The notes beneath the pieces were generated by a model that had not been told where the DNA came from, did not search any database, and saw nothing but the letters and a program-made list of their open reading frames with translations. This document shows positions 1 through 64,000 of a DNA stretch of 64,000 bases, piece after piece (position 1 is the first letter of the stretch; the number at the start of each line of letters is the position of its first letter). The stretch lies in contig NW_024704759.1 in assembly GCF_018977255.1 (NCBI RefSeq), positions 7,068,001 to 7,132,000 on the forward strand, in the 5' to 3' direction. A program made the position numbers and the translations under genes. The stretch comes from Callorhinchus milii. Its lineage: Eukaryota.

Positions 1-340
1 ATAAAAAACACACGATCTGGTCACTGGAAGCGCAAATTAATCCATCGTGGAAACCGTTTGCCTTTTGTTCACATCAGAGTTGCTGGTGAGAGAGAGAAAG
101 AGAGAAAGAGAGAGAGAGCCCCAGTCAGTGCCTTTTGCTATCAGAGCAGAGAGAGATGTGCTGTGTGTGTGTGTATGTGTCTGTGTGTGTTCACTGGGCA
201 ACATAAGGGCAATTTGGGGGGGGGGGGAAGGGGGTGAAAAAGTGCTGGGAAACCGCCCTGGGGGACTTTTTGTGGATTTTTAATTAAATGTTTTTTTTTA
301 TAAAAAAATCACTGATCAACAAAAATCAGTGATTTTTTCC

Positions 341-1210
341 TCACTGATCTGCACCTGGGAAATGCCGCTTGGATTGGGTCCTGGAGTTGTGGTTCAACAC
401 GAACTGCCCCCCTTTGAGACAGCCAGCAGTCCAGACCTGACAGTGACCCACTGGGGCCGGGGGCAGGGGCTTGGGCTGAGCGACTGACCCCCGATTGCTT
501 TGCCCGGTGTCTGAGGTCGCCGTCTCCGCCAATGACCAGATCTTGGGCTTCTGTGAGGGGTTCGATCCCATCTCCATCGCCACCATCTTCTCGCCCGACC
601 CTTGGTCCCTTGTCCTGGCCTCACCCTCGGGTCCTCTGCCTCTCGCCCCAGCCTTGCCCTCGAGTCCACAGCAAGGTCTCTCCAAACCCAAGGTACCTTC
701 ACAACCGCCGAGCGGGTGAGGGGGTGCCTGGTCTCTTTTATCCTTGTTCTTCTGATCTCCTCTCATCTCCACCTCCTCGTCCTCAACCTCCTCCGCCTCT
801 CCCTCCTCCTCCTCTTCCTCCTCCTCCTCCTCTCTTCTCTCCCCCTCCTCTTCGCTCTCGCTTTCCTCTGCGTCCGACTTGCTCTTGGGGACCCAACTCA
901 TCTTGTTCTCCTTCTTCAGGCGCCTCCGGGCGTTTGCAAACCAGGTGGAGACCTGGGTCAGGGTCATCTTGGTGACTATGGCCAACATGATCTTCTCGCC
1001 CTTGGTGGGGTAGGGGTTCTTCAGATGCTCGTTGAGCCAGGCTTTCAGGGTGCTCGTGCTCTCCCGGGTGGCGTTCTTGGCTCTCCCCGGGTCCCCGTGG
1101 GCCACCGGCCGGTAAGGAGAGTAGAGAGCGGCGGAGGAGAGGTTGGCGGCTTGCGGATAAATGGACTTCAACTCATGCGGATAAACCGACTTCAGCTCAT
1201 AGGGACAGGC
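341..1210 (-). CDS. irx7: Irx exon 2 (ACPYELK... homeodomain, IRO box, stop)
   Basis: Acceptor ctctctcttctctag|GCC at 1211/1210, in frame with ORF 341..1171. YELK motif as at the start of Irx1/3 exon 2. TGA at 343-341. Confidence 0.93.
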
Positions 1211-2523
1211 CTAGAGAAGAGAGAGGGGTGGTGGGGTGGGGGGGGCGGGGGGGGGGGGGGCAGAGGAGATGCTATTAGCAACACTCCACATGTCACTTCA
1301 TTTTTATTAACTGTTTAATCGCTTTATTATCATCTTTTCCCCCCCTTTTGTTAAACAAAATCTTGCATTGGAATAGACTGATCGTGTGCGTGAGATTCCA
1401 ATCTCTGCAGTGAAACGCGCTTGACTTGAGTTAAGGAATTAATCGTTGCGACTGTGGCTTTAGTATCTTTTTCTTTAAAAAAGAAATAAAGCCCCCGGTG
1501 AGATGTCGGCAAGATTTCCAGGTAAATGTCTCAGGTTTAGATCAGAACAGCAAAGTACAACAGCAAATTACACCTGTGATACCAATAGTGAAGTCAATTC
1601 AATGCAACGTGCGTTATATCTATTGGCATAATAATAGAATGATATAATATAATTATTATATAATGTAGTTATATTGTATAATATAAATAATCCTTGCATT
1701 TATACATACTGTATATACACATATAATATGCGTGTATAGTCTAAACAGTGTGTCCATATACACATCTATATACACACTATATAATGTTATATACTACACA
1801 ATGTATGGTTTATATATCTATCTCCATAGATACACGTACACTATATATAATATATATAGCTTTATATATCCGGAAAAAGTTATTTTCGTAAGAATTAATG
1901 CTCACATTCAAGAGTTACATGAAATAAATTAACTTTTGTACACGGTTGATAGTTGAGAGCAAAGTCGCTGTTTTACCCGGAGATGAATAAAAACGGATAC
2001 GATATCTTCCTTTCTATTAAGCGTTTTGGCGGCGACGCTACACGACACACTATGTACAGTACATAATCAAACGCAAGGATTATTATTTGGTTTCCTACTC
2101 GCCATACAAGAAATCTAATTTAGTTAAATCTAACCTCTGAACGGTCTGGTGTGTGCGTGTGTGTGGTTTTTTTTTAACGGGAAACAACACACTTATTCCC
2201 AGGCAGACGACAGGTGAACCGGTTTAAGCGACGTGATGGGAGATAGACAATGATTTCTCTCTTCCATGGGAGGACATGAAGCTGAGCGAATTTTAAGCCA
2301 AATTCATTGGATTTCCAGGTTGTTTAACTAACTAACCAACTAACGAACTAACCAACCAACCAACCAACTAACTGCGCACAGCATCTCTACCCCCGAAACA
2401 CACCGCCAAACAGGACCAGCGGCGACCGGTCGATTTTAATTTTAATTTTAATTACGACTTTTAATTCATCTTCGGAGGTTGAAACCGGCGAACGCTGCTC
2501 CCTCCCGAGGAATGGGGCCGAGC

Positions 2524-2555
<32 letters not shown>

Positions 2556-3352
2556 GAACAACAAAGTTCATTTGGGAAAACTCCCCAATAACAACGATAA
2601 TAATAATAATCATCATTATTAATAATAATTATCCCCCACACACACACACACAGCGCTGTAATACAATGACACTCATATTAGCATCAACGTACACACAGAG
2701 TGTGCGCACAGATATACTCACTGTGTAGATCCCAATGTATACCCTCCAGTGTATATGTTCGTAAATATACACCGAATATATTACTATTATAGATAAAACT
2801 ATATATGTATGTACAGTTGTATGTGTGTTGTGTGTGTTGTGTGTTGTGTGTGTGTTGTATGTGTGTTGTGTGTGTGTTGTATGTGTTGTATGTGCACTAC
2901 AGAGTGAATAGTTTGAGCGATGCGGTTCAATGGGTATAACTGACAGTAAGTGAAGTGCGGTCCAGCGCTGATACAGACGTATATGGACGATGTGACCCCA
3001 TATCCGCACACACACACACACACACACACACAGGGTCCGGGGGGGGTCCCGGGGGGGGTCACGGGGGGGGTCCCGGGGGGGGTCCCAGGGGGGGGGGTCC
3101 CGGGGGGGGTCCCGGGGGGGTCCGGGGGTCGGTACTCACCAGGTGCCTGAGGTCGGGGTAGGGATGGAGGCTGTAGCCCTGAGACAGGGGGTAGGACCCC
3201 GGGAAGCGACCCAGGAGCCCGTGCAGAGGGGGGACCCCCACCCCCACCCCCAGCCCCAGGGGGGCGCCGGGGGCCGCCAGCACCGCCCTCCGGTCCACAT
3301 ACACCACCGCCCCCGCACCCCCCGCACCACCGCCAGACCCGCACACCGCCAT
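341..3352 (-). CDS. irx7: Iroquois-class TALE homeobox protein, Irx7-like; join(3352-3140,1210-341), about 360 aa
   Basis: Homeodomain [59 protein letters not shown], an acidic poly-Glu tract and the IRO box [13 protein letters not shown] phase-0 GT-AG intron joins the exons. EHLKN and LAIVTKM recall teleost Irx7 rather than Irx1-6 (EHRKN, LAIITKM). Family certain, paralogue probable. Confidence 0.88.
2523..2563. repeat. (CAA)n microsatellite in the Irx intron
   Basis: Directly visible. Confidence 0.9.
3033..3130. repeat. (GGGGGGGTCCC)n G-run tandem repeat just inside the 5' end of the Irx intron
   Basis: About 8 imperfect units of 11-12 nt next to the donor site, adjoining (CA)n at 3006-3031. 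Confidence 0.9.
3140..3352 (-). CDS. irx7: Irx exon 1 (MAVCGSGGG...[14 protein letters not shown])
   Basis: ATG at 3352, about 45 nt downstream of a TATA box. Ends at donor CTG|GTGAGT (3140/3139). The QGY...PYP motif resembles the end of exon 1 in Irx genes. Confidence 0.8.
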
Positions 3353-3393
3353 CACCAGCACTGCCGCGGCTGTGCGCTGCGCCGCCCGTGTGT

Positions 3394-3407
3394 GGGTATA
3401 TATACCC
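3394..3407 (-). promoter_or_regulatory. Putative Irx TATA box (palindrome GGGTATATATACCC)
   Basis: The only AT-rich motif in a GC-rich stretch, about 45-50 nt upstream of the ATG. Confidence 0.6.
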
Positions 3408-3410
3408 TCC

Positions 3411-6190
3411 ACCACACACAGCCCCTCCCACACCACAGCCCCTCCCACACACACAGCCCCTCCCACACACCACAGCCCCTCCCACACACACAGCCCCTCC
3501 CACACACACAGCCCCTCCCACACACACAGCCCCTCCCACACACACAGCCCCTCCCACACACACAGCCCCTCCCACACACACAGCCCCTCCCACACACACA
3601 GCCCCTCCCACACACACACAGCCCCTCCCACACACCCCAACACAGCCCCTCCCACACACCCCACAGCCCCTCCCACACACCCCCACAGCCCCTCCCACAC
3701 CACAGCCCCTCCCACACCACAGCCCCTCCCACACCACAGCCCCTACCACACCACAGCCCCTCCCACACACACAGCCCCTCCCACACACACAGCCCCTCCC
3801 ACACACCCCAACACAGCCCCTCCCACACCACAGCCCCTCCCACACCACAGCCCCTCCCACACACACAGCCCCTCCCACACACCCCAACACAGCCCCTCCC
3901 ACACACATAGCCCCCCCCACCACACCCCCACACAGCCCCTCCCACACACACAGCCCCTCCCACACACACAGCCCCTCCCACACACACAGCCCCTCCCACA
4001 CACACAGCCCCTCCCACACACACAGCCCCTCCCACACACACAGCCCCTCCCACACACACAGCCCCTCCCACACACCCAACACAGCCCCTCCCACACACAG
4101 CCCCTCCCACACACACAGCCCCTCCCACACACACAGCCCCTCCCACACACACAGCCCCTCCCACACACACAGCCCCTCCCACACCCCAACACAGCCCCTC
4201 CCACACACACAGCCCCTCCCACACACCAACACAGCCCCTCCCACACACCAACACAGCCCCTCCCACACACACACAGCCCCTCCCACACACCCCAACACAG
4301 CCCCTCCCACACACACAGCCCCTCCCACACACCCCAACACAGCCCCTCCCACACACACAGCCCCTCCCACACCACAGCCCCTCCCACACACACACACAGC
4401 CCCTCCCACACCACCCACCACAGCCCCTCCCACACACACACAGCCCCTCCCACACACACACACAGCCCCTCCCACACACACACAGCCCCTCCCACACACA
4501 CACAGCCCCTCCCACACACACAGCCCCTCCCACACACACAGCCCCTCCCACACACACAGCCCCTCCCACACACACACACCACAGCCCCTCCCACACACCA
4601 CACAGCCCCTCCCACACACCACACAGCCCCTCCCACACACACACAGCCCCTCCCACACACACACACAGCCCCTCCCACACACACAGCCCCTCCCACACAC
4701 ACACACACAGCCCCTCCCACACACACACACAGCCCCTCCCACACACACACACACAGCCCCTCCCACACACACACACACAGCCCCTCCCACACACACACAC
4801 AGCCCCTCCCACACACACAGCCCCTCCCACACACCCCAACACAGCCCCTCCCACACACACACAGCCCCTCCCACACACACAGCCCCTCCCACACACACAC
4901 AGCCCCTCCCACACACACAGCCCCTCCCACACACACACACAGCCCCTCCCACACACCACCACACACCACAGCCCCTCCCACACACCCCAACACAGCCCCT
5001 CCCACACACACACAGCCCCTCCCACACACACAGCCCCTCCCACACACCCCAACACAGCCCCTCCCACACACACACAGCCCCTCCCACACACACAGCCCCT
5101 CCCACACACACACACAGCCCCTCCCACACACACAGCCCCTCCCACACACCACAGCCCCTCCCACACACACACACAGCCCCTCCCACACACACACACACAG
5201 CCCCTCCCACACACACACACACAGCCCCTCCCACACACACAGCCCCTCCCACACACACACAGTCCCTCCCACACACCCCAACACAGCCCCTCCCACACCA
5301 CAGCCCCTCCCACACCACAGCCCCTCCCACACACCCCAACACAGCCCCTCCCACACACACAGCCCCTCCCACACACACACACAGCCCCTCCCACACACAC
5401 CACAGCCCCTCCCACACCACAGCCCCTCCCACACACACAGCCCCTCCCCCACACACACAGCCCCTCCCACACCCCAACACAGCCCCTCCCACACACACAC
5501 ACAGCCCCTCCCACACACACACAGCCCCTCCCACACACACACAGCCCCTCCCACACACACACAGCCCCTCCCACACACACACAGCCCCTCCCACACACAC
5601 ACAGCCCCTCCCACACACACACAGCCCCTCCCACACACACACAGCCCCTCCCACACACACACAGCCCCTCCCACACACACACAGCCCCTCCCACACACAC
5701 ACAGCCCCTCCCACACACACAGCCCCTCCCACACGCACACACACAGCCCCTCCCACACACACAGCCCCTCCCACACACACAGCCCCTCCCACACACACAG
5801 CCCCTCCCACACCCCAACACAGCCCCTCCCACACCCACCACAGCCCCTCCCACACACACAGCCCCTCCCCACACACACAGCCCCTCCCACACACCCCAAC
5901 ACAGCCCCTCCCACACCACAGCCCCTCCCACACACCCCAACACAGCCCCTCCCACACACCCCAACACAGCCCCTCCCACACACCCCAACACAGCCCCTCA
6001 CACACACACACAGCCCCTCCCACACCCCAACACAGCCCCTCCCACACCACAGCCCCTCCCACACACACAGCCCCTCCCACACACACAGCCCCTCCCACAC
6101 ACACACACACACCCCCAACACAGCCCCTCCCACACACACACACACACACCCACAGCCCCCCACACACACACAGCCCCACCCCCCCCCACA
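3411..6190. repeat. Minisatellite, unit CAGCCCCTCC-CA(CA)n, about 16-24 nt, about 2.8 kb
   Basis: Directly visible. Constant core CAGCCCCTCCC with variable CA spacers and recurring CACCCCAACA variants. Confidence 0.98.
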
Positions 6191-6265
6191 ATTCCCTTTT
6201 CCTTGTGCTGCCCATAATAAGGTAATCATATATAATCTTTGCATTTGACCCCAATAATAACAACA

Positions 6266-6557
6266 ATAATCCTTGCATTTGATAGAGCGCTTTTCACGTC
6301 TTCTGGACGTCCCAAAGCGCTTCACAGAATATACAGTAAAGTGAATTGACTGTATATTCGTGGGCCAAACGCGGCAGCCGATTGTGCACAGCAGCGTCCC
6401 CACAAACAGCCGTGGATCGAAGTGACCAATTTATTATCGTTTCTTTTCGAGGGATTATTACCGGGCGCGTGGGGTGAGGAAACCTGCCCGAGGGAATCGA
6501 ACCCAGGTCTCTCTCGCTCGCAAAGAGAGTGTTCTAACCACTGAGCTACAGGACTCC
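6266..6557 (-). mobile_element. tRNA-derived SINE (CORE-like, L2-type tail), GC-shifted copy
   Basis: Head GGAGTCCTGTAGCTCAGTGGTTAGA...GGTTCGATTCC with A/B boxes, and tail ...ATCAAATGCAAGGATTATT shared with many copies in the window. Confidence 0.9.
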
Positions 6558-7006
6558 CAATTGGCAGATGGAGATGTCTGATCGTCTACACACTTCTCCT
6601 GTGATATAACAACATTACGTTGTTGACGGGGGGAGGGGGAGAGAGGGGGAGTGAAAAGTTATGCAATGATTGCCCGTGATTTTGCCACTTTGTCCTCGTG
6701 TTTGTGCGACGCTGTGCCAAATTGCCTTCTTTCTCCGGCAAATAGGGTCCTTACTTTTCACTTTAGATCCCTTTTCGCCCACAAAATACACAGTCACTTC
6801 ACTTTACAGTATGTTCTGTGAGATGTCTCTACGACATGGTAAGGTGCTGTAACAAATGTAAGGATTATTATTATTATTATTATTATCCTGTGAAGCACAT
6901 TGAGACACTTGAATGATGTGATAAGATGCCAAATGAATGTATCATCATTATTATTATTATTAGGGATTTTGTTCGAAGTACACTTACAAGCAAGTGCGGT
7001 TCTCGT

Positions 7007-7330
7007 GGAGTCCTGTAGCTCAGTGATTGGAGCACTCGCCTTGCAAGCGAGACACCTGGGTTCAATTCCAGGCAGAGGGCGAAACCTTGGGCAAGTTTCC
7101 TTACTCCACACACCTAATAAAAATCCCTCCAAAACAAAAACAATAATAAATTGGTCATTTTCAATCCACGACTGTTTGTGGGACGCTGCTGTGCGCAATT
7201 GGCTGCCGCGTTCGCCCACAAATATGCGGTCAATTCACTTTACAGTCTATTCTGCGAAGCGCTTTGGGACGTCGAGAAGACGTGAAAAGCGCTATATCAA
7301 ATGCAAGGATTGTTATTGTTGTTATTATTG
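7007..7330 (+). mobile_element. tRNA-derived SINE, full-length short form
   Basis: GGAGTCCTGTAGCTCAGTG head, CCTTGGGCAAGTTTCCTTACTCC body, GCGCTATATCAAATGCAAGG(ATT)n tail. Confidence 0.92.
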
Positions 7331-7804
7331 TTCTCTCCAGCCTCCCGATTGAAATAGCATTTAAAAGGAATATCAATCTGAACTGGGATCGAGATATCAC
7401 TCACAGAGAAAACAATCTGAGACTGCAGTCATTTCTAAAATATGGTTTCAGGTCTAACGCAGCCGAGACGTGTTTTTGAAAGCTGAACCCGTCCTGCAGT
7501 TGACCTTTAACTCTTTCCCATTTCAATCCTCCCAGATTAACCATGCGGAGTAATTTTGCTAAAAGCCAGATTTGCTCACGTTTTCACTGTGGGATTAAAT
7601 ATTTTGTGGAAGGAATGGACTGGATTGGCCTGGAGAATTACATCCTTACTGTTGGTTTTATACTGTCTCGTCACCAATGGGAGCTCCGACCACTGGTATT
7701 GAATCATAGATTAGAGGCACAGGAACTGTGATTTCGACCATCATTTTATCTTCTGTGCCTTTTCTCCACATGTACAGTCTCACCCCACCCACTCCCCTGC
7801 TTGC

Positions 7805-8012
7805 TAGAGAGAGCTTTGGAACTCTTTTCCACAACCCCTCTGCCTTAACCCCTCCTTCCCCTCTTTTAGATCACGACTGAAAACCTTCCTCTTTGACCGT
7901 GCTCGCGGTCACCTCCTCCCTCCCTGGCTCGGGGTCAGGCTCTGCCACTCTTAAGCTCTCTGAGACGTTACCCCATGTGAAGCTCGCTGTATAAGTGCAG
8001 GTTTTTGTTGTT
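7805..8012 (+). mobile_element. L2 LINE 3' end fragment
   Basis: Similar to the L2 3' ends at 40250-40540 and 59300-59535; ends in GCTGTATAAGTGCAGG(TTG)n. Confidence 0.6.
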
Positions 8013-8679
8013 GCCCTTTACACCTCTTTAATAGTTCTCTCTTTCAAGCCTTCAATTCCAGTGATAGATTCCTGTGCGTTAATCCAATGGTCCATTCACA
8101 CTGTCTCACATTATAACCAGGATATGTGGAGCAGCTGGTATCCTTGATGGTTCAGGTACCAGCTGTGTTCTGGCAATGAGCCTCTTTCTCCCCATCCCCA
8201 GGCAGTGTGGTTGAGGTTGGAATCAGTAATCAAGTTGTATCCCACCATCGCCACAGCAATGTGTTGTGAGGTGAAGCTCAGGAGGTCAGAGGATTTGTGC
8301 AAACATTTTGACTTGAAAATAAGGCGTTAAAAACTTTGGTTTATCAACCAGCAGGAAGGGCAGCCGACTGGCATGCCAACGGGAATATCAAGCTAAGAGC
8401 ATGTATGGCATACCTAGGCTGAGAATGTCTTTTATTTAGTCACGTTGTGCTTGTACTTGGGCAGCTACAAGTACAATGATTGCAGTTATAATGTTTAGTT
8501 ACAGTAGCAAGATGTCAAAGAAAACAATTTAATAAATCATGCTCTTAATGTAATACATGTGGCTATGAATGATTAATTCAAGCGTGTTTCAGGTCTGGGG
8601 TGGGTGGGGGATTCTCACCTGACTGAGGTCTCGCGTTCAGGGCAGTTCAGGAGATTGCACCTCCTCCTAACCTCTGTAC

Positions 8680-8818
8680 CTGCTGTGTGCAATCGGCTGC
8701 CGCGTTTCACCCACAAAATATACAGTCAATTCACTTTACAGTATATTCTGTGAAGCACTTTGAGACGTCTCGAAGACATGATAAGGCGCTATATCAAATG
8801 CAAGGATTATTATTATGA
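8680..8818 (+). mobile_element. SINE 3' fragment
   Basis: Matches the 3' half of the copy at 7007-7330. Confidence 0.85.
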
Positions 8819-9394
8819 TTACCAGTGGCAGCGTTCTTCAGGTCTGATATCCGGTATTGTGTAGGCTTTAACGGTTTATGTTTTGCACTGAAAAAGTTTC
8901 CTTGTGTTCAGTGACTATCACATTCTCCTCTCCTCGGTGCTTTGTGTTTGCAGAAGGATGAGTGCTGTTTCTCCATCTGTTGTGTATTATCACACTGTGT
9001 GCACCAGGTGCTGCCTTCATCTGCCAATATGACCAGTGGTGAGATATTCTCAACCTGTTTGTAGAAACTCTGTACTATTATCATACCTGTCTCTAACTCT
9101 GATCGGAGTTTAGACCCCTGATGGCTCGGCAGGTTTTATTCAATGAGGAGCTGAGCCCTACTGACCAAGAAGGTCCCAAATTCACAAGTTGTGCTGAGTT
9201 AATGAATAACCAGGAAGGGTGCTACACTTGTACGCTTGGGGGTAATGGTCAAATGGATGGATTACTGATACAGTGTCCAACGTCCATGGCGTTCGATGCC
9301 TGCGAATAGAAAAAAGGGTCGAAACAGCTAGGGAAGAGGAGGGAAGAAAAGTGGTGAGAGGGAAAAATAATAATGTAACAATAATATATATAAT

Positions 9395-9545
9395 AAGGCT
9401 TGCATTTCATAAAGCGCCTTATCATGTCTTTGAGACGTCTCAAAGCGCTTCACAGAATATACTGTAAAATGAATTGACTGTGTATTTTGTGTGCGAAACT
9501 CGACAGCAGTTTCCCACAAACGGTTGTGGATTCAGTGATCAAATA
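9395..9545 (-). mobile_element. SINE 3' fragment
   Basis: Matches the same family tail. Confidence 0.85.
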
Positions 9546-10239
9546 TTATTATTGTTTTTATTTATATATATATATATATATAGGGATTATTGCTGGGTGG
9601 GGGAGCAGTTCAATGGTAGCCCTTCTTAACATTGTGAATCAGAATCCTCCAAGGATTAGATTGTTCACTCACTAACTGGGAATGGGAGTTGGCTTACACT
9701 GTTGCAGGACAGGAATTAGTGTAGTCATTCTGCCGTTATCCACGGTGATCGATAAGAGCTGCCTGCAGATTCTCTCGGACGCCGTGGTGCAGTGTTGTGA
9801 ATCTCTCCTGTTTTGCCATACTCCATCTGTAGATTTCCTGCGTGTGTGCGGGTTGTACTCCCTCCTCTGCACCCCTCTGTTTTCCTTAACTCGAGAAAGC
9901 AAACATTGGAGGAGAAGCTGTGCTTCCTGTTGACGGATTTTCTCTGTGCCAGCCCCACTCCCTGCTGGTGTATAAATTGGAAATCTCAGTATAATGGCAA
10001 GTGACCCTGTAAAGTAAGCTTCTCAGACAGCCGGCTCTGAAAGGGACCATCCTTCTTTCTGTTGGCTACAGTGTTCTACTTCTTTTCTTCCCTGTTTTCT
10101 CCTACCCTGACCATCAGCTCCGAGGAAGGACAGATTGGTTAAAGGAGAAATGGCACAGAAAATTACAGTATGGAACCGGGCCGACTGCTACTCTGATTAA
10201 GACCTGCTAACTCAAAGACGAAGATTTAGACATGTGACC

Positions 10240-10522
10240 TTTGGATAAGACGTTAAACCAAGGTCCTGTTTTCCTGTTGAGGTGGACGCTAAAGATCTCA
10301 CGGCACTATTCGAAAAGAGAAGGGAGTTTCTCTCTCCCGGTGTCTTGGCCAACAATTCCCCAAATAAAATTGGTTACTCACTCCATGGCTGTTTGTGAGA
10401 TATTAGGTTTCTACCACACACAAATGCACAGTCAATCCACTTTACAGTATATCCTGTGAAGCGCTTTGAAACATCTCGATGACGCGACAAGGCGCTTTAT
10501 CAGATGCACGGATTATTATTAT
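10240..10522 (+). mobile_element. Deu-domain SINE fragment (SacSINE1/AmnSINE-like)
   Basis: GGATAAGACGTTAAACCAAGGTCC...GGTGGACGCTAAAGATCTCACGGCACTATTCGAA...GGTGTCTTGGCCAA recalls the Deu domain. Followed by the shared tail. Confidence 0.75.
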
Positions 10523-11212
10523 TGACTCAACTGTTCAGTGCCAGTGTTTATACTCTACACAAGCCTCCATCCCACCTAATTAATAATAATAAAAAGCATT
10601 GCTGATCTGAGCAGGGGAGCATCTCAGAATCAGCTGTTTAATGCAGGTCTGGGAGCTGGGCAATGTCCATCGCCTTGTTGACTCCCATTCATAATAAATC
10701 GACAAGCTTTTCTGACGAGACTTTCGAACGCAAGAAATTTAATTCTTGTATAATTAATGAATGTGCTTTAATTGAGCGTCGTACCTCCGCAGTGCACTCC
10801 CTGCATTCCTATAGTCCCCTGTTGTTCCACCTGGTGCATTACAATGCTCCCAGAGGCCCATTTTATGTCACATCATTGTGCTGCCCTCATTTCATCAGGT
10901 TACTAATAACAGGTTTACATGAATCAGGGTGTTATTGTGCTGATTGCTGTTGTCTCACTTCCACCACTTTGAATATAATTGTCCAGGGTGAGGGTGGGAG
11001 GAGGGAAAGGCCACACACCGATGAGCTGGTTAAAATGGAAATTCCAGGTATATTCTTCGGTTTCCCTCCCCTCCACTGTTTCTTCCCTTCTCTCTGGTTG
11101 GCAATGGGACCTCTTGGTGAGACGCAGAACTGTTTTGAAGTGCTTCAGAGTAAGAAGTGAATAATTATTTATTTGCAAGGTTTTAAAACCCCCCCCCCCC
11201 CCCGTTACAAAA

Positions 11213-11498
11213 CAGCGATATGAAACTATGGAGGAGCTGAAACAAGCTGTCAGAGATGCATTTCGCCTCATCACTCCGTCATGTTACAGAAGTTTCGACC
11301 CGAACATGGTGACGTATCATTATCGGCCATGAAAATGATGGGGCTCACGCACACCGACGTCTAAATACCATTAAACACTTGTACTGAGTACAAGTACTTC
11401 TAAATACAATTACCATCATCATTCTGCCACAAGTTTGAGTTGTTGGTCAATGTAGAGAAAAAAAAACATGGGGGTAACAGGACCTTGTGGACACCCTG
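11213..11498 (+). mobile_element. Tc1/mariner DNA transposon 3' remnant
   Basis: Frameshifted transposase C-terminus RYETMEELKQAVRDAFRLITPS / RTW*RIIIGHENDGAH, followed by a TIR-like end GACCTTGTGGACACCCTG. Confidence 0.7.
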
Positions 11499-14400
11499 TT
11501 GTGTATAGAGAGCGAAGGCTGTGTGGGTGCAAGTGTTTGGAGAAACAAGCACATTCCTCATCACTTGGCCTCCCTCCAGCCCAATAAAGACATTGAGATA
11601 CTTTCTAAAGTGGCCCATTGTGTTTTTACTAAAAAAAAATCCTGAATATGACAATAAGCTGTGGCTGTGTGAAGTGTTGTCTGACATTCCCTTTGGTTTA
11701 TTTCGCTGGAGATTTGAAATAAAGCAATTATACCATTTGTTGCACAGCATCTGGTCTTCTGTGACCCTCAACCACTGCACACATGTAAAAGTTAGTTGAT
11801 TGCATTAAGAAGTGAGCAATGATTCCAGCTCAAATACAAGGGAATGTGATCCTTCAGGTGTTTCTATTTAAACTGTAATGAAGATCACTCCTCTACTGCC
11901 GCACTCTTGATAATATCCTAAAACACTTCATTTCCACCCTTTACTCAGAGGGTAAATATTCCGTACAGATCAAGAATAATCTTGAATTGAGTTTCCAGCT
12001 CCCCAGCCCCCACCCCATTTGGCTCTGTGAAGTGCTTTGAGATGTCCTCCTGACGTGAAAGGTTGTATCAGTGTAATGGTGGTTTGGCGATGATTCATTT
12101 TCCTGTCTTGATTTGAGTTGGTTAATCTCAGCCGGGTAGCAATTGATATTACAATCGGCAACAGTAGCCATGGATTTGAGATAGGTAAAACAAAATCAGC
12201 CACCCTATGAATAGCCCACTTGCCTCAGTTTCGTGGCTCCCACGTTGGCGAACAACCCCTTGAATAGGCATTTGCAGGTAGGTGGTCACTTCAAAACAGT
12301 TCTGCATCTCACCAAGAGGTCCCATTGCCATCAGGTGTGTCTCGTGCTCTGTTCTTCCCTTTCCAAATGCGTGTGCNTTTTTTAATTGGCTTCGATAGGG
12401 TCCAAGTCCGTCTGTTTTCTAACACTATCACGTTGCTCATTCTGAGCTTTCCCTTACAAACTGTTAATTGGTGGCCAGTGTCTCTGCTCACTATGCAGCT
12501 CCCCCTCCTGTAAATTAATCAAGCAGAGACTCTTTCCCCCTCCCAGAGGCAAAATAAATGAATGAAAGGTTTTGTCACATGGATGTTGCGAGTGGACAGA
12601 ATTGAAATTGACCTTAACCACATATGTCCATCTCTCCCATCCCTCGCCACCACCACCACCAGAACAATCCCAACTTGCATATATATGTATCATATATATA
12701 TAGTGCCCTTTACGTGGGGTAGTGTCCCGGAGTGCTTAACAGTGGCGGAGCCTGATGCTGAGCCGGTGGGAGGTTACTGGTCAGAAAGACAACCGCAGTC
12801 AGAGCCAGCCTCTGCTCACTATCTAAACTCGCACTTGAAGACTAGGTAGCTGGTTCAGCTATTAGGAGCTGCTCTATCTGTGAACTGCACCACAACATGT
12901 GTCAAGAGGGTTGAAAGGGGTGTAAATTGACCAAAAAAACATTTGCTATCAGCTGTCAAGTACACAGAACTTTGTAGATACGATACGTTGAAGGGATTCC
13001 CATGTAATGCAGTTTCTTGAGTATAGATAATGGTATATTCCACAAACAAGACTAAAGCTATGTGCAGATGAGAAGCTGATAGGGCGACTGTTTGCACACA
13101 TTACTTTAGTGGAAAGCAATCAGTACTTTTATTATTAATGATAAAGGGAGATGTCAATTTAGTCCCTCCCTCCCACCCTTGCTATTCACTGCTCAGTTGA
13201 AGTGCTACAGCAACAGTCCAGCATGATGAAAGGCTTATGTGAAGCGAAGCTGTTGGAATACTTCTCCCAGCTGAATAGACAGAGACACTGTGACAGTTGA
13301 GTTATTATGAGCTTCAAACACTTCAAACACAGCAGGGTGCTGTGAGCCTGGAGCGATGGGCGTTGGGGCTGGCTTGTGGTAAAGGTGTGATTTGACTTTC
13401 TAACTACCTGAGTTTCATGTAGTTATCCCAAAAAGCCACACTGCTCTCTACAATATATAGGACTTACCTCTTTGACTGTACTTTGGGTCATCTTTTCCCA
13501 CCCCCCTTCCCCCACCTCAGCCCAGTATCAAGCATTTGGGAAGGCCTCCTGACGTGAAAGACACCACATAAATGTAAGTATGTACTTTTGTGTTGTATAT
13601 AAATATATGTTGACTAAACAAGGCTTTTGGGTGCCACCTCAATATGTTAGTAGATAGAACGTAATTCTGTCTAAAATACTTTACATATCTGATATAGAAC
13701 TTAACTATGTATAACATTGACAATCTCAAAATACTTCTCCCAAGAAGTTATTTTATTTAAGTGCAATGACTATTGAATAGACAAACAATCTGCATCAGAA
13801 CTATTCCGCAAAGCATAATGAGATAAATCAACTAATGTGATTTTTTTTTAACGGAATATGGATGAGGGAGAGATATTGGCCTGAACTACCTCAGTACTGT
13901 CCTGAATCGTCAGTGCAGATTGTGAACTGAAGACCTTGTGTGGTGCCTGAACCCACGGCCTTCAGAGCAAACTGGTGAGGTACAGAGACATACAAGCCAA
14001 ATGATCAGGGCCTCAACTCCTGGTGTGTGCTGATCTCAATTTGGTTTTACACCTACGAACTAAAGAGAGGTAAGTCAGACAGGTCACTGGGCTGATCACA
14101 TTAGAGTTGATGCCTTTCACATTACATCACAGTTGCCATCATATGGTCATGATGCTGGCAGGGCAATGGCAGATGCAAATTGTTTCCTTAGTGCACTTGA
14201 CTTTTCTGGTCCTTATACAAAGCTGCCTTTTCATACAGGTTTGCTGGTCATCACATACAAATTATTGTTTTAGATTCTTCATCGCAAACAATCATCATCA
14301 GCGGCTTAATACGAAGTGAAGCCTTTTACAGCAGAGCATTTCAGTTTGGTCATTGCTTTGAAATAAAAGTGTTCTGATTAATTGAGGTCTAACTTTTTTG

Positions 14401-15845
14401 GAAATGCCCATTGAAGACATTCTGAAGTCACAGAGTGCCAACTAAATACCCTCTTTAAGATATCAGTGACCTGCTGACACTTCTGTCTGAGTTAGGACAC
14501 AGAAAGGGACCAGCAAACCATGGTATCTGTTTGGGAGCTATATAAATGTAATTTGTTGTTGTCTAATACAGTTATGGTCGGCCAACAAAATACATTTTCT
14601 CGATTTAATATTTCTTGATTTATGCCATAAATTGAGAAATATTCAATCAAGAAAAAAACAGAAAATACACTACTGATCGAACATGGACTTACCTAGACTT
14701 GTGTGAATGTTCGGGGGATGTTTCTTGACTGCGGCTCACAAGTTGGCCCCCACTGGTCTAATGCCAGATGTTATGATTAAATAGAACTAATGGATTCCAC
14801 CTAAAGTGTAGCAGAAAACCAAGGCTGGTAGAGTGATTATGAAGAATTTAACAAGTGGCATTATCTGTCAGGTTAACCTATGTAGCCTAAGCTCCCACAG
14901 TACAATACAGAATGTCCATCATCACTTAATTATCAATGACCTTTTATTCTGTAGAGCCATTTACTCTGTCTGGTAAAGTGTCAGTTACTTAATTCACAGA
15001 AGCAGGAAAACTTTTATTAAAAAACAGACAGATGGTCAGGGCTGAAGTCAAGAAGTCCCTTAGTGGGTCTGTATACACAGAGCCATTGATAGATCAACAC
15101 AGAACCACCTCCGCATCATATGCACTTATAAAAGCTTTCGCTGTTGATTGTTCCTTGTACTTATTGTATTCTAAATAATCTGTAATAATTGTACCTACAT
15201 CATTTTCAATCAGTGTTTTTGCCCACTCCTGAAGGTTCTCTCTTGTAGCCCTCGCTGAGGTCAACTCACTCGGCACAGATGAGAAACTAAACTTGGGACT
15301 TACCTGATGTCAACCGAGAATCATGATTCAGTTTTCCAGAATGCCCAGTGGGTAAAGACATTAATCCATACAGATTGGATGGATTCTTATCTCTGCTGAG
15401 CTGGGTGATCACAGCCTGGATGCTGCAATTGACCTCAGATTAGTCCTTCTCTTGACTAACACACGTGCTAGAAAATAGTGTACATTAAACTCCTGATAGC
15501 TCATCACTCCGAGGAAAACGGGTTCAGTGAGAAGTTATCAGGTGTGGTGAGAGGCATATGTATAAATACATAAATGAATTGACAGCATGACGACTTAAGT
15601 GATAGTGACTAGCTAAACCAGGATTGAGTTATCAGGAGTTTACAGTATATGTAGATTATTTCTATATCTGCTGAGGATAGACTGGGACATGGTTGTGATC
15701 ATCTCTCCATCCTGTAGTTAACTACCCCTTGGACACGCACTGTCTAGGTTCATATAAAGACTTGGATGAGGTATCAACAATCTAATGGCACCTGTGAACC
15801 AAATTCCAGCAAAAGTCAGGACACGAAATAATTAAAAATATATAT

Positions 15846-16147
15846 TATAATCCTTGCATTTGATATAGTGCTTTCACATCTGTGTCAAAGCGCTTTACAG
15901 AATATACTGTAAAGTGAACTGACTGTATATTTGACTGTATAATTGGTGAAACACAGCAGCCAATTGCGCACAACAGTGTCCCACAAACAGTCGTGGATTG
16001 AAGTGACCAATTTATTTATTTTTTCTTGAGGGATTATTATCAGGCATGTGGAGTAAGGAAACTTGCCCAAGGTTTCGCCCTGCCGAGAATCGAACCTAGG
16101 TTCTCGCTTGCAAGGCGAGTGCTCTAACCACTGAGCTACAGGTCTCC
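15846..16147 (-). mobile_element. tRNA-derived SINE, short form
   Basis: Full head-to-tail similarity to 7007-7330. Confidence 0.9.
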
Positions 16148-18837
16148 AATTCACTTTGCACCTTTTGAATCATGTATAGTGTATACCCATGATTCAAAAG
16201 GCTCCTAAACATAAATTAGAGAGAAACTATTCACTCATTCCGTAGGTTAGGTTAATGTCATAACTCAGTTGAATTGGTCTTCACACTTTTAGTGAATAAA
16301 AGAAAAATGCATCCCTTCTCAGTGTTAATCTCTGTGTTATTTTGCAGTCTATCTGCTATTGGATTCAGGCAGCTGTCAGACTTGAAACAGGGGAAGGCTG
16401 TGAGTCATGGAGGCTGATTTAAGATTTTAACAGAAAAGGGACTATAAAAAGCACACGTAAAGATTACTTAATGCCCCCAACTCTGCTTTCAATGTTTTTT
16501 TTGTAGATTTCAAAATGTCTGCAAACTTTTAACACATGTTGCCCAGAAAACTAATTAGTGACTTTCATAAACATTTTAGTAGAAACAGAACCTGAACAAG
16601 ACCAGCGGAGAGTTCTTTACAACAAAGGGATCAGTAATCTCAGACTGAGCTGCGCTCCGCACCATGGTCAGTTGTTCAATAGAATGAGCAGCCACTGTAA
16701 GACAATGAGGGCCTAATCTTCTGAGCTAAAGGATCAGGCACTTACACTGCGGTTTGTGCTCTTCAAGCCTTACGCAATGAGCCAGTATTCTCTTTGCCAC
16801 AGCATGACACCTCAGGACTCCTTCGCCGTGAGCCTGAGTAGCCCATTTGTTCTGCAGCCCACAACAGTGGTTCCTGAATGCATTGAAGGGACAACACAGA
16901 AGTTTGGGATTATGGCTAATGTGCCACCCCTGGGCCTATAATCTCTTCAGAGAACTGGGTCGAAATAAGTATCTGTTACAGAAACTGCCTTCATCTCACC
17001 CCCTTCTGAGTCGCACAGCTCTGATACCTGACACTGAAACAACTGGGTCTTTCTACACTAATCAGGCATTAGTGGCTAAAGCCTTACGGAGAACAGTTAA
17101 TCTCCATATTTACTCCATCTGTGCACCTCAAACTGACTTACTTTGGGCTTTGTAGATCAAAGGGACTTTGTAAAGTCAGATTATTGGGGTAAAGGGATGA
17201 AGCACTGTGCTAGCTATCCACTGATCCCATTAATACTGCCAGGGTGTGTAAAAGACGTTTCTTATTAGTTAACCCTCAACCAGTTGTTTGGTATCTTCAA
17301 TCCTGTTAACACGTACTGCAGTGTTCCTGAAGTGAGTTAGAATGTTGTGCTCTCTTACACATGTTTTTATACAGCATAAGAGTAACAGCCATTGAGTGTC
17401 TTTCAAGAGTTGTTCTAATAATTTTTAAGCATTATTTAAATGAATGCAGTAAGGGTTAAGTGAACTGGTTAGATGCTTAGACTTTATAACTTAAGTGTAA
17501 ATACGTCAAAGTATACGGAGTAGTGGAGAGTTGCTGATACCAATGGGAGTTGAGGAATGTAGGTTGAAAAGAATGAATGAAGGATCGACCGTGGTAACTT
17601 GTGTCTGTCAATTGTAAAAAAAAGTAACATTAATCTTCCTGAGAGAACCACAATTCTTTCCAAGAATTCTTTCCAATCTGTATACTGCTAACTGGGTGAG
17701 TGACTATGATATAGATGTTCTTTCATTACTTTCTATAGCTTTCTCCAAAGGTCGAGTGGACCCAAGAGTGTATAATCTTATATAGCAAGATTGAAGGCTG
17801 CAAATTCCAATCTGTGCTGGATTAGCTAATCTCAACCAGGAGGTAGTTGACTAACTACAGTTGGCCTTGACATGTATAGAGAGGGCAAAGTTTGCTTGTT
17901 TCTGCTTTCCGATCAGCAACCAGAGATTCTACTGGTGTCAAATGGCTTCAAGATGGGAGAAAGAATGCTGGTATTTAGGGTATGAGGGAAAGGGTGAGAA
18001 TTAAGGTATTCATTGTTTTTAAAAGTATTCATTGTACTGAATGGTACTAACATGCAATTATTTGTGTGAAAACACCTTATTTTGTTTGCTTCATTACCCT
18101 TTGACTGTTTTGAGAGATTTATTGTTTATCTATTTCATCTGACCCGAGCATCCAAGTAAATTTCAGTCTAAGCACCACAATCAATCCCAACTAGATAACA
18201 CTCATAACTGCATTGGAAGAAACTTGAGTTTAGTGTTGGATGAAACCAGTATATTGCAATTCATTGTACCTTGTTTAGTGTTAAATGGAAAATATACTTT
18301 GAAATAATTCCATATTGTTTTTAAACTTAGTTAATGGCTCAAAAAGATTGTATATACTGAAGATCTTCATTCAATATAGCATACTATTATTCAATATAGC
18401 ATGCAAAAGATAAGACTGAATGGTCTTCCTATTCTATACTAGGTTGATTTTCAGTAAAGCCCTTATTACTAAGATATGAATTGAGAAAAGTTTAAACAGT
18501 GAACAGAAATGAACAAAGTTCCCTTGAGAAGCAGAAGTGAAAGAGATGCTGTTGTCTGTGACCAATCTGGGATTCAATCCAAATTCCATCACACTCCCAC
18601 ATTGCAGGACTGTCCTCATAATATGGCGATAAAGGGCAAACCTCTGGTTACTGTAATAATCGGCTTGTGGAACTCTTTACATTACCATGCTATACTTCTG
18701 CTCATGTTGTCTTCTTCGACGTAAGAAACTATTTTTTGCTGTCCACATATTCCAAGCATGTGGTTTACAGCCTGCAAACTGATCATACTTGTGTTGAATT
18801 CCTTTGTTTTGGAGCAATGCGATAAATACTGAGGTGA

Positions 18838-18960
18838 AACATAGAAACAGGACTAGGCTATTCAGCCCCTCAAGCCTGTTCTGCCATTTTATAAGATCAT
18901 GGCTGATCTGTACCTCAAGTCCAGTTACCAGCCCTTGCCCCATATCCCTTAATGGTTTCT
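18838..18960 (-). mobile_element. CR1 LINE 3' tail fragment
   Basis: CATAGAAACAGG...GGCTATTCAGCCCCTCAAGCCTGTTCTGCCAT...AGATCATGGCTGATCTG is a typical CR1 3' UTR in reverse. Confidence 0.65.
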
Positions 18961-20844
18961 CAGTTAATGTCCTATTCACACATGTCAGTTGTCATAATGT
19001 GCATTTTGCTTCATCTTACTACTATCATTCCTGGTCATGATTCCATCCAAACCGAAACCTAATGAAGTCTATGAACGCTATATAAACAATGCTAAAGATC
19101 TGCATCCCAAGTTGTTTTAAAGGGCAAAAACATTGAAAGTGAGAATAATGTCCACCATTTTGTTGGAACAAAAAAGCCATACCATAGTTTAATGTGTAAA
19201 TAAAACTTTATGCTTAATACCACAGAATAACTTATTGGTATAATAATAAGACAGTTTAGAAATTGGTTACAATTTTATAGAAAAAACACTTGACCTTTTC
19301 ATCCATAAAATATAGAATTACAGACAAACTCAAAAATAGTCTTGCTGTTCTTTCAAATTCTTTCACCTCCAATTTATATTAGTGGTAGATAAACAAATGT
19401 CTAATATTGCAACCCAAGGCCAAAAACATTTAACTTAAAAGCTTTTAACAAAGCACACTGGACCATAACATAATCAGTGCCGGGGGGTGGGTGGGGAGGG
19501 AATCGGGAATCAAGGCAGCATAGTCTGTGTGCAAAAATATTCATATAGTAAACTGTTTTATTAATTTTCTTTATTCCTGAAAGTGCCGACTCTTGAATAT
19601 GATTGACGGGTGTAAGTTGTACCTGACCCAATGAGCCATTCTTTGTGTGAGCTTACATTCTCGATGAGAGCAGGGATGAGAGTCTATGTGGAGTATCACA
19701 GCTGAGGTGTCCACACCCACACTTTCCAGCAGGGGGTTCACTCATTGCTATTAGCAAAATAACTCTGCAAGGGTGCTTTAGCCAAAAGCATCACCCCACT
19801 GCCTCAAACTTTAAATCAGCATAAACTTTTATTTTCTGGACGTTGACACAGTGCCCACTATGCCACCGGTGGAGCCTGCACCTCAACATTTATTGCAATC
19901 AATCACATTCCCCCTTTACAAGCATTCACATAAAGAAATGGGTCAGTCAAAATAATCTAAAAAAAATCCAGAGGACTGTGACTTTCCCACACTCCCTCTA
20001 TTCATCAAATTCAAAAACACCATAGGTGCTCAGCATTTCTTTTCTTTTTTTAAAAAAAAGCTTAGCAACATGCGCAGCCTGGTCCATGAGATTCTTGTGG
20101 ATCTTGTTTACAATGCGTCTAAATGTGCAGAACATGAAAATAAGTAATTAAAGTATTTGGAAATTTGTGACAGGCACAGACTGAGATGAGCAAAATACTT
20201 AACAGGTGTTAAATAGGAGATGTGGGGAATAGATGAAATCTTCCAGAGGTTTTTCTTGATTACACTTGGAGTCCAGGAGGATCTCAGCAGAACTTTCTTT
20301 AGGACAGCTCATAAGGCTTTCTAACTAAGTAGTGTATCATTTTCTGTGTAATTAACTTGGTATGATTTGTCATTTTCCCTTTTCAGATTCTGCTATGCAT
20401 TACTAAAATTCCCTGTGCTTCTCAATTCTGGCATTCCCAGTTTTCTTCAAGATCTCCAAAGGGATAGATTAGATGGACTGCTTCCTACTACACTGTAAGC
20501 ATACTTTTAGAAATATTACACAAGGATTAGAATCATAGAAAATTAAAATACAGGAAGAGGCCATTCAACCCAGACTGCACCACCTTTCTAAGTAAACTGT
20601 CCATTGAATCCCACTGCCCCACCCCATCCTCATAATAATAATAATACTCCTTGCATTTGATATAGCATCCCTCCAGAGAGAGTATGCATTCCATTCCAAC
20701 AATATATCTCTGGGATTTCTATATGTAGGATGTGTAGGTAGGATAAATGGAAATCTCAACTTGGTTTGGATACTCTTAAGCATAGTGATGGGTTTCCGCA
20801 TGTGTTAAGACAGCCAGCTGACCCCACCAAAAATATATAGCCCT

Positions 20845-21168
20845 CATCACTTCTTCGAGACTCCTCAAAGGCATTCACAAAATATACTGTAAAGTGAATT
20901 GACTGTATATTTTGTGGGTGAAACTCAGCAGCCAATTGCACACAGCAGTGTCCCACAAACTGTCATGGATTGAGTGACCACTTTTTTTTAAGGGATTATT
21001 AACCCTGGAATTCACCAATCAACTAACAACTGGGTTCCTATTTACTGCTAGGTGAACAGAGGCTTGTGGAGTAAGGAAACTTGTCTAACGTTTCATCCTG
21101 CCTGGGAATAAAACCCAAGTCCTCTTGTCTGCGAGGTGAATGCTCTAACTATTAAGCTATAGGACTCC
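20845..21168 (-). mobile_element. tRNA-derived SINE, long form
   Basis: Same family plus the internal GTTCACCTAGCAGTAAATAGGAACC segment. Confidence 0.85.
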
Positions 21169-21577
21169 ATAACCTTTCAAGCCTTTTTTTTCATGTACCT
21201 GTCCACTTCCCTATTAAGCCATACAATGTTGCATTTTCAAACATGGCAGATGTTCTTAATTTCTGAAACCTGTTTAAATCTATGATACAAAGGACCCCTT
21301 TTATCTATTGACACTTTCTTGTATTTTCTGTAAATGAAAACCTCTGGGAAAATGTGGAATTATGAAGCTTTTGTTCTGCCAAATCTGAGCCAGTAGATAT
21401 GGTGCAGCAAATGTATTTTGACATTTATACTTGAAATAAGCAGTCTGTGGTTTTTCACTTCCCACTTTCAAAACCCTTTTAAAAATACAACACATTTGCT
21501 TTTGGTCATCTCTGCTTTTCCTGTTTGTTGCTCATGTAGATGCTACTCTTCAGAGTAGTCAATGTAATTCCGAAAGT

Positions 21578-21930
21578 AATAATAAATAATGCTTGCATTT
21601 GATATAACACCTTATCAAGTCTTCGAGACATCTTAAAGCACTTCACAGAATATACTTGAAAGTGAATTGACTATTTCGTAGGCGAGAATGTGGCAGCCAC
21701 TTGCGCACATCAGGGTCCCCCAAACAGTCATGGATTGAGTGACCAATTTTTTTAAAGGTTTACCCCCAGAAAAGCGATCTGCCAATCGCCTAACAACCGG
21801 GTTCCTACTTTCTGCTAGGTAAACCGGAGTGTGGAGTACGGGAACTTGCCCAACATTTCGCCCTGCTGGGAATCGAACCCAGTCTCTCGCTTGCGAGGTA
21901 AATGCTTTAACTACTGAGCTGCAGGACTCC
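21578..21930 (-). mobile_element. tRNA-derived SINE, long form
   Basis: Head ends at GGACTCC (21930); (ATT)n tail near 21578. Confidence 0.88.
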
Positions 21931-22861
21931 GCATGTAGCGGATTAAAACCTTTTTCTCAATATTCCAATCTGGTCACTGGAAGGTGTGTAAGAGCTGCCT
22001 AGAGTTTATATTTCTCTTTTCAATACCATTTTCACACAGGGAATAGAAATTGGAAGAAATGTAAATCCTGGATTGCCAACTTGTCCCCTGCCAAGGGAAG
22101 TTTGCTGCTGAAGCAGAGCAATCTCCAAGTTCCACTGAGTCATCAACTGTCTCGCAGGTACGATTTTAAGTTTGCTAACCAAGTTTAATGGCAGTTGAGT
22201 TTTCTTTCCAATGCCATAGCAGGTTTGAATCACTTCCCACATTCTCATATTGTTCAGTATAGACTACAGAGGGCAAGCTGATATGTTAATTTGCATTTTT
22301 TAAAATGTACTTTTATTAGGCAGAACATTTCAAGTGTGACTTGTCATCACTACCTGTTAGTCACTGCAGGGTTTCTGGACTCTTGAACATTAACCAGAAT
22401 TTAAAAAAAAACTTCTAATATTATCAAGCTGAGCAGCCCTGAAACATAGCTGCTGTGCTGTCTCTTCTTATTGTGGACAAAGCCACTTCAGTCAGCATTT
22501 GGTGTCTGTTGAGAAGCAGAACATGGGGAATTTGACACCCGAGTACCTGATCAAACAAGTTTGTTTTCACCTAGCCTGATCGTTTAATTTAAAACGCAAG
22601 GGTATCCTGCTATCCCTAAGTTTACCATCTTGTGAGAGAGGCTTTGAGGTCAATTGCTAATGTTCATTCATTAAACTATTTGGCAAAAAACAATCAGACT
22701 AAGAAAATTACAAACTAACCTATCCATAGTACCAGAATTGGATAGAAGACATGTTGCACTTTTGAAGTTCCTGTCTTCAGGTATCATTCAGGCCAGACAA
22801 CGATCCATGATGGGGAATGAAGCCAATTTCACTGTATCTTTACTAAGATGCTCACCTGTAT

Positions 22862-22867
22862 TTTATT
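22862..22867 (-). terminator. Possible Sowah polyadenylation signal AATAAA
   Basis: First AATAAA I found, about 490 nt after the stop. Others lie at 22312 and further downstream, so the true 3' end is unknown. Confidence 0.3.
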
Positions 22868-23357
22868 TTCCCTTTCCAATCGTCTTCCCTTAGCCCTCTG
22901 CTTTTCAAATACTTGGTCGTCCTCACAAGAAATGTTTAAAATCTAAAACCAAGAGACCAATCAGCTTGAAATTTTAAAGAACCTCGCCTCTTTGTTGGAA
23001 CAGTTTTAAATAGAAGGTGCTTTCAGTCAGCATATCTTAAGCAGCTGTACACTGTGGGTTTGGCTGGATAAGAAAAGGGCAAAAATGGACTGTACAAATG
23101 CTCACCTCAACTCAACCCACTTCTTGCACCTGACTTTTGATGGATGGAGGGGGAAGAAGACAAAATGCACGTAAAGGAATTCTGCACTTTAGGAAATCGC
23201 TGTACACAATGGCAAAACTGGGCTCTAAATAATTCAGTTGCTATGACATGTTGTCTTACTGGTTAAGTTCTCATTACTAATATTCAAGATCCCAAACTGA
23301 CATCTTGTAAATGGGATTGGTCACGATATCACACAGAACGAAGCCAGCAGGGCTAGT

Positions 23358-23539
23358 TTATCGGGAGAACTTGCGCGTAGCTTTGTATGTACTTGGCACG
23401 ATCAAATATTGGGAGGTTTCCATTTCAGCGGTTGCCAAGTTCTCTGCTGAACCCCACTTCTTACTGCTTCCACAACTCTTTGTCATAAAGAGGCCAGTCA
23501 GTTTTCGATTTCGTCGTTCTCCCCGAGACTGCTGGAATT
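23358..23539 (-). CDS. sowah2: Sowah last coding exon ([14 protein letters not shown]...KKWGSAENL...RKFSR*)
   Basis: cacttttcag| acceptor, open frame to TAA at 23360-23358. Confidence 0.85.
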
Positions 23540-26500
23540 CTGAAAAGTGAGACTGGGATGTTACATCATTTAAACAATGAAACAGAGAACAAAGGTAGAA
23601 CGCTAATTTTAATTAAATCTAAGTTTTGTAATGTACACACACAACAAATACACTAAAAATAAGGTGATGTAGTTTTTACCCCCAACACAAGAAAAGGTAT
23701 GAAAACTATTTATATAAGTTTTGTGAGTGGTAACCAGAGGATAAATAAATGCTTGTTGTGTGCAGATGATTGTTGTTCAAAGGCCTTTTAACATCAAATA
23801 TTAAAGGTCTAAATGGTAGAATCAAACAATTGTTTTTGCATAATTGGCAAAATCAATTGGTTAACTACTACAGTGTTAATATTTATCTCCAAAAAGTAGA
23901 CATCCAATTTTTGTGGCCAAATTTATTCCCTCCTGATTCTTTGCTGGAGTCTATATGGGTGTTGTTCACTCTTCAGTATTTCATCCCAGTCAGGACCTGT
24001 GACTTTCTACACTAAACGCTGCCATTACCTGCAATTGAGCATTTTAGACTTAAGATTTATCGAAAACATCATGCTCCACAATGAAAGCAATGAATACAAA
24101 TGAGAAAAGAGGCGTTACCTAGCAGCAAAAGTTCAGTACCTGATTAGAAAAGCAAATTCAAGAATTTCAGTTAGCATAATTTAAAATGTAAACTTTTAAA
24201 GGTAACATGCACCTCCATCTGTCATCACATTCTTTACTGGCAGCAAAGCATGGACTCGTTCTAATGGAATTCACGAGTGAGCACACCACCATGTTGGGTT
24301 ATACTGGTGATCAATAATTATTACTATTATTATTAGCTTGCTTTAATACCTGAACAGCAGACAACATTAATGACAGCAAAACTGAAAAGGGACCAGCAGA
24401 ATTAAAATGCACAGAATGGTAATTTTGTGAGTATTGATTGGCACAGCAGATCAGCTTAGATATCCCATGTGTGTTGCAAAACATTGCTTCTTAAACAGAT
24501 GCCAATGAACCTTTCAATTATAGTATATAACTAATGAGCAACAATAAAAAACTTTCATTAAATGTCACAACATTTTACAAACTACCAATTATGCTATTGT
24601 AACATATAGTGCATATAACATAGAACGTGTAAACAAGCTGTGTAAATGTGATTAGCAATTCTATGCAACATTACCTCGAATTAGCAGGTGTCAGCTTTGT
24701 ATTATACTTGCTAATATAGTGTATGTCAGCCTGGCGGAGTGGTAGCACTCAAGCCTAGGAGTCAGAAGGTTGTGGGTTCAAGAATAAAATGTTATTGAAT
24801 GCTTTGTAAATATCATACCCATATGTTTCAGAAAGCAATCCTATTATTGCTAGTGCTGAATGCGGTAAAAAGAAAAATTGCTGGATAACACCAAAAAAAT
24901 GCATTTATATAGCACCTATTATATCGGGAGAACATACCAAGGCATAACCACCAACCTGCCAGAACATTCAGGGGCTGAATTCCTCACACACTCTTGAAAA
25001 GAGCTATCCAAATCAATCCCGCTCTCTCCCCATAGCCCTGCAAACTTGTCTGCCCCAAATAATTGTCTATTTCTCTCTTAAAAGCTGTTATCGAGTCGGC
25101 TTCTACCACCCTTTCAGGCAATGCAGATCCGAACAACTCGCTGTGTGAAAAAATTTCTCCTCACCTCCCGTTTCTTTTAACAACTATTTTAAATCTGTGT
25201 CCTCAGATTACCAACCGACCTACCAGTGGAATTAGTGAATGACTAAACTGAATGTGATCAAAATAGTTTGAATCAGGTGCCATACCGCAAAGCCCCGTCA
25301 CCTTAATTGATCACATCAGTGACAACGCACTTTAGAAGAAAATTAAACTTGAATAAAATATCCACTAATTTGAATACCTGCAATAAGATTCAGCCATTAT
25401 TAGTGGTAAAGAACTTACGGGAAGAGATGTTTGAGGAACCACTAGACCCATCCTGGTCTTTCAGATAGTGAGCTGCAAATCGTCCACTATAGTCTCTCAC
25501 ATTTGTTTTGGCACCTGTTCAGGAAAAGGCAATATTAGACAATGCATTTACAAAACAATTCGCAAAAGCTACAGCGATGAAGTATTCATTAGTTTCACTG
25601 ACACAATTTAGTGTTAATGGATGAAGGAAAAAATTTCATGTTAAGCAACAGCTGGCTGGAACCTAGTACTTAATATGTAATAAAACTACAAAAGAAAACT
25701 TATTTAATTACTTTGCTGGAAATAATTTTAAACCATTAATAAAAGTACAGTACCACAGTATATAGGAAGTGCAGTTGAGTGAATAGCTTTCTCTTCAATA
25801 CTTTTTTCACCTCTTTATATTTCCTGAACTGGTTCAACTAGCACTATGTGCATCCTTCTACAGTATTTTCTCCCCACCGTCCCTCCTCCCTGCTGTCTCT
25901 TACAAAATCAAGGCCACGAAAATGGTTTTAAATTTAGAAACAGAAAGACAAAGGCAGTATGTTAAATGTGCTAGTCACACTGGTTCAGTATAGGCTTCTG
26001 ATCCAGTACAACAACAAGGCAACTAAGTTGAGCTCTGCCTTAAACTAGGCCTAATCCATACCTAACCCAGGAGTACTGGAGGAGGTCTGAGTTCAAAGCT
26101 GAAAATGGACCAGTAGGATCATCCCTCAACTTGAGGACAGATGGGCAAGAAGAAAATGTAAAAAGTGAGAGGGATCCAGAAAAGAGGTTAAAACAGGGAA
26201 AGGCAAATAAAGGGGATTCCTCCCCACCAAGATATTGTCCATACAAATAATTTGGCTCCTTGGCAAAGATATTGATGTACATAGTTATGTTTTACTAATA
26301 TGGGCATAATACAACAGATAATACATGGAAGGCAATGAATACCTCTCACTGAATTAAAATAGAAGAATTTAGATGGTGCAAATCATGAAAGTAACATTCA
26401 GATTCCAAACAAAGTACTTAAAGTAGGCTAAAATCTAAGTAGCTAAAAGACAATCCATCACATATACTATGAGTACTACTTGGTAAATCAAATCATTCAC

Positions 26501-29500
26501 TATTGAGTCTACGTACAGTTCAATAGGTTAAATGGGGGAGCTACTGTTGTGTGCACCTGTTGCAGCAATGAGTCTTGTCCTCAGATCATTACGTCCTGAT
26601 GGAGGAGGGAGATCAAACCACTGCTCCATCACCCATCGCTGGCATTAGCAGATAAATTGGTAGCGATGCAAATAAGATACAAACTTTTTTTTAGAAACAA
26701 TGAAGATAAAGTGACAGTAAGCAGTGTCCTGATGCTAACACAATGTACACGGACTTAAAGATTGGAATTAGAGCAAGTTTGCACTCAGCTGAATGTGATC
26801 CTTTGACAGCACCTGGAATTACATACAGAATCACTGCTAGGAATCACCATCATAATGAAAAAGTTCAGGTGGCATCAAACTGCAAAAGTGCCAACAATTT
26901 ACCTTCTAATTATGGAGGAATCTTCAACAATTTATTTATAAAGTACTGTACGTTTAGAAAATAGGGTTTATGTAGACATCAGCAGTGCTACATAATTGCA
27001 ATAAAATTCCTATCACATCACACATGCCAGGCTGCGCAGCAAAGCTCAGCACCTGTAGTGGGAAACAAACAGTGATAATGCAAAATTTCAATTCAAAATT
27101 CTTAATTAAGTTTGTTAATATCTTCTGAATATTAATTTCAGCCTTATTACAAGAATTATAATAATACAATCTTAATCTCATATCATGGGGACAAAAGGTA
27201 ACATTTTCAGTACATTGTGAAACATTCACATCAACAAGATGTGATACTAAATGTGCAAATCAGAAACTTACCATAGTTATTGATTAAAATGTCCATGATG
27301 TGTGTATGGGAATGAAGGGCTGCTATATGTAGTGGTGTGTAACCCTGAGAAAATAAATAATTATTTTTACTTCTATTTGCTAATGCCATGACAGTAATGT
27401 ACCAAATGACTTTTTTTTTAAAGACAAATAGGATACCTTTTATTTAGCTGACTACTAGATGACAAGCACTTTCACTAGATATCAAATCATGAAAGGGGGG
27501 AATATTGCCCTTGAAATCAGATGAATAAAAGGTAATTTATTGTATGATTTAATTCTTAATTTAGCACTGTAATCAAAATATCAAGTCACATAGAACTGGT
27601 TTCTCAAAGATCTTCAATACAAATGAGGCAAGTTTTAATTTTGCTGCTACAGAAAACATCCTGTGTTTGAAAGTGCTTGTAAATAAACAAGAAAAGGTTT
27701 GCCAGCCACACCACGTTTCAACATTAATTGCATTGGAACGTTTGCTTGGGAAAAAACAGTTTATGCTCCATTCTGAAAACTAGCGTTTGAACAAAAACCT
27801 TTTTCCCCCCATTGAGTCCCTTTCAGGTTTATAGAAAACTTGCAATTAATCCCAGTTGTAACATTAGATGCAAAATTAGAACATTCAAACAATAATTTAT
27901 CCTCCACACTATAGCGGAGTTGTCCAATAGGTTAGCTACGAGCCACATGTGGAAAATTGGGAATCCAGATGTGGCTAAATTGCATTTTTGATTAGTAAAT
28001 AAAAAATGAGAAATAGACCCCGCCATTGGGCATGTGATCTCAATTCTCCTTCTCGCACGATGGTGCATACTTTGATCTTTTTGTATGGTTGTTGGTAAAA
28101 TGGTAAGACGAAAAGCAGTGTGTGTGTTTTTTTTGATCATTGTGATTGCTTTACTTCCTTGGTTACTGCTGATTGGTGTGAAACACGGGTGAAAACCTTG
28201 TGAAAGAAAAATAAAGAGAAGACACGCCCCTACTCTGCATCCATAACACTGGGGGAAGCTGCTTGCCCTTTGCCATGACACCATGACTGAGACACAAAGC
28301 TAGAAGCTGTAGTAAGATGCACGGAGTCTGATAAATCCATGCCAGAATTCCAAACTTTGGTGAAAAAGAATGGAAAATTTTGCACTGAATGGTGGTAGAT
28401 GTTTGTTAAGTGAATATACATTGAAACATACATGTGAAATACCTGTATCGTGCGAGTGTCAAAAGGTGCGTTCTACTAAAATTAGTGTGTGTGGGTAAAA
28501 CGGTGTCGCAGCAATCACACTTGTGGTTATTCAGCGATTTCTATTGGACAACACTACACTATAGTACAAAGCACAATACATTTTATAAACAAAAAGCAAA
28601 TATTTTCTTAACATACTTTACACCCTTAATATTGCAGTGATATGCGATGAAAAGCAAAATAAAGTCAATTATCAAATAAAGAAGCAAAAAAAATGACAAA
28701 AAGTCATGCGATACTCACTCCCTACAACAGAAGCGAAAGACAAAACGATCATCACAAGTGGGGAGGGAAATAAAAAAAGTTGAATCAAACAATTGCTCTT
28801 TAAACAATTTCATTTAACACTTTTGAAAAACATTGTTCCATTTTGAGCCTCATTCCTGCTTCCCCCCCACCCCACCACATTTTAAGATTTTCAGGATCAT
28901 CATTAGAAATATTTTGTGCAACTTGCTCTAATGCCCGTAACATCCTAATGCCTATACAACATCACCCAACAGGGAGAAGTGTAGTTAAAGGGGGTGCAGA
29001 AAATGTCCACTTCTACCCAGGCAGCAGTGTTAAAGTAGGCTTGACCACTATTATTCTCACTCAATCCCACTGGCCAACTGCAGATCGAAATCAATAATTG
29101 TGGCTTCAATTAAAACTAGATTGACACCATCGTATTTAAATTTGATTGAAATCATGGTACGTTTTAACAATTTGGGAGTAATCTCTTCTCTTTGTACTTT
29201 GGCGGTGGAGAGAAGAAAGGCAACAAGTGCAGCTGGAAAACAGCTCTGTGACACACCATAAGTTACTTCTAAGAACTATGGAAGAGGATCTTCCAAGTCA
29301 AAACTTCCCTTCTCTCAGAGACCAAGTCAAGACTGAGAGGCTCAGCCACTCAGCAAAGGTTGAGAGTGAACATTAGCCAACTCAAACGTTAATATAGGTC
29401 AGAGATTGACCCCGTACTATTGTTGGTTTTAAATGTCATTTACTGAATATGTAGCCAATTGTAAGATTTGTTGTTTAATTTGTCATTCATTAGTTCTTGG

Positions 29501-32500
29501 TTCCCACTTTCAAACATTTACGTTCCTATTACTAGATTGAAACATAAGGAACTTAGTACCGGCTATTATTTCTACCAATTAAAAAAGCACTTTGAGGACC
29601 CACAGTTGTCAATGATAGTGTGCTCTGCGAAATATAAGAAATAAAATCATAATCACAATCTAAATTTAACAACAAAATCTGTGATTCATGCAAATAAATA
29701 AGAAGTTTGTTTGATTTGACTTACATGCTGCATTTATCCATCGATTAGCAGGGAGCAAAGAAAGAGGGAAAAAAAATCAGTTTTTTTAATTCATTGCAAC
29801 ATTATGCAATACCACAAACTAAAAGAATGGAATAAACATCTTAAGTGTATGATGAGTTCTGTTCAGCTGTCTCTGCTCCATCTCAATGATCTCCATACTC
29901 CATACAAGCCTGATCGGTACTTGGCTCTTGATGCTCATGGTTGATTGTATGTGGCCAAAGCAATATTCATTTCCTTAATTTGCCTTCTGCAATTCTGCAC
30001 ATATGTAATTCATTTCCATTATGTACAGTTTAAGTAAAAATTATGTAATTGTACTAAAACAAAGTAGGTGTGCGATTCTAATGAAAAATACGTAGAGTGC
30101 TTCAGAGTGAAACCTTTAAAGGTCAAAGTACACTGCTTTTTCCCATAGGGGAAAGAGAAGCAAGAAATGAAGACTTCAGATGTGGGATGTTGCTGTGTTT
30201 ATATTTCCCAATTGAGATGTGCTCTTGGCTCTCTGGTGTCCTGGTCACAAACATCTAGCTTTAATAGCAGATTGTAAGATTAAGAACCAGTAAGAATTAG
30301 TTACTGTAGGGGTTGAACTGGGAATGATCAAACAATATTCTAATAAAGAATAGTGATTAATGATTAGCATCAATCCTCATTTGTATTAATAAATGCCTAA
30401 CTATTATTTACCATTTTTACCTTGCCAGAAACAGTGGTTGTAAAAACAAAATGTACTGGTGAGCTGATTCACAGCCAAATATTAAATGTAAAATTGCAGA
30501 ATTGGATATGATTTAATATAATTCAACTAATTTTTGAATAAAAACAATTTAGATAGGAACAACTTCATGCCAATCTCCACGATCAGATTTTATTTTTTTG
30601 TGTAACAGTCAAGGCTTGCAACAGGAAAGCTTGTAAATCATTTCTTTATTTGAGTCTTACAAATCAGGAATAGAAAGAATTAGTTGGTTAAACTTTCAAA
30701 CTACTTGAAACGGAATGAAAAACATAACAGCTTTGTTTCGATCTCGCATAATTCCACTGTTCTGGCTCATAAAACATCTGTAAATTGTGGCTTTCTGTAC
30801 ATAAATCTATAGATTGAGTATTGTGCTTCCATGGATTCTGACAACTGAATGCAACTGGTAAATTAGAAACAAAAGGCTAATGTGGTTTTGTTTGAACATA
30901 GCTGTACACTTGACCAGGTTGTCAATATTGCATCACATCTTGGGCAAGAGAACAAACTGGTCACACATCTAATAACATAGAAAATATACTTCACATCCTA
31001 TTCTTAATTACCCTTTTTTAAAAAAGTAGTGATGAATTTAAAAACATTCACCATTAAAAATACTGCAACATTTGCAAATGACACTTTATGATGACACTCA
31101 CTTTTTGGCAAGACTAACAATAAAAACGGATGCTTTGCAGGTTTAAAAGAAAGTAAACTAATGTTTTGAGTTTTCACAGATTAACTAGAGTTTGCACAGC
31201 AGAGGAAGGCAGCATATGGAAGGCTAATGTGGTTGAGCACATAATAATAATCCTTGCATTGGATATAGCGCCTTATCACATCTTCGGGACCTCTTAAAGT
31301 GCTTCACAGAATATACTGAAAAGTGAATTGACTGTATATTTTGTGGGTGAAACGCAGCAGCCAATTACTCACAGCAGTGTCCTACAAACAGTCGTATAGG
31401 AGAGAACTAAAGTGCAAAGTTTTCTAATAAACGTGTAAAAATGAATTCATATAATACTGTAAATGGGTTTCACACTATAATCTGAAAGTCATGGGAGCCA
31501 CAGCATACCAAAGGACACAAGACTGTCTGTTGAATAGCTACTAAAGATGGATGTAAATCTTAGAAAACAAGAAAGCTTAGAAAGAAAAATATCGGACAAA
31601 AGATTCTTGCTAACACATTTGGCTGAGTAGCATATTATTTGGAAGGCGGAAGAATTACCTAAAGGTATTTTAGTTATACTGTATTTTAAAAGATTGAACA
31701 GAGAAAGAGGCAACTCACTGCTCTGCTGTTGATATCGACACCAGCCATTATTAACAGGAGCGCCATGTCCTCTTTGCCATGTTTAGCTGCCCAATGTAAT
31801 GCAGTCTATAAAAACAAATAACTTCATGTTAGAATACCAACAAACTTGTAACTAATAATATAATTACAGTATAGTCTACACAACACAAGCGTTCAACAAG
31901 TGTTACTGCATGCTTATTTGTGTTGTTCTTAGCATCAGAGATGAAAGTGAAATTTGAAAATAGCTGGAACAGTTCAACTTTTGAGGCACTACGCTATTAC
32001 CATTGGTTGATAGAATAAGAATTGCAGTGTTTGTATTTCTTGGTAATGGTGTGAAAAACACTACCTAATAAAGAGAAGTGAAGCCTACAGTGAGTACTTC
32101 CATTACTACAGTATTCTCCACATGTATTGTAGAAAGAAATCAAAGACCACCACCCACTCTTACTCAAGTTCACTTGAATTAACGGCCTTGCAAACATTCT
32201 CTCTCGCATGTGAGAAACGTTTTCAAAATGTTAGAATGAGGTTAAAAGAAAAAAAAGGGAACAGGGACAAAAAAAGCAAATAGAGGCATCGTTCTTAGAA
32301 TGTTTATTTAAATAGCATTTATTTTAGTGACTCGGTGCTAATATTACATTAAATTAATTATAGCATCAGAGTGCATGAACTAAAAACATGCAGAGACCCA
32401 AACGAGTATTTGAATAAACCTACCAGGACTCTAACAGTTATAAAAGATGGAAAGCCGCGGGGAAAACTTCCATTACTAGTAACTTTGTAGCTCGCTACCC

Positions 32501-35500
32501 TGGTACTTTGAGCATGTTCAATTTAGCAAATCATTTCCTCTCCCATGGAGATCCACAAATTCAAGACTATTTTTACAGTATAGTGTATTGCTAAACCAGC
32601 CAACTTAATTTCAAATCTCTGATTCCAACACCGATATATCCTTCCAATACTGTGAGGCAATAACGGAGATGCAGAACTAACTTTTCTCTTTCATTAATTT
32701 TGCATTTCATCTACACTCCTGCGACAGATCATTCATGCCTAAATAATTTAATAAATAAACACAAGTATTTCTGTGCCACACAGAAACACGTTGTGGATGG
32801 ACACTGTGTATTCCTCTGCTTCACCAAAACAGTAACCACTTTTTCACACAAGTTTTAGTTTTTCTGCATTTTTGATCCAATTTGTACTATATTTTACACT
32901 TGTGGTATTTACACTAAACGTGTTTTTCTGAAAACTAGTCCAGATTGTGGCAGCAAATCAAACAGAAAACAGCCTCCCTCGTACTCTGCAATGTTGTGTG
33001 GATGATTGTGGCCTTTTCTTACATTTTATTTTCTGTTTCCACTGGCGGGTGTGCAGGGCTATGGGGAGAATGCGGGGAGAATGGGATTGATTTGGGAAGC
33101 TCTTTTCAAAGAGCCAGTACAGACACGATGGGCTGAATGACCTCCTTCTGTGCTGTATAATTCTATGATTCACATAGCACCAGCTTAAAATTACCGCAGT
33201 ATTCACTTTCTTTGCACTTTTTATATCTGAATGAGATTTATAGATTTTTTTCCCTTGAATTAACATTAATGGAGATTCAAATATCAATTTGCACCAATTT
33301 AGAGATGATATTCCAGTCACATAATTTACACCTTATTTGCGTCATAAGCATTCACTAATAACTGTATTTTGCTGTAATACAGTTGCAAAACGCAATAGAA
33401 AATACGTCAAAAACTGCACCAAAGTACAAATTATTCAAATTCAAACAAATTAAAGGCCGAGTTTTTTGTTAAAAAAAACTACTAATGCACAAGACTGAAT
33501 AAAAGCAGGAATTAAAACTTCTACTGTAACAAAGGAATTTATAAACTTTTTAAAAGCAGCATTCTGAAAACTTTTTGCTATTGTACAATAATATATAATC
33601 ATTATTTTAAAATAAAGGCTAACATTTACCAAAGCGCACTGTTGCTGATAACCCTATGAAACGTGCCTGCCTATTACCAGCTGATCAGGTTATCTTTTCC
33701 CTGGAGCCCATGTGTTTGTAGTGCGCCGTCTGTTTCATTCTGGATATTTCCCTGAATTTGCCAGCTGCATAGGGAGTGTACATACGACATTTCCTGCACA
33801 TTCGGCCAAGCTAATTACAAAACAACAAACCAAGCGTGCCTCAAATGAAGCCAAGGTGTAAGTGCCTGTCAGGGCTGATGATTGATTATGTTTACTGCGA
33901 CCCATCGGCTGCTAGGAACAGGGCCCCAGTTATACTCCCAGCCAGTGTGAATGTCACAACTACAGCGTAATATTTATGTNAAAAAAATGATTTTAGTGAA
34001 TGAAAGAAAATCAAGGTAATTGCGAGGGACTCGTTAGACACCCATGAGAAGAAACATCCACTACCAGGCGATTTATTTTCACGAGACATTATTATTACCA
34101 TCACATCATAATTGAACATATTTTCTAATTGTCTCCCGCTAATCTAAATATACAATACGAGCTGTGTTTTGGACAGCGATTTATACAGTTTTACCCTAAG
34201 GTGTTGAGTTTGGTTGTTGATGCATGTGGCAAAGACATTACTGAAAGAGTATAAGATAGTTTTAGGATTCATTTGCACACTTATATATGAATACATATTA
34301 TACATGTATCTGACCATCATAGCCATAAACACTTTCTCTTGCACACTTGAATGTTTTTGGAACTTCCCCCAGAGGAAAGAGAAAACCACAAGAGCCCCCT
34401 GAGCCATTCACATGCCCCCTATTGGCTAGTCCGAAAATAATAATAATAATCCTTGCATTTTGATATAGCACTTTTCACGTCGGGAGGACGTCCCAAAGCG
34501 CCTCACAGAAGACACTGTAAAGTGAATTGACTGTATATTTGTTGGCGAACGCGGCAGCCAATTGCGCACAGCAATGTCCCACAAACAGTCGTAGATTGAA
34601 AATGACCAATTTATTATTGTTTTTGGTTTTTGGAGGGATTATTATTAGGCGTGTGGAGTAAGGAAACTTGCCCAAGGTTTCGCCCTGATCTGCCTGGAAT
34701 TGAACTCAGGTCTCTCGCTTGCAAAGCGAGTGCTCTAACCACTGAGCTACAGGACTCCGAAAATGGCATTAGAGGTCAAAGTATCCACAGTTCAATATTC
34801 AGGAGGGAAATCTAGAGTATGTATTCTTCAATTGGAGGGAAGCACTATCATCTAATCATATCAAACCTTTCCATTATATTATAATTTATGAACAAGTATA
34901 TCTTAAACTGAGTTCATCAATGAGTTTTGCCCAACTCCATGTGGATTGTATGTCTTTGCAAAAGAGGCTGATTCAGTACGAATGATCTAAGGGTAGCAAA
35001 CCACATCTTCTGTTTAGTTTCTTAACAGCCAAGTCTTCAGATTTAGGCTAACTGGGTACCAGTTTTTGCAGACTTCCCAGGGCAGAAGGTCTGCCTTGTC
35101 TGGTAGAATGAGTTACAGAATCAATGATTAAAGCTTTGGGATCTCCAAGTGTGAAAACCATTATCTTCTACATAAAGGGGAGAATTACAAAAGCCTCACT
35201 TGAGCAGAGCCCAGCAGAGTGAGGAAGGAACTGAGTGAGGTGGAACAGAGTGAGAATTCTGTTAAGGAATTTGGTGAGGGGGAAGGCGGTGCAGGTGTTG
35301 CAGAAATTGTGAGATGTTTGCCTTCCAGGCCAAATTTTGAATGGATTCATCTGCATTAACTGAAAGCTAGTAGACTCACTCAAGGCTGAAGTGATCAGCC
35401 TTAGCAAGCGACTGGCTATGCACCAAAGTATTAGGGAGGGAGAAGAGTTTATGAATGATGTATTAGAGAAGACCTTGCTGGGGGCACAGTAGAGGAGTCC

Positions 35501-38500
35501 CCGGTACCTAGAGGAAAGGATTGGGTCTCTGTTAGGAAAGGGGCCAGAAGTCGTGGTCGGCTAATGGAGCAGGAACGGACATCCCTGGTGCTCTCCAACA
35601 GTTTTTCTCCTCTGGAGAGAGATGATATGGAAACCCAAGTGATGGCTGAGACAGGCAAGAGAGTGTGGTGCACTGAGGCAATCCAGCAGCCTGCCAAGGA
35701 AGGAGGGAAGAGAAAGAGTAGCAGACAAGTTGATATTAGGGGATTCGACTACTCGGTTCACAGATCGCATTCTGTGCAAGCCAGACCGCCAGGAAGGTGG
35801 AAGGCGAACTAGATGGACCTTGGTTTTTTTGCGTCTAGCATTTCTTATGTTCTCTGACAGAAAACAAACCCAGTTTTCATTAGCACAATGCTATTTTAGA
35901 TAATAATCTGAGGACGTTCAGTATACAGCAACATTTTATGTAAAAAGATTCAACAAACCATTTGTTTCTTAAAGCAAAAAGTTCAAATAAACTCACTTCA
36001 TGAATATTTTTCTAATTAGCAAATGTGGATTATACTTACAAACTTTTGTCAAGCAGTATCAAAAAAAGGTATTTTTTGAACATTGGAGAAATTGGCCATA
36101 ATTCACAAGTTTCCAGAAGATGTGCATTCAGGAAATAAAAGGAAAAACAAGTTATTAGTCAGAACACACTTTGTTTTCAGTACAGTGCATATAAAAAATT
36201 TAAACTTCTGAAAAACGCAGTGCTTGGACGACAGACATCATTCTAAACCCAATTTGTTTTTCATGTTTGCCTTTTAGCAATGATCATTGGAGACTGAGAA
36301 GGAATGGGAACCTTTGTTGATTTTTTCTTCTGTAACCTGTGAAGGCAAACTAGTGTCTCAACTACTGTCTCAAATGAGATTGCTAACTTAGACAAGACAA
36401 GACTGGGTATTGGACTATGACCTTCCAGGGTATAGAAATTTGTGTTGCACTACAAAATAAATTTGTGTCTTCACTACAAAAGTCCTTTTCAATATCTTAA
36501 TTTTATTTAGACTTTTTAAAAAAGAACATTCTAATTCTTTCTCCTAAACCTAAACTTCAAAAAACATTTATCTTTTTTTCAGCTTCCATCACGTAGTTTG
36601 GGGAAAAAACAGCCTTACACCTAATGACCAAGTCAAGATATTGAAGAAAGACATTGTCACATCATATATTCTGCACAACCAGGTCAATCATTGATTGGCA
36701 CTAGGCGAGATCACAGGATGAAAAGAAAAAAGATTTTTTTTAAAAAAAAGATAAACAGAAAAAAAATCATAACTAGTTGGGTGCGTCTGTCGATAGCATC
36801 TTAAGTATTAAGAAAAAGATTGCATACTCTGACTCTTATATGGGGTCAGAGTGCCAGTACCATCACTTTGTCAATCAAGAAACAAGCACGAGAGCACAAG
36901 TCATTTTGTTTCTCATCAAATTGTGACATTATTCTGAAATAATTAGGAAAGTGCATTCTCTGAAGCAGAACTTAATGACTGAAATCACTGGTATACACAA
37001 GAATTTAAGCATCTTCAATATCACAGTTCATCTATACAGTAAAAATAGCATTAGAATGGTCATTCGCATTGCGTGACACGACTCCAAAGCTGATCACTGA
37101 AAGAATACATCAAAGACCAAGACAGACACTTGCTGAACTTAATTCCTCTCAACATGAGGTTCTCCTACTCTTAATGTAGATTCTCTTTTATCTATTATTT
37201 GCAGATTAATTGAAAGACCAGGATTATCCTTGCAGAAGCTATAGGAACCAATAATCTTTCGCACATCAGTCACAACTATGTATTTCGTCAGCTACTGAGG
37301 TGGAGCTGGTTTGCTGTGCCATCACGCAGAAGGTGATTTTTAAAAAAAGTTATTTTTTTACAGCTAACACCCTTTTTACTTAAATTCGAGTAAAAAGTGT
37401 TAAGGTTTATTTTAAATAACTAAATTCTGTCGAGTCACAACAGAAAGGGCAAAACAATGTAAACCATGTTTCTCTTAAATCTAAAAATAATAAGGACTTC
37501 GGGGAAGACCCTGCATCAAAACAGAATCATTGGCTGGAGAAGCCCTTTTATGGGACAGAAGAGGGCATGATTGGTTTCAGCTTTGTGTGCAGCTGCTGAT
37601 GTTCTCAAAAACAGCCCTGGCTTTGCCAGCAAGTGCCAAACATTGAAAAAGTTGGTAGAAATAAAGTTTGAGGATATTTGTATTGAAAAGCTAGGCAACA
37701 CCAACAATATAAAACAATCTAAAACAGTTTGAATTTTTATTTCTTACTATCAATATATGAATAAAAATGGATGGAGACGGGAAGAGTCAAATTGCGATTG
37801 ATTTGACAGCGAACTCCAGTCATTCACAAGCGGTTTCGGACTGTCAATCAGTAAGGGGCGGAGGAACAGGGAAGAAACAAAGGAGGGAATCGTGACTGAT
37901 TGACAGCTGGAGTAATGGGTGCCCATCCATTCACAAGCACGTTCAGGCTGTCAATCACCTGGGCAGGTAGAGAACTTTGGTTAACTTAGGACGGCGCTTA
38001 AACCGGACAAAACTGCCACAGGCGTGTCAGGCTTAAGCGGCTTCCACTGTATTTACCAAGGATGAATATATTTACTCATGTTTAAAGTAGGTTACAAGAC
38101 GAGTTGAATTACATGTCATATGATTTTCCAAAGTGGTTAAAATACATGCGTCAGGATTCCCTGAACACAAACAAACCTGAAAAAAAAATGTTAATCGGCA
38201 GGCACTTACCCCCTGATATTGGTCACATTGTTCCAACATTGGATGCCAAATACATCACATCCATTCCATTCCCAGCAGGACAGGAAAAAAAAAGAGCAAA
38301 ATACTTTTCAGTGAGGAAGCTATATACAATATATGTAAAGGAACAGAAGAATAAATATTCCTGAACCATCAGAGATTGAGACAAAACATGCAAAAATACA
38401 TTAAAGGCCATCATTATTGTAATACTCAGAATGCATTACACACAAAAGTTTCACATTAAGAACAAGTTTAAGTACATATTGAATACAGATTTCTTCTATT

Positions 38501-41500
38501 TACAATGTACAACAATGTTTATACACGCACATTTTACAGGTACATGGGAAAATCTGAGAAATGAAACAAAAATTCAATTGGCTACCAACCTCTAAATAGC
38601 AAGATAAATAATTTACATTCTTGTTCTTCTAACATACACACTTCAGTACATTAAACAGAATCTTGTTCAAAGTCACAAATTGTAAAATGCAGTAAAACAC
38701 ACTCAAGTGCTTTAACGTCTAACTTATGATGAAATAACAAGCTGATTGGGATATAAACTAAGTGAACGTGTAAAGTAAATTCAAGATAATGGATTCAGCA
38801 TTCCAAGCAAGCGGTAGAGTATGAATGATGTCACTTACAGAGGTGAAGTCCTAAGGGTTTTCAATCAAGAATATATGCAAAATAAAAATAAAAAAACAAT
38901 ACCTTTATATATTATCGAGGTCGCATACAAAGCATATTACCTGCAGTTACCTGCACATTAGCATAAACATGCTATATTTAATATCCCATTTAATGTGGCA
39001 AACAGATGTTGAATTTGCACATTAATTCCTGTAAATCAGACACCTGTCCAGAACACAGTAACTTATTTGCATTAAAAAAGTACAATGCACATGGTCACGC
39101 TTCAGTTGTGAAATTCTTCCCCTTTTCTCGGTCAATTGAGAGAATACACCTCCCATCACTGATCACCTTATATTTAAAGCTATAGATTGTGATTTATTTA
39201 TTCACTGAGCCACTGGGAAAGTTCCCAACAATTCTTAATATGACAAATGTCAATTTTAATAGATATTTAATTAAGAGTTATATGCATTTAAAACAAGTTT
39301 GTGGAATGTAAGTTCAAACATGTAAAAACACATTTTATTGGTTAATCAATGATTTTGTATTTTGGGAAAAGGTGTCAATTTTTAATTCATCTGTCCAATT
39401 TATAAAGAGGTAAATTTGCCTCATCGTCTACCTTTTTCACCGCCAGAGATGGATCCTGACTGAGAAGATCAGTCAAAGCTGCTAACTGTCCACTTGCTGC
39501 ACACTTCAGCCATTCCTTTTCCAAAGGATCCAACTGTAAAAATGAACCAAGCAGAAGTACAGCCCATTTAAAGCACAATTCTTAAAATCAATGAGAATGT
39601 TATCCTACACACAGATCAGTTTTAATGCAACCCAATGGAGTACAATTCACAAGAAAATGCTCCAGACTAACATACCCAAATTTTGAGGATGACTGAACAG
39701 CCCAAGGTGTTGGAACTTCAGCACACTGTACCACATACTGTCATAATGCTGAATAGTGTTCATAACTCCCACCTACTGAGCTCCTGATCTCAACCACAAC
39801 ATGAAGATGTGGCAAGCAGTTGCCAGGCACTTTCCCACAGCAAAGATGGAAAATCTGAGCCTCATCAGCCCAGGCTACTTCAGTGTACCTCCTGGCAGGA
39901 AACTCCGCATTGGGATAGTAATGAGATCAGGTTTGGCCAGGATAGGGCATAACACAGGAACAATTGATAGGAATAGGAAGAAAACTAATTTAGAAATAAT
40001 ACATAACAGGAAGCCTAATTTATACTTCAGCCACTATCAGCCACAATCTGCAAATAGAAGAGTCTAAGACAAATGTGACTTTTTGCTGTACCATAACCTC
40101 AAATTCCACAACACACTAATAATAATGATTATGGAGTATTGCTTTAAGAGCAAGCAGAGTCATTCTTTTTCCAGTTGCAGTGCTCCAAGGATCAAATAGC
40201 GTGTTTATATTACCAAGTCTATGCCGCAATATGTCCAGGATAGATTGCTGTCTCGCATGAATGGTGAAGTAGAGACCCACCCACCCCACCATTGGCGGGA
40301 GAGCCTTCAGCCACTCTGCGCCCAACCTCTGGAATTCCATCCCCAAGTCACTCCGCCTCACCCCCTCCTTAAAGTCCCCACCTCAAGACCCCCCTCTTCG
40401 ACTATCCCATCGGCCACCACCCTTGCCCTCCCTTACCCCCCCAAACCCCAGTTCGGGTCTGAAATGCTGTACTCTGTCCAGCGCCTTGGGACGTCCTCCC
40501 GACGTGAAAGGCGCTATACAAATGTAATCTTGTGGTTGTTGTAGTAGAAATCCAGCTGAATTATGCACTTCAATCTCATCAACATGAAAACTTATTCTTT
40601 GGGGTATGTTTCATACTGGTATGAGTTTGGAAGCACTGCAATGTAAACTTGGCAAGATCCCAAGCTTGTTTTGTCGACTGTTTTAAACAGTGAGCCTTCT
40701 GTCTGCGTGGATTTTGTTTTCAGAGATGACTCCGCTTATGGACATGCAAGTTCTAAAGACCTGACCTGCCAGGAGGGTTTACATTATGTAACAAATCATA
40801 AATGTTAATTGTTCAAAATTACATATACGTACCATTAATATGAAACTAATCCTCTTCCCATTTTATAGAATGATTTCACTTTATGTTTACTTCCCTGGCA
40901 TGTCTACCTCTTCCCTGTTCCATCTCATCAGTTTCTTACTTGATCACTTTGAATGCACGTGTACGTGAATGGCAGTCAAAACACACAATCCTTACTTTTC
41001 GACTCCCGCTGAGAAAGAGCAATGTGAATGGAGACAATCCACCTCATTCAGTATTCAAAACAGACATTGCACTAGCATGCTAATTATGCCAACTCTGGTA
41101 TCCGTTTGGAGTACTAAGCTTTCTGAACTCTGGCAATGTCTGAATAATATGCTCTCAAAAGTAGTTCTGAACATTCAAGGTTGTGCCCATCCTTATACAG
41201 AACCACATCAATAGCACAAGCTAGTCCACAATCAGAAGGGGAAACTTCAGTCTAACCTGAAGCACTTCAATGCCAGGGCAATGCCTCAAATTATTAGAAA
41301 CTAAAATCATAAATTTTAGAAATGTCAGCTTTTTGAAATGCTGGACTGTGTAATGTAACACTACTTGAATCAGAGTGTTACCGCAGAGAAATAGGCCATT
41401 CTGTCCATCTAGCACGTACTATTTTATGGCAAAAAGTTAGTGACCCATTTTCTCAGCCACAATTTATTACCAAAAACAGGGTATGATTTGTCCTAGACTG

Positions 41501-44500
41501 TCCTGACTCAGACATTGGACTGAACAAAATACAAGAATTATATTTCTTGTATCCTGGCAGGGCGAAATGTTGGACACGTTTCCTTACTCCACACGCCTCT
41601 GTTTACCTAGCAGTAAGTAGGAACCTGGTTATTAGTCGATTGACGGATCACTTTTGCGGGGGGTAATAATTCCTTCAAAAATATTAATTGGAATATAATA
41701 TAAAATGGTCACTCAATCCACGACTGTTTGTGGGACACTGCTGTGTGCAATTGGCTGCCATGTTTCGCCCACAAAATATACAGTTAATTCACTTTACAGT
41801 ATATTCTGTGATGCGCTTTGAGACTTTTCAAAGACATGATAAGGCGCTATATCAAACACAAGGATTATTATTGTATTTAGTAAATTTAGTTGAAATGGAT
41901 GACAAATCTGATGAACAAATTGCAGCTTCCACCTTTGATGGCAATATTAGAGGTACTTACAAAATTACAATAGGGCAAATTGCAGTTTTCTGAAATAATC
42001 TTACATCATAAAGTTTTTTTAAAATCTGGAAAGCTCTTCTGGAGCAATTCCAGAAGTCTATTTGGATAAATACAAAATAGAGGTGAAATTACAGAGAGAA
42101 CATCTGAAAGCTTGGCTAAGAGAGAAATGCCCCACTGTGAATAGGATTAGTCAGTCATGCAAACAAGATCAATGCTGAGGATTAAAAACAATTAAAAAGA
42201 CTGTATGAAATATGGTACTGTTGGTCCTAACAAAATATAAACAAAATATAAAGCCGGTTGTTCTCTGGAAGGCAGGAATTCCTTTGAAGAATTATTCAGT
42301 TTCTTTTCTAAATTAGCAGACACCCGACCCAATCATGCCACAATATGTCAGGTTTCAATTACTGAGCACCAATTAAGGCACAGTGACAGGTGTGATTTAC
42401 TGTACCATTCATTGACTTTCCAGCAAAATACAAAATCGTATATAGCATTTTTCTTCAGCCTGGAACTGGTGATAAAGTTTTGTAATCCCAAATCACTGCC
42501 CTGTTTTTACTGTTCCTTGGAAACTGGAACACTTCCAGTTTGCAAGCATGCTCCAATTTACAACTGACAACATAAAGCAGATTGCCTGTGAATTGGAATC
42601 TCATGGACCCGCTGATATTGGTGCTCCGTAGAACCCATTTCAGTTGGATTGAAGCCCAAACTAAAATCTCCCTACAACCACCTGTTCCAGAAGCTTAACA
42701 AAAATTGAAAAAGGTAACCACCTCAGTGGCTGCTGAACTACAGAAAATATTAGGATGGTTGCAAAATGTACAAATTCTGTTAAAATAATCTCTTTCCTCC
42801 TCTGCAGGCATTTGACTGATATCCTACATCTACTTCATGTTTACCAAATATTCTGGCACAATCAGAAACTGCTTTGTTTTCACATCTTGAACTTTTCTTC
42901 CTTTCCCCTCCTTTACAACTTGTATCTGTAAATTAATGTCAGATTTGGTGGTGTTCATATTTCGATACAACACATTTTACTAGCATATAAGCAAGCGTTT
43001 AAGAGTAGACCGACCAGTGGGGCAAGAAGGTGAAAGGACATCTCCTTGACCACTCTCCCATTAAATCTAATCAGAGCATTGCCCAAGCTTTGTGGATGTA
43101 TTAACAAAACAATCACAACTGAGGAAATTTAAATGTTGTCGATCACAACTGAGTATGTTTAAATGTTGCCTTGAAATTTAATTTCTCCACCCATATCCAA
43201 CACTGACAGCATAATTATCCCACAAATGACAGGATTGCCCCCTACTCAAATGCTGATAGGAGGCCAAGGTGGATCAACTAGGGTAGTCATTAGAAACCTA
43301 AAGCTGGGGAATATTCCCACCTCTGATGTAGTGTGAACCTTGACATTCAGTGTTGGTAAAACTATTTGACTAGTTTGTAGCGGAGGGGAGGAGCATTGCA
43401 ATCAAGTCTGGATTGGTTGTCATCCAAAAATATCTACACATGTAAACTTCTATTGGTATCGCTGTACAGCAATCCGGGGCTGAAACCGTGGTGGATTCAG
43501 TGTCCTCTCTAACCACTGGGCTAAGATCAATGTTGCAATTCCAGTTAACCCATTTCGGATCACACAGAAAAGACTGGGGATCAAACCCAAGACATTTCCA
43601 GACAGCAATGCTCACTGAATAAATTTGCTAAGCCATCAGTCTGAAACATCTCATTTAACTATACCTGCACAATCTTCAGATTTCACTAGACATACATTGC
43701 TCGGATTAACAACACAATAGTAACCCTACAGTTACCAACAACAACTCTGTAATAAATTATTTGAAGAGAATGTTTACCATCAAGTATGGTGAAGAAATCC
43801 AAAGCCATCTTTTTTCTCTCCACAGTTTTACCAATCTGTTTAAACTGGATAGCAGAACTTCAATCCTTCAATATTCACGGCTCGGCTCCACTGAATGAAT
43901 AAACCTCACCTTACACATAGTACTGCACTTGCAATGATTATCGCAATGACTGGAAAGTCTTTGGTCAGTGGTATGAAAACATTCACCACTATAGGCCAAG
44001 TGCAGGTTTTATGCGAAAGGCAAAGCTTATTTAGGTGCCACTGGTTGCAATGTGTCATTTCAGTGGAAAAGGAAATACAAACAAATACGAAATGAGTCAA
44101 CAATAAAAGAATTAAAGATGTTGCAGAATAGAAGTGAAGAGCAGAAAGAGAACAGAATAAAACAGAAATGAATGCAATATGATAAAAGGAATGACAAAAA
44201 TATTCAATCTATAAATAACTTTAAGGTCAAACAATTATACCTTAAATTTGGTCTTTCATGTTTGGAAAGATGTCTTGAATAACTTCAGAGAATATACTGT
44301 AAAGTGTAGTGACTGAGGCAAACATAATAGCCAATTTTGCGCACAGCAAAGTCTTACAATAATAAACCTTGCATTTGATATAGCACTTTTCACGTCTTCC
44401 AGATGTCTCAAAGCATTTCACAGAGTAGACTGTAAAGTGAATTGACTGTATATTTGTGGGCGAAATGCGGCAGCCAATTGCACACAGCAGCGTCCCACAA

Positions 44501-47500
44501 ACAGTCGTAGATTGAAGTGACCAATTTATTATTGGGTTTTTTTGAGGAACTATTATCAGGCGTGTGGAGTAAGGAAACTTGCCCAAGGTTTCGCCCTGCT
44601 GGGAATCAAACCCAGGTCTCTCGCTTGCGAGGCGAGTGCTCTAACCACTGAGCTACAGGACTCCACGACAAACATCGATGATGTGAGTGACCAGTTTTAT
44701 TGGGGGATTGTTGTCCAGAACACAGGGAGAAATCTCCTTCTCTTTTCAATATAGTGGCATGGAATCATTCACATTCACCTGAACAGGTAGATGGAACCTC
44801 AGTTAATGTCATAGAAGAACAGCACCTCCAATATTGCTGCATTGCAGCATCAGCAACATGGATTCCAAGCCACACTATGAGGCTTGAAACCACAACCTTC
44901 TGACTTAGAGATGAGAATGCTACCAAATGAGCTAGGCTGGCATACCTCTTCAATACCTTTAACACAATGTTTGAAATGAATTAGAAACTGATGGGAAATG
45001 GCAATTTCCTTGGATTTAAAACAGGGTGTATTCACTAAAACCTATATCACAGAAAAAATGTGCAAAATATTGTAGTTTCACGCTCGGCTTGTAGGCAAAG
45101 ACTGGCCGACAAACCAGTTTCAAAGCAGTTGTTCCCCATTTTTAAAATCATGTAAACTTTGCAAGATATACATCAGCAAAGTCCTGCCTGAAAACTTTCC
45201 TCTTTGAGCATGCTTACAGCCACTTCCCCCCACCTCCCGGTTCGGAATCAGGCTCCGCCACTGTTAAGTGCTCTGAGACGTTAGCCTGCATGGTGGGCGC
45301 TATATAAGTGCAAGTTGTTGTTGTATTTTAGGGAAAAAAAAATAATCACTTTATTGGTCTCTTAATTAGCCAACTTCAAGATAGTTTTTTGTAATTCCCT
45401 TGACTGTTTTAATTACAACTGATTTTTCATAATTGGAAGTTTTACATAAATTACAAATGAACAAAAAATCACGGCATGACTGAAAAGAACATAAAATCAG
45501 ATATAAAGTAGGTTGTTGGCAGTATCCCAGTCAGGTTTAGCTTTTGTCCCTGTCTGATGGATTCTTGCATAACATTATTATTGACAGAGTTAAAGTATTA
45601 GGGGCAGTTTTTGATGTGCCCAGTAATAAGATCTAATTTGCTGATCATTTTTTGCAATCATAGTTGCTTTAATGTCACCACTTTAGTGTAATTGCTTGTT
45701 GGAATAATATACTGCACATCCATAAGGCCGCTTTACACATTCCCAGAATAAAATTTATTCAGTATCAAGGGATTACACCGAGACTTATTCACTGCATCCC
45801 ATTCAGCGACGATTGACCCAATGCTAATGAAAACAGATCCTGGCGGACTATTAACAAGCTTGGCTCATGCCTTTATGATGAATGATCTTTCAAAATCTGT
45901 ACCCGTGCAAAGCTGATTTTACACTTACTGTTCTAAATATATTTCAAAATCAATAAGTTAATAAATCAATAACAAATTCAGGACTTGCTCACAAAACAAT
46001 GTTTACCTTTTCCCTGTGTAAGTATAAAGAGTGTTTACAGTGGTGCCAAAACTCAGTGCGACACTCATACTCCAATTTATGTGTCTGTGCATGCTTACTT
46101 CAAACAGCCCATTGAGCAAGTGACTGACTGACTTGACATTTGCTTTCCATGTAAGCACCTTCAGATGTCTACCATCAGATGTCTACAAAGGTACTTTCAA
46201 ATATTCTCTACCATTCTCTGCTAAGTATTCTCAGATGTTTGCTTTACTGGGTTAGTCTTTTCTTCAGATCACCACATGTTAAAGATGAGTTACATGAATT
46301 GAACAGTATTACATAATAGGGAGCTCAATGGACATAGTAAGAGCATTATATTGAAAGTAAATGCTGATTAGAAATGTGCTAACATAGCTGTCATCACTCA
46401 AAAGTTTGGATGAGATCATAAAAGCAAGAGTGAAGCTCAAGCAATTTAGGTAAAGGGATTTCTTAATTACAAAATCTGAATGAGAAAATGACTGTTTTCA
46501 TTTCCAATTCGTAGAAGGTGCATATAATGAGTCATGTCTAGATAACAGTAAGAATGAAATATTTTGTGTGTTCACAGCATAATTTTCAGCTATAACAATC
46601 AAAATATCCAACTCCATTTTGTTGTAAACAACTTTGATCAAGTTAGTTATCATAGGGAGAATATAAGAGGGTATGGGGACAGCAAGGAATTGGGATTACA
46701 GTAGTAAGAATTTTTACATGAGGTACCATCAATTTAGTTTGAAGGGTCGAGTGGCATGATGTAATTTCTATGATGAGAACTGGAACTTCAATAAATACTT
46801 ACAGCAACAGATGCCGACTCGATACTTCCATCTTCAAATTGATTCTGGTCTGAATCGTCCTAAATGAAACAAAAAATACAGCTATAAAGATTTTCACTTA
46901 AGTACATCACTTATTTTACGGTTGAACTTTTATTACCTTCGTTTTTGCCAAATGCCAGCAACAGCTATGTCTAATATATATAAAGTAGATTTGCAAAAAA
47001 TATACAGGACATTTAATACATTGCAAGTTTCAAATCCATCAATATAACAAACGCAACACTCATTTAGAAACACTAAAAAAAATTGTAGCTTTTCTGTGAG
47101 GTCGCGGTATGCTAAAGGATATTCCTCTTTTAATTATAACTCTATATTTTAGTTTTCCTGTGACGCACATTATTCTCCGACCAAGAGCTGGTGGCCAGAT
47201 TTCTACCTATCCCAAGGAGGTAAAAACAGTATTCCAGAATTACTCAAATCATCCTTAATTTCTCTCCAATTTCCTACTCAAACCATCTCTTGAAGCAAAC
47301 TATTCTAGTGCATGACTCCAAAGATGCTGGGATGCAAATATTAGTGGGTTAATTTTCACACAACCAGCAATTCTGATCATGTTCTTTTCCAACATCAATT
47401 CAATCACGCTTCCAGCAAAGGTCCCCCAAAAGCATTCAGAAACAAGAACCCTATTTGGAGATACTAAGGCTAACTGCGGAACCTGCATTACAACTATCAG

Positions 47501-50500
47501 ATGGGATTAAATATGGGACATTAATATTAAATGTGTATGTTAAAATCAGTGTCCATGAAAAAATTGATGACACTAATGTTCAAAAATGTGTAAACACAAA
47601 AATGTAAACGTATATGGTCATTTTTAAAAGGAAACTGACCAAGATTTTCCCATTAACCTCCTTTTGCAAACACTGATTGTACTGGTAATCAGTTGCAGAT
47701 CTATGGGTTGAAATAATTTAACCTAAATCTCTTAACTTGGCTGTTTTCCCCTTACAAATGCTAGCCACAGGGGCCTCCAAGAGTTTTGAGAGTGGGCAGT
47801 ATTAGAATACTCAGGCTGGGGCAATAGTAGTTTGAATAAGTAACTTGGTAACTTTCAATTTTTTGATACTGCAGGTATACAGGATTATGGCAACCCAGAT
47901 GCAAGCTGCATCACATGATATTTTAGGTTATCTATAGTTCGAAACTCAGGACTTGAATTTGCAGGAGAGTTAAATGGACTTCAGTCCACAGTGAGGCAGA
48001 TATCCACACTAAAATCCTTGGTGTAGAAATAGATGATGACTTGATGGGTAAATGCATCGTGCTGTATGATAGAACCATACTTCTTACTTCAATTATAATT
48101 GTCATCAAGGAGCATTAACCAAAATGATTGACCTATTCTGAAATATCACACTAAGTGTTGTTGTTTTGTCCTTTTACTAAATATAAAGTGCTCTGCTATC
48201 ATTTGTGTGATAATAAATGTGGGCTATAAATGCAAATATTGAAAATAAAGATGTCCCTCCTTATATTCATACAAGTTTAAAAAAATCAAATTATTTCCAA
48301 TCTATTATACGGATGATTGTAATAGAAATCGCATTCAAAATCTCTCTCTCAATTTTGAATTATACCCCAGTTTAGTTAGACTTTATTAATTACAATTGCA
48401 TAGAGTCACGTGATAAAGAACACAACAGGATGAAGCATTTACATTAAATGACATCTCCAATTTAAAAAAAACAACGAATGAAAGTTTTATAGCTGATTTC
48501 AATTGGACATAGCACTGCTTACTTAAAAGAGGCTGTGGAGCGAGACAAGAAATTTCAACCACTCTTTGCCTGACCTTTTCTCTCTCTTAAAGTCAGCAAT
48601 GCATGCATGGAGTGGGTAGGATGGGTGCTGGAAGTTTTCCACAACCAACTGCCAATTCTTCACATATCAGCCAAATAAATGAATATCGGCAGGTTATGAC
48701 TGTGGGAAGCTTCACAGCCAAGCCACATCTTGTCACCATCAACGTGTACTTTCCAGTGGGGATCTTGGACAACAAACTGAATTAGAAATACTGGCTGATT
48801 TTTCTTCTTCCAAATTGATGCATCTTGGGGCCAATTGTGCTCAGCACTACTCTGGCTGAGATCAGCTAACTCAGCAGACTGTTGAATTGAAGCTAGAAAT
48901 TCTGGTCTGTGTTGACTGAGTAACACAGCAGGTGATACATTAACTCCCTGAGCCATGATGGGAACTTCTGTTCTAACAAATCTTTAAACAATACCCTGTG
49001 GTGGCAAAAAGCACTGACAGTAAGTTGCACCCTTAAAAAGAAAAAAACAAGTGCCATGGGATAATGACCGCTGTATAACGTTAGCCTTTTGATTTCCCAT
49101 CTGTCTTGCGAATACATTCATATTTTAGTAGAAACACTACATAACTAAAGCCAAAATACTGATGGATGACCCAAAGTTTGCCAATCATGTGGAAAATTTA
49201 ACTCACTCAGGACATGGATTGATGAATTAGAATATTATCCATACAGATAAATTATAGCTCACCCATCAATGTGTGCGATCCTTTCAATGTGCGCTTTGAA
49301 TTCACTTCTACTACAGTTATGTTAATGTTTCTCACAAGTAAAAGTAAAGTGCAAGAGCTGTCACTACAGATATGTGCAACATTTTAAGCTTTAAATGTAA
49401 ACCAAAGCATTCCTTTATCTTAAGCTTTTTTTAAACTGACCAAAATGTGAAATTTAATAAAAGTACTTATAGCACTTACACTCCAGGAAAAATATCACAT
49501 GATTGATAGTATTGTATTAGGTTCATTCATTTATTCACTATCTTCACAGCCAAGGTACACATACTGCAATAATCAGCAGTTATTGTATAAAATCCACCGG
49601 GAAAATTACTACTGCAATAAAAGACAACCTTGCACGTACTGCATCCATGAACTTTGCACCTTTTTTTTGAAATACCTCCACTGTTAATTTGGGAATTGAT
49701 CTTCAGTATGGAACCTGGTGCTTGTTAGGCATGAGGCAACAAAAACGCAACCCTTTTTGTGGCTTTAGTAACCTCGTAACCTTCATTTTTGAAAAGGGAG
49801 AAAGCAAATACTCTTTTTTTAAAAAGATCAATAACTGATATCAAAGCACAAGTCCTATCATTATGAAATCTGCATCGTTGGGCTATTAGATTATAAAGAT
49901 AAACTGAATTTGTATATGGAAGTTAGATGTAATTAAAAGTGAGTTTTGCATTTGACAAATTACATTAAAAGTTTAGTGTGCAGCACCTCAAAGAGCTCAA
50001 TTGGTAATTGCATTAACTATGTTGAACTGAAACAACCAGACTCAAAGGTTCTAGGTTTGTTCATGGTATCCCATGTTATTTAATCTCAGCTAGAGTTGAG
50101 CTAGGGAAATACAATTGGCCTGATATTGCCTGGGCTAGGAAGGGGAAAAGACGTGCCACCAGGATTCCTGCTCTTGATCACGCAATCCTGTCCTGAAGAA
50201 CAGGAATAGACTCAGCTATAATACTCCCAGCATTCAATACTCGGTGACAGGCTTACAAATGAAGAATTGCCATAATAGTGAGTTTATAGAAGTTGCTGAT
50301 AGAGCTATATTCCAGTACAGGAACTTCAGAAGAGGAAGCAGTAAGGATGTTCAGAACTCAAAGTATATACCGTATTAGGAGACAGTGACAGTCATGAACC
50401 TGAACTGCAACAAGCAGTATCAATACCATTACCATTCATTTCAGTTAACAAACTTTCCTCAGATATTATGAAGCTGTACAAGCACAAAATACAATTACAA

Positions 50501-53500
50501 TTTAAAATAGGAAATGCAGATTTGCTTCCCCTAAAAATTTCTCCATTAATTCAGTTGCACAGGGAACATAGCTCTTAATTTCAAACATTACCAAATTCCC
50601 AGGTGGTAAAGATTGTAAGAATGTTATTGTGAAGAAAGAACAATTAACATTAATAAATAAAATTAGGTGGCCTATTAGTTTTGCTGACTGGGGAGACAGC
50701 TAAGCTGTTCCATACAGTAGTATCTGTGACAGTGTAACAAAGGAAAAACAATCTGATAGCAATTAGCTTTGAAACTATGTTGTAATAAACGGCAATTTCC
50801 ACGTCAGTTTTATCAGTTAGAATTTACTTTGCCTCAGTGTTATAATTCTGACCTGCAGTCAAGCAGAACTTGGCTTCGATAGAAATGGCGGGCAGATCTG
50901 AAATTATTCTGGGCTACACAAACAAACCTCTGCCAAAATGCTAAACCCTGAAGCAATTATCATTCCTCCTAATTTGCTGCAATTTTACACAATTTCATTT
51001 AATGTTTGACTATTACTGATTCTATTCTAAATTGAAGTACTTTTCCATGATGCAGCATTTGAAATCTGGATGCACTGATCTGGACTCGACACTTTCTGAA
51101 AGCTAAAATTACATTACTATAACATTGGTCCATTCAGTCTCAATTTTTTCCCTCCTTTTCAGCAGGCACAAAGTCAAATTTACCCAAATCAAATTTAAAA
51201 GAACCAAAACTAATTGACTTGTCAGTTCAAAACTATTTGTATTCTAGTAAGCATCATCATAAACAGGTCAGAGATTACTGGTCATTTTAGAAATTAGGCT
51301 TGCACATCAACTGGGGTTTAACTCTTTAAGTGCTATCATTTGTAGCTTTTTGTAGCTTCCCACAGGCACCTGCTTTCTATCTTACGACAGCTGCAAAAAC
51401 ATTTCTGTGCATTTTTCTACTTTCCCTATCCCAGTATTAAATATACTGGAAAAATACTCTTAGCAATATTTTAAAAATGCATACATTCAAGCTATTTATT
51501 TGTTCACAATCCTGCAATGTCCCTCCCCTCTAGACCCCCCAACTTCATAATAGATTGTATGAGAACAGAGTGTAAGGTAAAGATTTAAACTTGCAAGCAT
51601 AGCTTAAGTCCTATCTTTATGATTATAAACGGTTATAATTTAGCGTGCCTCAATTTTTTAAACCATAATAATTCCTTGCAGTTGACATAATCTTTTTATG
51701 CAATATTAGAATTTCAGTTCCTAAAAATACCAGCAACTATGCCCTGAAACAATAGTTTAAAAAACCTTTATAATGTACAAAAACAGAACAGAAGATTTGG
51801 AGGGACTCTGCTTGCACGTACTCCCAATATAGGAATATCTCTGATGAGCCAGCTGCTAAAAGTTGCTGATCAACTGCATAAGAGTGTAGAAGTGTTAGTT
51901 ATCTTAACAAAGAACTTCTTGACCAGATTGATTGCATCAGGCACAAAACAGATGATAAAACAAGCCCTGGGTTGAGATTGCAAATCTCAACTGCATGCAA
52001 AATGCTGGATGCGGGTCAGTCAGGACCACCCAGCTTCTATGATCCCATACATGTTGGACATCTAGGGAGTATTGAGTTAGATTGAGGACAGGTTCCTTTC
52101 TTACAGCTCACATTTTTGTAGATGCCTACCTCAAAGTCAACTTCAACCTCAAACAAATCAACTTTGGCCTACAATTCAAATTCAGTGCATCCTTCCCAAT
52201 GGTTCTTGTGAGGTGGGTACGAGACCACTTAAAGTGCTGCTTTGTGCTTAAAGTACTCCCATCTTTTCTGTAAATTGCTCAAATTTGCCTATTTTTCTGT
52301 TTACTTTTCCCAAGATATTTATGTGCCACCGAATGGGGTATTTGAAGGGCAGTAAATTTTACATAACACATAGATTTTTAAAAGCATTAAAACGTGAGGG
52401 GTGGCAAGTAGTTTGTAAAATAATGTTTTTTTACAAGTATTATCATGAAAACAATAACAATGTACCATTAATCTGGCGACATTAGAAGTGATCAGAGACT
52501 CTATCCAGCGTGAAGGGCACTATATAAATGTAAGTTTTTGTTCCATTACAAAAGTAAAGGTAACAATTACATAAACCAAAATATAAAAACACTTATCAGT
52601 TATATATTTTAAATTACTTTGAAATAGGCATTGTTGCACATATCTACCACACAAAGAGTTCTAGTGTGTTCACCCACTGTAGCAAATTTTGCATTTCTTC
52701 ACACTCTTCAAGGTTCTTCATGTAAAGTACTAAAGTAAATTCCATTATAAACTGAATCCAATTACAGCTGCAGCGCAATACAACTTATATGGTGTTTTAA
52801 CACTGAGCATAAAACTAGCAGAGTTTGAGGAAGTCCTTGGAAAGAACCTTCTGCAGTCTTGAATTCTTTTTGTAATCAATATAAACCAAGAGTTCATTTA
52901 CAGTATCAAAATAGCTTTGATATTCAATAACATTGCAACATTGCTGAGTGAGATACTTGCCAGGTTTGAGCAGATTAAGCTGCCTTCCTTCCAATTCTGT
53001 CTCCAGTAATTCCCGCATGTCCATTCAAATAGGACAAAGCTCACAAAAGTATTTACTTTCAGATGGCTCCTAATTAAATAAATTATACTCTTCATAGAAA
53101 AACATTTCAACTGTCTTGTTCAGAGGGCAGATTTACAGGGCTGAATAGAGGACCACTGTACTTTTTGATAGTATTAATTTAAGTTACATCTCCCTTATGA
53201 TTCAGGTGGATGTGTTATTTCAAACAAACGTGGAATCATTCTTCCTGATACCCTGGCTCATATTTCCCTCTTCAAAATTGACCCCGAAATTCAAATAAAT
53301 TAGCTACTTTTGTTGCGCACGAGACGTTGCTGACATATATTTGTATTGTATTTGCTTCATTAACATTGTTTCTAATCAGTTTAATTTGTAAAACATTTAT
53401 AGATATTTATTTTACACGAAAGACATTATATAAAAGTAATCTTATCAGATTATTAAAGAGAACATTCTTCCAACTGACCTTTAGCACACTCTCTGCTTCA

Positions 53501-56500
53501 GTTTCTTCAGGTTCTTCTACCTTCACTTCAATATGGACTGGGATTATTGTACCACTCTCAGGTGTAATAGGTCCTTTATCCTGATTTCTTTCACATGCTT
53601 CAGTCAAGCCGGTAATAGAAATTTCCTGCAATTTAAATAAACCAACAATGTAGAAACTGGGGCTTATTCAAGAGCAAACACTGAACTCCTAAAAAAGTGG
53701 TGGTAAAATGAACTTCAGTCATCAAAAGTTGACACTTCCACCTTGGAGTCAGAACGTTGTGGACTAAAGGCTCAAGAGATTTTGAATTTATATGATCTAG
53801 ACCAGTGGTAGCCAAATTTTTTGGTTGGCCAACCAAATAAATTTTTCTTTATTGAATTTTTCTTCATTAATAGCCAAGTCATGGGTATCACGGCTCGGAA
53901 GTGACCGGAAAGAAGGTACTGATTCGGAGTGGACTTGCCTGGACTGGTGCGGGGATTCGGTGGGCCACTTCTTGACACCCCAAAAGTTGGCCACCACTGA
54001 TCTAAACCAGAACTTCAATGCAATGTTGTGCTGCATTGTCGGAGGTACTATCCTTTGGATGAGTTGTTAAACTGAAGTCCCGGCTACTTATTCAGATGTA
54101 TGTTACTTTGCTGTTTGTGGGACTTAATGTGTGCAAATTGTCTGCACATTGTTCACGCACTGGGACGTCCCCTCGACGGGAAAGGCGCTCTATAAATGTA
54201 ATCTTCTTGTTGTTGCTGCAGTGTTCACCTACAAAGTGTGCAGTCACTTTACTTTGCAGTGGATACCGAAAAGTGCTTTGAGATGTCCTCCTCATGTAAA
54301 GGGTGCTGTAGCAAATGCAAGGATTATGATTATATTATTATCACTATAAATTGCACAAGCAAATGTAGCATAAGCAGGCCTGGGAATTCTTGGCATTTGC
54401 AGTCATTTGCCCTTCCAATGATGTCAATTTCAAATTCATGACAGAATTTACAGTACAATGTCCCAACTACATTAAGAGCAATAGCAAAACTGGATTGCCA
54501 GACAGACTGAAACAATCATGAATTTATAATAAGCAGCCTTTCGAAGCACCAGAGTTTTTGTTATATAATCTCCTTAACTTAATTTCAAAATTGGGACTTT
54601 TGACAAATTTTATCTTGCTTTCCTTCCAATGATCATTTATACATGTTCAGTGTTTGCTTATAAAATAGCAGTATCATTATTCTAAGATGTATGCTTATTA
54701 TTCTAAGAAGGAAAATATAACACGATGAGAGAAGAAAAACAAATTTACTAGTGGACAACAAGTGACCTTCTGGCCCGCCTTTAAACGTCATCCTCTGCTT
54801 CACCTTCTCACATTTCTCTCCACAATCCCACGGAAAGAACAATAGTTTCTGCTTAAATATTTTAGAATAACTTAGTATGTTTCAATTAAATGTTTCTTTT
54901 TCCAAATAATAAATAAAAGAACCACTGTACCAACAACCCAATATCCTCATTAGGGGGAACAGTTTGGTTGTGAAAACAATCAGTTATTAGGTTATCTACC
55001 AAAAGGCATACTTTAGTGCAATGCATGTGTCTGTAGTCTTGCCGAAATATACTGCATTGCGCATTACCTCCCAAGTAAAAATAAGTCATACTGCAGTAAA
55101 ATACCAACAAATTGCAAAATAAACAAGTGAATGAAGGCATCGTGGTGAGGTGGAAGCAACATTATTAAATTAATTAAGCTTCCAATAATGAACACAGTTC
55201 TGCTTATTTTTCATTTGTAATGGGTTACGATTTCTCTTACAGATTCAAGATTGGAGCACATGCATGTGATGATAAAGGAGGTCATCATAGATCAGGGCGG
55301 TCCAACTGGCGGCCGACATGCCGCATTTGGCTCGCAAACCATTTCCAATTTCGGGCCACCCGTTCCCTCCCTCTCCGCTGCCAGATAGTGAACTACCTCA
55401 TTCGCGCTGTTGGAAGAGTGGCCGTTACCACTGCCGGCTAGTGCACTCTCCCGCATCCCAATTGGCTGCTTGCCAGATAGTGAGTTAACAGTCATTTCAA
55501 TTTCAAATGGGGTCCGCCAGCTCCTCTGATTTCGCGAGATTATCCACCTGTCAAATAGTGGGAACCATAACAGGATTTTCGGGCCCTCTCTCTCGCGAGT
55601 TTGCCTGTGGGTGATCGTGCCGACTCCTGCTCTTCCAGCTCAGAAAGAGGCATATGATTGGTCACCTCCATGGTATACTCTGAGAAACCCCAAGTATAAG
55701 CCTGTGGAGAGCAGCAGATTCTCTCCCTACCCACCCAACAAGACCCAGAAGGTTCCTCACAACAAATCTGCCTCTTTCCCCACTGAGAGACTACGGCCTT
55801 CTGACATGAAAAAGGTACTGTGTAAATGTTACGTTTCTGGAAGGGAAACACAAAAATATTGCTAATGCGGTCCATGGAAGTTTCTCAAATTCAGCCCTCA
55901 GCAGCCACTCTGTCATAGATAGTTGAAGCAATGCCATTATTATTCAATAATAATAATTTGGTCATTCAATCCACGACTGTCTGTGAGACACTACTGTGTT
56001 CAATTTGCTGCTGCAATTCGCCCACAAAATCTGCAGTCAATTCACTTTATAGTATATTCTATGAAACACTTTTGAGAGATATCGAAGACGTGATAAGGCA
56101 ACAACATTACATTTGTATAGCGCCCTTCACATCGGGAGGATGACCCAACGCGCTGGACAGTGTACAGCATTTCAGACTCTGGGTCTTGTTGGGTGGTTAT
56201 GGGGAGAATCTGCTGCTCTCCACAGGCTTATACTTGGGGTTTCTTAGAGGGGGAGAGAAGGAAGGGAAGAGGGAAGGGGAGGGTGGTGACCGATGGCATG
56301 GTCAAAGAGGAGGGTTTTGAGACGGGAGTTGAAGGAGGTGGTGAGGCGGAGTGATTGGGGGATGGAATTCCAGAGGTTGGGGGAAGAGTGGCTGAAGGGT
56401 CTCCCGCCAATAATGGGGCGGGTGGGTCGGGGGACGTGGAGCAGGCCAGAGCCAGCTGAGCGGAGGGAGCGGGCAGGTTGGGAGGGGGTTAGGAGGTCGC

Positions 56501-59500
56501 AGAGGTAAGGTGGGGCGAGGCCATGGAGGACTTTGTAGGTGAGGACCAGGATCCTGAACTGTTTCCTCTTAAGGATAGGGAGCCAATGGAGTCGGGTGAG
56601 AATGGGGGAGATGGGGTCACAGAGTTTGGTGTGGGAGAGGTCATGGGCTGCAGAGTTCTGGATTATCTGCAGCCTGTGGAGGGAGGTAGGAGTTGGGAAG
56701 GCCGACAAGAAGGGAATTTTCATAGTCGAGTCTGGAGGTGATGAAGGCATGAATAAGAGTTTCAGCAGCCTGAGGGGTGACCTCTCTGCCTCCACCCTGA
56801 ACTCCAGGACTACTGGCGTCCTGACCGACTGCCTCTCTGTCTGTTAGGACAGCAGTGGTCCTGGAGTTGAGGATGGAGGCAGAAAGATAGAGTTGGGTGT
56901 CTTCCGCATACATATGGAAGTTGACCCCGTTTCTGCGGATGATGTCACCAAGAGGGAGCATGTAGATATTAAAGAGGAGAGGGCCAATGACAGAGTCCTA
57001 GGGAATGAGGCACTATGTCAAATGTAAGTATTATTATCATACATAGTGCTTACCATGGCATCATGCTGGAATTGTAGGCTATCCTCCATCTGTGCATCAT
57101 TGCCTGCTTCCATCACTATTCCAAAGAAGCCAAATCCCTCATCCACTCCTTTCTCCAGATTGAACATATCCAATGCCCTGCTAACCAGCCTTCCCAAGCT
57201 CCAGACCATTCACAACTTTGAAGCCTATATCCTCTCGTGCACTAGGTTCTACGAACCAAACACCCACATTCTCGTCCAGCACTACTGTCTCCTTATCCCC
57301 CAAATGATCAACTAAGATTCTTGTCCTTTCTTCAAATATCTCCCCTGCCTTGGCTGAATTTTAAGGTTACACTGAATATGGTTACTTGATCGATCTCCTC
57401 TGTATATTTCAAGTGTTCTCCTACCACACGCCCCTTACTTCTACAAAATCTGGAGGAGCTGAGAAAGAAAGGTTTGAAGTTATTTTTATACTGTACCTGG
57501 CTGTCATTGGGTAGTTCTGAAGACAATGTGAGCTTATTGAGGTCTGTAGGCGCTTGTGTAGGTGGTTCTGGCGTTTGTGTAATCCACTCACACATTCTCG
57601 TTCTTTCTATTGCAGGGACTTCCACACGCGGTTTACTAATTGGGGCCTCAATGTTGATTATATTACGTGCAGTGTCTTTCTGAGACTTTCCCTTCCCAGG
57701 GCAGGCTTCAGAAGTGGAGGTAGTTTCTCTCTCCTTGCGAGGTCCACCTCTTTGCTGTAGCCGGTACTGATATTTCTTATTGAGTGAAACATATTTTTCA
57801 CCCTGTGTCAAGCGATAAATTCATATATAAATTAGACGAAAATCAAATGCATTACTGAGGTTTTCCATATATTTCACATAAAGCACCAAACTAAAATGAA
57901 AAACTTGGTTAAGGCTATAGCCTTAAATAATAATATAATATATATTATAATATAATGGGAAAATTCTATACCGATGAAATGGAATTCAAGGAATATGATT
58001 TTAACTGTTTAACAATTGAAGGAAATCACATCAGTCACAAGAATGGGAGCCATAAGTGAGCTGTTTTCTTCAAGAATATACCTAGACTCGCCTGCTCCGA
58101 GGAGAATCAGCTTTCTACTTCCTCACTTTGCGCATTACATGAATATTATTGTAAAAGAGACTGAATAATGCACAATTTACCACATTTTGAAACAGTAATT
58201 CAAGATTGTATTCAGTTTTTAAAAGGGATGAAGAGCTCTCTCCATCTAAACCAATCTCGTGATTCTGTGAATTCCTTAATAACAAATGGGTAAATAACAA
58301 CTCCTTCCAATAACTGGAAGTGCATAACCAGACCTGCTGTCACTCCACTCTAGAGATAGGTCATATAAGAATGGAGTCCACATGGATTAGCAAAATATAC
58401 TTCCAGCTACTAGAATGAGTTACCATTTGCAAGTCAGAATGATTAAAAATGTCATTGGAAATTACTGCGTTTCAGACCTTAATGAAGCACAAGTTTGGTT
58501 TCCATTGAAAAATATCTAATGTACTTCATAACTTGTACTTACATTCTCCTGCTTATACACTGCAATCCTGCTTACAATATCTTTGAAGTCAGCATGATAT
58601 TTAGCTGTGAAAAGTAAAAATAATACTTAGCTATATTAAAAATACTGCACATTTCACATGATGATTTTGCACCCATCTGTATGTAGGAGGGAAATGGTGC
58701 AAGTCATTTTGAGTATGTATTTTCCATCAGATTGTGTGGTTACCTACAATTCCCTTGGCAACCAGTCTAATGCAGTATATTGTTGCCATAGAAAATCTGC
58801 CACTGTACCTGCGGTATAATTCACAGGTAAATAGGCGAGACATCTAAAACACAAACATGGCTCGTGTACCATATCTCACCTTTCACAAGAACAAAAATAG
58901 AAATCGTAACACAAGAGGAAAAGGATAATTAATTTCTGTAATTTCTAAACAAGATAATTATTAAATACTAGCTGTACCCGCTGCAGCTACGCTTGCAACC
59001 AAAGGATCGAAATGTAATGTAGATTTCAGTGATGCCACGCACAAATCATTTAACATGCCATAAACACCGTGTGTACACCTTACATGCCTTTCCACGTCGA
59101 AGTCCAGCCGAGCTATTGTTTGAGCGGGCAATTCATTTTGCCTCGCTCTTGCAATTCTTTCAGCATTGAAGTCCAGCCTTTAGTTTCATTTAAAAGTTAT
59201 TTAGTTTCATTTAATCGGCCTTCTCACTTTTGTCTTGCATTTTTATTTGTCCTTAAAAAAGTCTTAATTTTTAATCTTAATTAAAAGGTGCTTTTTTTAA
59301 TAGTGCCTTCAGCCACTGCGCCCCGAGGCTCTGGAACTGCCTTCCTCACTCCCTTCGCCTCGCTCCCTCTCTTCCTATTTTCAGGTCTCTGCTGAAGAAC
59401 TTTCTTTTCGACCGCGCCTTTGGTCACCTTCCTCCCCCTTCCCCTGGCTTGGTCCCGGGATCTGTTACTGTGAAGCGCTCTGAGACGTCGTCCGGCGTGG

Positions 59501-62500
59501 AGGGCACTATATAAATCCAAGTTCTTGCTGTTGTTGCAATTGGGAGGACTCCTGTGGGAGGACTGTAGCTCCCATGACAACCCAAAAAAGCTACCATACA
59601 TTTGTTGGAGAATATATTAGTATAGATGTATCTCTTTAGAAGGGTGTGTGCTTTCCTCTGTTGCTACTTTGTTGCACAATACCATACAAACCTCATATTT
59701 TGGGGTTTAATTGAAGCATTTTTTAAATATAGCTCATCAACGATAGAAGAGCCCCGAAAAAAAAACCATGACGCTCCTGCGTGCAAGACCTTTCCGATGG
59801 AGAATAAATCATTTCTCTATGTCAATCAGTTATTGTGTTGGCGGAAACACAGAGACACAAACCACTCATCTTTATTAGTATAGATGATGTTGATATCTAC
59901 TGAATGATAGTGAAATACTCTACTGGTTATTTCTTACTCCCCTAAGCAAGAACAGACATTTTAGCTTTTACCTTACATTATTTTAGTTATACATTCTTTC
60001 CAAGCTTGAAAGATATTGCTACCCCAAACTAATGCTGTCCCCAGGCAGTGAAGTAGGCACTAACCAATGTACCTTTTTCTACTGTGTATCCATTATCAGT
60101 GCAATAAAAAAAACTGGTGGAGCAGGATGCAGGATGGAGCACATTGCCACAGAACTGGTTTGCAATCGCGTGACATCGCACGCCTGATAATAATCCCTCA
60201 AGAAAAAAAATAATTTCGGCACTCAATCAACGACTGTTTGTGGGACACTGCTGTGCGCAATTGGCTGCCACGTTTCATCCACAAAATATAGTCAATTCAC
60301 TTTACAGTATATTCTGTGAAGAGCTTTGAGATGTTGAGAAGTCGTGAAAAGTGCTATGTCAAATGCAAGGATTATTATTATTATTTGATAAGTTCCCAGG
60401 TTTGTGACACATCAGAAAGCTAACCACCCAAACTTTTATTTAGATTAACCATCTCTCTTTAACTCACCTCTTTTTACCTATTATACTTCTCTGTGCACGC
60501 TGTTGCACAATAGTGCAAACGTACAAAACCTGCCGATACTCAGGATTCACAAATAAAGAATGGCTGAATGAGTGAAGTACTGGAGGCTTGACAATACCTG
60601 GAGAACCCAGGATCAGTCAGCACCTTAACTATTGGAGGGGAGAAAATTGGATCCACAATTTTGTGCTCAAAAATCAAGCTATTGAAGTCTGAAAATAAAC
60701 TTTCTGATGAATGATGAAGATATATATTCGAAGAATTTTTTGAGGCGAATAAGAGAGGCTGTGCGCTTTAATTATGTTCTTAGAATTTCTAAACCAAGCA
60801 TTACAAGGATGGTGATTACATCCAAATAATTAACCTTGATCAAAGACTATTACTGAACTTTTATTCTGACAGCAACATTGTATGAATGTCATACATTACA
60901 ATGCTGTGAGGGAATAATAATTGTATTGTGCAAAACAAGATGGCACCATTACAAAAGGAATAAGAATCTACAAATGTTGCTTACATTTAAGTAACCATTA
61001 ATTTGGGACTAGGATTCTGTTATCAATGAAGATTATATTCGACACAGTTCAGACTCTACCAAGACATCAAGGGATCGTAATATGTAATAAAGAACATAGG
61101 TCATAAAGGGTTGGCTGGAGCATACACTGCAGTATATGTAATGCAACATGAAATATGAGGTGGAAGGGTCCATAATGTAACCTTGTACAATATAAACTGA
61201 ACCTTCAGGAATTAGAAGTGATGTAATGACCTTTTGTACCACATAAATTCTGCCTCAAATAACACTGAGCTAATTCAACCAGTTATACTTCCATTGCTTC
61301 ACCCCACTGGAACACCAAAGTGTTAGTACCCATAACCTTCTCCTTTATTTCTCATCTGCTTACCAATACAATCCCAGCCCTTCAATCAGCCTCAGTGGGT
61401 CTCCACACCATGCTGGAATATGTCTGTTTACAATCCTCAGGTAAACAACACAACTTTTTTCCCTTTCCAATATGAAATTCTCCAGGAACTCACCCAATTC
61501 ACATATACTTTGATGCTGAATACTTCAGAACTTTAGTAATTCATCCCTCCAGCTGCCCAACCATATTCAACTGAATGTGTAATGTAAGTATTATTTTACA
61601 TTTTATAGCTCTGGTCATGGAAAGTTCAGTGTGAATCATTTGCGGGCTCGAAGAATATTAACCTGACATCTTTTTTAGTAAACCATCCCTCCCTCACGCA
61701 ATCTCTCTTTATCTCTAACAACAGCTTTATCTACAAACTAACACAAGAATCCAACGCTTGTCAGAGAAGCTAAAACAGGAAGGGTTGGTGGGCCAAGCAT
61801 CACTTGTTTTTTAAAAAAATATAGTATAAGACCTATTTATTTCCAGCCAAAACAGACGTCACGCTTAAACGCCTCTCCAATTTCCGTTACCTTTACTGAC
61901 CCTTTTTAAAAAAAAACAAGTCCAATGAATCAGTTGAGTATCAACAACAACAACAAGATTGCATTTATGGAGCGCCCTTCACGTCGGGAGGACATCCCAA
62001 GGGGCTGATGTATCCATCATGTGTCATCTAGTTTTGAAACGGTGTAGAAATTTACAAAACGTAAGCAAAATTGAACAGGTTCCAAGAAGACAGGGGGTTA
62101 AGTGGAATTTATTTGGGGCCACGTTGGTGAGTCCGCAGCACTGCAAGGCCCAATGACAGACCACCTACTCACCACAGTCCAGCCACTATTCCAGCACACC
62201 CCACCACCCCCGAAGTCCAGCCTCACCTATTTCCCCCCCCCTCCCCACAGTCCAGCCACTATTCTAGCCCCCAGCCCCACTGTCCATCCCACCCTCACCC
62301 CCCCACCCCGTCCAGCCCCCCACCTTACCCTCCCACTGTCCAGCCCCCCACTGCCCGGATCCCCCAATGTCTGTCTGCCCCCCCCACCGTCCCCCATCGT
62401 CTGCCCCCCCCACACTGGCCAGCCCCCCCACCTCACCGTCCCACTGTCCAGCCCCCCCCCCCCCACTGGCCAGCCCCCCCACCTCACCCTCCCACTGTCC

Positions 62501-63349
62501 AGCCCCCCCCCACCTCACCCTCCCACTGTCCAGCCCCCCCACCACCTCACCCTCCCACTGTCCAGCCCCCCCCCCTCCCCCCCCCCCACCTCACCCTCCC
62601 ACTGTCCAGCCCCCCCCCCCCACCTCACCCTCCCACTGTCCAGCCCCCCACCACCTCACCCTCCCACTGTCCAGCCCCCCCACCTCACCCTCCCACTGTC
62701 CAGCCCCCCACTGCCCAGATCCCCCAATGTCTGCCCCCCCCCCCCACCTGGCCAGTCCCCCCACTGTCCCCCACTGGCCAGCCCCCCCACACCGACTATC
62801 CAGCCCTCCCCCACTGTCCAGCCCCCCCCCACTGTCCAGCCCCCCACTCCCCCCACTGTCCAGCCCTCCCCCCACTGTCCAGCCCCTTCACTCCCCCCAC
62901 TGTCCAGCCCCCTTCACTCTCCCCCACTGTCCAGCCCAACCGCCATTAACCGCCACGTGCAGCCCCAGTCGGGGAAGGCGGTTGTTGACAAGTGACCCCC
63001 TCCCCAACCACTCAACCAATCGTCACCGAACTCACGTGACTGACAGCCAGAGCCACTCGCTCGCTGTGGGTGGGGGCTCTTACCCTCTCTCTCTCTCTCT
63101 CACCCCCACCCCACAGTCCCATGACTCTAACCCCTACCCTCTGCTGCTGCTGCTGCTCTCCCCCTCCTCCTCCCCCCCCCCCCCCCCGGGGAGCGGCTCT
63201 TACCCCTGCGCTCCGGCTCGGGGGCGTTAATGAAGCGTTTAAACCTCTCCACCAGCTCCTTGTTCCTCACGCGGCCGCCTCTCTGCACAAGAAAGTCCAC
63301 CAGGGTCTCCTCGGTGAGCGCTGTCGCTGCCGTGGCCGTGGCGGGCCAT
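23358..63349 (-). CDS. sowah2: Intron-containing sosondowah ankyrin-repeat protein (Sowah/ANKRD43 family, likely sowah2), 15 coding exons, about 426 aa
   Basis: Hand-spliced GT-AG exons with compatible phases give the N-terminal Sowah domain ([22 protein letters not shown]...[22 protein letters not shown]), the ankyrin region ([11 protein letters not shown]...[17 protein letters not shown]...[19 protein letters not shown]...VRDYSGR) and C-terminal KKWGSAENL. The paralogue number is inferred from linkage to irx7. Confidence 0.88.
24960..25230 (-). mobile_element. CR1 LINE 3' fragment
   Basis: CTCTCCCCATAGCCCTGCAAA...CTACCACCCTTTCAGGCA...AACAACTCGCTGTGTGAAAAAATTTCTCCTCA is the end of CR1 ORF2 plus 3' UTR in reverse. 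Confidence 0.7.
25419..25514 (-). CDS. sowah2: Sowah exon ([32 protein letters not shown])
   Basis: ttcctgaacag| ... |gtaagt, 96 nt, phase 1-1. Contains the Sowah-type RDYSG motif. Confidence 0.92.
27272..27344 (-). CDS. sowah2: Sowah ankyrin exon ([24 protein letters not shown])
   Basis: ttttctcag| ... G|gtaagt, 73 nt, phase 0 to 1, TPLH motif. Confidence 0.93.
28719..28721 (-). CDS. sowah2: Sowah 3-nt microexon (GGA, Gly)
   Basis: gtctttcgcttctgttgtag|GGA|gtgagt. Completes SRA-H-G-GYTPLH. Confidence 0.78.
29725..29727 (-). CDS. sowah2: Sowah 3-nt microexon (CAT, His)
   Basis: Pyrimidine tract + tgctaatcgatggataaatgcag|CAT|gtaagt. Confidence 0.78.
31243..31395 (-). mobile_element. SINE 3' fragment
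   Basis: Family tail match. Confidence 0.85.
31719..31805 (-). CDS. sowah2: Sowah ankyrin exon ([29 protein letters not shown])
   Basis: tttttatag| ... |gtgagt, 87 nt, canonical ankyrin repeat. Confidence 0.93.
33050..33170 (+). mobile_element. CR1 LINE 3' tail
   Basis: GCAGGGCTATGGGGAGA...GATGGGCTGAATGACCTCCTTCTGTGCTGTATAATTCTATGATTC. Confidence 0.7.
34440..34758 (-). mobile_element. tRNA-derived SINE, short form
   Basis: Full-length family match. Confidence 0.92.
35170..35852 (+). mobile_element. Degenerate CR1-like LINE (ORF1-like segment joined to a 3' tail)
   Basis: Purine-rich WVSVRKG...[11 protein letters not shown]-type ORF1 remnant, ending in AACTAGATGGACC...TTTCTTATGTTCT. Confidence 0.55.
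36040..36042 (-). CDS. sowah2: Sowah 3-nt microexon (TTT, Phe)
   Basis: tttttttgatactgcttgacaaaag|TTT|gtaagt, with the expected residue in the expected order. Confidence 0.72.
37790..38051. mobile_element. Tc1/mariner (Tigger/pogo-like) non-autonomous remnant
   Basis: Ends in CTTAAGCGGCTTCCACTG-TA (TIR-like plus TA) and has internal repeated TGATTGACAGC...CATTCACAAGC...CTGTCAATCA blocks. Confidence 0.55.
38210..38212 (-). CDS. sowah2: Sowah 3-nt microexon (GGG, Gly)
   Basis: atatcag|GGG|gtaagt, with the expected residue in the expected order. Confidence 0.75.
38839..38850 (-). CDS. sowah2: Sowah 12-nt microexon (DFTS)
   Basis: cccttag|GACTTCACCTCT|gtaagt. Supplies the DF.S expected before GFTALHW. 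Confidence 0.88.
39432..39533 (-). CDS. sowah2: Sowah exon 6 ([34 protein letters not shown])
   Basis: tttttacag| ... AAG|gtagac, 102 nt. Start of the ankyrin domain. Confidence 0.92.
40250..40543 (+). mobile_element. L2 LINE 3' end
   Basis: Encodes [25 protein letters not shown], matching the C-terminus of the L2 copy at 56244-56795, followed by the same 3' tail. Confidence 0.85.
41553..41872 (+). mobile_element. tRNA-derived SINE, long form, 5' truncated
   Basis: Family match including the internal CORE-like segment. Confidence 0.87.
44362..44663 (-). mobile_element. tRNA-derived SINE, short form
   Basis: Full-length family match. Confidence 0.92.
44690..44935 (-). mobile_element. Deu-domain SINE (old copy) interrupted by the younger SINE
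   Basis: Reverse of GGTAGCATTCTCATCTCTAAGTCAGAAGGTTGTGGTTTCAAG head and a Deu-like ...CCATGCCACTATATTGAAAAGAGAAGGAG body. Confidence 0.6.
46803..46859 (-). CDS. sowah2: Sowah exon 5 ([19 protein letters not shown])
   Basis: tttcatttag| ... |gtaagt, 57 nt. Joins the next exon to give [11 protein letters not shown]. Confidence 0.85.
50040..50320 (+). mobile_element. Old degenerate SINE-like interspersed repeat
   Basis: ATCTCAGC...ACAATTGGCCT...GGGCTAGGAAGGGG...TTCCTGCTC motif, with similar pieces near 14010, 15390, 17810 and 48790 (reverse). Confidence 0.5.
53479..53625 (-). CDS. sowah2: Sowah exon 4 ([10 protein letters not shown]...EAESVLK), low-complexity linker
   Basis: ttgcag|GAA acceptor, AAG|gtcagt donor, 147 nt, phase 0-0, purine-rich and open. 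Confidence 0.7.
53803..53999. mobile_element. hAT (Charlie-like) MITE, 197 bp
   Basis: TIRs CAGTGGTAGCCAAATTTT / reverse complement CAGTGGTGGCCAACTTTT, and 8-bp TSD ATCTAGAC / ATCTAAAC matching the NTCTAGAN target preference. Confidence 0.85.
55293..55600. mobile_element. hAT-like DNA transposon fragment
   Basis: Starts CAGGGCGGTCCAACTGGCGGCC...GCCGCATTTGGC (Charlie-type end) and has internal CCAGATAGTGA repeats. No partner TIR found. Confidence 0.45.
56100..57005 (-). mobile_element. L2 LINE, truncated and rearranged ORF2 (RT) plus 3' UTR
   Basis: [27 protein letters not shown] (degenerate YADD) and LQIIQNSAA...[13 protein letters not shown]...[18 protein letters not shown] are L2 ORF2 signatures; tail GCGCTATACAAATGTAA(TGT)n. 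Confidence 0.92.
57497..57802 (-). CDS. sowah2: Sowah exon 3 ([12 protein letters not shown]...ELPNDSQ)
   Basis: cacag|GGT acceptor, CAG|gtacag donor, 306 nt open. KYV.L motif ends the N-terminal domain. Confidence 0.8.
58543..58604 (-). CDS. sowah2: Sowah exon 2 ([21 protein letters not shown])
   Basis: ttttcacag| ... |gtaagt, 62 nt, phase 1 to 0. Continues the N-terminal domain. Confidence 0.88.
59300..59535 (+). mobile_element. L2 LINE 3' end
   Basis: [14 protein letters not shown]-type C-terminus and tail GCACTATATAAATCCAAG(TTG)n. Confidence 0.75.
60178..60383 (+). mobile_element. SINE, 5' truncated
   Basis: Family match. Confidence 0.85.
62170..62938. repeat. C-rich minisatellite (CCCACTGTCCAGCCCCCCC[CACCTCACCCT])n in Sowah intron 1
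   Basis: More than 20 recurrences of an ACTGTCCAGCCCC-like core, directly visible. Confidence 0.93.
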
Positions 63350-64000
63350 TGACCCCCTCCGTCCCTCGAGTGAACCGGAGTGACTGACTAACGGTCGGAG
63401 GGAGCGCGCGCCGCCCGCCCGCCCGCTTCAAACTGGCGGCCGCGGCCAGTGCGCAGACTCAGATCATAAGTTCACCCCCACCTCCCCCCCCCACCACCAA
63501 CCGCCATCATCATGGGAGCCAGTCACAGAGTGTGTGGGGGGGGGGGCGGTGTTGGGGGGGGTGTTGGTTGCCAGAGTTTATAAAGTACGGTTCGTAGCTC
63601 CCCCCCCCCAAAGTCCACCTCAGACTAGACCCCCCCCCCCCCCCCACCAAAAAAAAAGTAGCCCCAAAAAGTCGCACGATTGGTCCTTTTCGTCACAACC
63701 CCCCCCCCACCGCCGCCCCACCGCGCCCCCCACCCCGCACGTCGAGCCCGAGGGACGTCCGGAAAGCCCTCGCGCTTCATCCGGGGGATGGCCGCCCCCC
63801 CCCCTCCCCGCGAAGCGAGTCGGATCGCGCGCCTTCGGGGTGGGGGGGGGGGTGGGGGAAGAAAAGCGAGGCGGCCGCACGGAGTCCCGCCAACGGTCGT
63901 GGATCGAAGTGACCGCCGACGACGACAACGCCGACCACGCCGCCGACAACAGCAGCAGCAGCAGCGACAACTTGGATTTATAGACCGCCCCCTCCCCCCC
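62940..64000 (-). promoter_or_regulatory. CpG island / Sowah promoter region
   Basis: High GC and CpG density around exon 1, tandem GC boxes CCGCCCGCCCGCCC at about 63411-63424, and TGCGCA at about 63450. Confidence 0.75.
63204..63349 (-). CDS. sowah2: Sowah exon 1 ([48 protein letters not shown]), with an apparent +1 base after the ATG
   Basis: Sowah N-terminal motif GGRVRN.EL...FK and donor AGGG|GTAAGA. The ATG at 63349 is 1 nt out of frame. Confidence 0.85.

What the first reader, a model, noticed from the sequence alone, without database searches (positions are those of the whole stretch)
28719..38900. SRRM3/4-type acceptor architecture suggests regulated, combinatorial tuning of the ankyrin binding surface
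Seen: several microexons have a pyrimidine tract set back from the AG with a TGC between them. CAT exon: ttttttccctctttctttgctcccTGCtaatcgatggataaaTGCag. TTT exon: tttttttgatacTGCttgacaaaag. DFTS exon: ttttatttTGCatatattc...cttag. All five donors are near-consensus GTRAGT. Established: UGC motifs near the 3' splice site mark SRRM3/SRRM4-dependent neural microexons, and ankyrin beta-hairpins form the ligand-binding face. Inference: every microexon is frame-preserving and phase 0, so up to 32 isoforms differing only in hairpin length are possible. The intronless retrocopies would have lost this switch. The GGA exon has no proximal TGC and may be regulated differently.
Basis: partly seen in the sequence, partly recalled or inferred. 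Interest (0 to 1): 0.7.

Follow-up and report, generated by a model that had tools for sequence, protein, structure and literature searches.

The report
Always-on single-codon exons in Sowah
A cartilaginous-fish ankyrin gene (Sowah) spells six amino acids of its predicted binding loops with five tiny exons, four of them one codon long; assembled RNA, its retrocopies and the fruit-fly gene keep them in, so this is likely an old fixed layout rather than a nerve-cell switch.

Summary
The five microexons are real (12, 3, 3, 3, 3 nt, minus strand). They lie in the intron-containing Sowah gene next to an Irx gene. The quoted sequences, GTRAGT donors and phase 0 are correct. The acceptors are unusual: AG-free zones of 50-124 nt (long exons 11-52) with the pyrimidine tract set back 26-85 nt. 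TGC close to the AG is not above chance (3 of 5, background 0.53); TGC just behind the distant tract is (4 of 5, post hoc). The regulatory reading fails the tests I could run. Every informative RNA contig carries the exons (His+Gly in 5 of 7 runs laid, first three in 3 of 7, no skipped form seen; tissues unknown). All 4 intronless retrocopies froze the fully included form. The fly counterparts are published as constitutive in head, body and gonads. Among 35 assembly-derived orthologue proteins the only skip is the last Gly (2 proteins, zebrafish cluster), the exon without TGC. So: near-constitutive microexons, perhaps two isoforms, not 32. SRRM3/4 help is not excluded. The scan found this layout before in other genomes.

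The parts
38839..38850 (-). Microexon 1, 12 nt, codes D-F-T-S (residues 276-279 of P0125)
   Evidence: AG/GTAAGT; in RNA contigs of X1, X5 by letters and X4 by record arithmetic
38210..38212 (-). Microexon 2, 3 nt GGG, Gly280
   Evidence: same contigs as microexon 1
36040..36042 (-). Microexon 3, 3 nt TTT, Phe281; AAG acceptor
   Evidence: same contigs as microexon 1
31719..31805 (-). 87-nt exon TALHW...INSRA between the two microexon clusters
29725..29727 (-). Microexon 4, 3 nt CAT, His311
   Evidence: in contigs of X1, X5, X7 by letters, X3 and X4 by arithmetic
28719..28721 (-). Microexon 5, 3 nt GGA, Gly312; no TGC in its AG-free zone; the only exon whose counterpart was seen skipped elsewhere
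   Evidence: included in the same 5 runs as microexon 4; absent in P0270 and P0273
38853..38902 (-). AG-free zone (50 nt) of microexon 1; U-rich tract ends 26 nt before the AG, TGC at its end
38215..38303 (-). AG-free zone (89 nt) of microexon 2; tract ends 69 nt before the AG, TGC 6 nt behind it
36045..36168 (-). AG-free zone (124 nt) of microexon 3; branch-point-like CTGAC/CTAAT at -120/-116, tract ends 85 nt before the AG, TGC 3 nt behind it and at -13
29730..29818 (-). AG-free zone (89 nt) of microexon 4; CTGAT at -53, tract ends 29 nt before the AG, TGC at -30 and -23
28724..28795 (-). AG-free zone (72 nt) of microexon 5; tract ends 38 nt before the AG, no TGC
39432..39533 (-). 102-nt exon LDPLEKEW...LAVKK upstream of cluster 1
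27272..27344 (-). 73-nt exon GYTPLH... downstream of cluster 2
25419..25514 (-). 96-nt exon
22303..23539 (-). Last exon (coding to the stop at 23358, then 3' UTR as far as the X1 contig reaches)
46803..63349 (-). Five 5' exons of the gene: 63349-63204, 58604-58543, 57802-57497, 53625-53479, 46859-46803 (winged-helix domain and linker)
   Evidence: with the downstream exons they translate to the tail of P0125 exactly
341..1210 (-). Irx homeobox coding stretch downstream of Sowah on the same strand

Best explanation
These are five spliced microexons of the intron-containing, Irx-linked Sowah gene that are likely included in nearly all transcripts of all tissues, so they build the two ankyrin inter-repeat loops rather than switch them. 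How it likely works: an exon of 3-12 nt is too short for the 3' and 5' splice-site machinery to sit on both ends at once. Each exon therefore pairs a near-perfect U1 site (GTRAGT, shown) with a branch point and pyrimidine tract moved 26-85 nt upstream inside a long AG-free zone (tract and zone shown; branch points predicted). The spliceosome assembles at the distant tract and the first AG downstream is the microexon's own (inferred). A UGC behind the tract may add an enhancer in four of the five (inferred). The last Gly exon, which has no UGC here, is probably the leakiest; skipping it would shorten the second loop by one residue. With all five in, the two TxLH motifs are 33 residues apart, the standard ankyrin period (shown).
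For: RNA contigs of this species: X1 joints carry TCCATG (=CAT+GGA, depth 270.6) and AAACCCAGAGGTGAAGT (=DFTS+G+F, depth 256.3). Loose ends show the same in X5 (all five) and X7 (CAT+GGA). X4 record 26 has 279 letters between two anchors = all five in; X3 record 17 starts at 206 = CAT+GGA in. That is 5 of 7 runs laid, 3 study codes. The only other X1 branch at that exon is unspliced sequence at depth 6.9. P0125 has all five. Retrocopies: 4 of 4 intronless copies in G000 keep all five positions; 116 of 120 SOWAHC proteins could be anchored and all 116 have one spacing. Orthologues: 35 of 35 Logan-only proteins (89 contigs) have DFxSGF; 32 (83 contigs) have HG, 2 (5 contigs) lack the last G, 1 reads into the intron. 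The paralogue on C14 has the same five microexons with long AG-free zones in 4 of 5. Fly sowah exons of 12, 3 (GGC), 3 (TAT) and 6 nt (AACGGG) lie in the same order and are all in the constitutive sheet (PSI=1; head, body, gonads, embryo, larva, adult) of PMC8042270 Table S5. D276, F277, G280, F281 are conserved in 90% or more of 52 aligned proteins. Ungapped 33-residue alignment to ankyrin-1/2 repeats; loop position in the AlphaFold model.
Against: Contigs drop rare variants and the tissues are not on record, so skipping in a minority of transcripts or in an unsampled tissue would be missed; X2 was undetermined and X6 had nothing laid. The acceptor anatomy is the one published for SRRM3/4 targets, the post hoc TGC test is positive, and two SRRM_C-domain genes exist in the genome. 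Two RefSeq models of this gene lack the last Gly and a third model lacks all four 3-nt exons; 110 annotated orthologues vary widely at these positions. I read that mainly as annotation error, because some show donor read-through (SVS, VSI), but cannot exclude real isoforms. Pfam ankyrin scores do not fall clearly on skipping (Ank 57.7 all in, 58.5 without the last G, 52.6 without four), so 'skipping breaks the fold' is not shown. The fly exons are matched by order, length and residue type, not by alignment.
Confidence: 0.72

Rival explanations
1. SRRM3/4-assisted but saturated: the exons need SRRM3/4 (or a related UGC-binding activity) but are so sensitive, or the gene is so confined to SRRM3/4-positive cells, that bulk RNA shows only the included form.
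For: Long AG-free zones, set-back tract and TGC behind it in 4 of 5; strong donors; a published model in which sensitivity is set by core signals (bioRxiv 2024.09.17.613571); SRRM_C genes present; the exon without TGC is the one seen skipped.
Against: Retrocopies must come from germ-line or early-embryo mRNA (established) and are fully included; fly counterparts have PSI=1 in body and gonads and are not in the eMIC lists; in the paralogue the TGC-less exon is a different one (first Gly).
Confidence: 0.18
2. One reading: neural, SRRM3/4-dependent, independent inclusion of each exon yields many isoforms (up to 32) that tune the binding surface.
For: All five are phase 0 and frame-preserving; they code loop residues; annotated orthologue models differ at these positions.
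Against: No skipped contig in this species; cluster 1 complete in 35 of 35 assembly-derived orthologue proteins; constitutive in fly; retrocopies fully included; Gly280 and Phe281 are the G-x of the ankyrin G-x-T-x-L-H motif.
Confidence: 0.05
3. Only the last Gly exon is a regulated cassette (two isoforms, second loop of 33 or 32 residues per repeat), by a route other than UGC/SRRM4.
For: P0270 (4 contigs) and P0273 (1) lack it against 16 contigs with it in the cluster that holds Danio rerio records; RefSeq models of this gene and Latimeria isoform X2 lack it.
Against: Included in all 5 informative runs of this species; seen skipped in only one species cluster; the fly has His/Asn+Gly in one constitutive 6-nt exon; could be strain variation or noise. 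This rival is compatible with the best explanation for exons 1-4.
Confidence: 0.3

Closest known systems
Drosophila melanogaster sowah (FBgn0036302) microexons ME119, ME3, ME2, ME19 (FlyBase-annotated; PMC8042270 Tables S4, S5)
   Same: Same gene family, same order and sizes 12, 3 (Gly), 3 (aromatic) then the second loop; listed as constitutive.
   Different: The fly codes the two residues of the second loop in one 6-nt exon; here they are two 3-nt exons 1 kb apart. Homology judged from order, size and residue, not aligned.
Irx-Sowah genomic regulatory block and its intronless SOWAHA-D retrogenes (Maeso et al. 2012, PMC3317147; seen only through citing passages)
   Same: Multi-exon Sowah beside an Irx gene, a second multi-exon copy inside the C14 Irx cluster, four intronless copies elsewhere.
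   Different: Nothing essential. I recall that the paper also shows the conserved microexons, but could not read it.
SRRM3/SRRM4 (eMIC)-dependent neural microexons
   Same: Size, frame preservation, strong donor, long AG exclusion zone, set-back tract, UGC behind it in 4 of 5.
   Different: The defining behaviour, skipping outside neurons and dependence on SRRM3/4, was not seen: included in all informative contigs, in retrocopies and in fly non-neural tissue.
Exons with distant branch points and AG exclusion zones (PMC1431707; search listing and start of abstract only)
   Same: Long AG-free zone with the tract far from the AG.
   Different: Here tied to 3-12-nt exons in tandem; branch points not mapped.

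Membership tests
SRRM3/4-dependent neural microexons | 3-27 nt, frame-preserving | tested here: met
   12, 3, 3, 3, 3 nt, phase 0
SRRM3/4-dependent neural microexons | Strong 5' splice site | tested here: met
   GTAAGT x4, GTGAGT x1; judged by consensus match, no MaxEnt score. Six of the nine long exons with a donor also have GTRAG.
SRRM3/4-dependent neural microexons | Long AG exclusion zone with branch point and tract far from the AG | tested here: met
   50-124 nt vs 11-52 nt, P=0.003; tract 26-85 nt back; branch points only motif-predicted
SRRM3/4-dependent neural microexons | UGC between tract and AG | tested here: inconclusive
   Proximal count at chance level; post hoc tract-anchored count 4 of 5, P=0.028; published as present in 74-79% and not strictly needed
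SRRM3/4-dependent neural microexons | Skipped outside neural/endocrine tissue | tested here: not met
   Indirect: included in 5 of 5 informative runs of unknown tissue, 4 of 4 retrocopies, fly PSI=1 in body and gonads
SRRM3/4-dependent neural microexons | Inclusion falls on loss of SRRM3/4 or of the UGC | not testable with these tools
   Fly eMIC-knockout table lists only another, 46-nt sowah exon; no 'sowah' in two zebrafish supplement searches (12 of 18 files in the second; gene may bear another name)
Intron-containing Irx-linked Sowah | N-terminal SOWAH winged helix plus ankyrin repeats | tested here: met
   PF25877 and ankyrin families precomputed for P0121; ankyrin hits (PF25877 not returned by that library copy); two confident domains in the model
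Intron-containing Irx-linked Sowah | Multi-exon gene adjacent to an Irx gene | tested here: met
   15 exons; Irx homeobox at 896-1093, one of 7 in the genome
Constitutive microexons (PSI about 1) | Included in all tissues | tested here: inconclusive
   Consistent for exons 1-4; contigs cannot give PSI and tissues are unknown; exon 5 counterpart skipped in 5 of 88 scorable orthologue contigs

The most novel reading that the evidence does not exclude
Sowah carries microexons with the full SRRM3/4-type acceptor anatomy that are nevertheless on in every tissue: a natural always-on end of the microexon sensitivity scale, kept since the fly-vertebrate split, with two pairs of consecutive single-codon exons. 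Within it, the one exon without UGC (last Gly) is a real cassette that gives a second isoform with a loop one residue shorter.
Probability: 0.3. Interest if true: 0.5.

Novelty: already known. Interest (0 to 1): 0.25.

Why it matters
As found, it is a known gene with a layout that FlyBase already annotates, and the proposed neural switch is not supported. Two things keep some value. First, genome annotation garbles these exons: only 36 of 110 annotated orthologues have the right spacing in the first loop, against 17 of 17 assembly-derived ones in the same search. Second, tandem 3-nt exons that look like SRRM4 targets yet appear constitutive would be a clean natural substrate for asking what makes a microexon independent of SRRM3/4.

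Tried and rejected
A sixth candidate, 31113-31102 (12 nt, SCQK, AG/GTGAGT), is in no contig that joins 31719 to 27344: rejected as a pseudo-exon, as are the other short AG..GT hits. Proximal-TGC enrichment: at chance. 'Any TGC between tract and AG' (4 of 5, P=0.125; 8 of 10, P=0.025) is weak because the length-matched expectation is 0.33-1.0. Pfam scores of skipped against included forms did not discriminate. A single-sequence fold was poor (pLDDT 41) and was replaced by the alignment-based one; Foldseek returned generic ankyrin/DARPin matches. The search of 50% representatives was swamped by long ankyrin proteins and gave no invertebrate Sowah that I could identify. P0385 ends in donor read-through and was dropped from the cluster-2 count; 4 of 120 retrocopy proteins and 2 of 110 annotated orthologues had no anchor. 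Cluster look-ups list at most 15 members, so some unnamed members of three clusters were not seen. Literature: 'sowah'+'microexon' 0 papers; six-term search gave no paper among the 30 listed of 251 that joins the gene with microexons in its main text; 'microexon'+'ancient genomic regulatory block' 0. Maeso 2012 and Torres-Mendez 2019 are not held, so absence from print is not shown. No earlier notes near this place.
Full report
Setting. The stretch lies in a 15-exon gene on the minus strand (63349 to about 22300). Its exons translate to the tail of P0125 exactly, a public SOWAH-family protein labelled Callorhinchus milii. An Irx homeobox lies downstream on the same strand. The genome holds a second multi-exon copy inside a three-gene Irx cluster on C14 and four intronless copies on C4, C15, C13 and C1. 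This is the Irx-Sowah block with its retrogenes as described in passages that cite Maeso et al. 2012; the paper itself is not held.

The observation. Five microexons sit at 38850-38839, 38212-38210, 36042-36040, 29727-29725 and 28721-28719. They are phase 0, with donors GTAAGT (four) and GTGAGT (one). They spell K-[DFTS]-[G]-[F]-TALHW and SRA-[H]-[G]-GYTPLH. The quoted acceptor strings are correct. TGC near the AG is not enriched: 3 of 5 within -40..-6 against a background of 0.53 (P=0.56), 2 of 5 within -25..-6 against 0.37 (P=0.60); adding the paralogue gives 6 of 10 and 5 of 10 (P=0.46, 0.29); long exons 3 of 9 and 2 of 9. What does stand out is the AG-free zone: 50, 89, 124, 89 and 72 nt against 11-52 nt for the nine long exons (P=0.003); the paralogue has 124, 30, 177, 71 and 103. 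The best pyrimidine tract ends 26-85 nt before the AG in all five. A TGC lies directly behind that tract in four of five, all but GGA (7 of 10 with the paralogue; background 0.29 in 185 matched sites; P=0.028 and 0.009), but I defined this test after seeing the sequences. Published passages name these features for SRRM3/4 targets (PMC8797185; bioRxiv 2024.09.17.613571; PMC12871342). The last paper reads the longer branch-point distance as a way to give physical space regardless of UGC.

Are they spliced, and are they skipped? Fourteen runs were listed, none on record as RNA; I laid seven. Joints end in CT..AC at the predicted exon edges, so these contigs come from spliced RNA. X1 carries CAT+GGA between 31719 and 27344 (depth 270.6) and DFTS+G+F between 39431 and 31805 (256.3). 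On a repeat-free stretch around the middle exon, X1 and X5 show all five and X7 shows CAT+GGA; the only other X1 contig there is unspliced, depth 6.9; X6 had nothing laid. Record coordinates give all five for X4 (279 = 96+73+6+87+17) and CAT+GGA for X3. X2 has the joint but its letters were cut from the table. So cluster 2 is included in 5 of 7 runs and cluster 1 in 3 of 7, from three study codes, and no skipped form was seen. Contigs drop rare variants and tissues are unknown, so this shows that the included form is the one retained, not that PSI is 100%.

Evidence from relatives. All four retrocopies in this genome keep DFxxG[FLY]T and two residues before GYT; 116 of 120 SOWAHC proteins could be anchored and all have one spacing. 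A retrocopy records a germ-line or early-embryo mRNA (established), so that mRNA had all five exons; the copies may go back to a single event (recalled from Maeso 2012, unverified). Of 35 orthologue proteins known only from Logan contigs (89 contigs), 35 have the first loop complete, 32 have HG, two lack the last Gly and one reads into the intron. Both skips are in the cluster that holds the zebrafish records: 5 contigs without against 16 with. Genome-annotated models vary freely and include donor read-through, so I do not count them as isoforms. In the fly, FlyBase-tagged sowah exons of 12, 3 (GGC), 3 (TAT) and 6 nt (AACGGG) lie in the same order. All are in the sheet of 128 constitutive microexons, defined as PSI=1 over head, body, gonads, embryo, larva and adult (PMC8042270; text parts 2 and 3 of 4 and table rows seen). 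The eMIC-knockout tables of PMC8797185 name sowah once, for a different 46-nt exon further downstream, classed eMIC-sensitive. Searches of two zebrafish supplements found no 'sowah' (12 files, 12 of 18 files), which says little because the gene name may differ.

Protein. In the alignment-based model (52 sequences, mean pLDDT 68.7, 84-97 over the ankyrin part) residues 276-279 and 311-312 lie in the loops between helix pairs and G280-F281 start the next helix; DSSP calls no strands there. The fully included sequence aligns without gaps to ankyrin-1/2 repeats with a 33-residue period, and D276, F277, G280 and F281 are at least 90% conserved. That these loops form the ligand face is established for ankyrin repeats and was not tested here. 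Pfam scores did not show that skipping damages the repeat.

Mechanism. Shown: splicing, inclusion in every informative contig, strong donors, long AG-free zones, set-back tracts, conservation in paralogue and orthologues. Inferred: the distant tract and branch point leave room for recognition of both ends of a 3-nt exon, and the AG-free zone makes the microexon's AG the first one met; this yields near-constitutive inclusion without a neural factor (0.72). SRRM3/4 help at saturation remains possible (0.18); both regulator genes appear to be present. The 32-isoform neural switch is unlikely (0.05). The last Gly exon may be a true cassette (0.3, compatible with the main reading).

Novelty. The gene, its linkage and most of the layout are known; the exons are annotated in the fly. 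Library searches found no paper joining Sowah with microexons in its main text, but the key paper could not be read. Earlier notes of this scan report the same layout in sharks, a ray and octopus and mostly read it as fixed; they are not independent support and did not change my reading. Verdict: real feature, already known, proposed regulation not supported; interest 0.25.

Noticed in passing
window 63345-63343 (minus): One C more than P0121, P0124 and P0125 imply just after the start codon, which shifts the frame in this assembly. Probably an assembly error; model P0123 uses another start. Not checked with reads.
   Followed up: partly
G000:C14:10716029-10689533 (L012-L014): Paralogous Sowah with the same five microexons (DFNS, G, F, H, G) inside a three-gene Irx cluster; the Phe exon shares TACTGCT with the window's copy about 13-15 nt before the exon.
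   Followed up: yes
proteins P0131, P0135-P0146, P0154, P0208, P0263: Proteins of the intron-containing Sowah type are recorded in caecilians, a newt, turtles, ducks, geese, swan and a lizard, although a citing passage says the parental gene was lost in tetrapods. Loss may be confined to some lineages; synteny not checked.
   Followed up: no
P0270, P0273 vs P0269: Zebrafish-cluster transcripts lacking the last Gly microexon, 5 of 21 contigs.
   Followed up: partly
fly chr3L:12538996-12539041 (PMC8797185 Table S2): A 46-nt fly sowah exon downstream of the ankyrin microexons is eMIC-sensitive; no counterpart was seen between 25419 and 23539, where all four runs splice directly.
   Followed up: partly
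window 896-1093 (minus): The neighbouring Irx is a lone copy on its contig, against two clusters of three on C2 and C14; Irx7-like by recall.
   Followed up: partly
window 31241-31400, 33050-33170, 34436-34760 and similar: High-copy interspersed repeats in the introns that draw very deep contig cover.
   Followed up: no
window 3200-6250 and 62200-63000: Long low-complexity tandem arrays flank the Irx gene and the first Sowah intron.
   Followed up: no

Follow-up and report, generated by a model that had tools for sequence, protein, structure and literature searches.

The window, which is the whole 64 kb stretch of DNA that was analyzed, carries a Callorhinchus milii gene of the Sowah type that is interrupted by introns, and we focused on the ankyrin-coding middle of this gene. 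The gene is located on the minus strand, consists of 15 coding exons, five of which are microexons (Table 1), and stands head-to-tail with an Irx homeobox gene, upstream of which it lies. The ten middle tblastn blocks are 100% identical to XP_007910542.1 (P0019, C. milii), and the first and last blocks are 97% and 98% identical to it. In exon 1, at the C run around positions 63343-63345, the window holds one C beyond what the frame of the protein records requires. The Irx-Sowah linkage is present: about 22 kb separates the Sowah stop codon from the downstream Homeobox_KN exon, and both genes are on the same strand. Irx enhancers within Sowah introns reportedly count as a class feature of this block.

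The precomputed Pfam list of XP_007910542.1 and its orthologues includes the SOWAHA-C winged-helix domain PF25877.1; PF25877 was not listed in our local Pfam scan of the C. milii record UniRef V9KW91 (P0131). In an AlphaFold2 model, residues 15-89 form a compact helix-strand domain with a block pLDDT of 89-96. The ankyrin pair is recognized by Pfam Ank in two stretches (E 8.2e-16) and by Ank_2 over residues 252-344, and the motifs LHWAAKHG and GYT.LH are invariant across an alignment of 39 sequences. Most of the 120 matches listed are named SOWAHA, B, C or D(-like) in NCBI or UniRef, and the C. milii records bear the names SOWAHB(-like) or "ANKRD43-like". The SOWAH paralogue letters are inconsistent from species to species.

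Table 1. Coding exons of the Sowah-type gene, AG-free stretches at the microexon acceptors and the neighbouring homeobox exon
Feature	Positions	Strand	Description
Exon 1	63204..63349	-	Winged-helix N-terminus; tblastn
Exon 2	58543..58604	-	62 nt; tblastn and boundaries
Exon 3	57497..57802	-	306 nt; tblastn and boundaries
Exon 4	53479..53625	-	147 nt; tblastn and boundaries
Exon 5	46803..46859	-	57 nt; tblastn and boundaries
Exon 6 (exon A)	39432..39533	-	102 nt, LDPLEKEW...SLAVKK; donor AAG|gtagac; 100% tblastn to P0019 residues 240-273
m1	38839..38850	-	12 nt, GAC TTC ACC TCT = DFTS; tag|GACTTCACCTCT|gtaagt
m2	38210..38212	-	3 nt, GGG = Gly280 of P0131; cag|GGG|gtaagt; Pfam Ank position 2
m3	36040..36042	-	3 nt, TTT = Phe281; aag|TTT|gtaagt
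Exon 10 (exon B)	31719..31805	-	87 nt, ends DINSRA; ankyrin repeat 1 core; 100% to P0019; RNA-like contigs
m4	29725..29727	-	3 nt, CAT = His311; cag|CAT|gtaagt
m5	28719..28721	-	3 nt, GGA = Gly312; tag|GGA|gtgagt
Exon 13 (exon C)	27272..27344	-	73 nt; ankyrin repeat 2 start; tblastn, RNA-like contigs
Exon 14	25419..25514	-	96 nt; tblastn and boundaries
Exon 15, coding part with stop codon	23358..23539	-	tblastn and boundaries
AG-free stretch, m1 acceptor	38853..38902	-	50 nt
AG-free stretch, m2 acceptor	38215..38303	-	89 nt; distal polypyrimidine run
AG-free stretch, m3 acceptor	36045..36168	-	124 nt; UGC at -13
AG-free stretch, m4 acceptor	29730..29818	-	89 nt; U/C-rich run, then UGC at -5 (also -23, -30)
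AG-free stretch, m5 acceptor	28724..28795	-	72 nt
Iroquois-type (TALE) homeobox exon, neighbour gene	341..1171	-	Pfam Homeobox_KN, E 2.4e-18

Microexon sites and the ankyrin fold

The five microexons (12, 3, 3, 3 and 3 nt) are all in phase 0, and 5/5 lie between an AG acceptor and a GTRAGT donor. The original prediction had placed these sites on the minus strand, and their coordinates and letters occur in the window exactly as it gave them; the flanking exon ends that it assigned (39432, 31805, 31719 and 27344) are also correct. Its estimate of about 12 kb of intron for 24 coding nt agrees with the 24 nt found within 11,976 nt of intron. Moreover, its spliced reading (... INSRAHGGYTPLH) is found exactly in V9KW91.

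The pattern AG-NNN-GTRAGT occurs eight times on both strands of the window, compared with 3.93 occurrences expected from shuffles. The minus strand holds six of the eight, of which four are m2-m5 and another coincides with the real exon 2 donor, and m2-m5 are the only such sites between positions 27000 and 39600. Across the 11,976 nt that make up the seven introns, 0.37 sites would be expected, and the Poisson probability of at least four is 0.0006, a value computed before requiring the right codons in the right order. The site pattern exceeds chance.

One 33-residue ankyrin repeat is assembled from 3+3+87+3+3 nt, with DFTS-G-F supplied before exon B and H-G supplied after it. Exon B itself covers Pfam Ank positions 4-31 of 33 (E 2.3e-07), and exon C covers positions 2-24. 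Pfam assigns G280 and F281 to Ank positions 2-3, and G313 takes position 2 of the repeat that follows. AlphaFold2 modelled the ankyrin region with a block pLDDT of 84-96; in this model, K274-S279 and residues 302-315 (including H311 and G312) are non-helical, and a helix begins at G280 according to DSSP, which places G280 and F281 at the helix start. The residues encoded by the microexons are predicted by this model to provide the inter-repeat loop of the ankyrin domain.

Transcript, protein and orthologue records

Contigs aligned over positions 27200-31900 (exon B to exon C) came from four runs, whose RNA nature is a guess and which are called RNA-like here. The joint from exon B to exon C (31719 to 27344) was bridged by contigs in three of the four runs, from three different studies: X4 (1810 nt), X5 (1374 nt) and X8 (181 nt). 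The contig of the fourth run ends before this joint. An insert of CATGGA had been predicted between the two exons, and it was found there in all three studies. Each of the three bridging contigs carries six extra letters, TCCATG on the plus strand and CATGGA on the gene strand, which are m4 plus m5, and matches the exons of the window with 0 other letters. Read depth lies on the exons, not the introns, in X4, X6 and X8. No direct join of exon B to exon C was present among the contigs listed for the four runs; contigs drop rare variants, so minor skipped isoforms could go unseen.

V9KW91, which we take to be a cDNA-derived record, contains all eight residues encoded by the microexons and reads KKDFTSGFTALHW and SRAHGGYTPLH. 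Its N-terminus departs from the window by a two-residue repeat; therefore, this record was not simply read off this assembly. Two C. milii RefSeq models contain m1-m4 and lack the m5 glycine, and a further UniRef record of the species contains m1 only, with DFTS present in 4/4 C. milii records and DFTSGF in 3/4. The RefSeq form without m5 could in principle be a real isoform, but it was seen in no bridging contig. The supposition that the array was probably unannotated was right in part: the two RefSeq models already contain m1-m4 and miss just m5, and V9KW91 has all five. The array is largely in databases already. Outside Maeso et al. 2012, which according to the original prediction may have noted microexons in intron-containing Sowah genes, we found no published description of this array. 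With m4 and m5 seen directly in RNA-like contigs and m1-m3 through protein records, the five microexons are very probably real and spliced into the mature mRNA.

Among orthologues assembled from transcripts (Logan transcript ORFs), DFTSGF and HGG are complete in 7/7. Gene predictors had been expected to miss these exons, and of the 88 annotation-derived orthologue records that span the two junction regions, just five are intact at each of them. The losses in genome-based models affect G by itself in 31 records, F by itself in 7, the two together in 4 and the whole DFTSGF in 10, which implies that each is probably a separate exon. Residue-by-residue drop-outs span sharks, rays, lungfish, caecilians, paddlefish, gar and teleosts, and such patterns in protein models imply that the microexons are probably separate in other species too. 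We infer that the array dates from the ancestor of jawed vertebrates. In eight of the 25 records listed (sharks and rays), DFTS follows exon A and is itself followed by VS, which reads into the intron. Many NCBI "isoforms" carry this VS, which is a translated GTnAGy donor and a mark of modelling artefacts.

Acceptor architecture and alternative explanations

Microexons have near-consensus donors and a polypyrimidine tract and branch point farther from AG (10.1101/2024.09.17.613571), and steric hindrance may be eased by an extended distance from the branchpoint to the 3' splice site (PMC12871342). The AG-free zones of the 3-nt Sowah exons are 72-124 nt long, compared with 11-52 nt (median 23) at nine ordinary exons (Mann-Whitney p 0.003), and AG-to-AG gaps of at least 70 nt make up 1.6% of those in the introns of the gene. 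Exon length and AG-free zone length gave a Spearman rho of -0.61 (one gene, 14 acceptors). The polypyrimidine tract close to AG is poor at m2. UGC occurs upstream of the m1 acceptor at -29 only, and none was found within 60 nt of AG at m2 and m5. The long AG-free zones of the single-codon exons are new here and, judged from sequence, suggest distant branch points.

We propose that single-codon splicing is probably enabled by a perfect GTRAGT donor, by 72-124 nt free of AG at the acceptor, and by a polypyrimidine tract and branch point that lie far from it. U2 and U2AF2 would bind far upstream of AG and would thereby avoid collision with U1 on the donor 3 nt past the acceptor. The first downstream AG would then be selected, and the introns would then be removed stepwise. 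This steric model was derived from one gene with 14 acceptors, and its branch points are predicted. We further speculate, tentatively and with less than even confidence, that the four single-codon exons escape the ordinary mode of exon recognition, that a 72-124-nt AG-free "surrogate exon body" defines each of them instead, that zone length trades off against exon length, and that the constitutive array is ancestral to jawed vertebrates and is the densest run of single-codon exons yet in an animal gene. The surrogate exon body would consist of the distal branch point and polypyrimidine tract and would close with a consensus donor 3 nt past the first AG. If true, the gene would provide a natural system to probe the lower size limit of exon recognition.

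The same acceptor layout, with consensus donors, a displaced tract and branch point and a long AG-free zone, is like the published SRRM3/4 type, and the microexons might instead be regulated SRRM3/4 (eMIC)-dependent cassettes that are included in neurons, endocrine cells or photoreceptors. In-frame skipping, singly or in combination, could then tune the ankyrin surface. Any skipping of the five phase-0 exons would stay in frame, and several NCBI isoforms per species differ at exactly the microexon residues, but many of these are the VS artefacts described above. UGC lies at -13 of m3 and at -5 of m4, following a U/C-rich run, whereas the 60 nt before AG are free of UGC at m2 and m5. Moreover, m4 and m5 are both in all three bridging contigs from three studies, with no skipped joint listed, and the transcript assemblies of other species are complete (7/7). 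The residues include a near-invariant ankyrin glycine, and skipped forms would harm the fold. Regulation of this kind seems unlikely to us, and we infer that microexon inclusion is constitutive.

It is very improbable that the extra letters of the mRNA come from other genomic pieces, such as TTT at 31844 or exons of 1-2 nt. The 18-nt insert has one alternative three-piece solution, which uses TTT at 31844, and both inserts have several solutions of three to four pieces that use 1-2-nt pieces. However, 31844 is the only alternative TTT site, and its use would leave an intron of 36 nt ahead of exon B, with gttggt as the donor; the 1-2-nt solutions need non-consensus donors (gtgtac, gttaaa, gtcaag), whereas every proposed site combines a GTRAGT donor with a long AG-free acceptor. 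The m2 site is used only by solutions of at most three pieces, and m4 plus m5 is the sole split of CATGGA into at most two ordered pieces flanked by AG and GT. The contigs and protein records might also derive from a processed, intronless copy elsewhere, with the intronic triplets being coincidental, and the title of Maeso 2012 indicates that retrogene copies are a known feature of the Sowah family. Nevertheless, four sites with the right codons in the right order were seen where 0.37 were expected by chance, the contigs fit the exons of the window with 0 other letters, genome-based models of many species lose exactly these residues one at a time, and two RefSeq models built on the C. milii genome place m1-m4. 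We regard a processed copy as an extremely improbable source.

Comparison with known systems

The SOWAH protein P0005 of the skink Lerista edwardsae has the same architecture as the C. milii protein and the same motifs at the microexon residues; the two proteins share 50% identity in the ankyrin part and 46% in the N-terminal domain (BLASTP). The motifs that the original prediction had cited from intronless SOWAH proteins, including NARTSGGYTALH, are present in this tetrapod member. The tetrapod SOWAHA-D genes are reportedly retrogene-derived, as the title of Maeso 2012 has it. Recursive splice sites are AG|GTAAGT ratchet points, in which the acceptor and a consensus donor are almost juxtaposed. 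The Sowah sites share the near-juxtaposed signals and a long intronic interval that is likely removed stepwise. However, recursive sites keep zero nt, whereas the Sowah sites keep three translated nt each and are exons, not ratchet points.

Similar to SRRM3/4 (eMIC) microexons, the Sowah microexons are very short in-frame exons with near-consensus donors, a displaced tract and predicted displaced branch point, a long AG-free zone and, at some sites, a UGC near AG. They differ in that they appear constitutive, as the bridging contigs and transcript assemblies are all complete, and in that a single gene contains four tandem exons of the smallest coding size. Their AG-free zones of 72-124 nt also far exceed the median branchpoint distance of 45 nt given for neural microexons (PMC12871342). 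A longer AG-free region, far beyond the usual ~40 nt, is likewise a property of distant-branch-point exons (PMC1431707); that class was established with human exons of ordinary size, whereas in Sowah the feature tracks exon length within one gene.

Single-codon exons are described in the available portions of reports on cytohesin-1, where a 3-nt exon is alternatively spliced (PMC6314551), on MAP4K5 (PMC8632122) and on RPS24, which has three alternatively spliced microexons of 3, 18 and 22 bp (PMC12207440). Similar to Sowah, a 3-nt exon in these genes contributes a single residue or a very short segment, and standard aligners miss it. In contrast, as these portions present them, the three genes have one 3-nt exon each, whereas Sowah has four and a 12-nt exon flanking one 87-nt exon, and a canonical ankyrin repeat is complete only with all of the Sowah microexons.

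Plant microexons of at most 15 nt, in the available text of their report, are constitutive, ancient, coding and absent from reference annotations; two microexons can be neighbours (5 nt and 12 nt in rice), the tiniest exons have a conserved GTRAGT donor, and sizes go down to 1 nt (PMC8831610). Where relatives have lost introns through reverse transcription, the plant microexon is subsumed in a large exon (PMC8831610). These plant exons resemble the Sowah array in its GTRAGT donors, its misannotation, its apparently constitutive use and its probable ancient origin, although they belong to another kingdom and to other genes, and that text describes microexon pairs, whereas Sowah has a run of five (PMC8831610). 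Overall, the Sowah array belongs to a known class, the microexons, and is a striking example of it.

Gene identity and microexon sites

When exon 1 alone was compared with a representative library, 11 matches were obtained (P0001, P0008, P0009 and the 44-residue match P0006 were left out), and these led to Sowah-type proteins. The best full-length match, used as a second query, gave 557 relatives, the best 120 of which are nearly all SOWAHA, B, C or D(-like) by their NCBI or UniRef names. Natural database proteins (P0019, P0131 and others) were used for exon placement and for the protein analyses. The Callorhinchus milii RefSeq model P0019 (XP_007910542.1) matched the window by tblastn at 100% in ten middle blocks and at 97% and 98% in the first and last, and, once placed, it divides into 15 coding exons that span 63349 to 23358 on the minus strand. 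The same strand carries an Iroquois-type TALE homeobox exon, the ORF at 341-1171 (Homeobox_KN, E 2.4e-18). Given these two placements, we identify the gene, on sequence grounds, as an intron-containing Sowah gene adjoining an Irx gene. Pfam searches with exon 1 alone or exon A alone returned no significant family, and the winged-helix family, which the precomputed Pfam list gives, was absent from a local Pfam scan of P0131. PMC3342872 and PMC5010895 refer to Irx-Sowah solely in terms of linkage or of conserved non-coding elements.

The original prediction placed five microexons in the introns of this gene, and the minus-strand sequence is identical to it at all five places, as well as at the ends of the neighboring larger exons (see table).

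Microexons (m1-m5) and neighboring larger exons of the C. milii Sowah gene, in gene order; slashes mark exon borders, and the last column gives the AG-free stretch upstream of the acceptor
Feature	Residues	Position	Strand	Sequence	AG-free stretch
Exon A (exon 6), end		39432	minus	...GTG AAA AAG/gtagac	
m1 (12 nt)	DFTS	38850-38839	minus	cccttag/GACTTCACCTCT/gtaagt	50 nt
m2 (3 nt)	G	38212-38210	minus	atatcag/GGG/gtaagt	89 nt
m3 (3 nt)	F	36042-36040	minus	acaaaag/TTT/gtaagt	124 nt
Exon B (exon 10)		31805-31719	minus	tatag/ACT GCA ... AGA GCA/gtgagt	
m4 (3 nt)	H	29727-29725	minus	aaatgcag/CAT/gtaagt	89 nt
m5 (3 nt)	G	28721-28719	minus	gttgtag/GGA/gtgagt	72 nt
Exon C (exon 13), start		27344	minus	ctcag/GGT TAC ACA ...	
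Nine ordinary exons					11-52 nt, median 23

The pattern AG-NNN-GTRAGT occurs eight times in the 64 kb window on both strands, compared with 3.93 expected from 100 shuffles. The minus strand holds six of the eight, of which four are m2-m5 and one is the true donor of exon 2; between 27000 and 39600, m2-m5 are the only minus-strand sites. Across the seven introns (11,976 nt) the expectation is 0.37, and the Poisson probability of at least four sites is 0.0006, a value that leaves aside the requirement that the codons be correct and correctly ordered.

Repeats were also observed in the window. Between the Irx exon and the rest of the window, at about 2800-6400, lies a GC-rich stretch of ~3.5 kb (GC 0.52-0.57) whose strands are strongly skewed (GC skew down to -0.57). 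Several frames are open on both strands, with ORFs of 880-1160 aa that consist of short repeated units, and the stretch therefore looks like a long simple or minisatellite repeat. A second GC-rich repeat, at about 62100-63000 in Sowah intron 1, gives proline-rich repeated ORFs when read on the plus strand, and GGLDSG-type repeats when read on the minus strand. Finally, a short interspersed repeat at 31241-31395, in the intron between exon B and m4, shows summed contig depths of 3,000-210,000 in all four public sequencing runs compared, with many variant letters and loose ends; since similar ORF strings occur at many places in the window, we regard it as a highly abundant SINE-like family in RNA contigs.

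Evidence from RNA contigs, protein records and the ankyrin fold

The contigs of four public runs (X4, X5, X6 and X8) were compared with window positions 27200-31900, their status as RNA resting on a labelled guess and on exon-only depth: X4, X6 and X8 have depth on the exons and none on the introns. In three of the four runs, from three different studies, one contig spans exon C into exon B (1810 nt in X4, 1374 nt in X5 and 181 nt in X8), and in the fourth the contig ends inside exon C. The CATGGA insert predicted to follow exon B is present in all three bridging contigs (TCCATG on the plus strand), which otherwise match the window with zero other letters. No direct join of exons B and C is listed among the contigs of the four runs over 27200-31900, contigs being assemblies that drop rare variants. 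When CATGGA is cut into ordered intron pieces flanked by AG and GT, CAT at 29727 plus GGA at 28721 is the only solution of two pieces or fewer, and the remaining solutions require 1-2-nt pieces and non-consensus donors.

For m1-m3, the relevant records are four C. milii proteins that fall in one 90% cluster. P0131 (UniRef V9KW91, 428 aa) holds the residues of all five microexons, including INSRAHGGYTPLH; the RefSeq models P0019 and P0129 (XP_042197829.1) contain DFTSGF and H and lack the m5 glycine; and P0130 (A0A4W3JPQ6) has DFTS alone among the microexon residues. The N-terminus of P0131 differs from the window by a two-residue repeat, and P0131 was therefore not simply read off this assembly. 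The V9K-series UniProt entries of C. milii are, we presume, derived from mRNA submissions. The 18-nt insert has just two solutions with three or fewer pieces; one is m1+m2+m3, and the other takes TTT from 31844, leaving a 36-nt intron with the donor gttggt. Through these protein records, the use of m1-m3 in mRNA is indirectly supported. The expectation that the set was probably unannotated does not hold for m1-m4, which are in C. milii RefSeq models, nor for the full set, which is in one UniRef record, and stands for m5 in the RefSeq models seen.

Ten residues of the protein seemed unplaced, and further microexons were considered for them and rejected, as an ordinary 96-nt exon at 25514-25419 encodes them. 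At the other end of the gene, just after the exon 1 ATG, positions 63343-63349 (minus strand) hold one C too many for the frame of the C. milii protein records, so that the ATG frame as written departs from the conserved frame; the extra C is either an assembly/homopolymer error or a polymorphism. The N-terminus of the newer RefSeq model, XP_042197829.1 (306 aa), is identical not to exons 1-3 but to an ORF at 57054-57209 (minus strand), just downstream of exon 3 and adjoining LINE-like ORFs; frameshifted exon 1 seems to have been bypassed in this model.

The microexon residues occupy defined positions in the ankyrin fold. Of the 33 Ank positions in Pfam, exon B alone covers 4-31 and exon C alone 2-24; in the full protein, the match begins at G280 (m2), which is position 2, and the next repeat begins at G313, again position 2. 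S279, G280 and F281 are positions 1-3 of repeat 1, A310 and H311 its positions 32-33, and G312 is position 1 of repeat 2, so that one 33-residue repeat is encoded as 3+3+87+3+3 nt. An alignment of 39 sequences underlies the AlphaFold2 model of P0131, in which a confident N-terminal helix-strand domain (residues 15-89) is followed by a disordered middle and an ankyrin part with block pLDDT of 84-96. In this model K274-S279 and residues 302-315, including H311 and G312, are non-helical, and the DSSP helix begins at G280, which would place G280 and F281 at the helix start. On these assignments, the description of ankyrin hairpins built from microexons is a fair one. The SOWAH motifs cited in support of it also hold in a skink family member (P0005, Lerista edwardsae), which has the corresponding motifs at the same places, including NARTSGGYTALH; the residues are continuous in this tetrapod protein. 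The C. milii gene would show what was erased in reverse-transcribed Sowah copies.

Orthologous junctions and their misannotation

Junctions were classed in the best 120 of the 557 matches, comprising 7 Logan transcript assemblies and 113 other records, with 'full' defined as [DE]F[TI][ST]G[FW] at junction 1 (between exons A and B) and [HDSYN]G at junction 2 (between exons B and C). Twenty-five of the 113, which are truncated or divergent models, were left outside the denominator (19 without both junction regions, 4 without junction 2 and 2 without junction 1). In the transcript assemblies (contigs of 2.2-2.8 kb), both junctions are complete in 7/7, junction 2 reading [SAD]HGGYTPLH. Gene predictors had been expected to miss these exons, and they largely do: both junctions are complete in 5 of the 88 annotation-derived records, junction 1 alone in 13, junction 2 alone in 26 and neither in 44; in principle, an 'incomplete' entry may also reflect a genuine isoform or a difference between species, with no error involved.

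The forms of failure are telling. Among the best 120 of 557, junction 1 reads DFTSF (without G) in 31 records, DFTSG (without F) in 7, DFTS in 4 and nothing in 10, besides assorted read-throughs, and junction 2 reads HG in 37, nothing in 32, H alone in 10 and VS in 10. VS is the translation of GTAAGT or GTGAGT, and the predictor therefore ran 6 nt into the donor to fill the length. Eight of 25 records listed, from sharks and rays, read KKDFTS and then VS into the intron, where the sequence stops. The locus is represented by two annotated proteins (P0132-P0143, P0146, P0147) in Leucoraja erinacea, Chiloscyllium, Heterodontus francisci and Lissotriton helveticus, one N-terminal (274-437 aa) and one C-terminal (105-133 aa); the break between them appears to fall at the microexon cluster. 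Because single residues would drop from genome-based models only if each is encoded apart, we infer that the microexon array is present in chimaeras, sharks, rays, lungfish, caecilians, paddlefish, gar and teleosts. Among the amphibians, the same residue-by-residue drop-outs were seen in the caecilian relatives P0033, P0035, P0036, P0041 and P0072, and the P0032/P0147 newt cluster includes a transcript-assembled copy; some amphibians thus seem to retain the microexon-bearing gene.

In practical terms, m5 is missing from the annotation models seen and the family is mis-modelled in most species, which makes it a clean, verifiable case of systematic genome-annotation failure. A simple search would mend the models across the family: AG-NNN-GTRAGT after a long AG-free zone, in the right order.

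Acceptor architecture and a putative splicing mechanism

All five microexons have GTRAGT donors, yet none ends in three nucleotides close to the CAG/AAG consensus. Where ordinary exons of the same gene end in CAG or AAG, the intronic half of the donor is weak (gtacag, gtcagt, gtagac). The exceptionally long AG-free acceptors are what is new here, and they are the biological point. Only 1.6% of the AG-to-AG gaps in the introns of the gene reach 70 nt; the AG-free zone differs by exon class (Mann-Whitney p 0.003), and its length correlates with exon length at a Spearman rho of -0.61. For m2, m3, m4 and m5, the end of the zone farthest from the acceptor holds pyrimidine-rich runs. The long zones suggest that the branch points of the single-codon exons are distant. 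Apart from the donor consensus and the absence of AG, the flanks of the five microexons shared no sequence motif that could be seen by eye.

We propose a mechanism in which exon size is the constraint. On a 3-nt exon, U1 pairing (donor -3 to +6) and U2AF1 at the AG could not coexist. With a distal branch point and polypyrimidine tract, U1 could stay on the donor while U2 and U2AF2 assembled 70-120 nt upstream, and the second step would use the first AG downstream. Removal of one flanking intron would then leave the microexon as the end of a normal-sized exon, so that the seven introns could be removed stepwise. A 33-residue repeat split in this way would be an extreme natural test for exons too short to hold U2AF and U1 together, and the long AG-free acceptors turn the proposal into a concrete hypothesis, testable by mutation.

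The same acceptor layout would also fit inclusion under SRRM3/4-type regulation; in m4 a U/C-rich run precedes a UGC at -5, and m3 has UGC at -13. However, neither m2 nor m5 has a UGC within 60 nt, all bridging contigs and all transcript assemblies are complete, and the residues include a near-invariant ankyrin glycine. We consider such regulation unlikely, and stop short of a firmer rejection because minor forms are lost from contigs.

The steric proposal can be set beside what has been described elsewhere. Microexons, 3-nt exons, adjacent microexons and the misannotation of all these are known already; published examples are 3-nt exons in cytohesin-1 (PMC6314551) and MAP4K5 (PMC8632122), RPS24 microexons of 3, 18 and 22 bp (PMC12207440) and plant microexons with GTRAGT donors (PMC8831610). 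No description of the Sowah array was found in the main texts searched, a scope outside which Maeso et al. 2012 falls; among microexons, the array is an extreme case. A parallel exists with neural microexons, for which two reports give a polypyrimidine tract and branch point farther from the AG, with donors near consensus (10.1101/2024.09.17.613571), and a median branchpoint distance of 45 nt versus 34 nt, with a proposed relief of steric hindrance (PMC12871342). Neural microexons deviate in the same direction, and the published effects are much smaller than those of the Sowah array.
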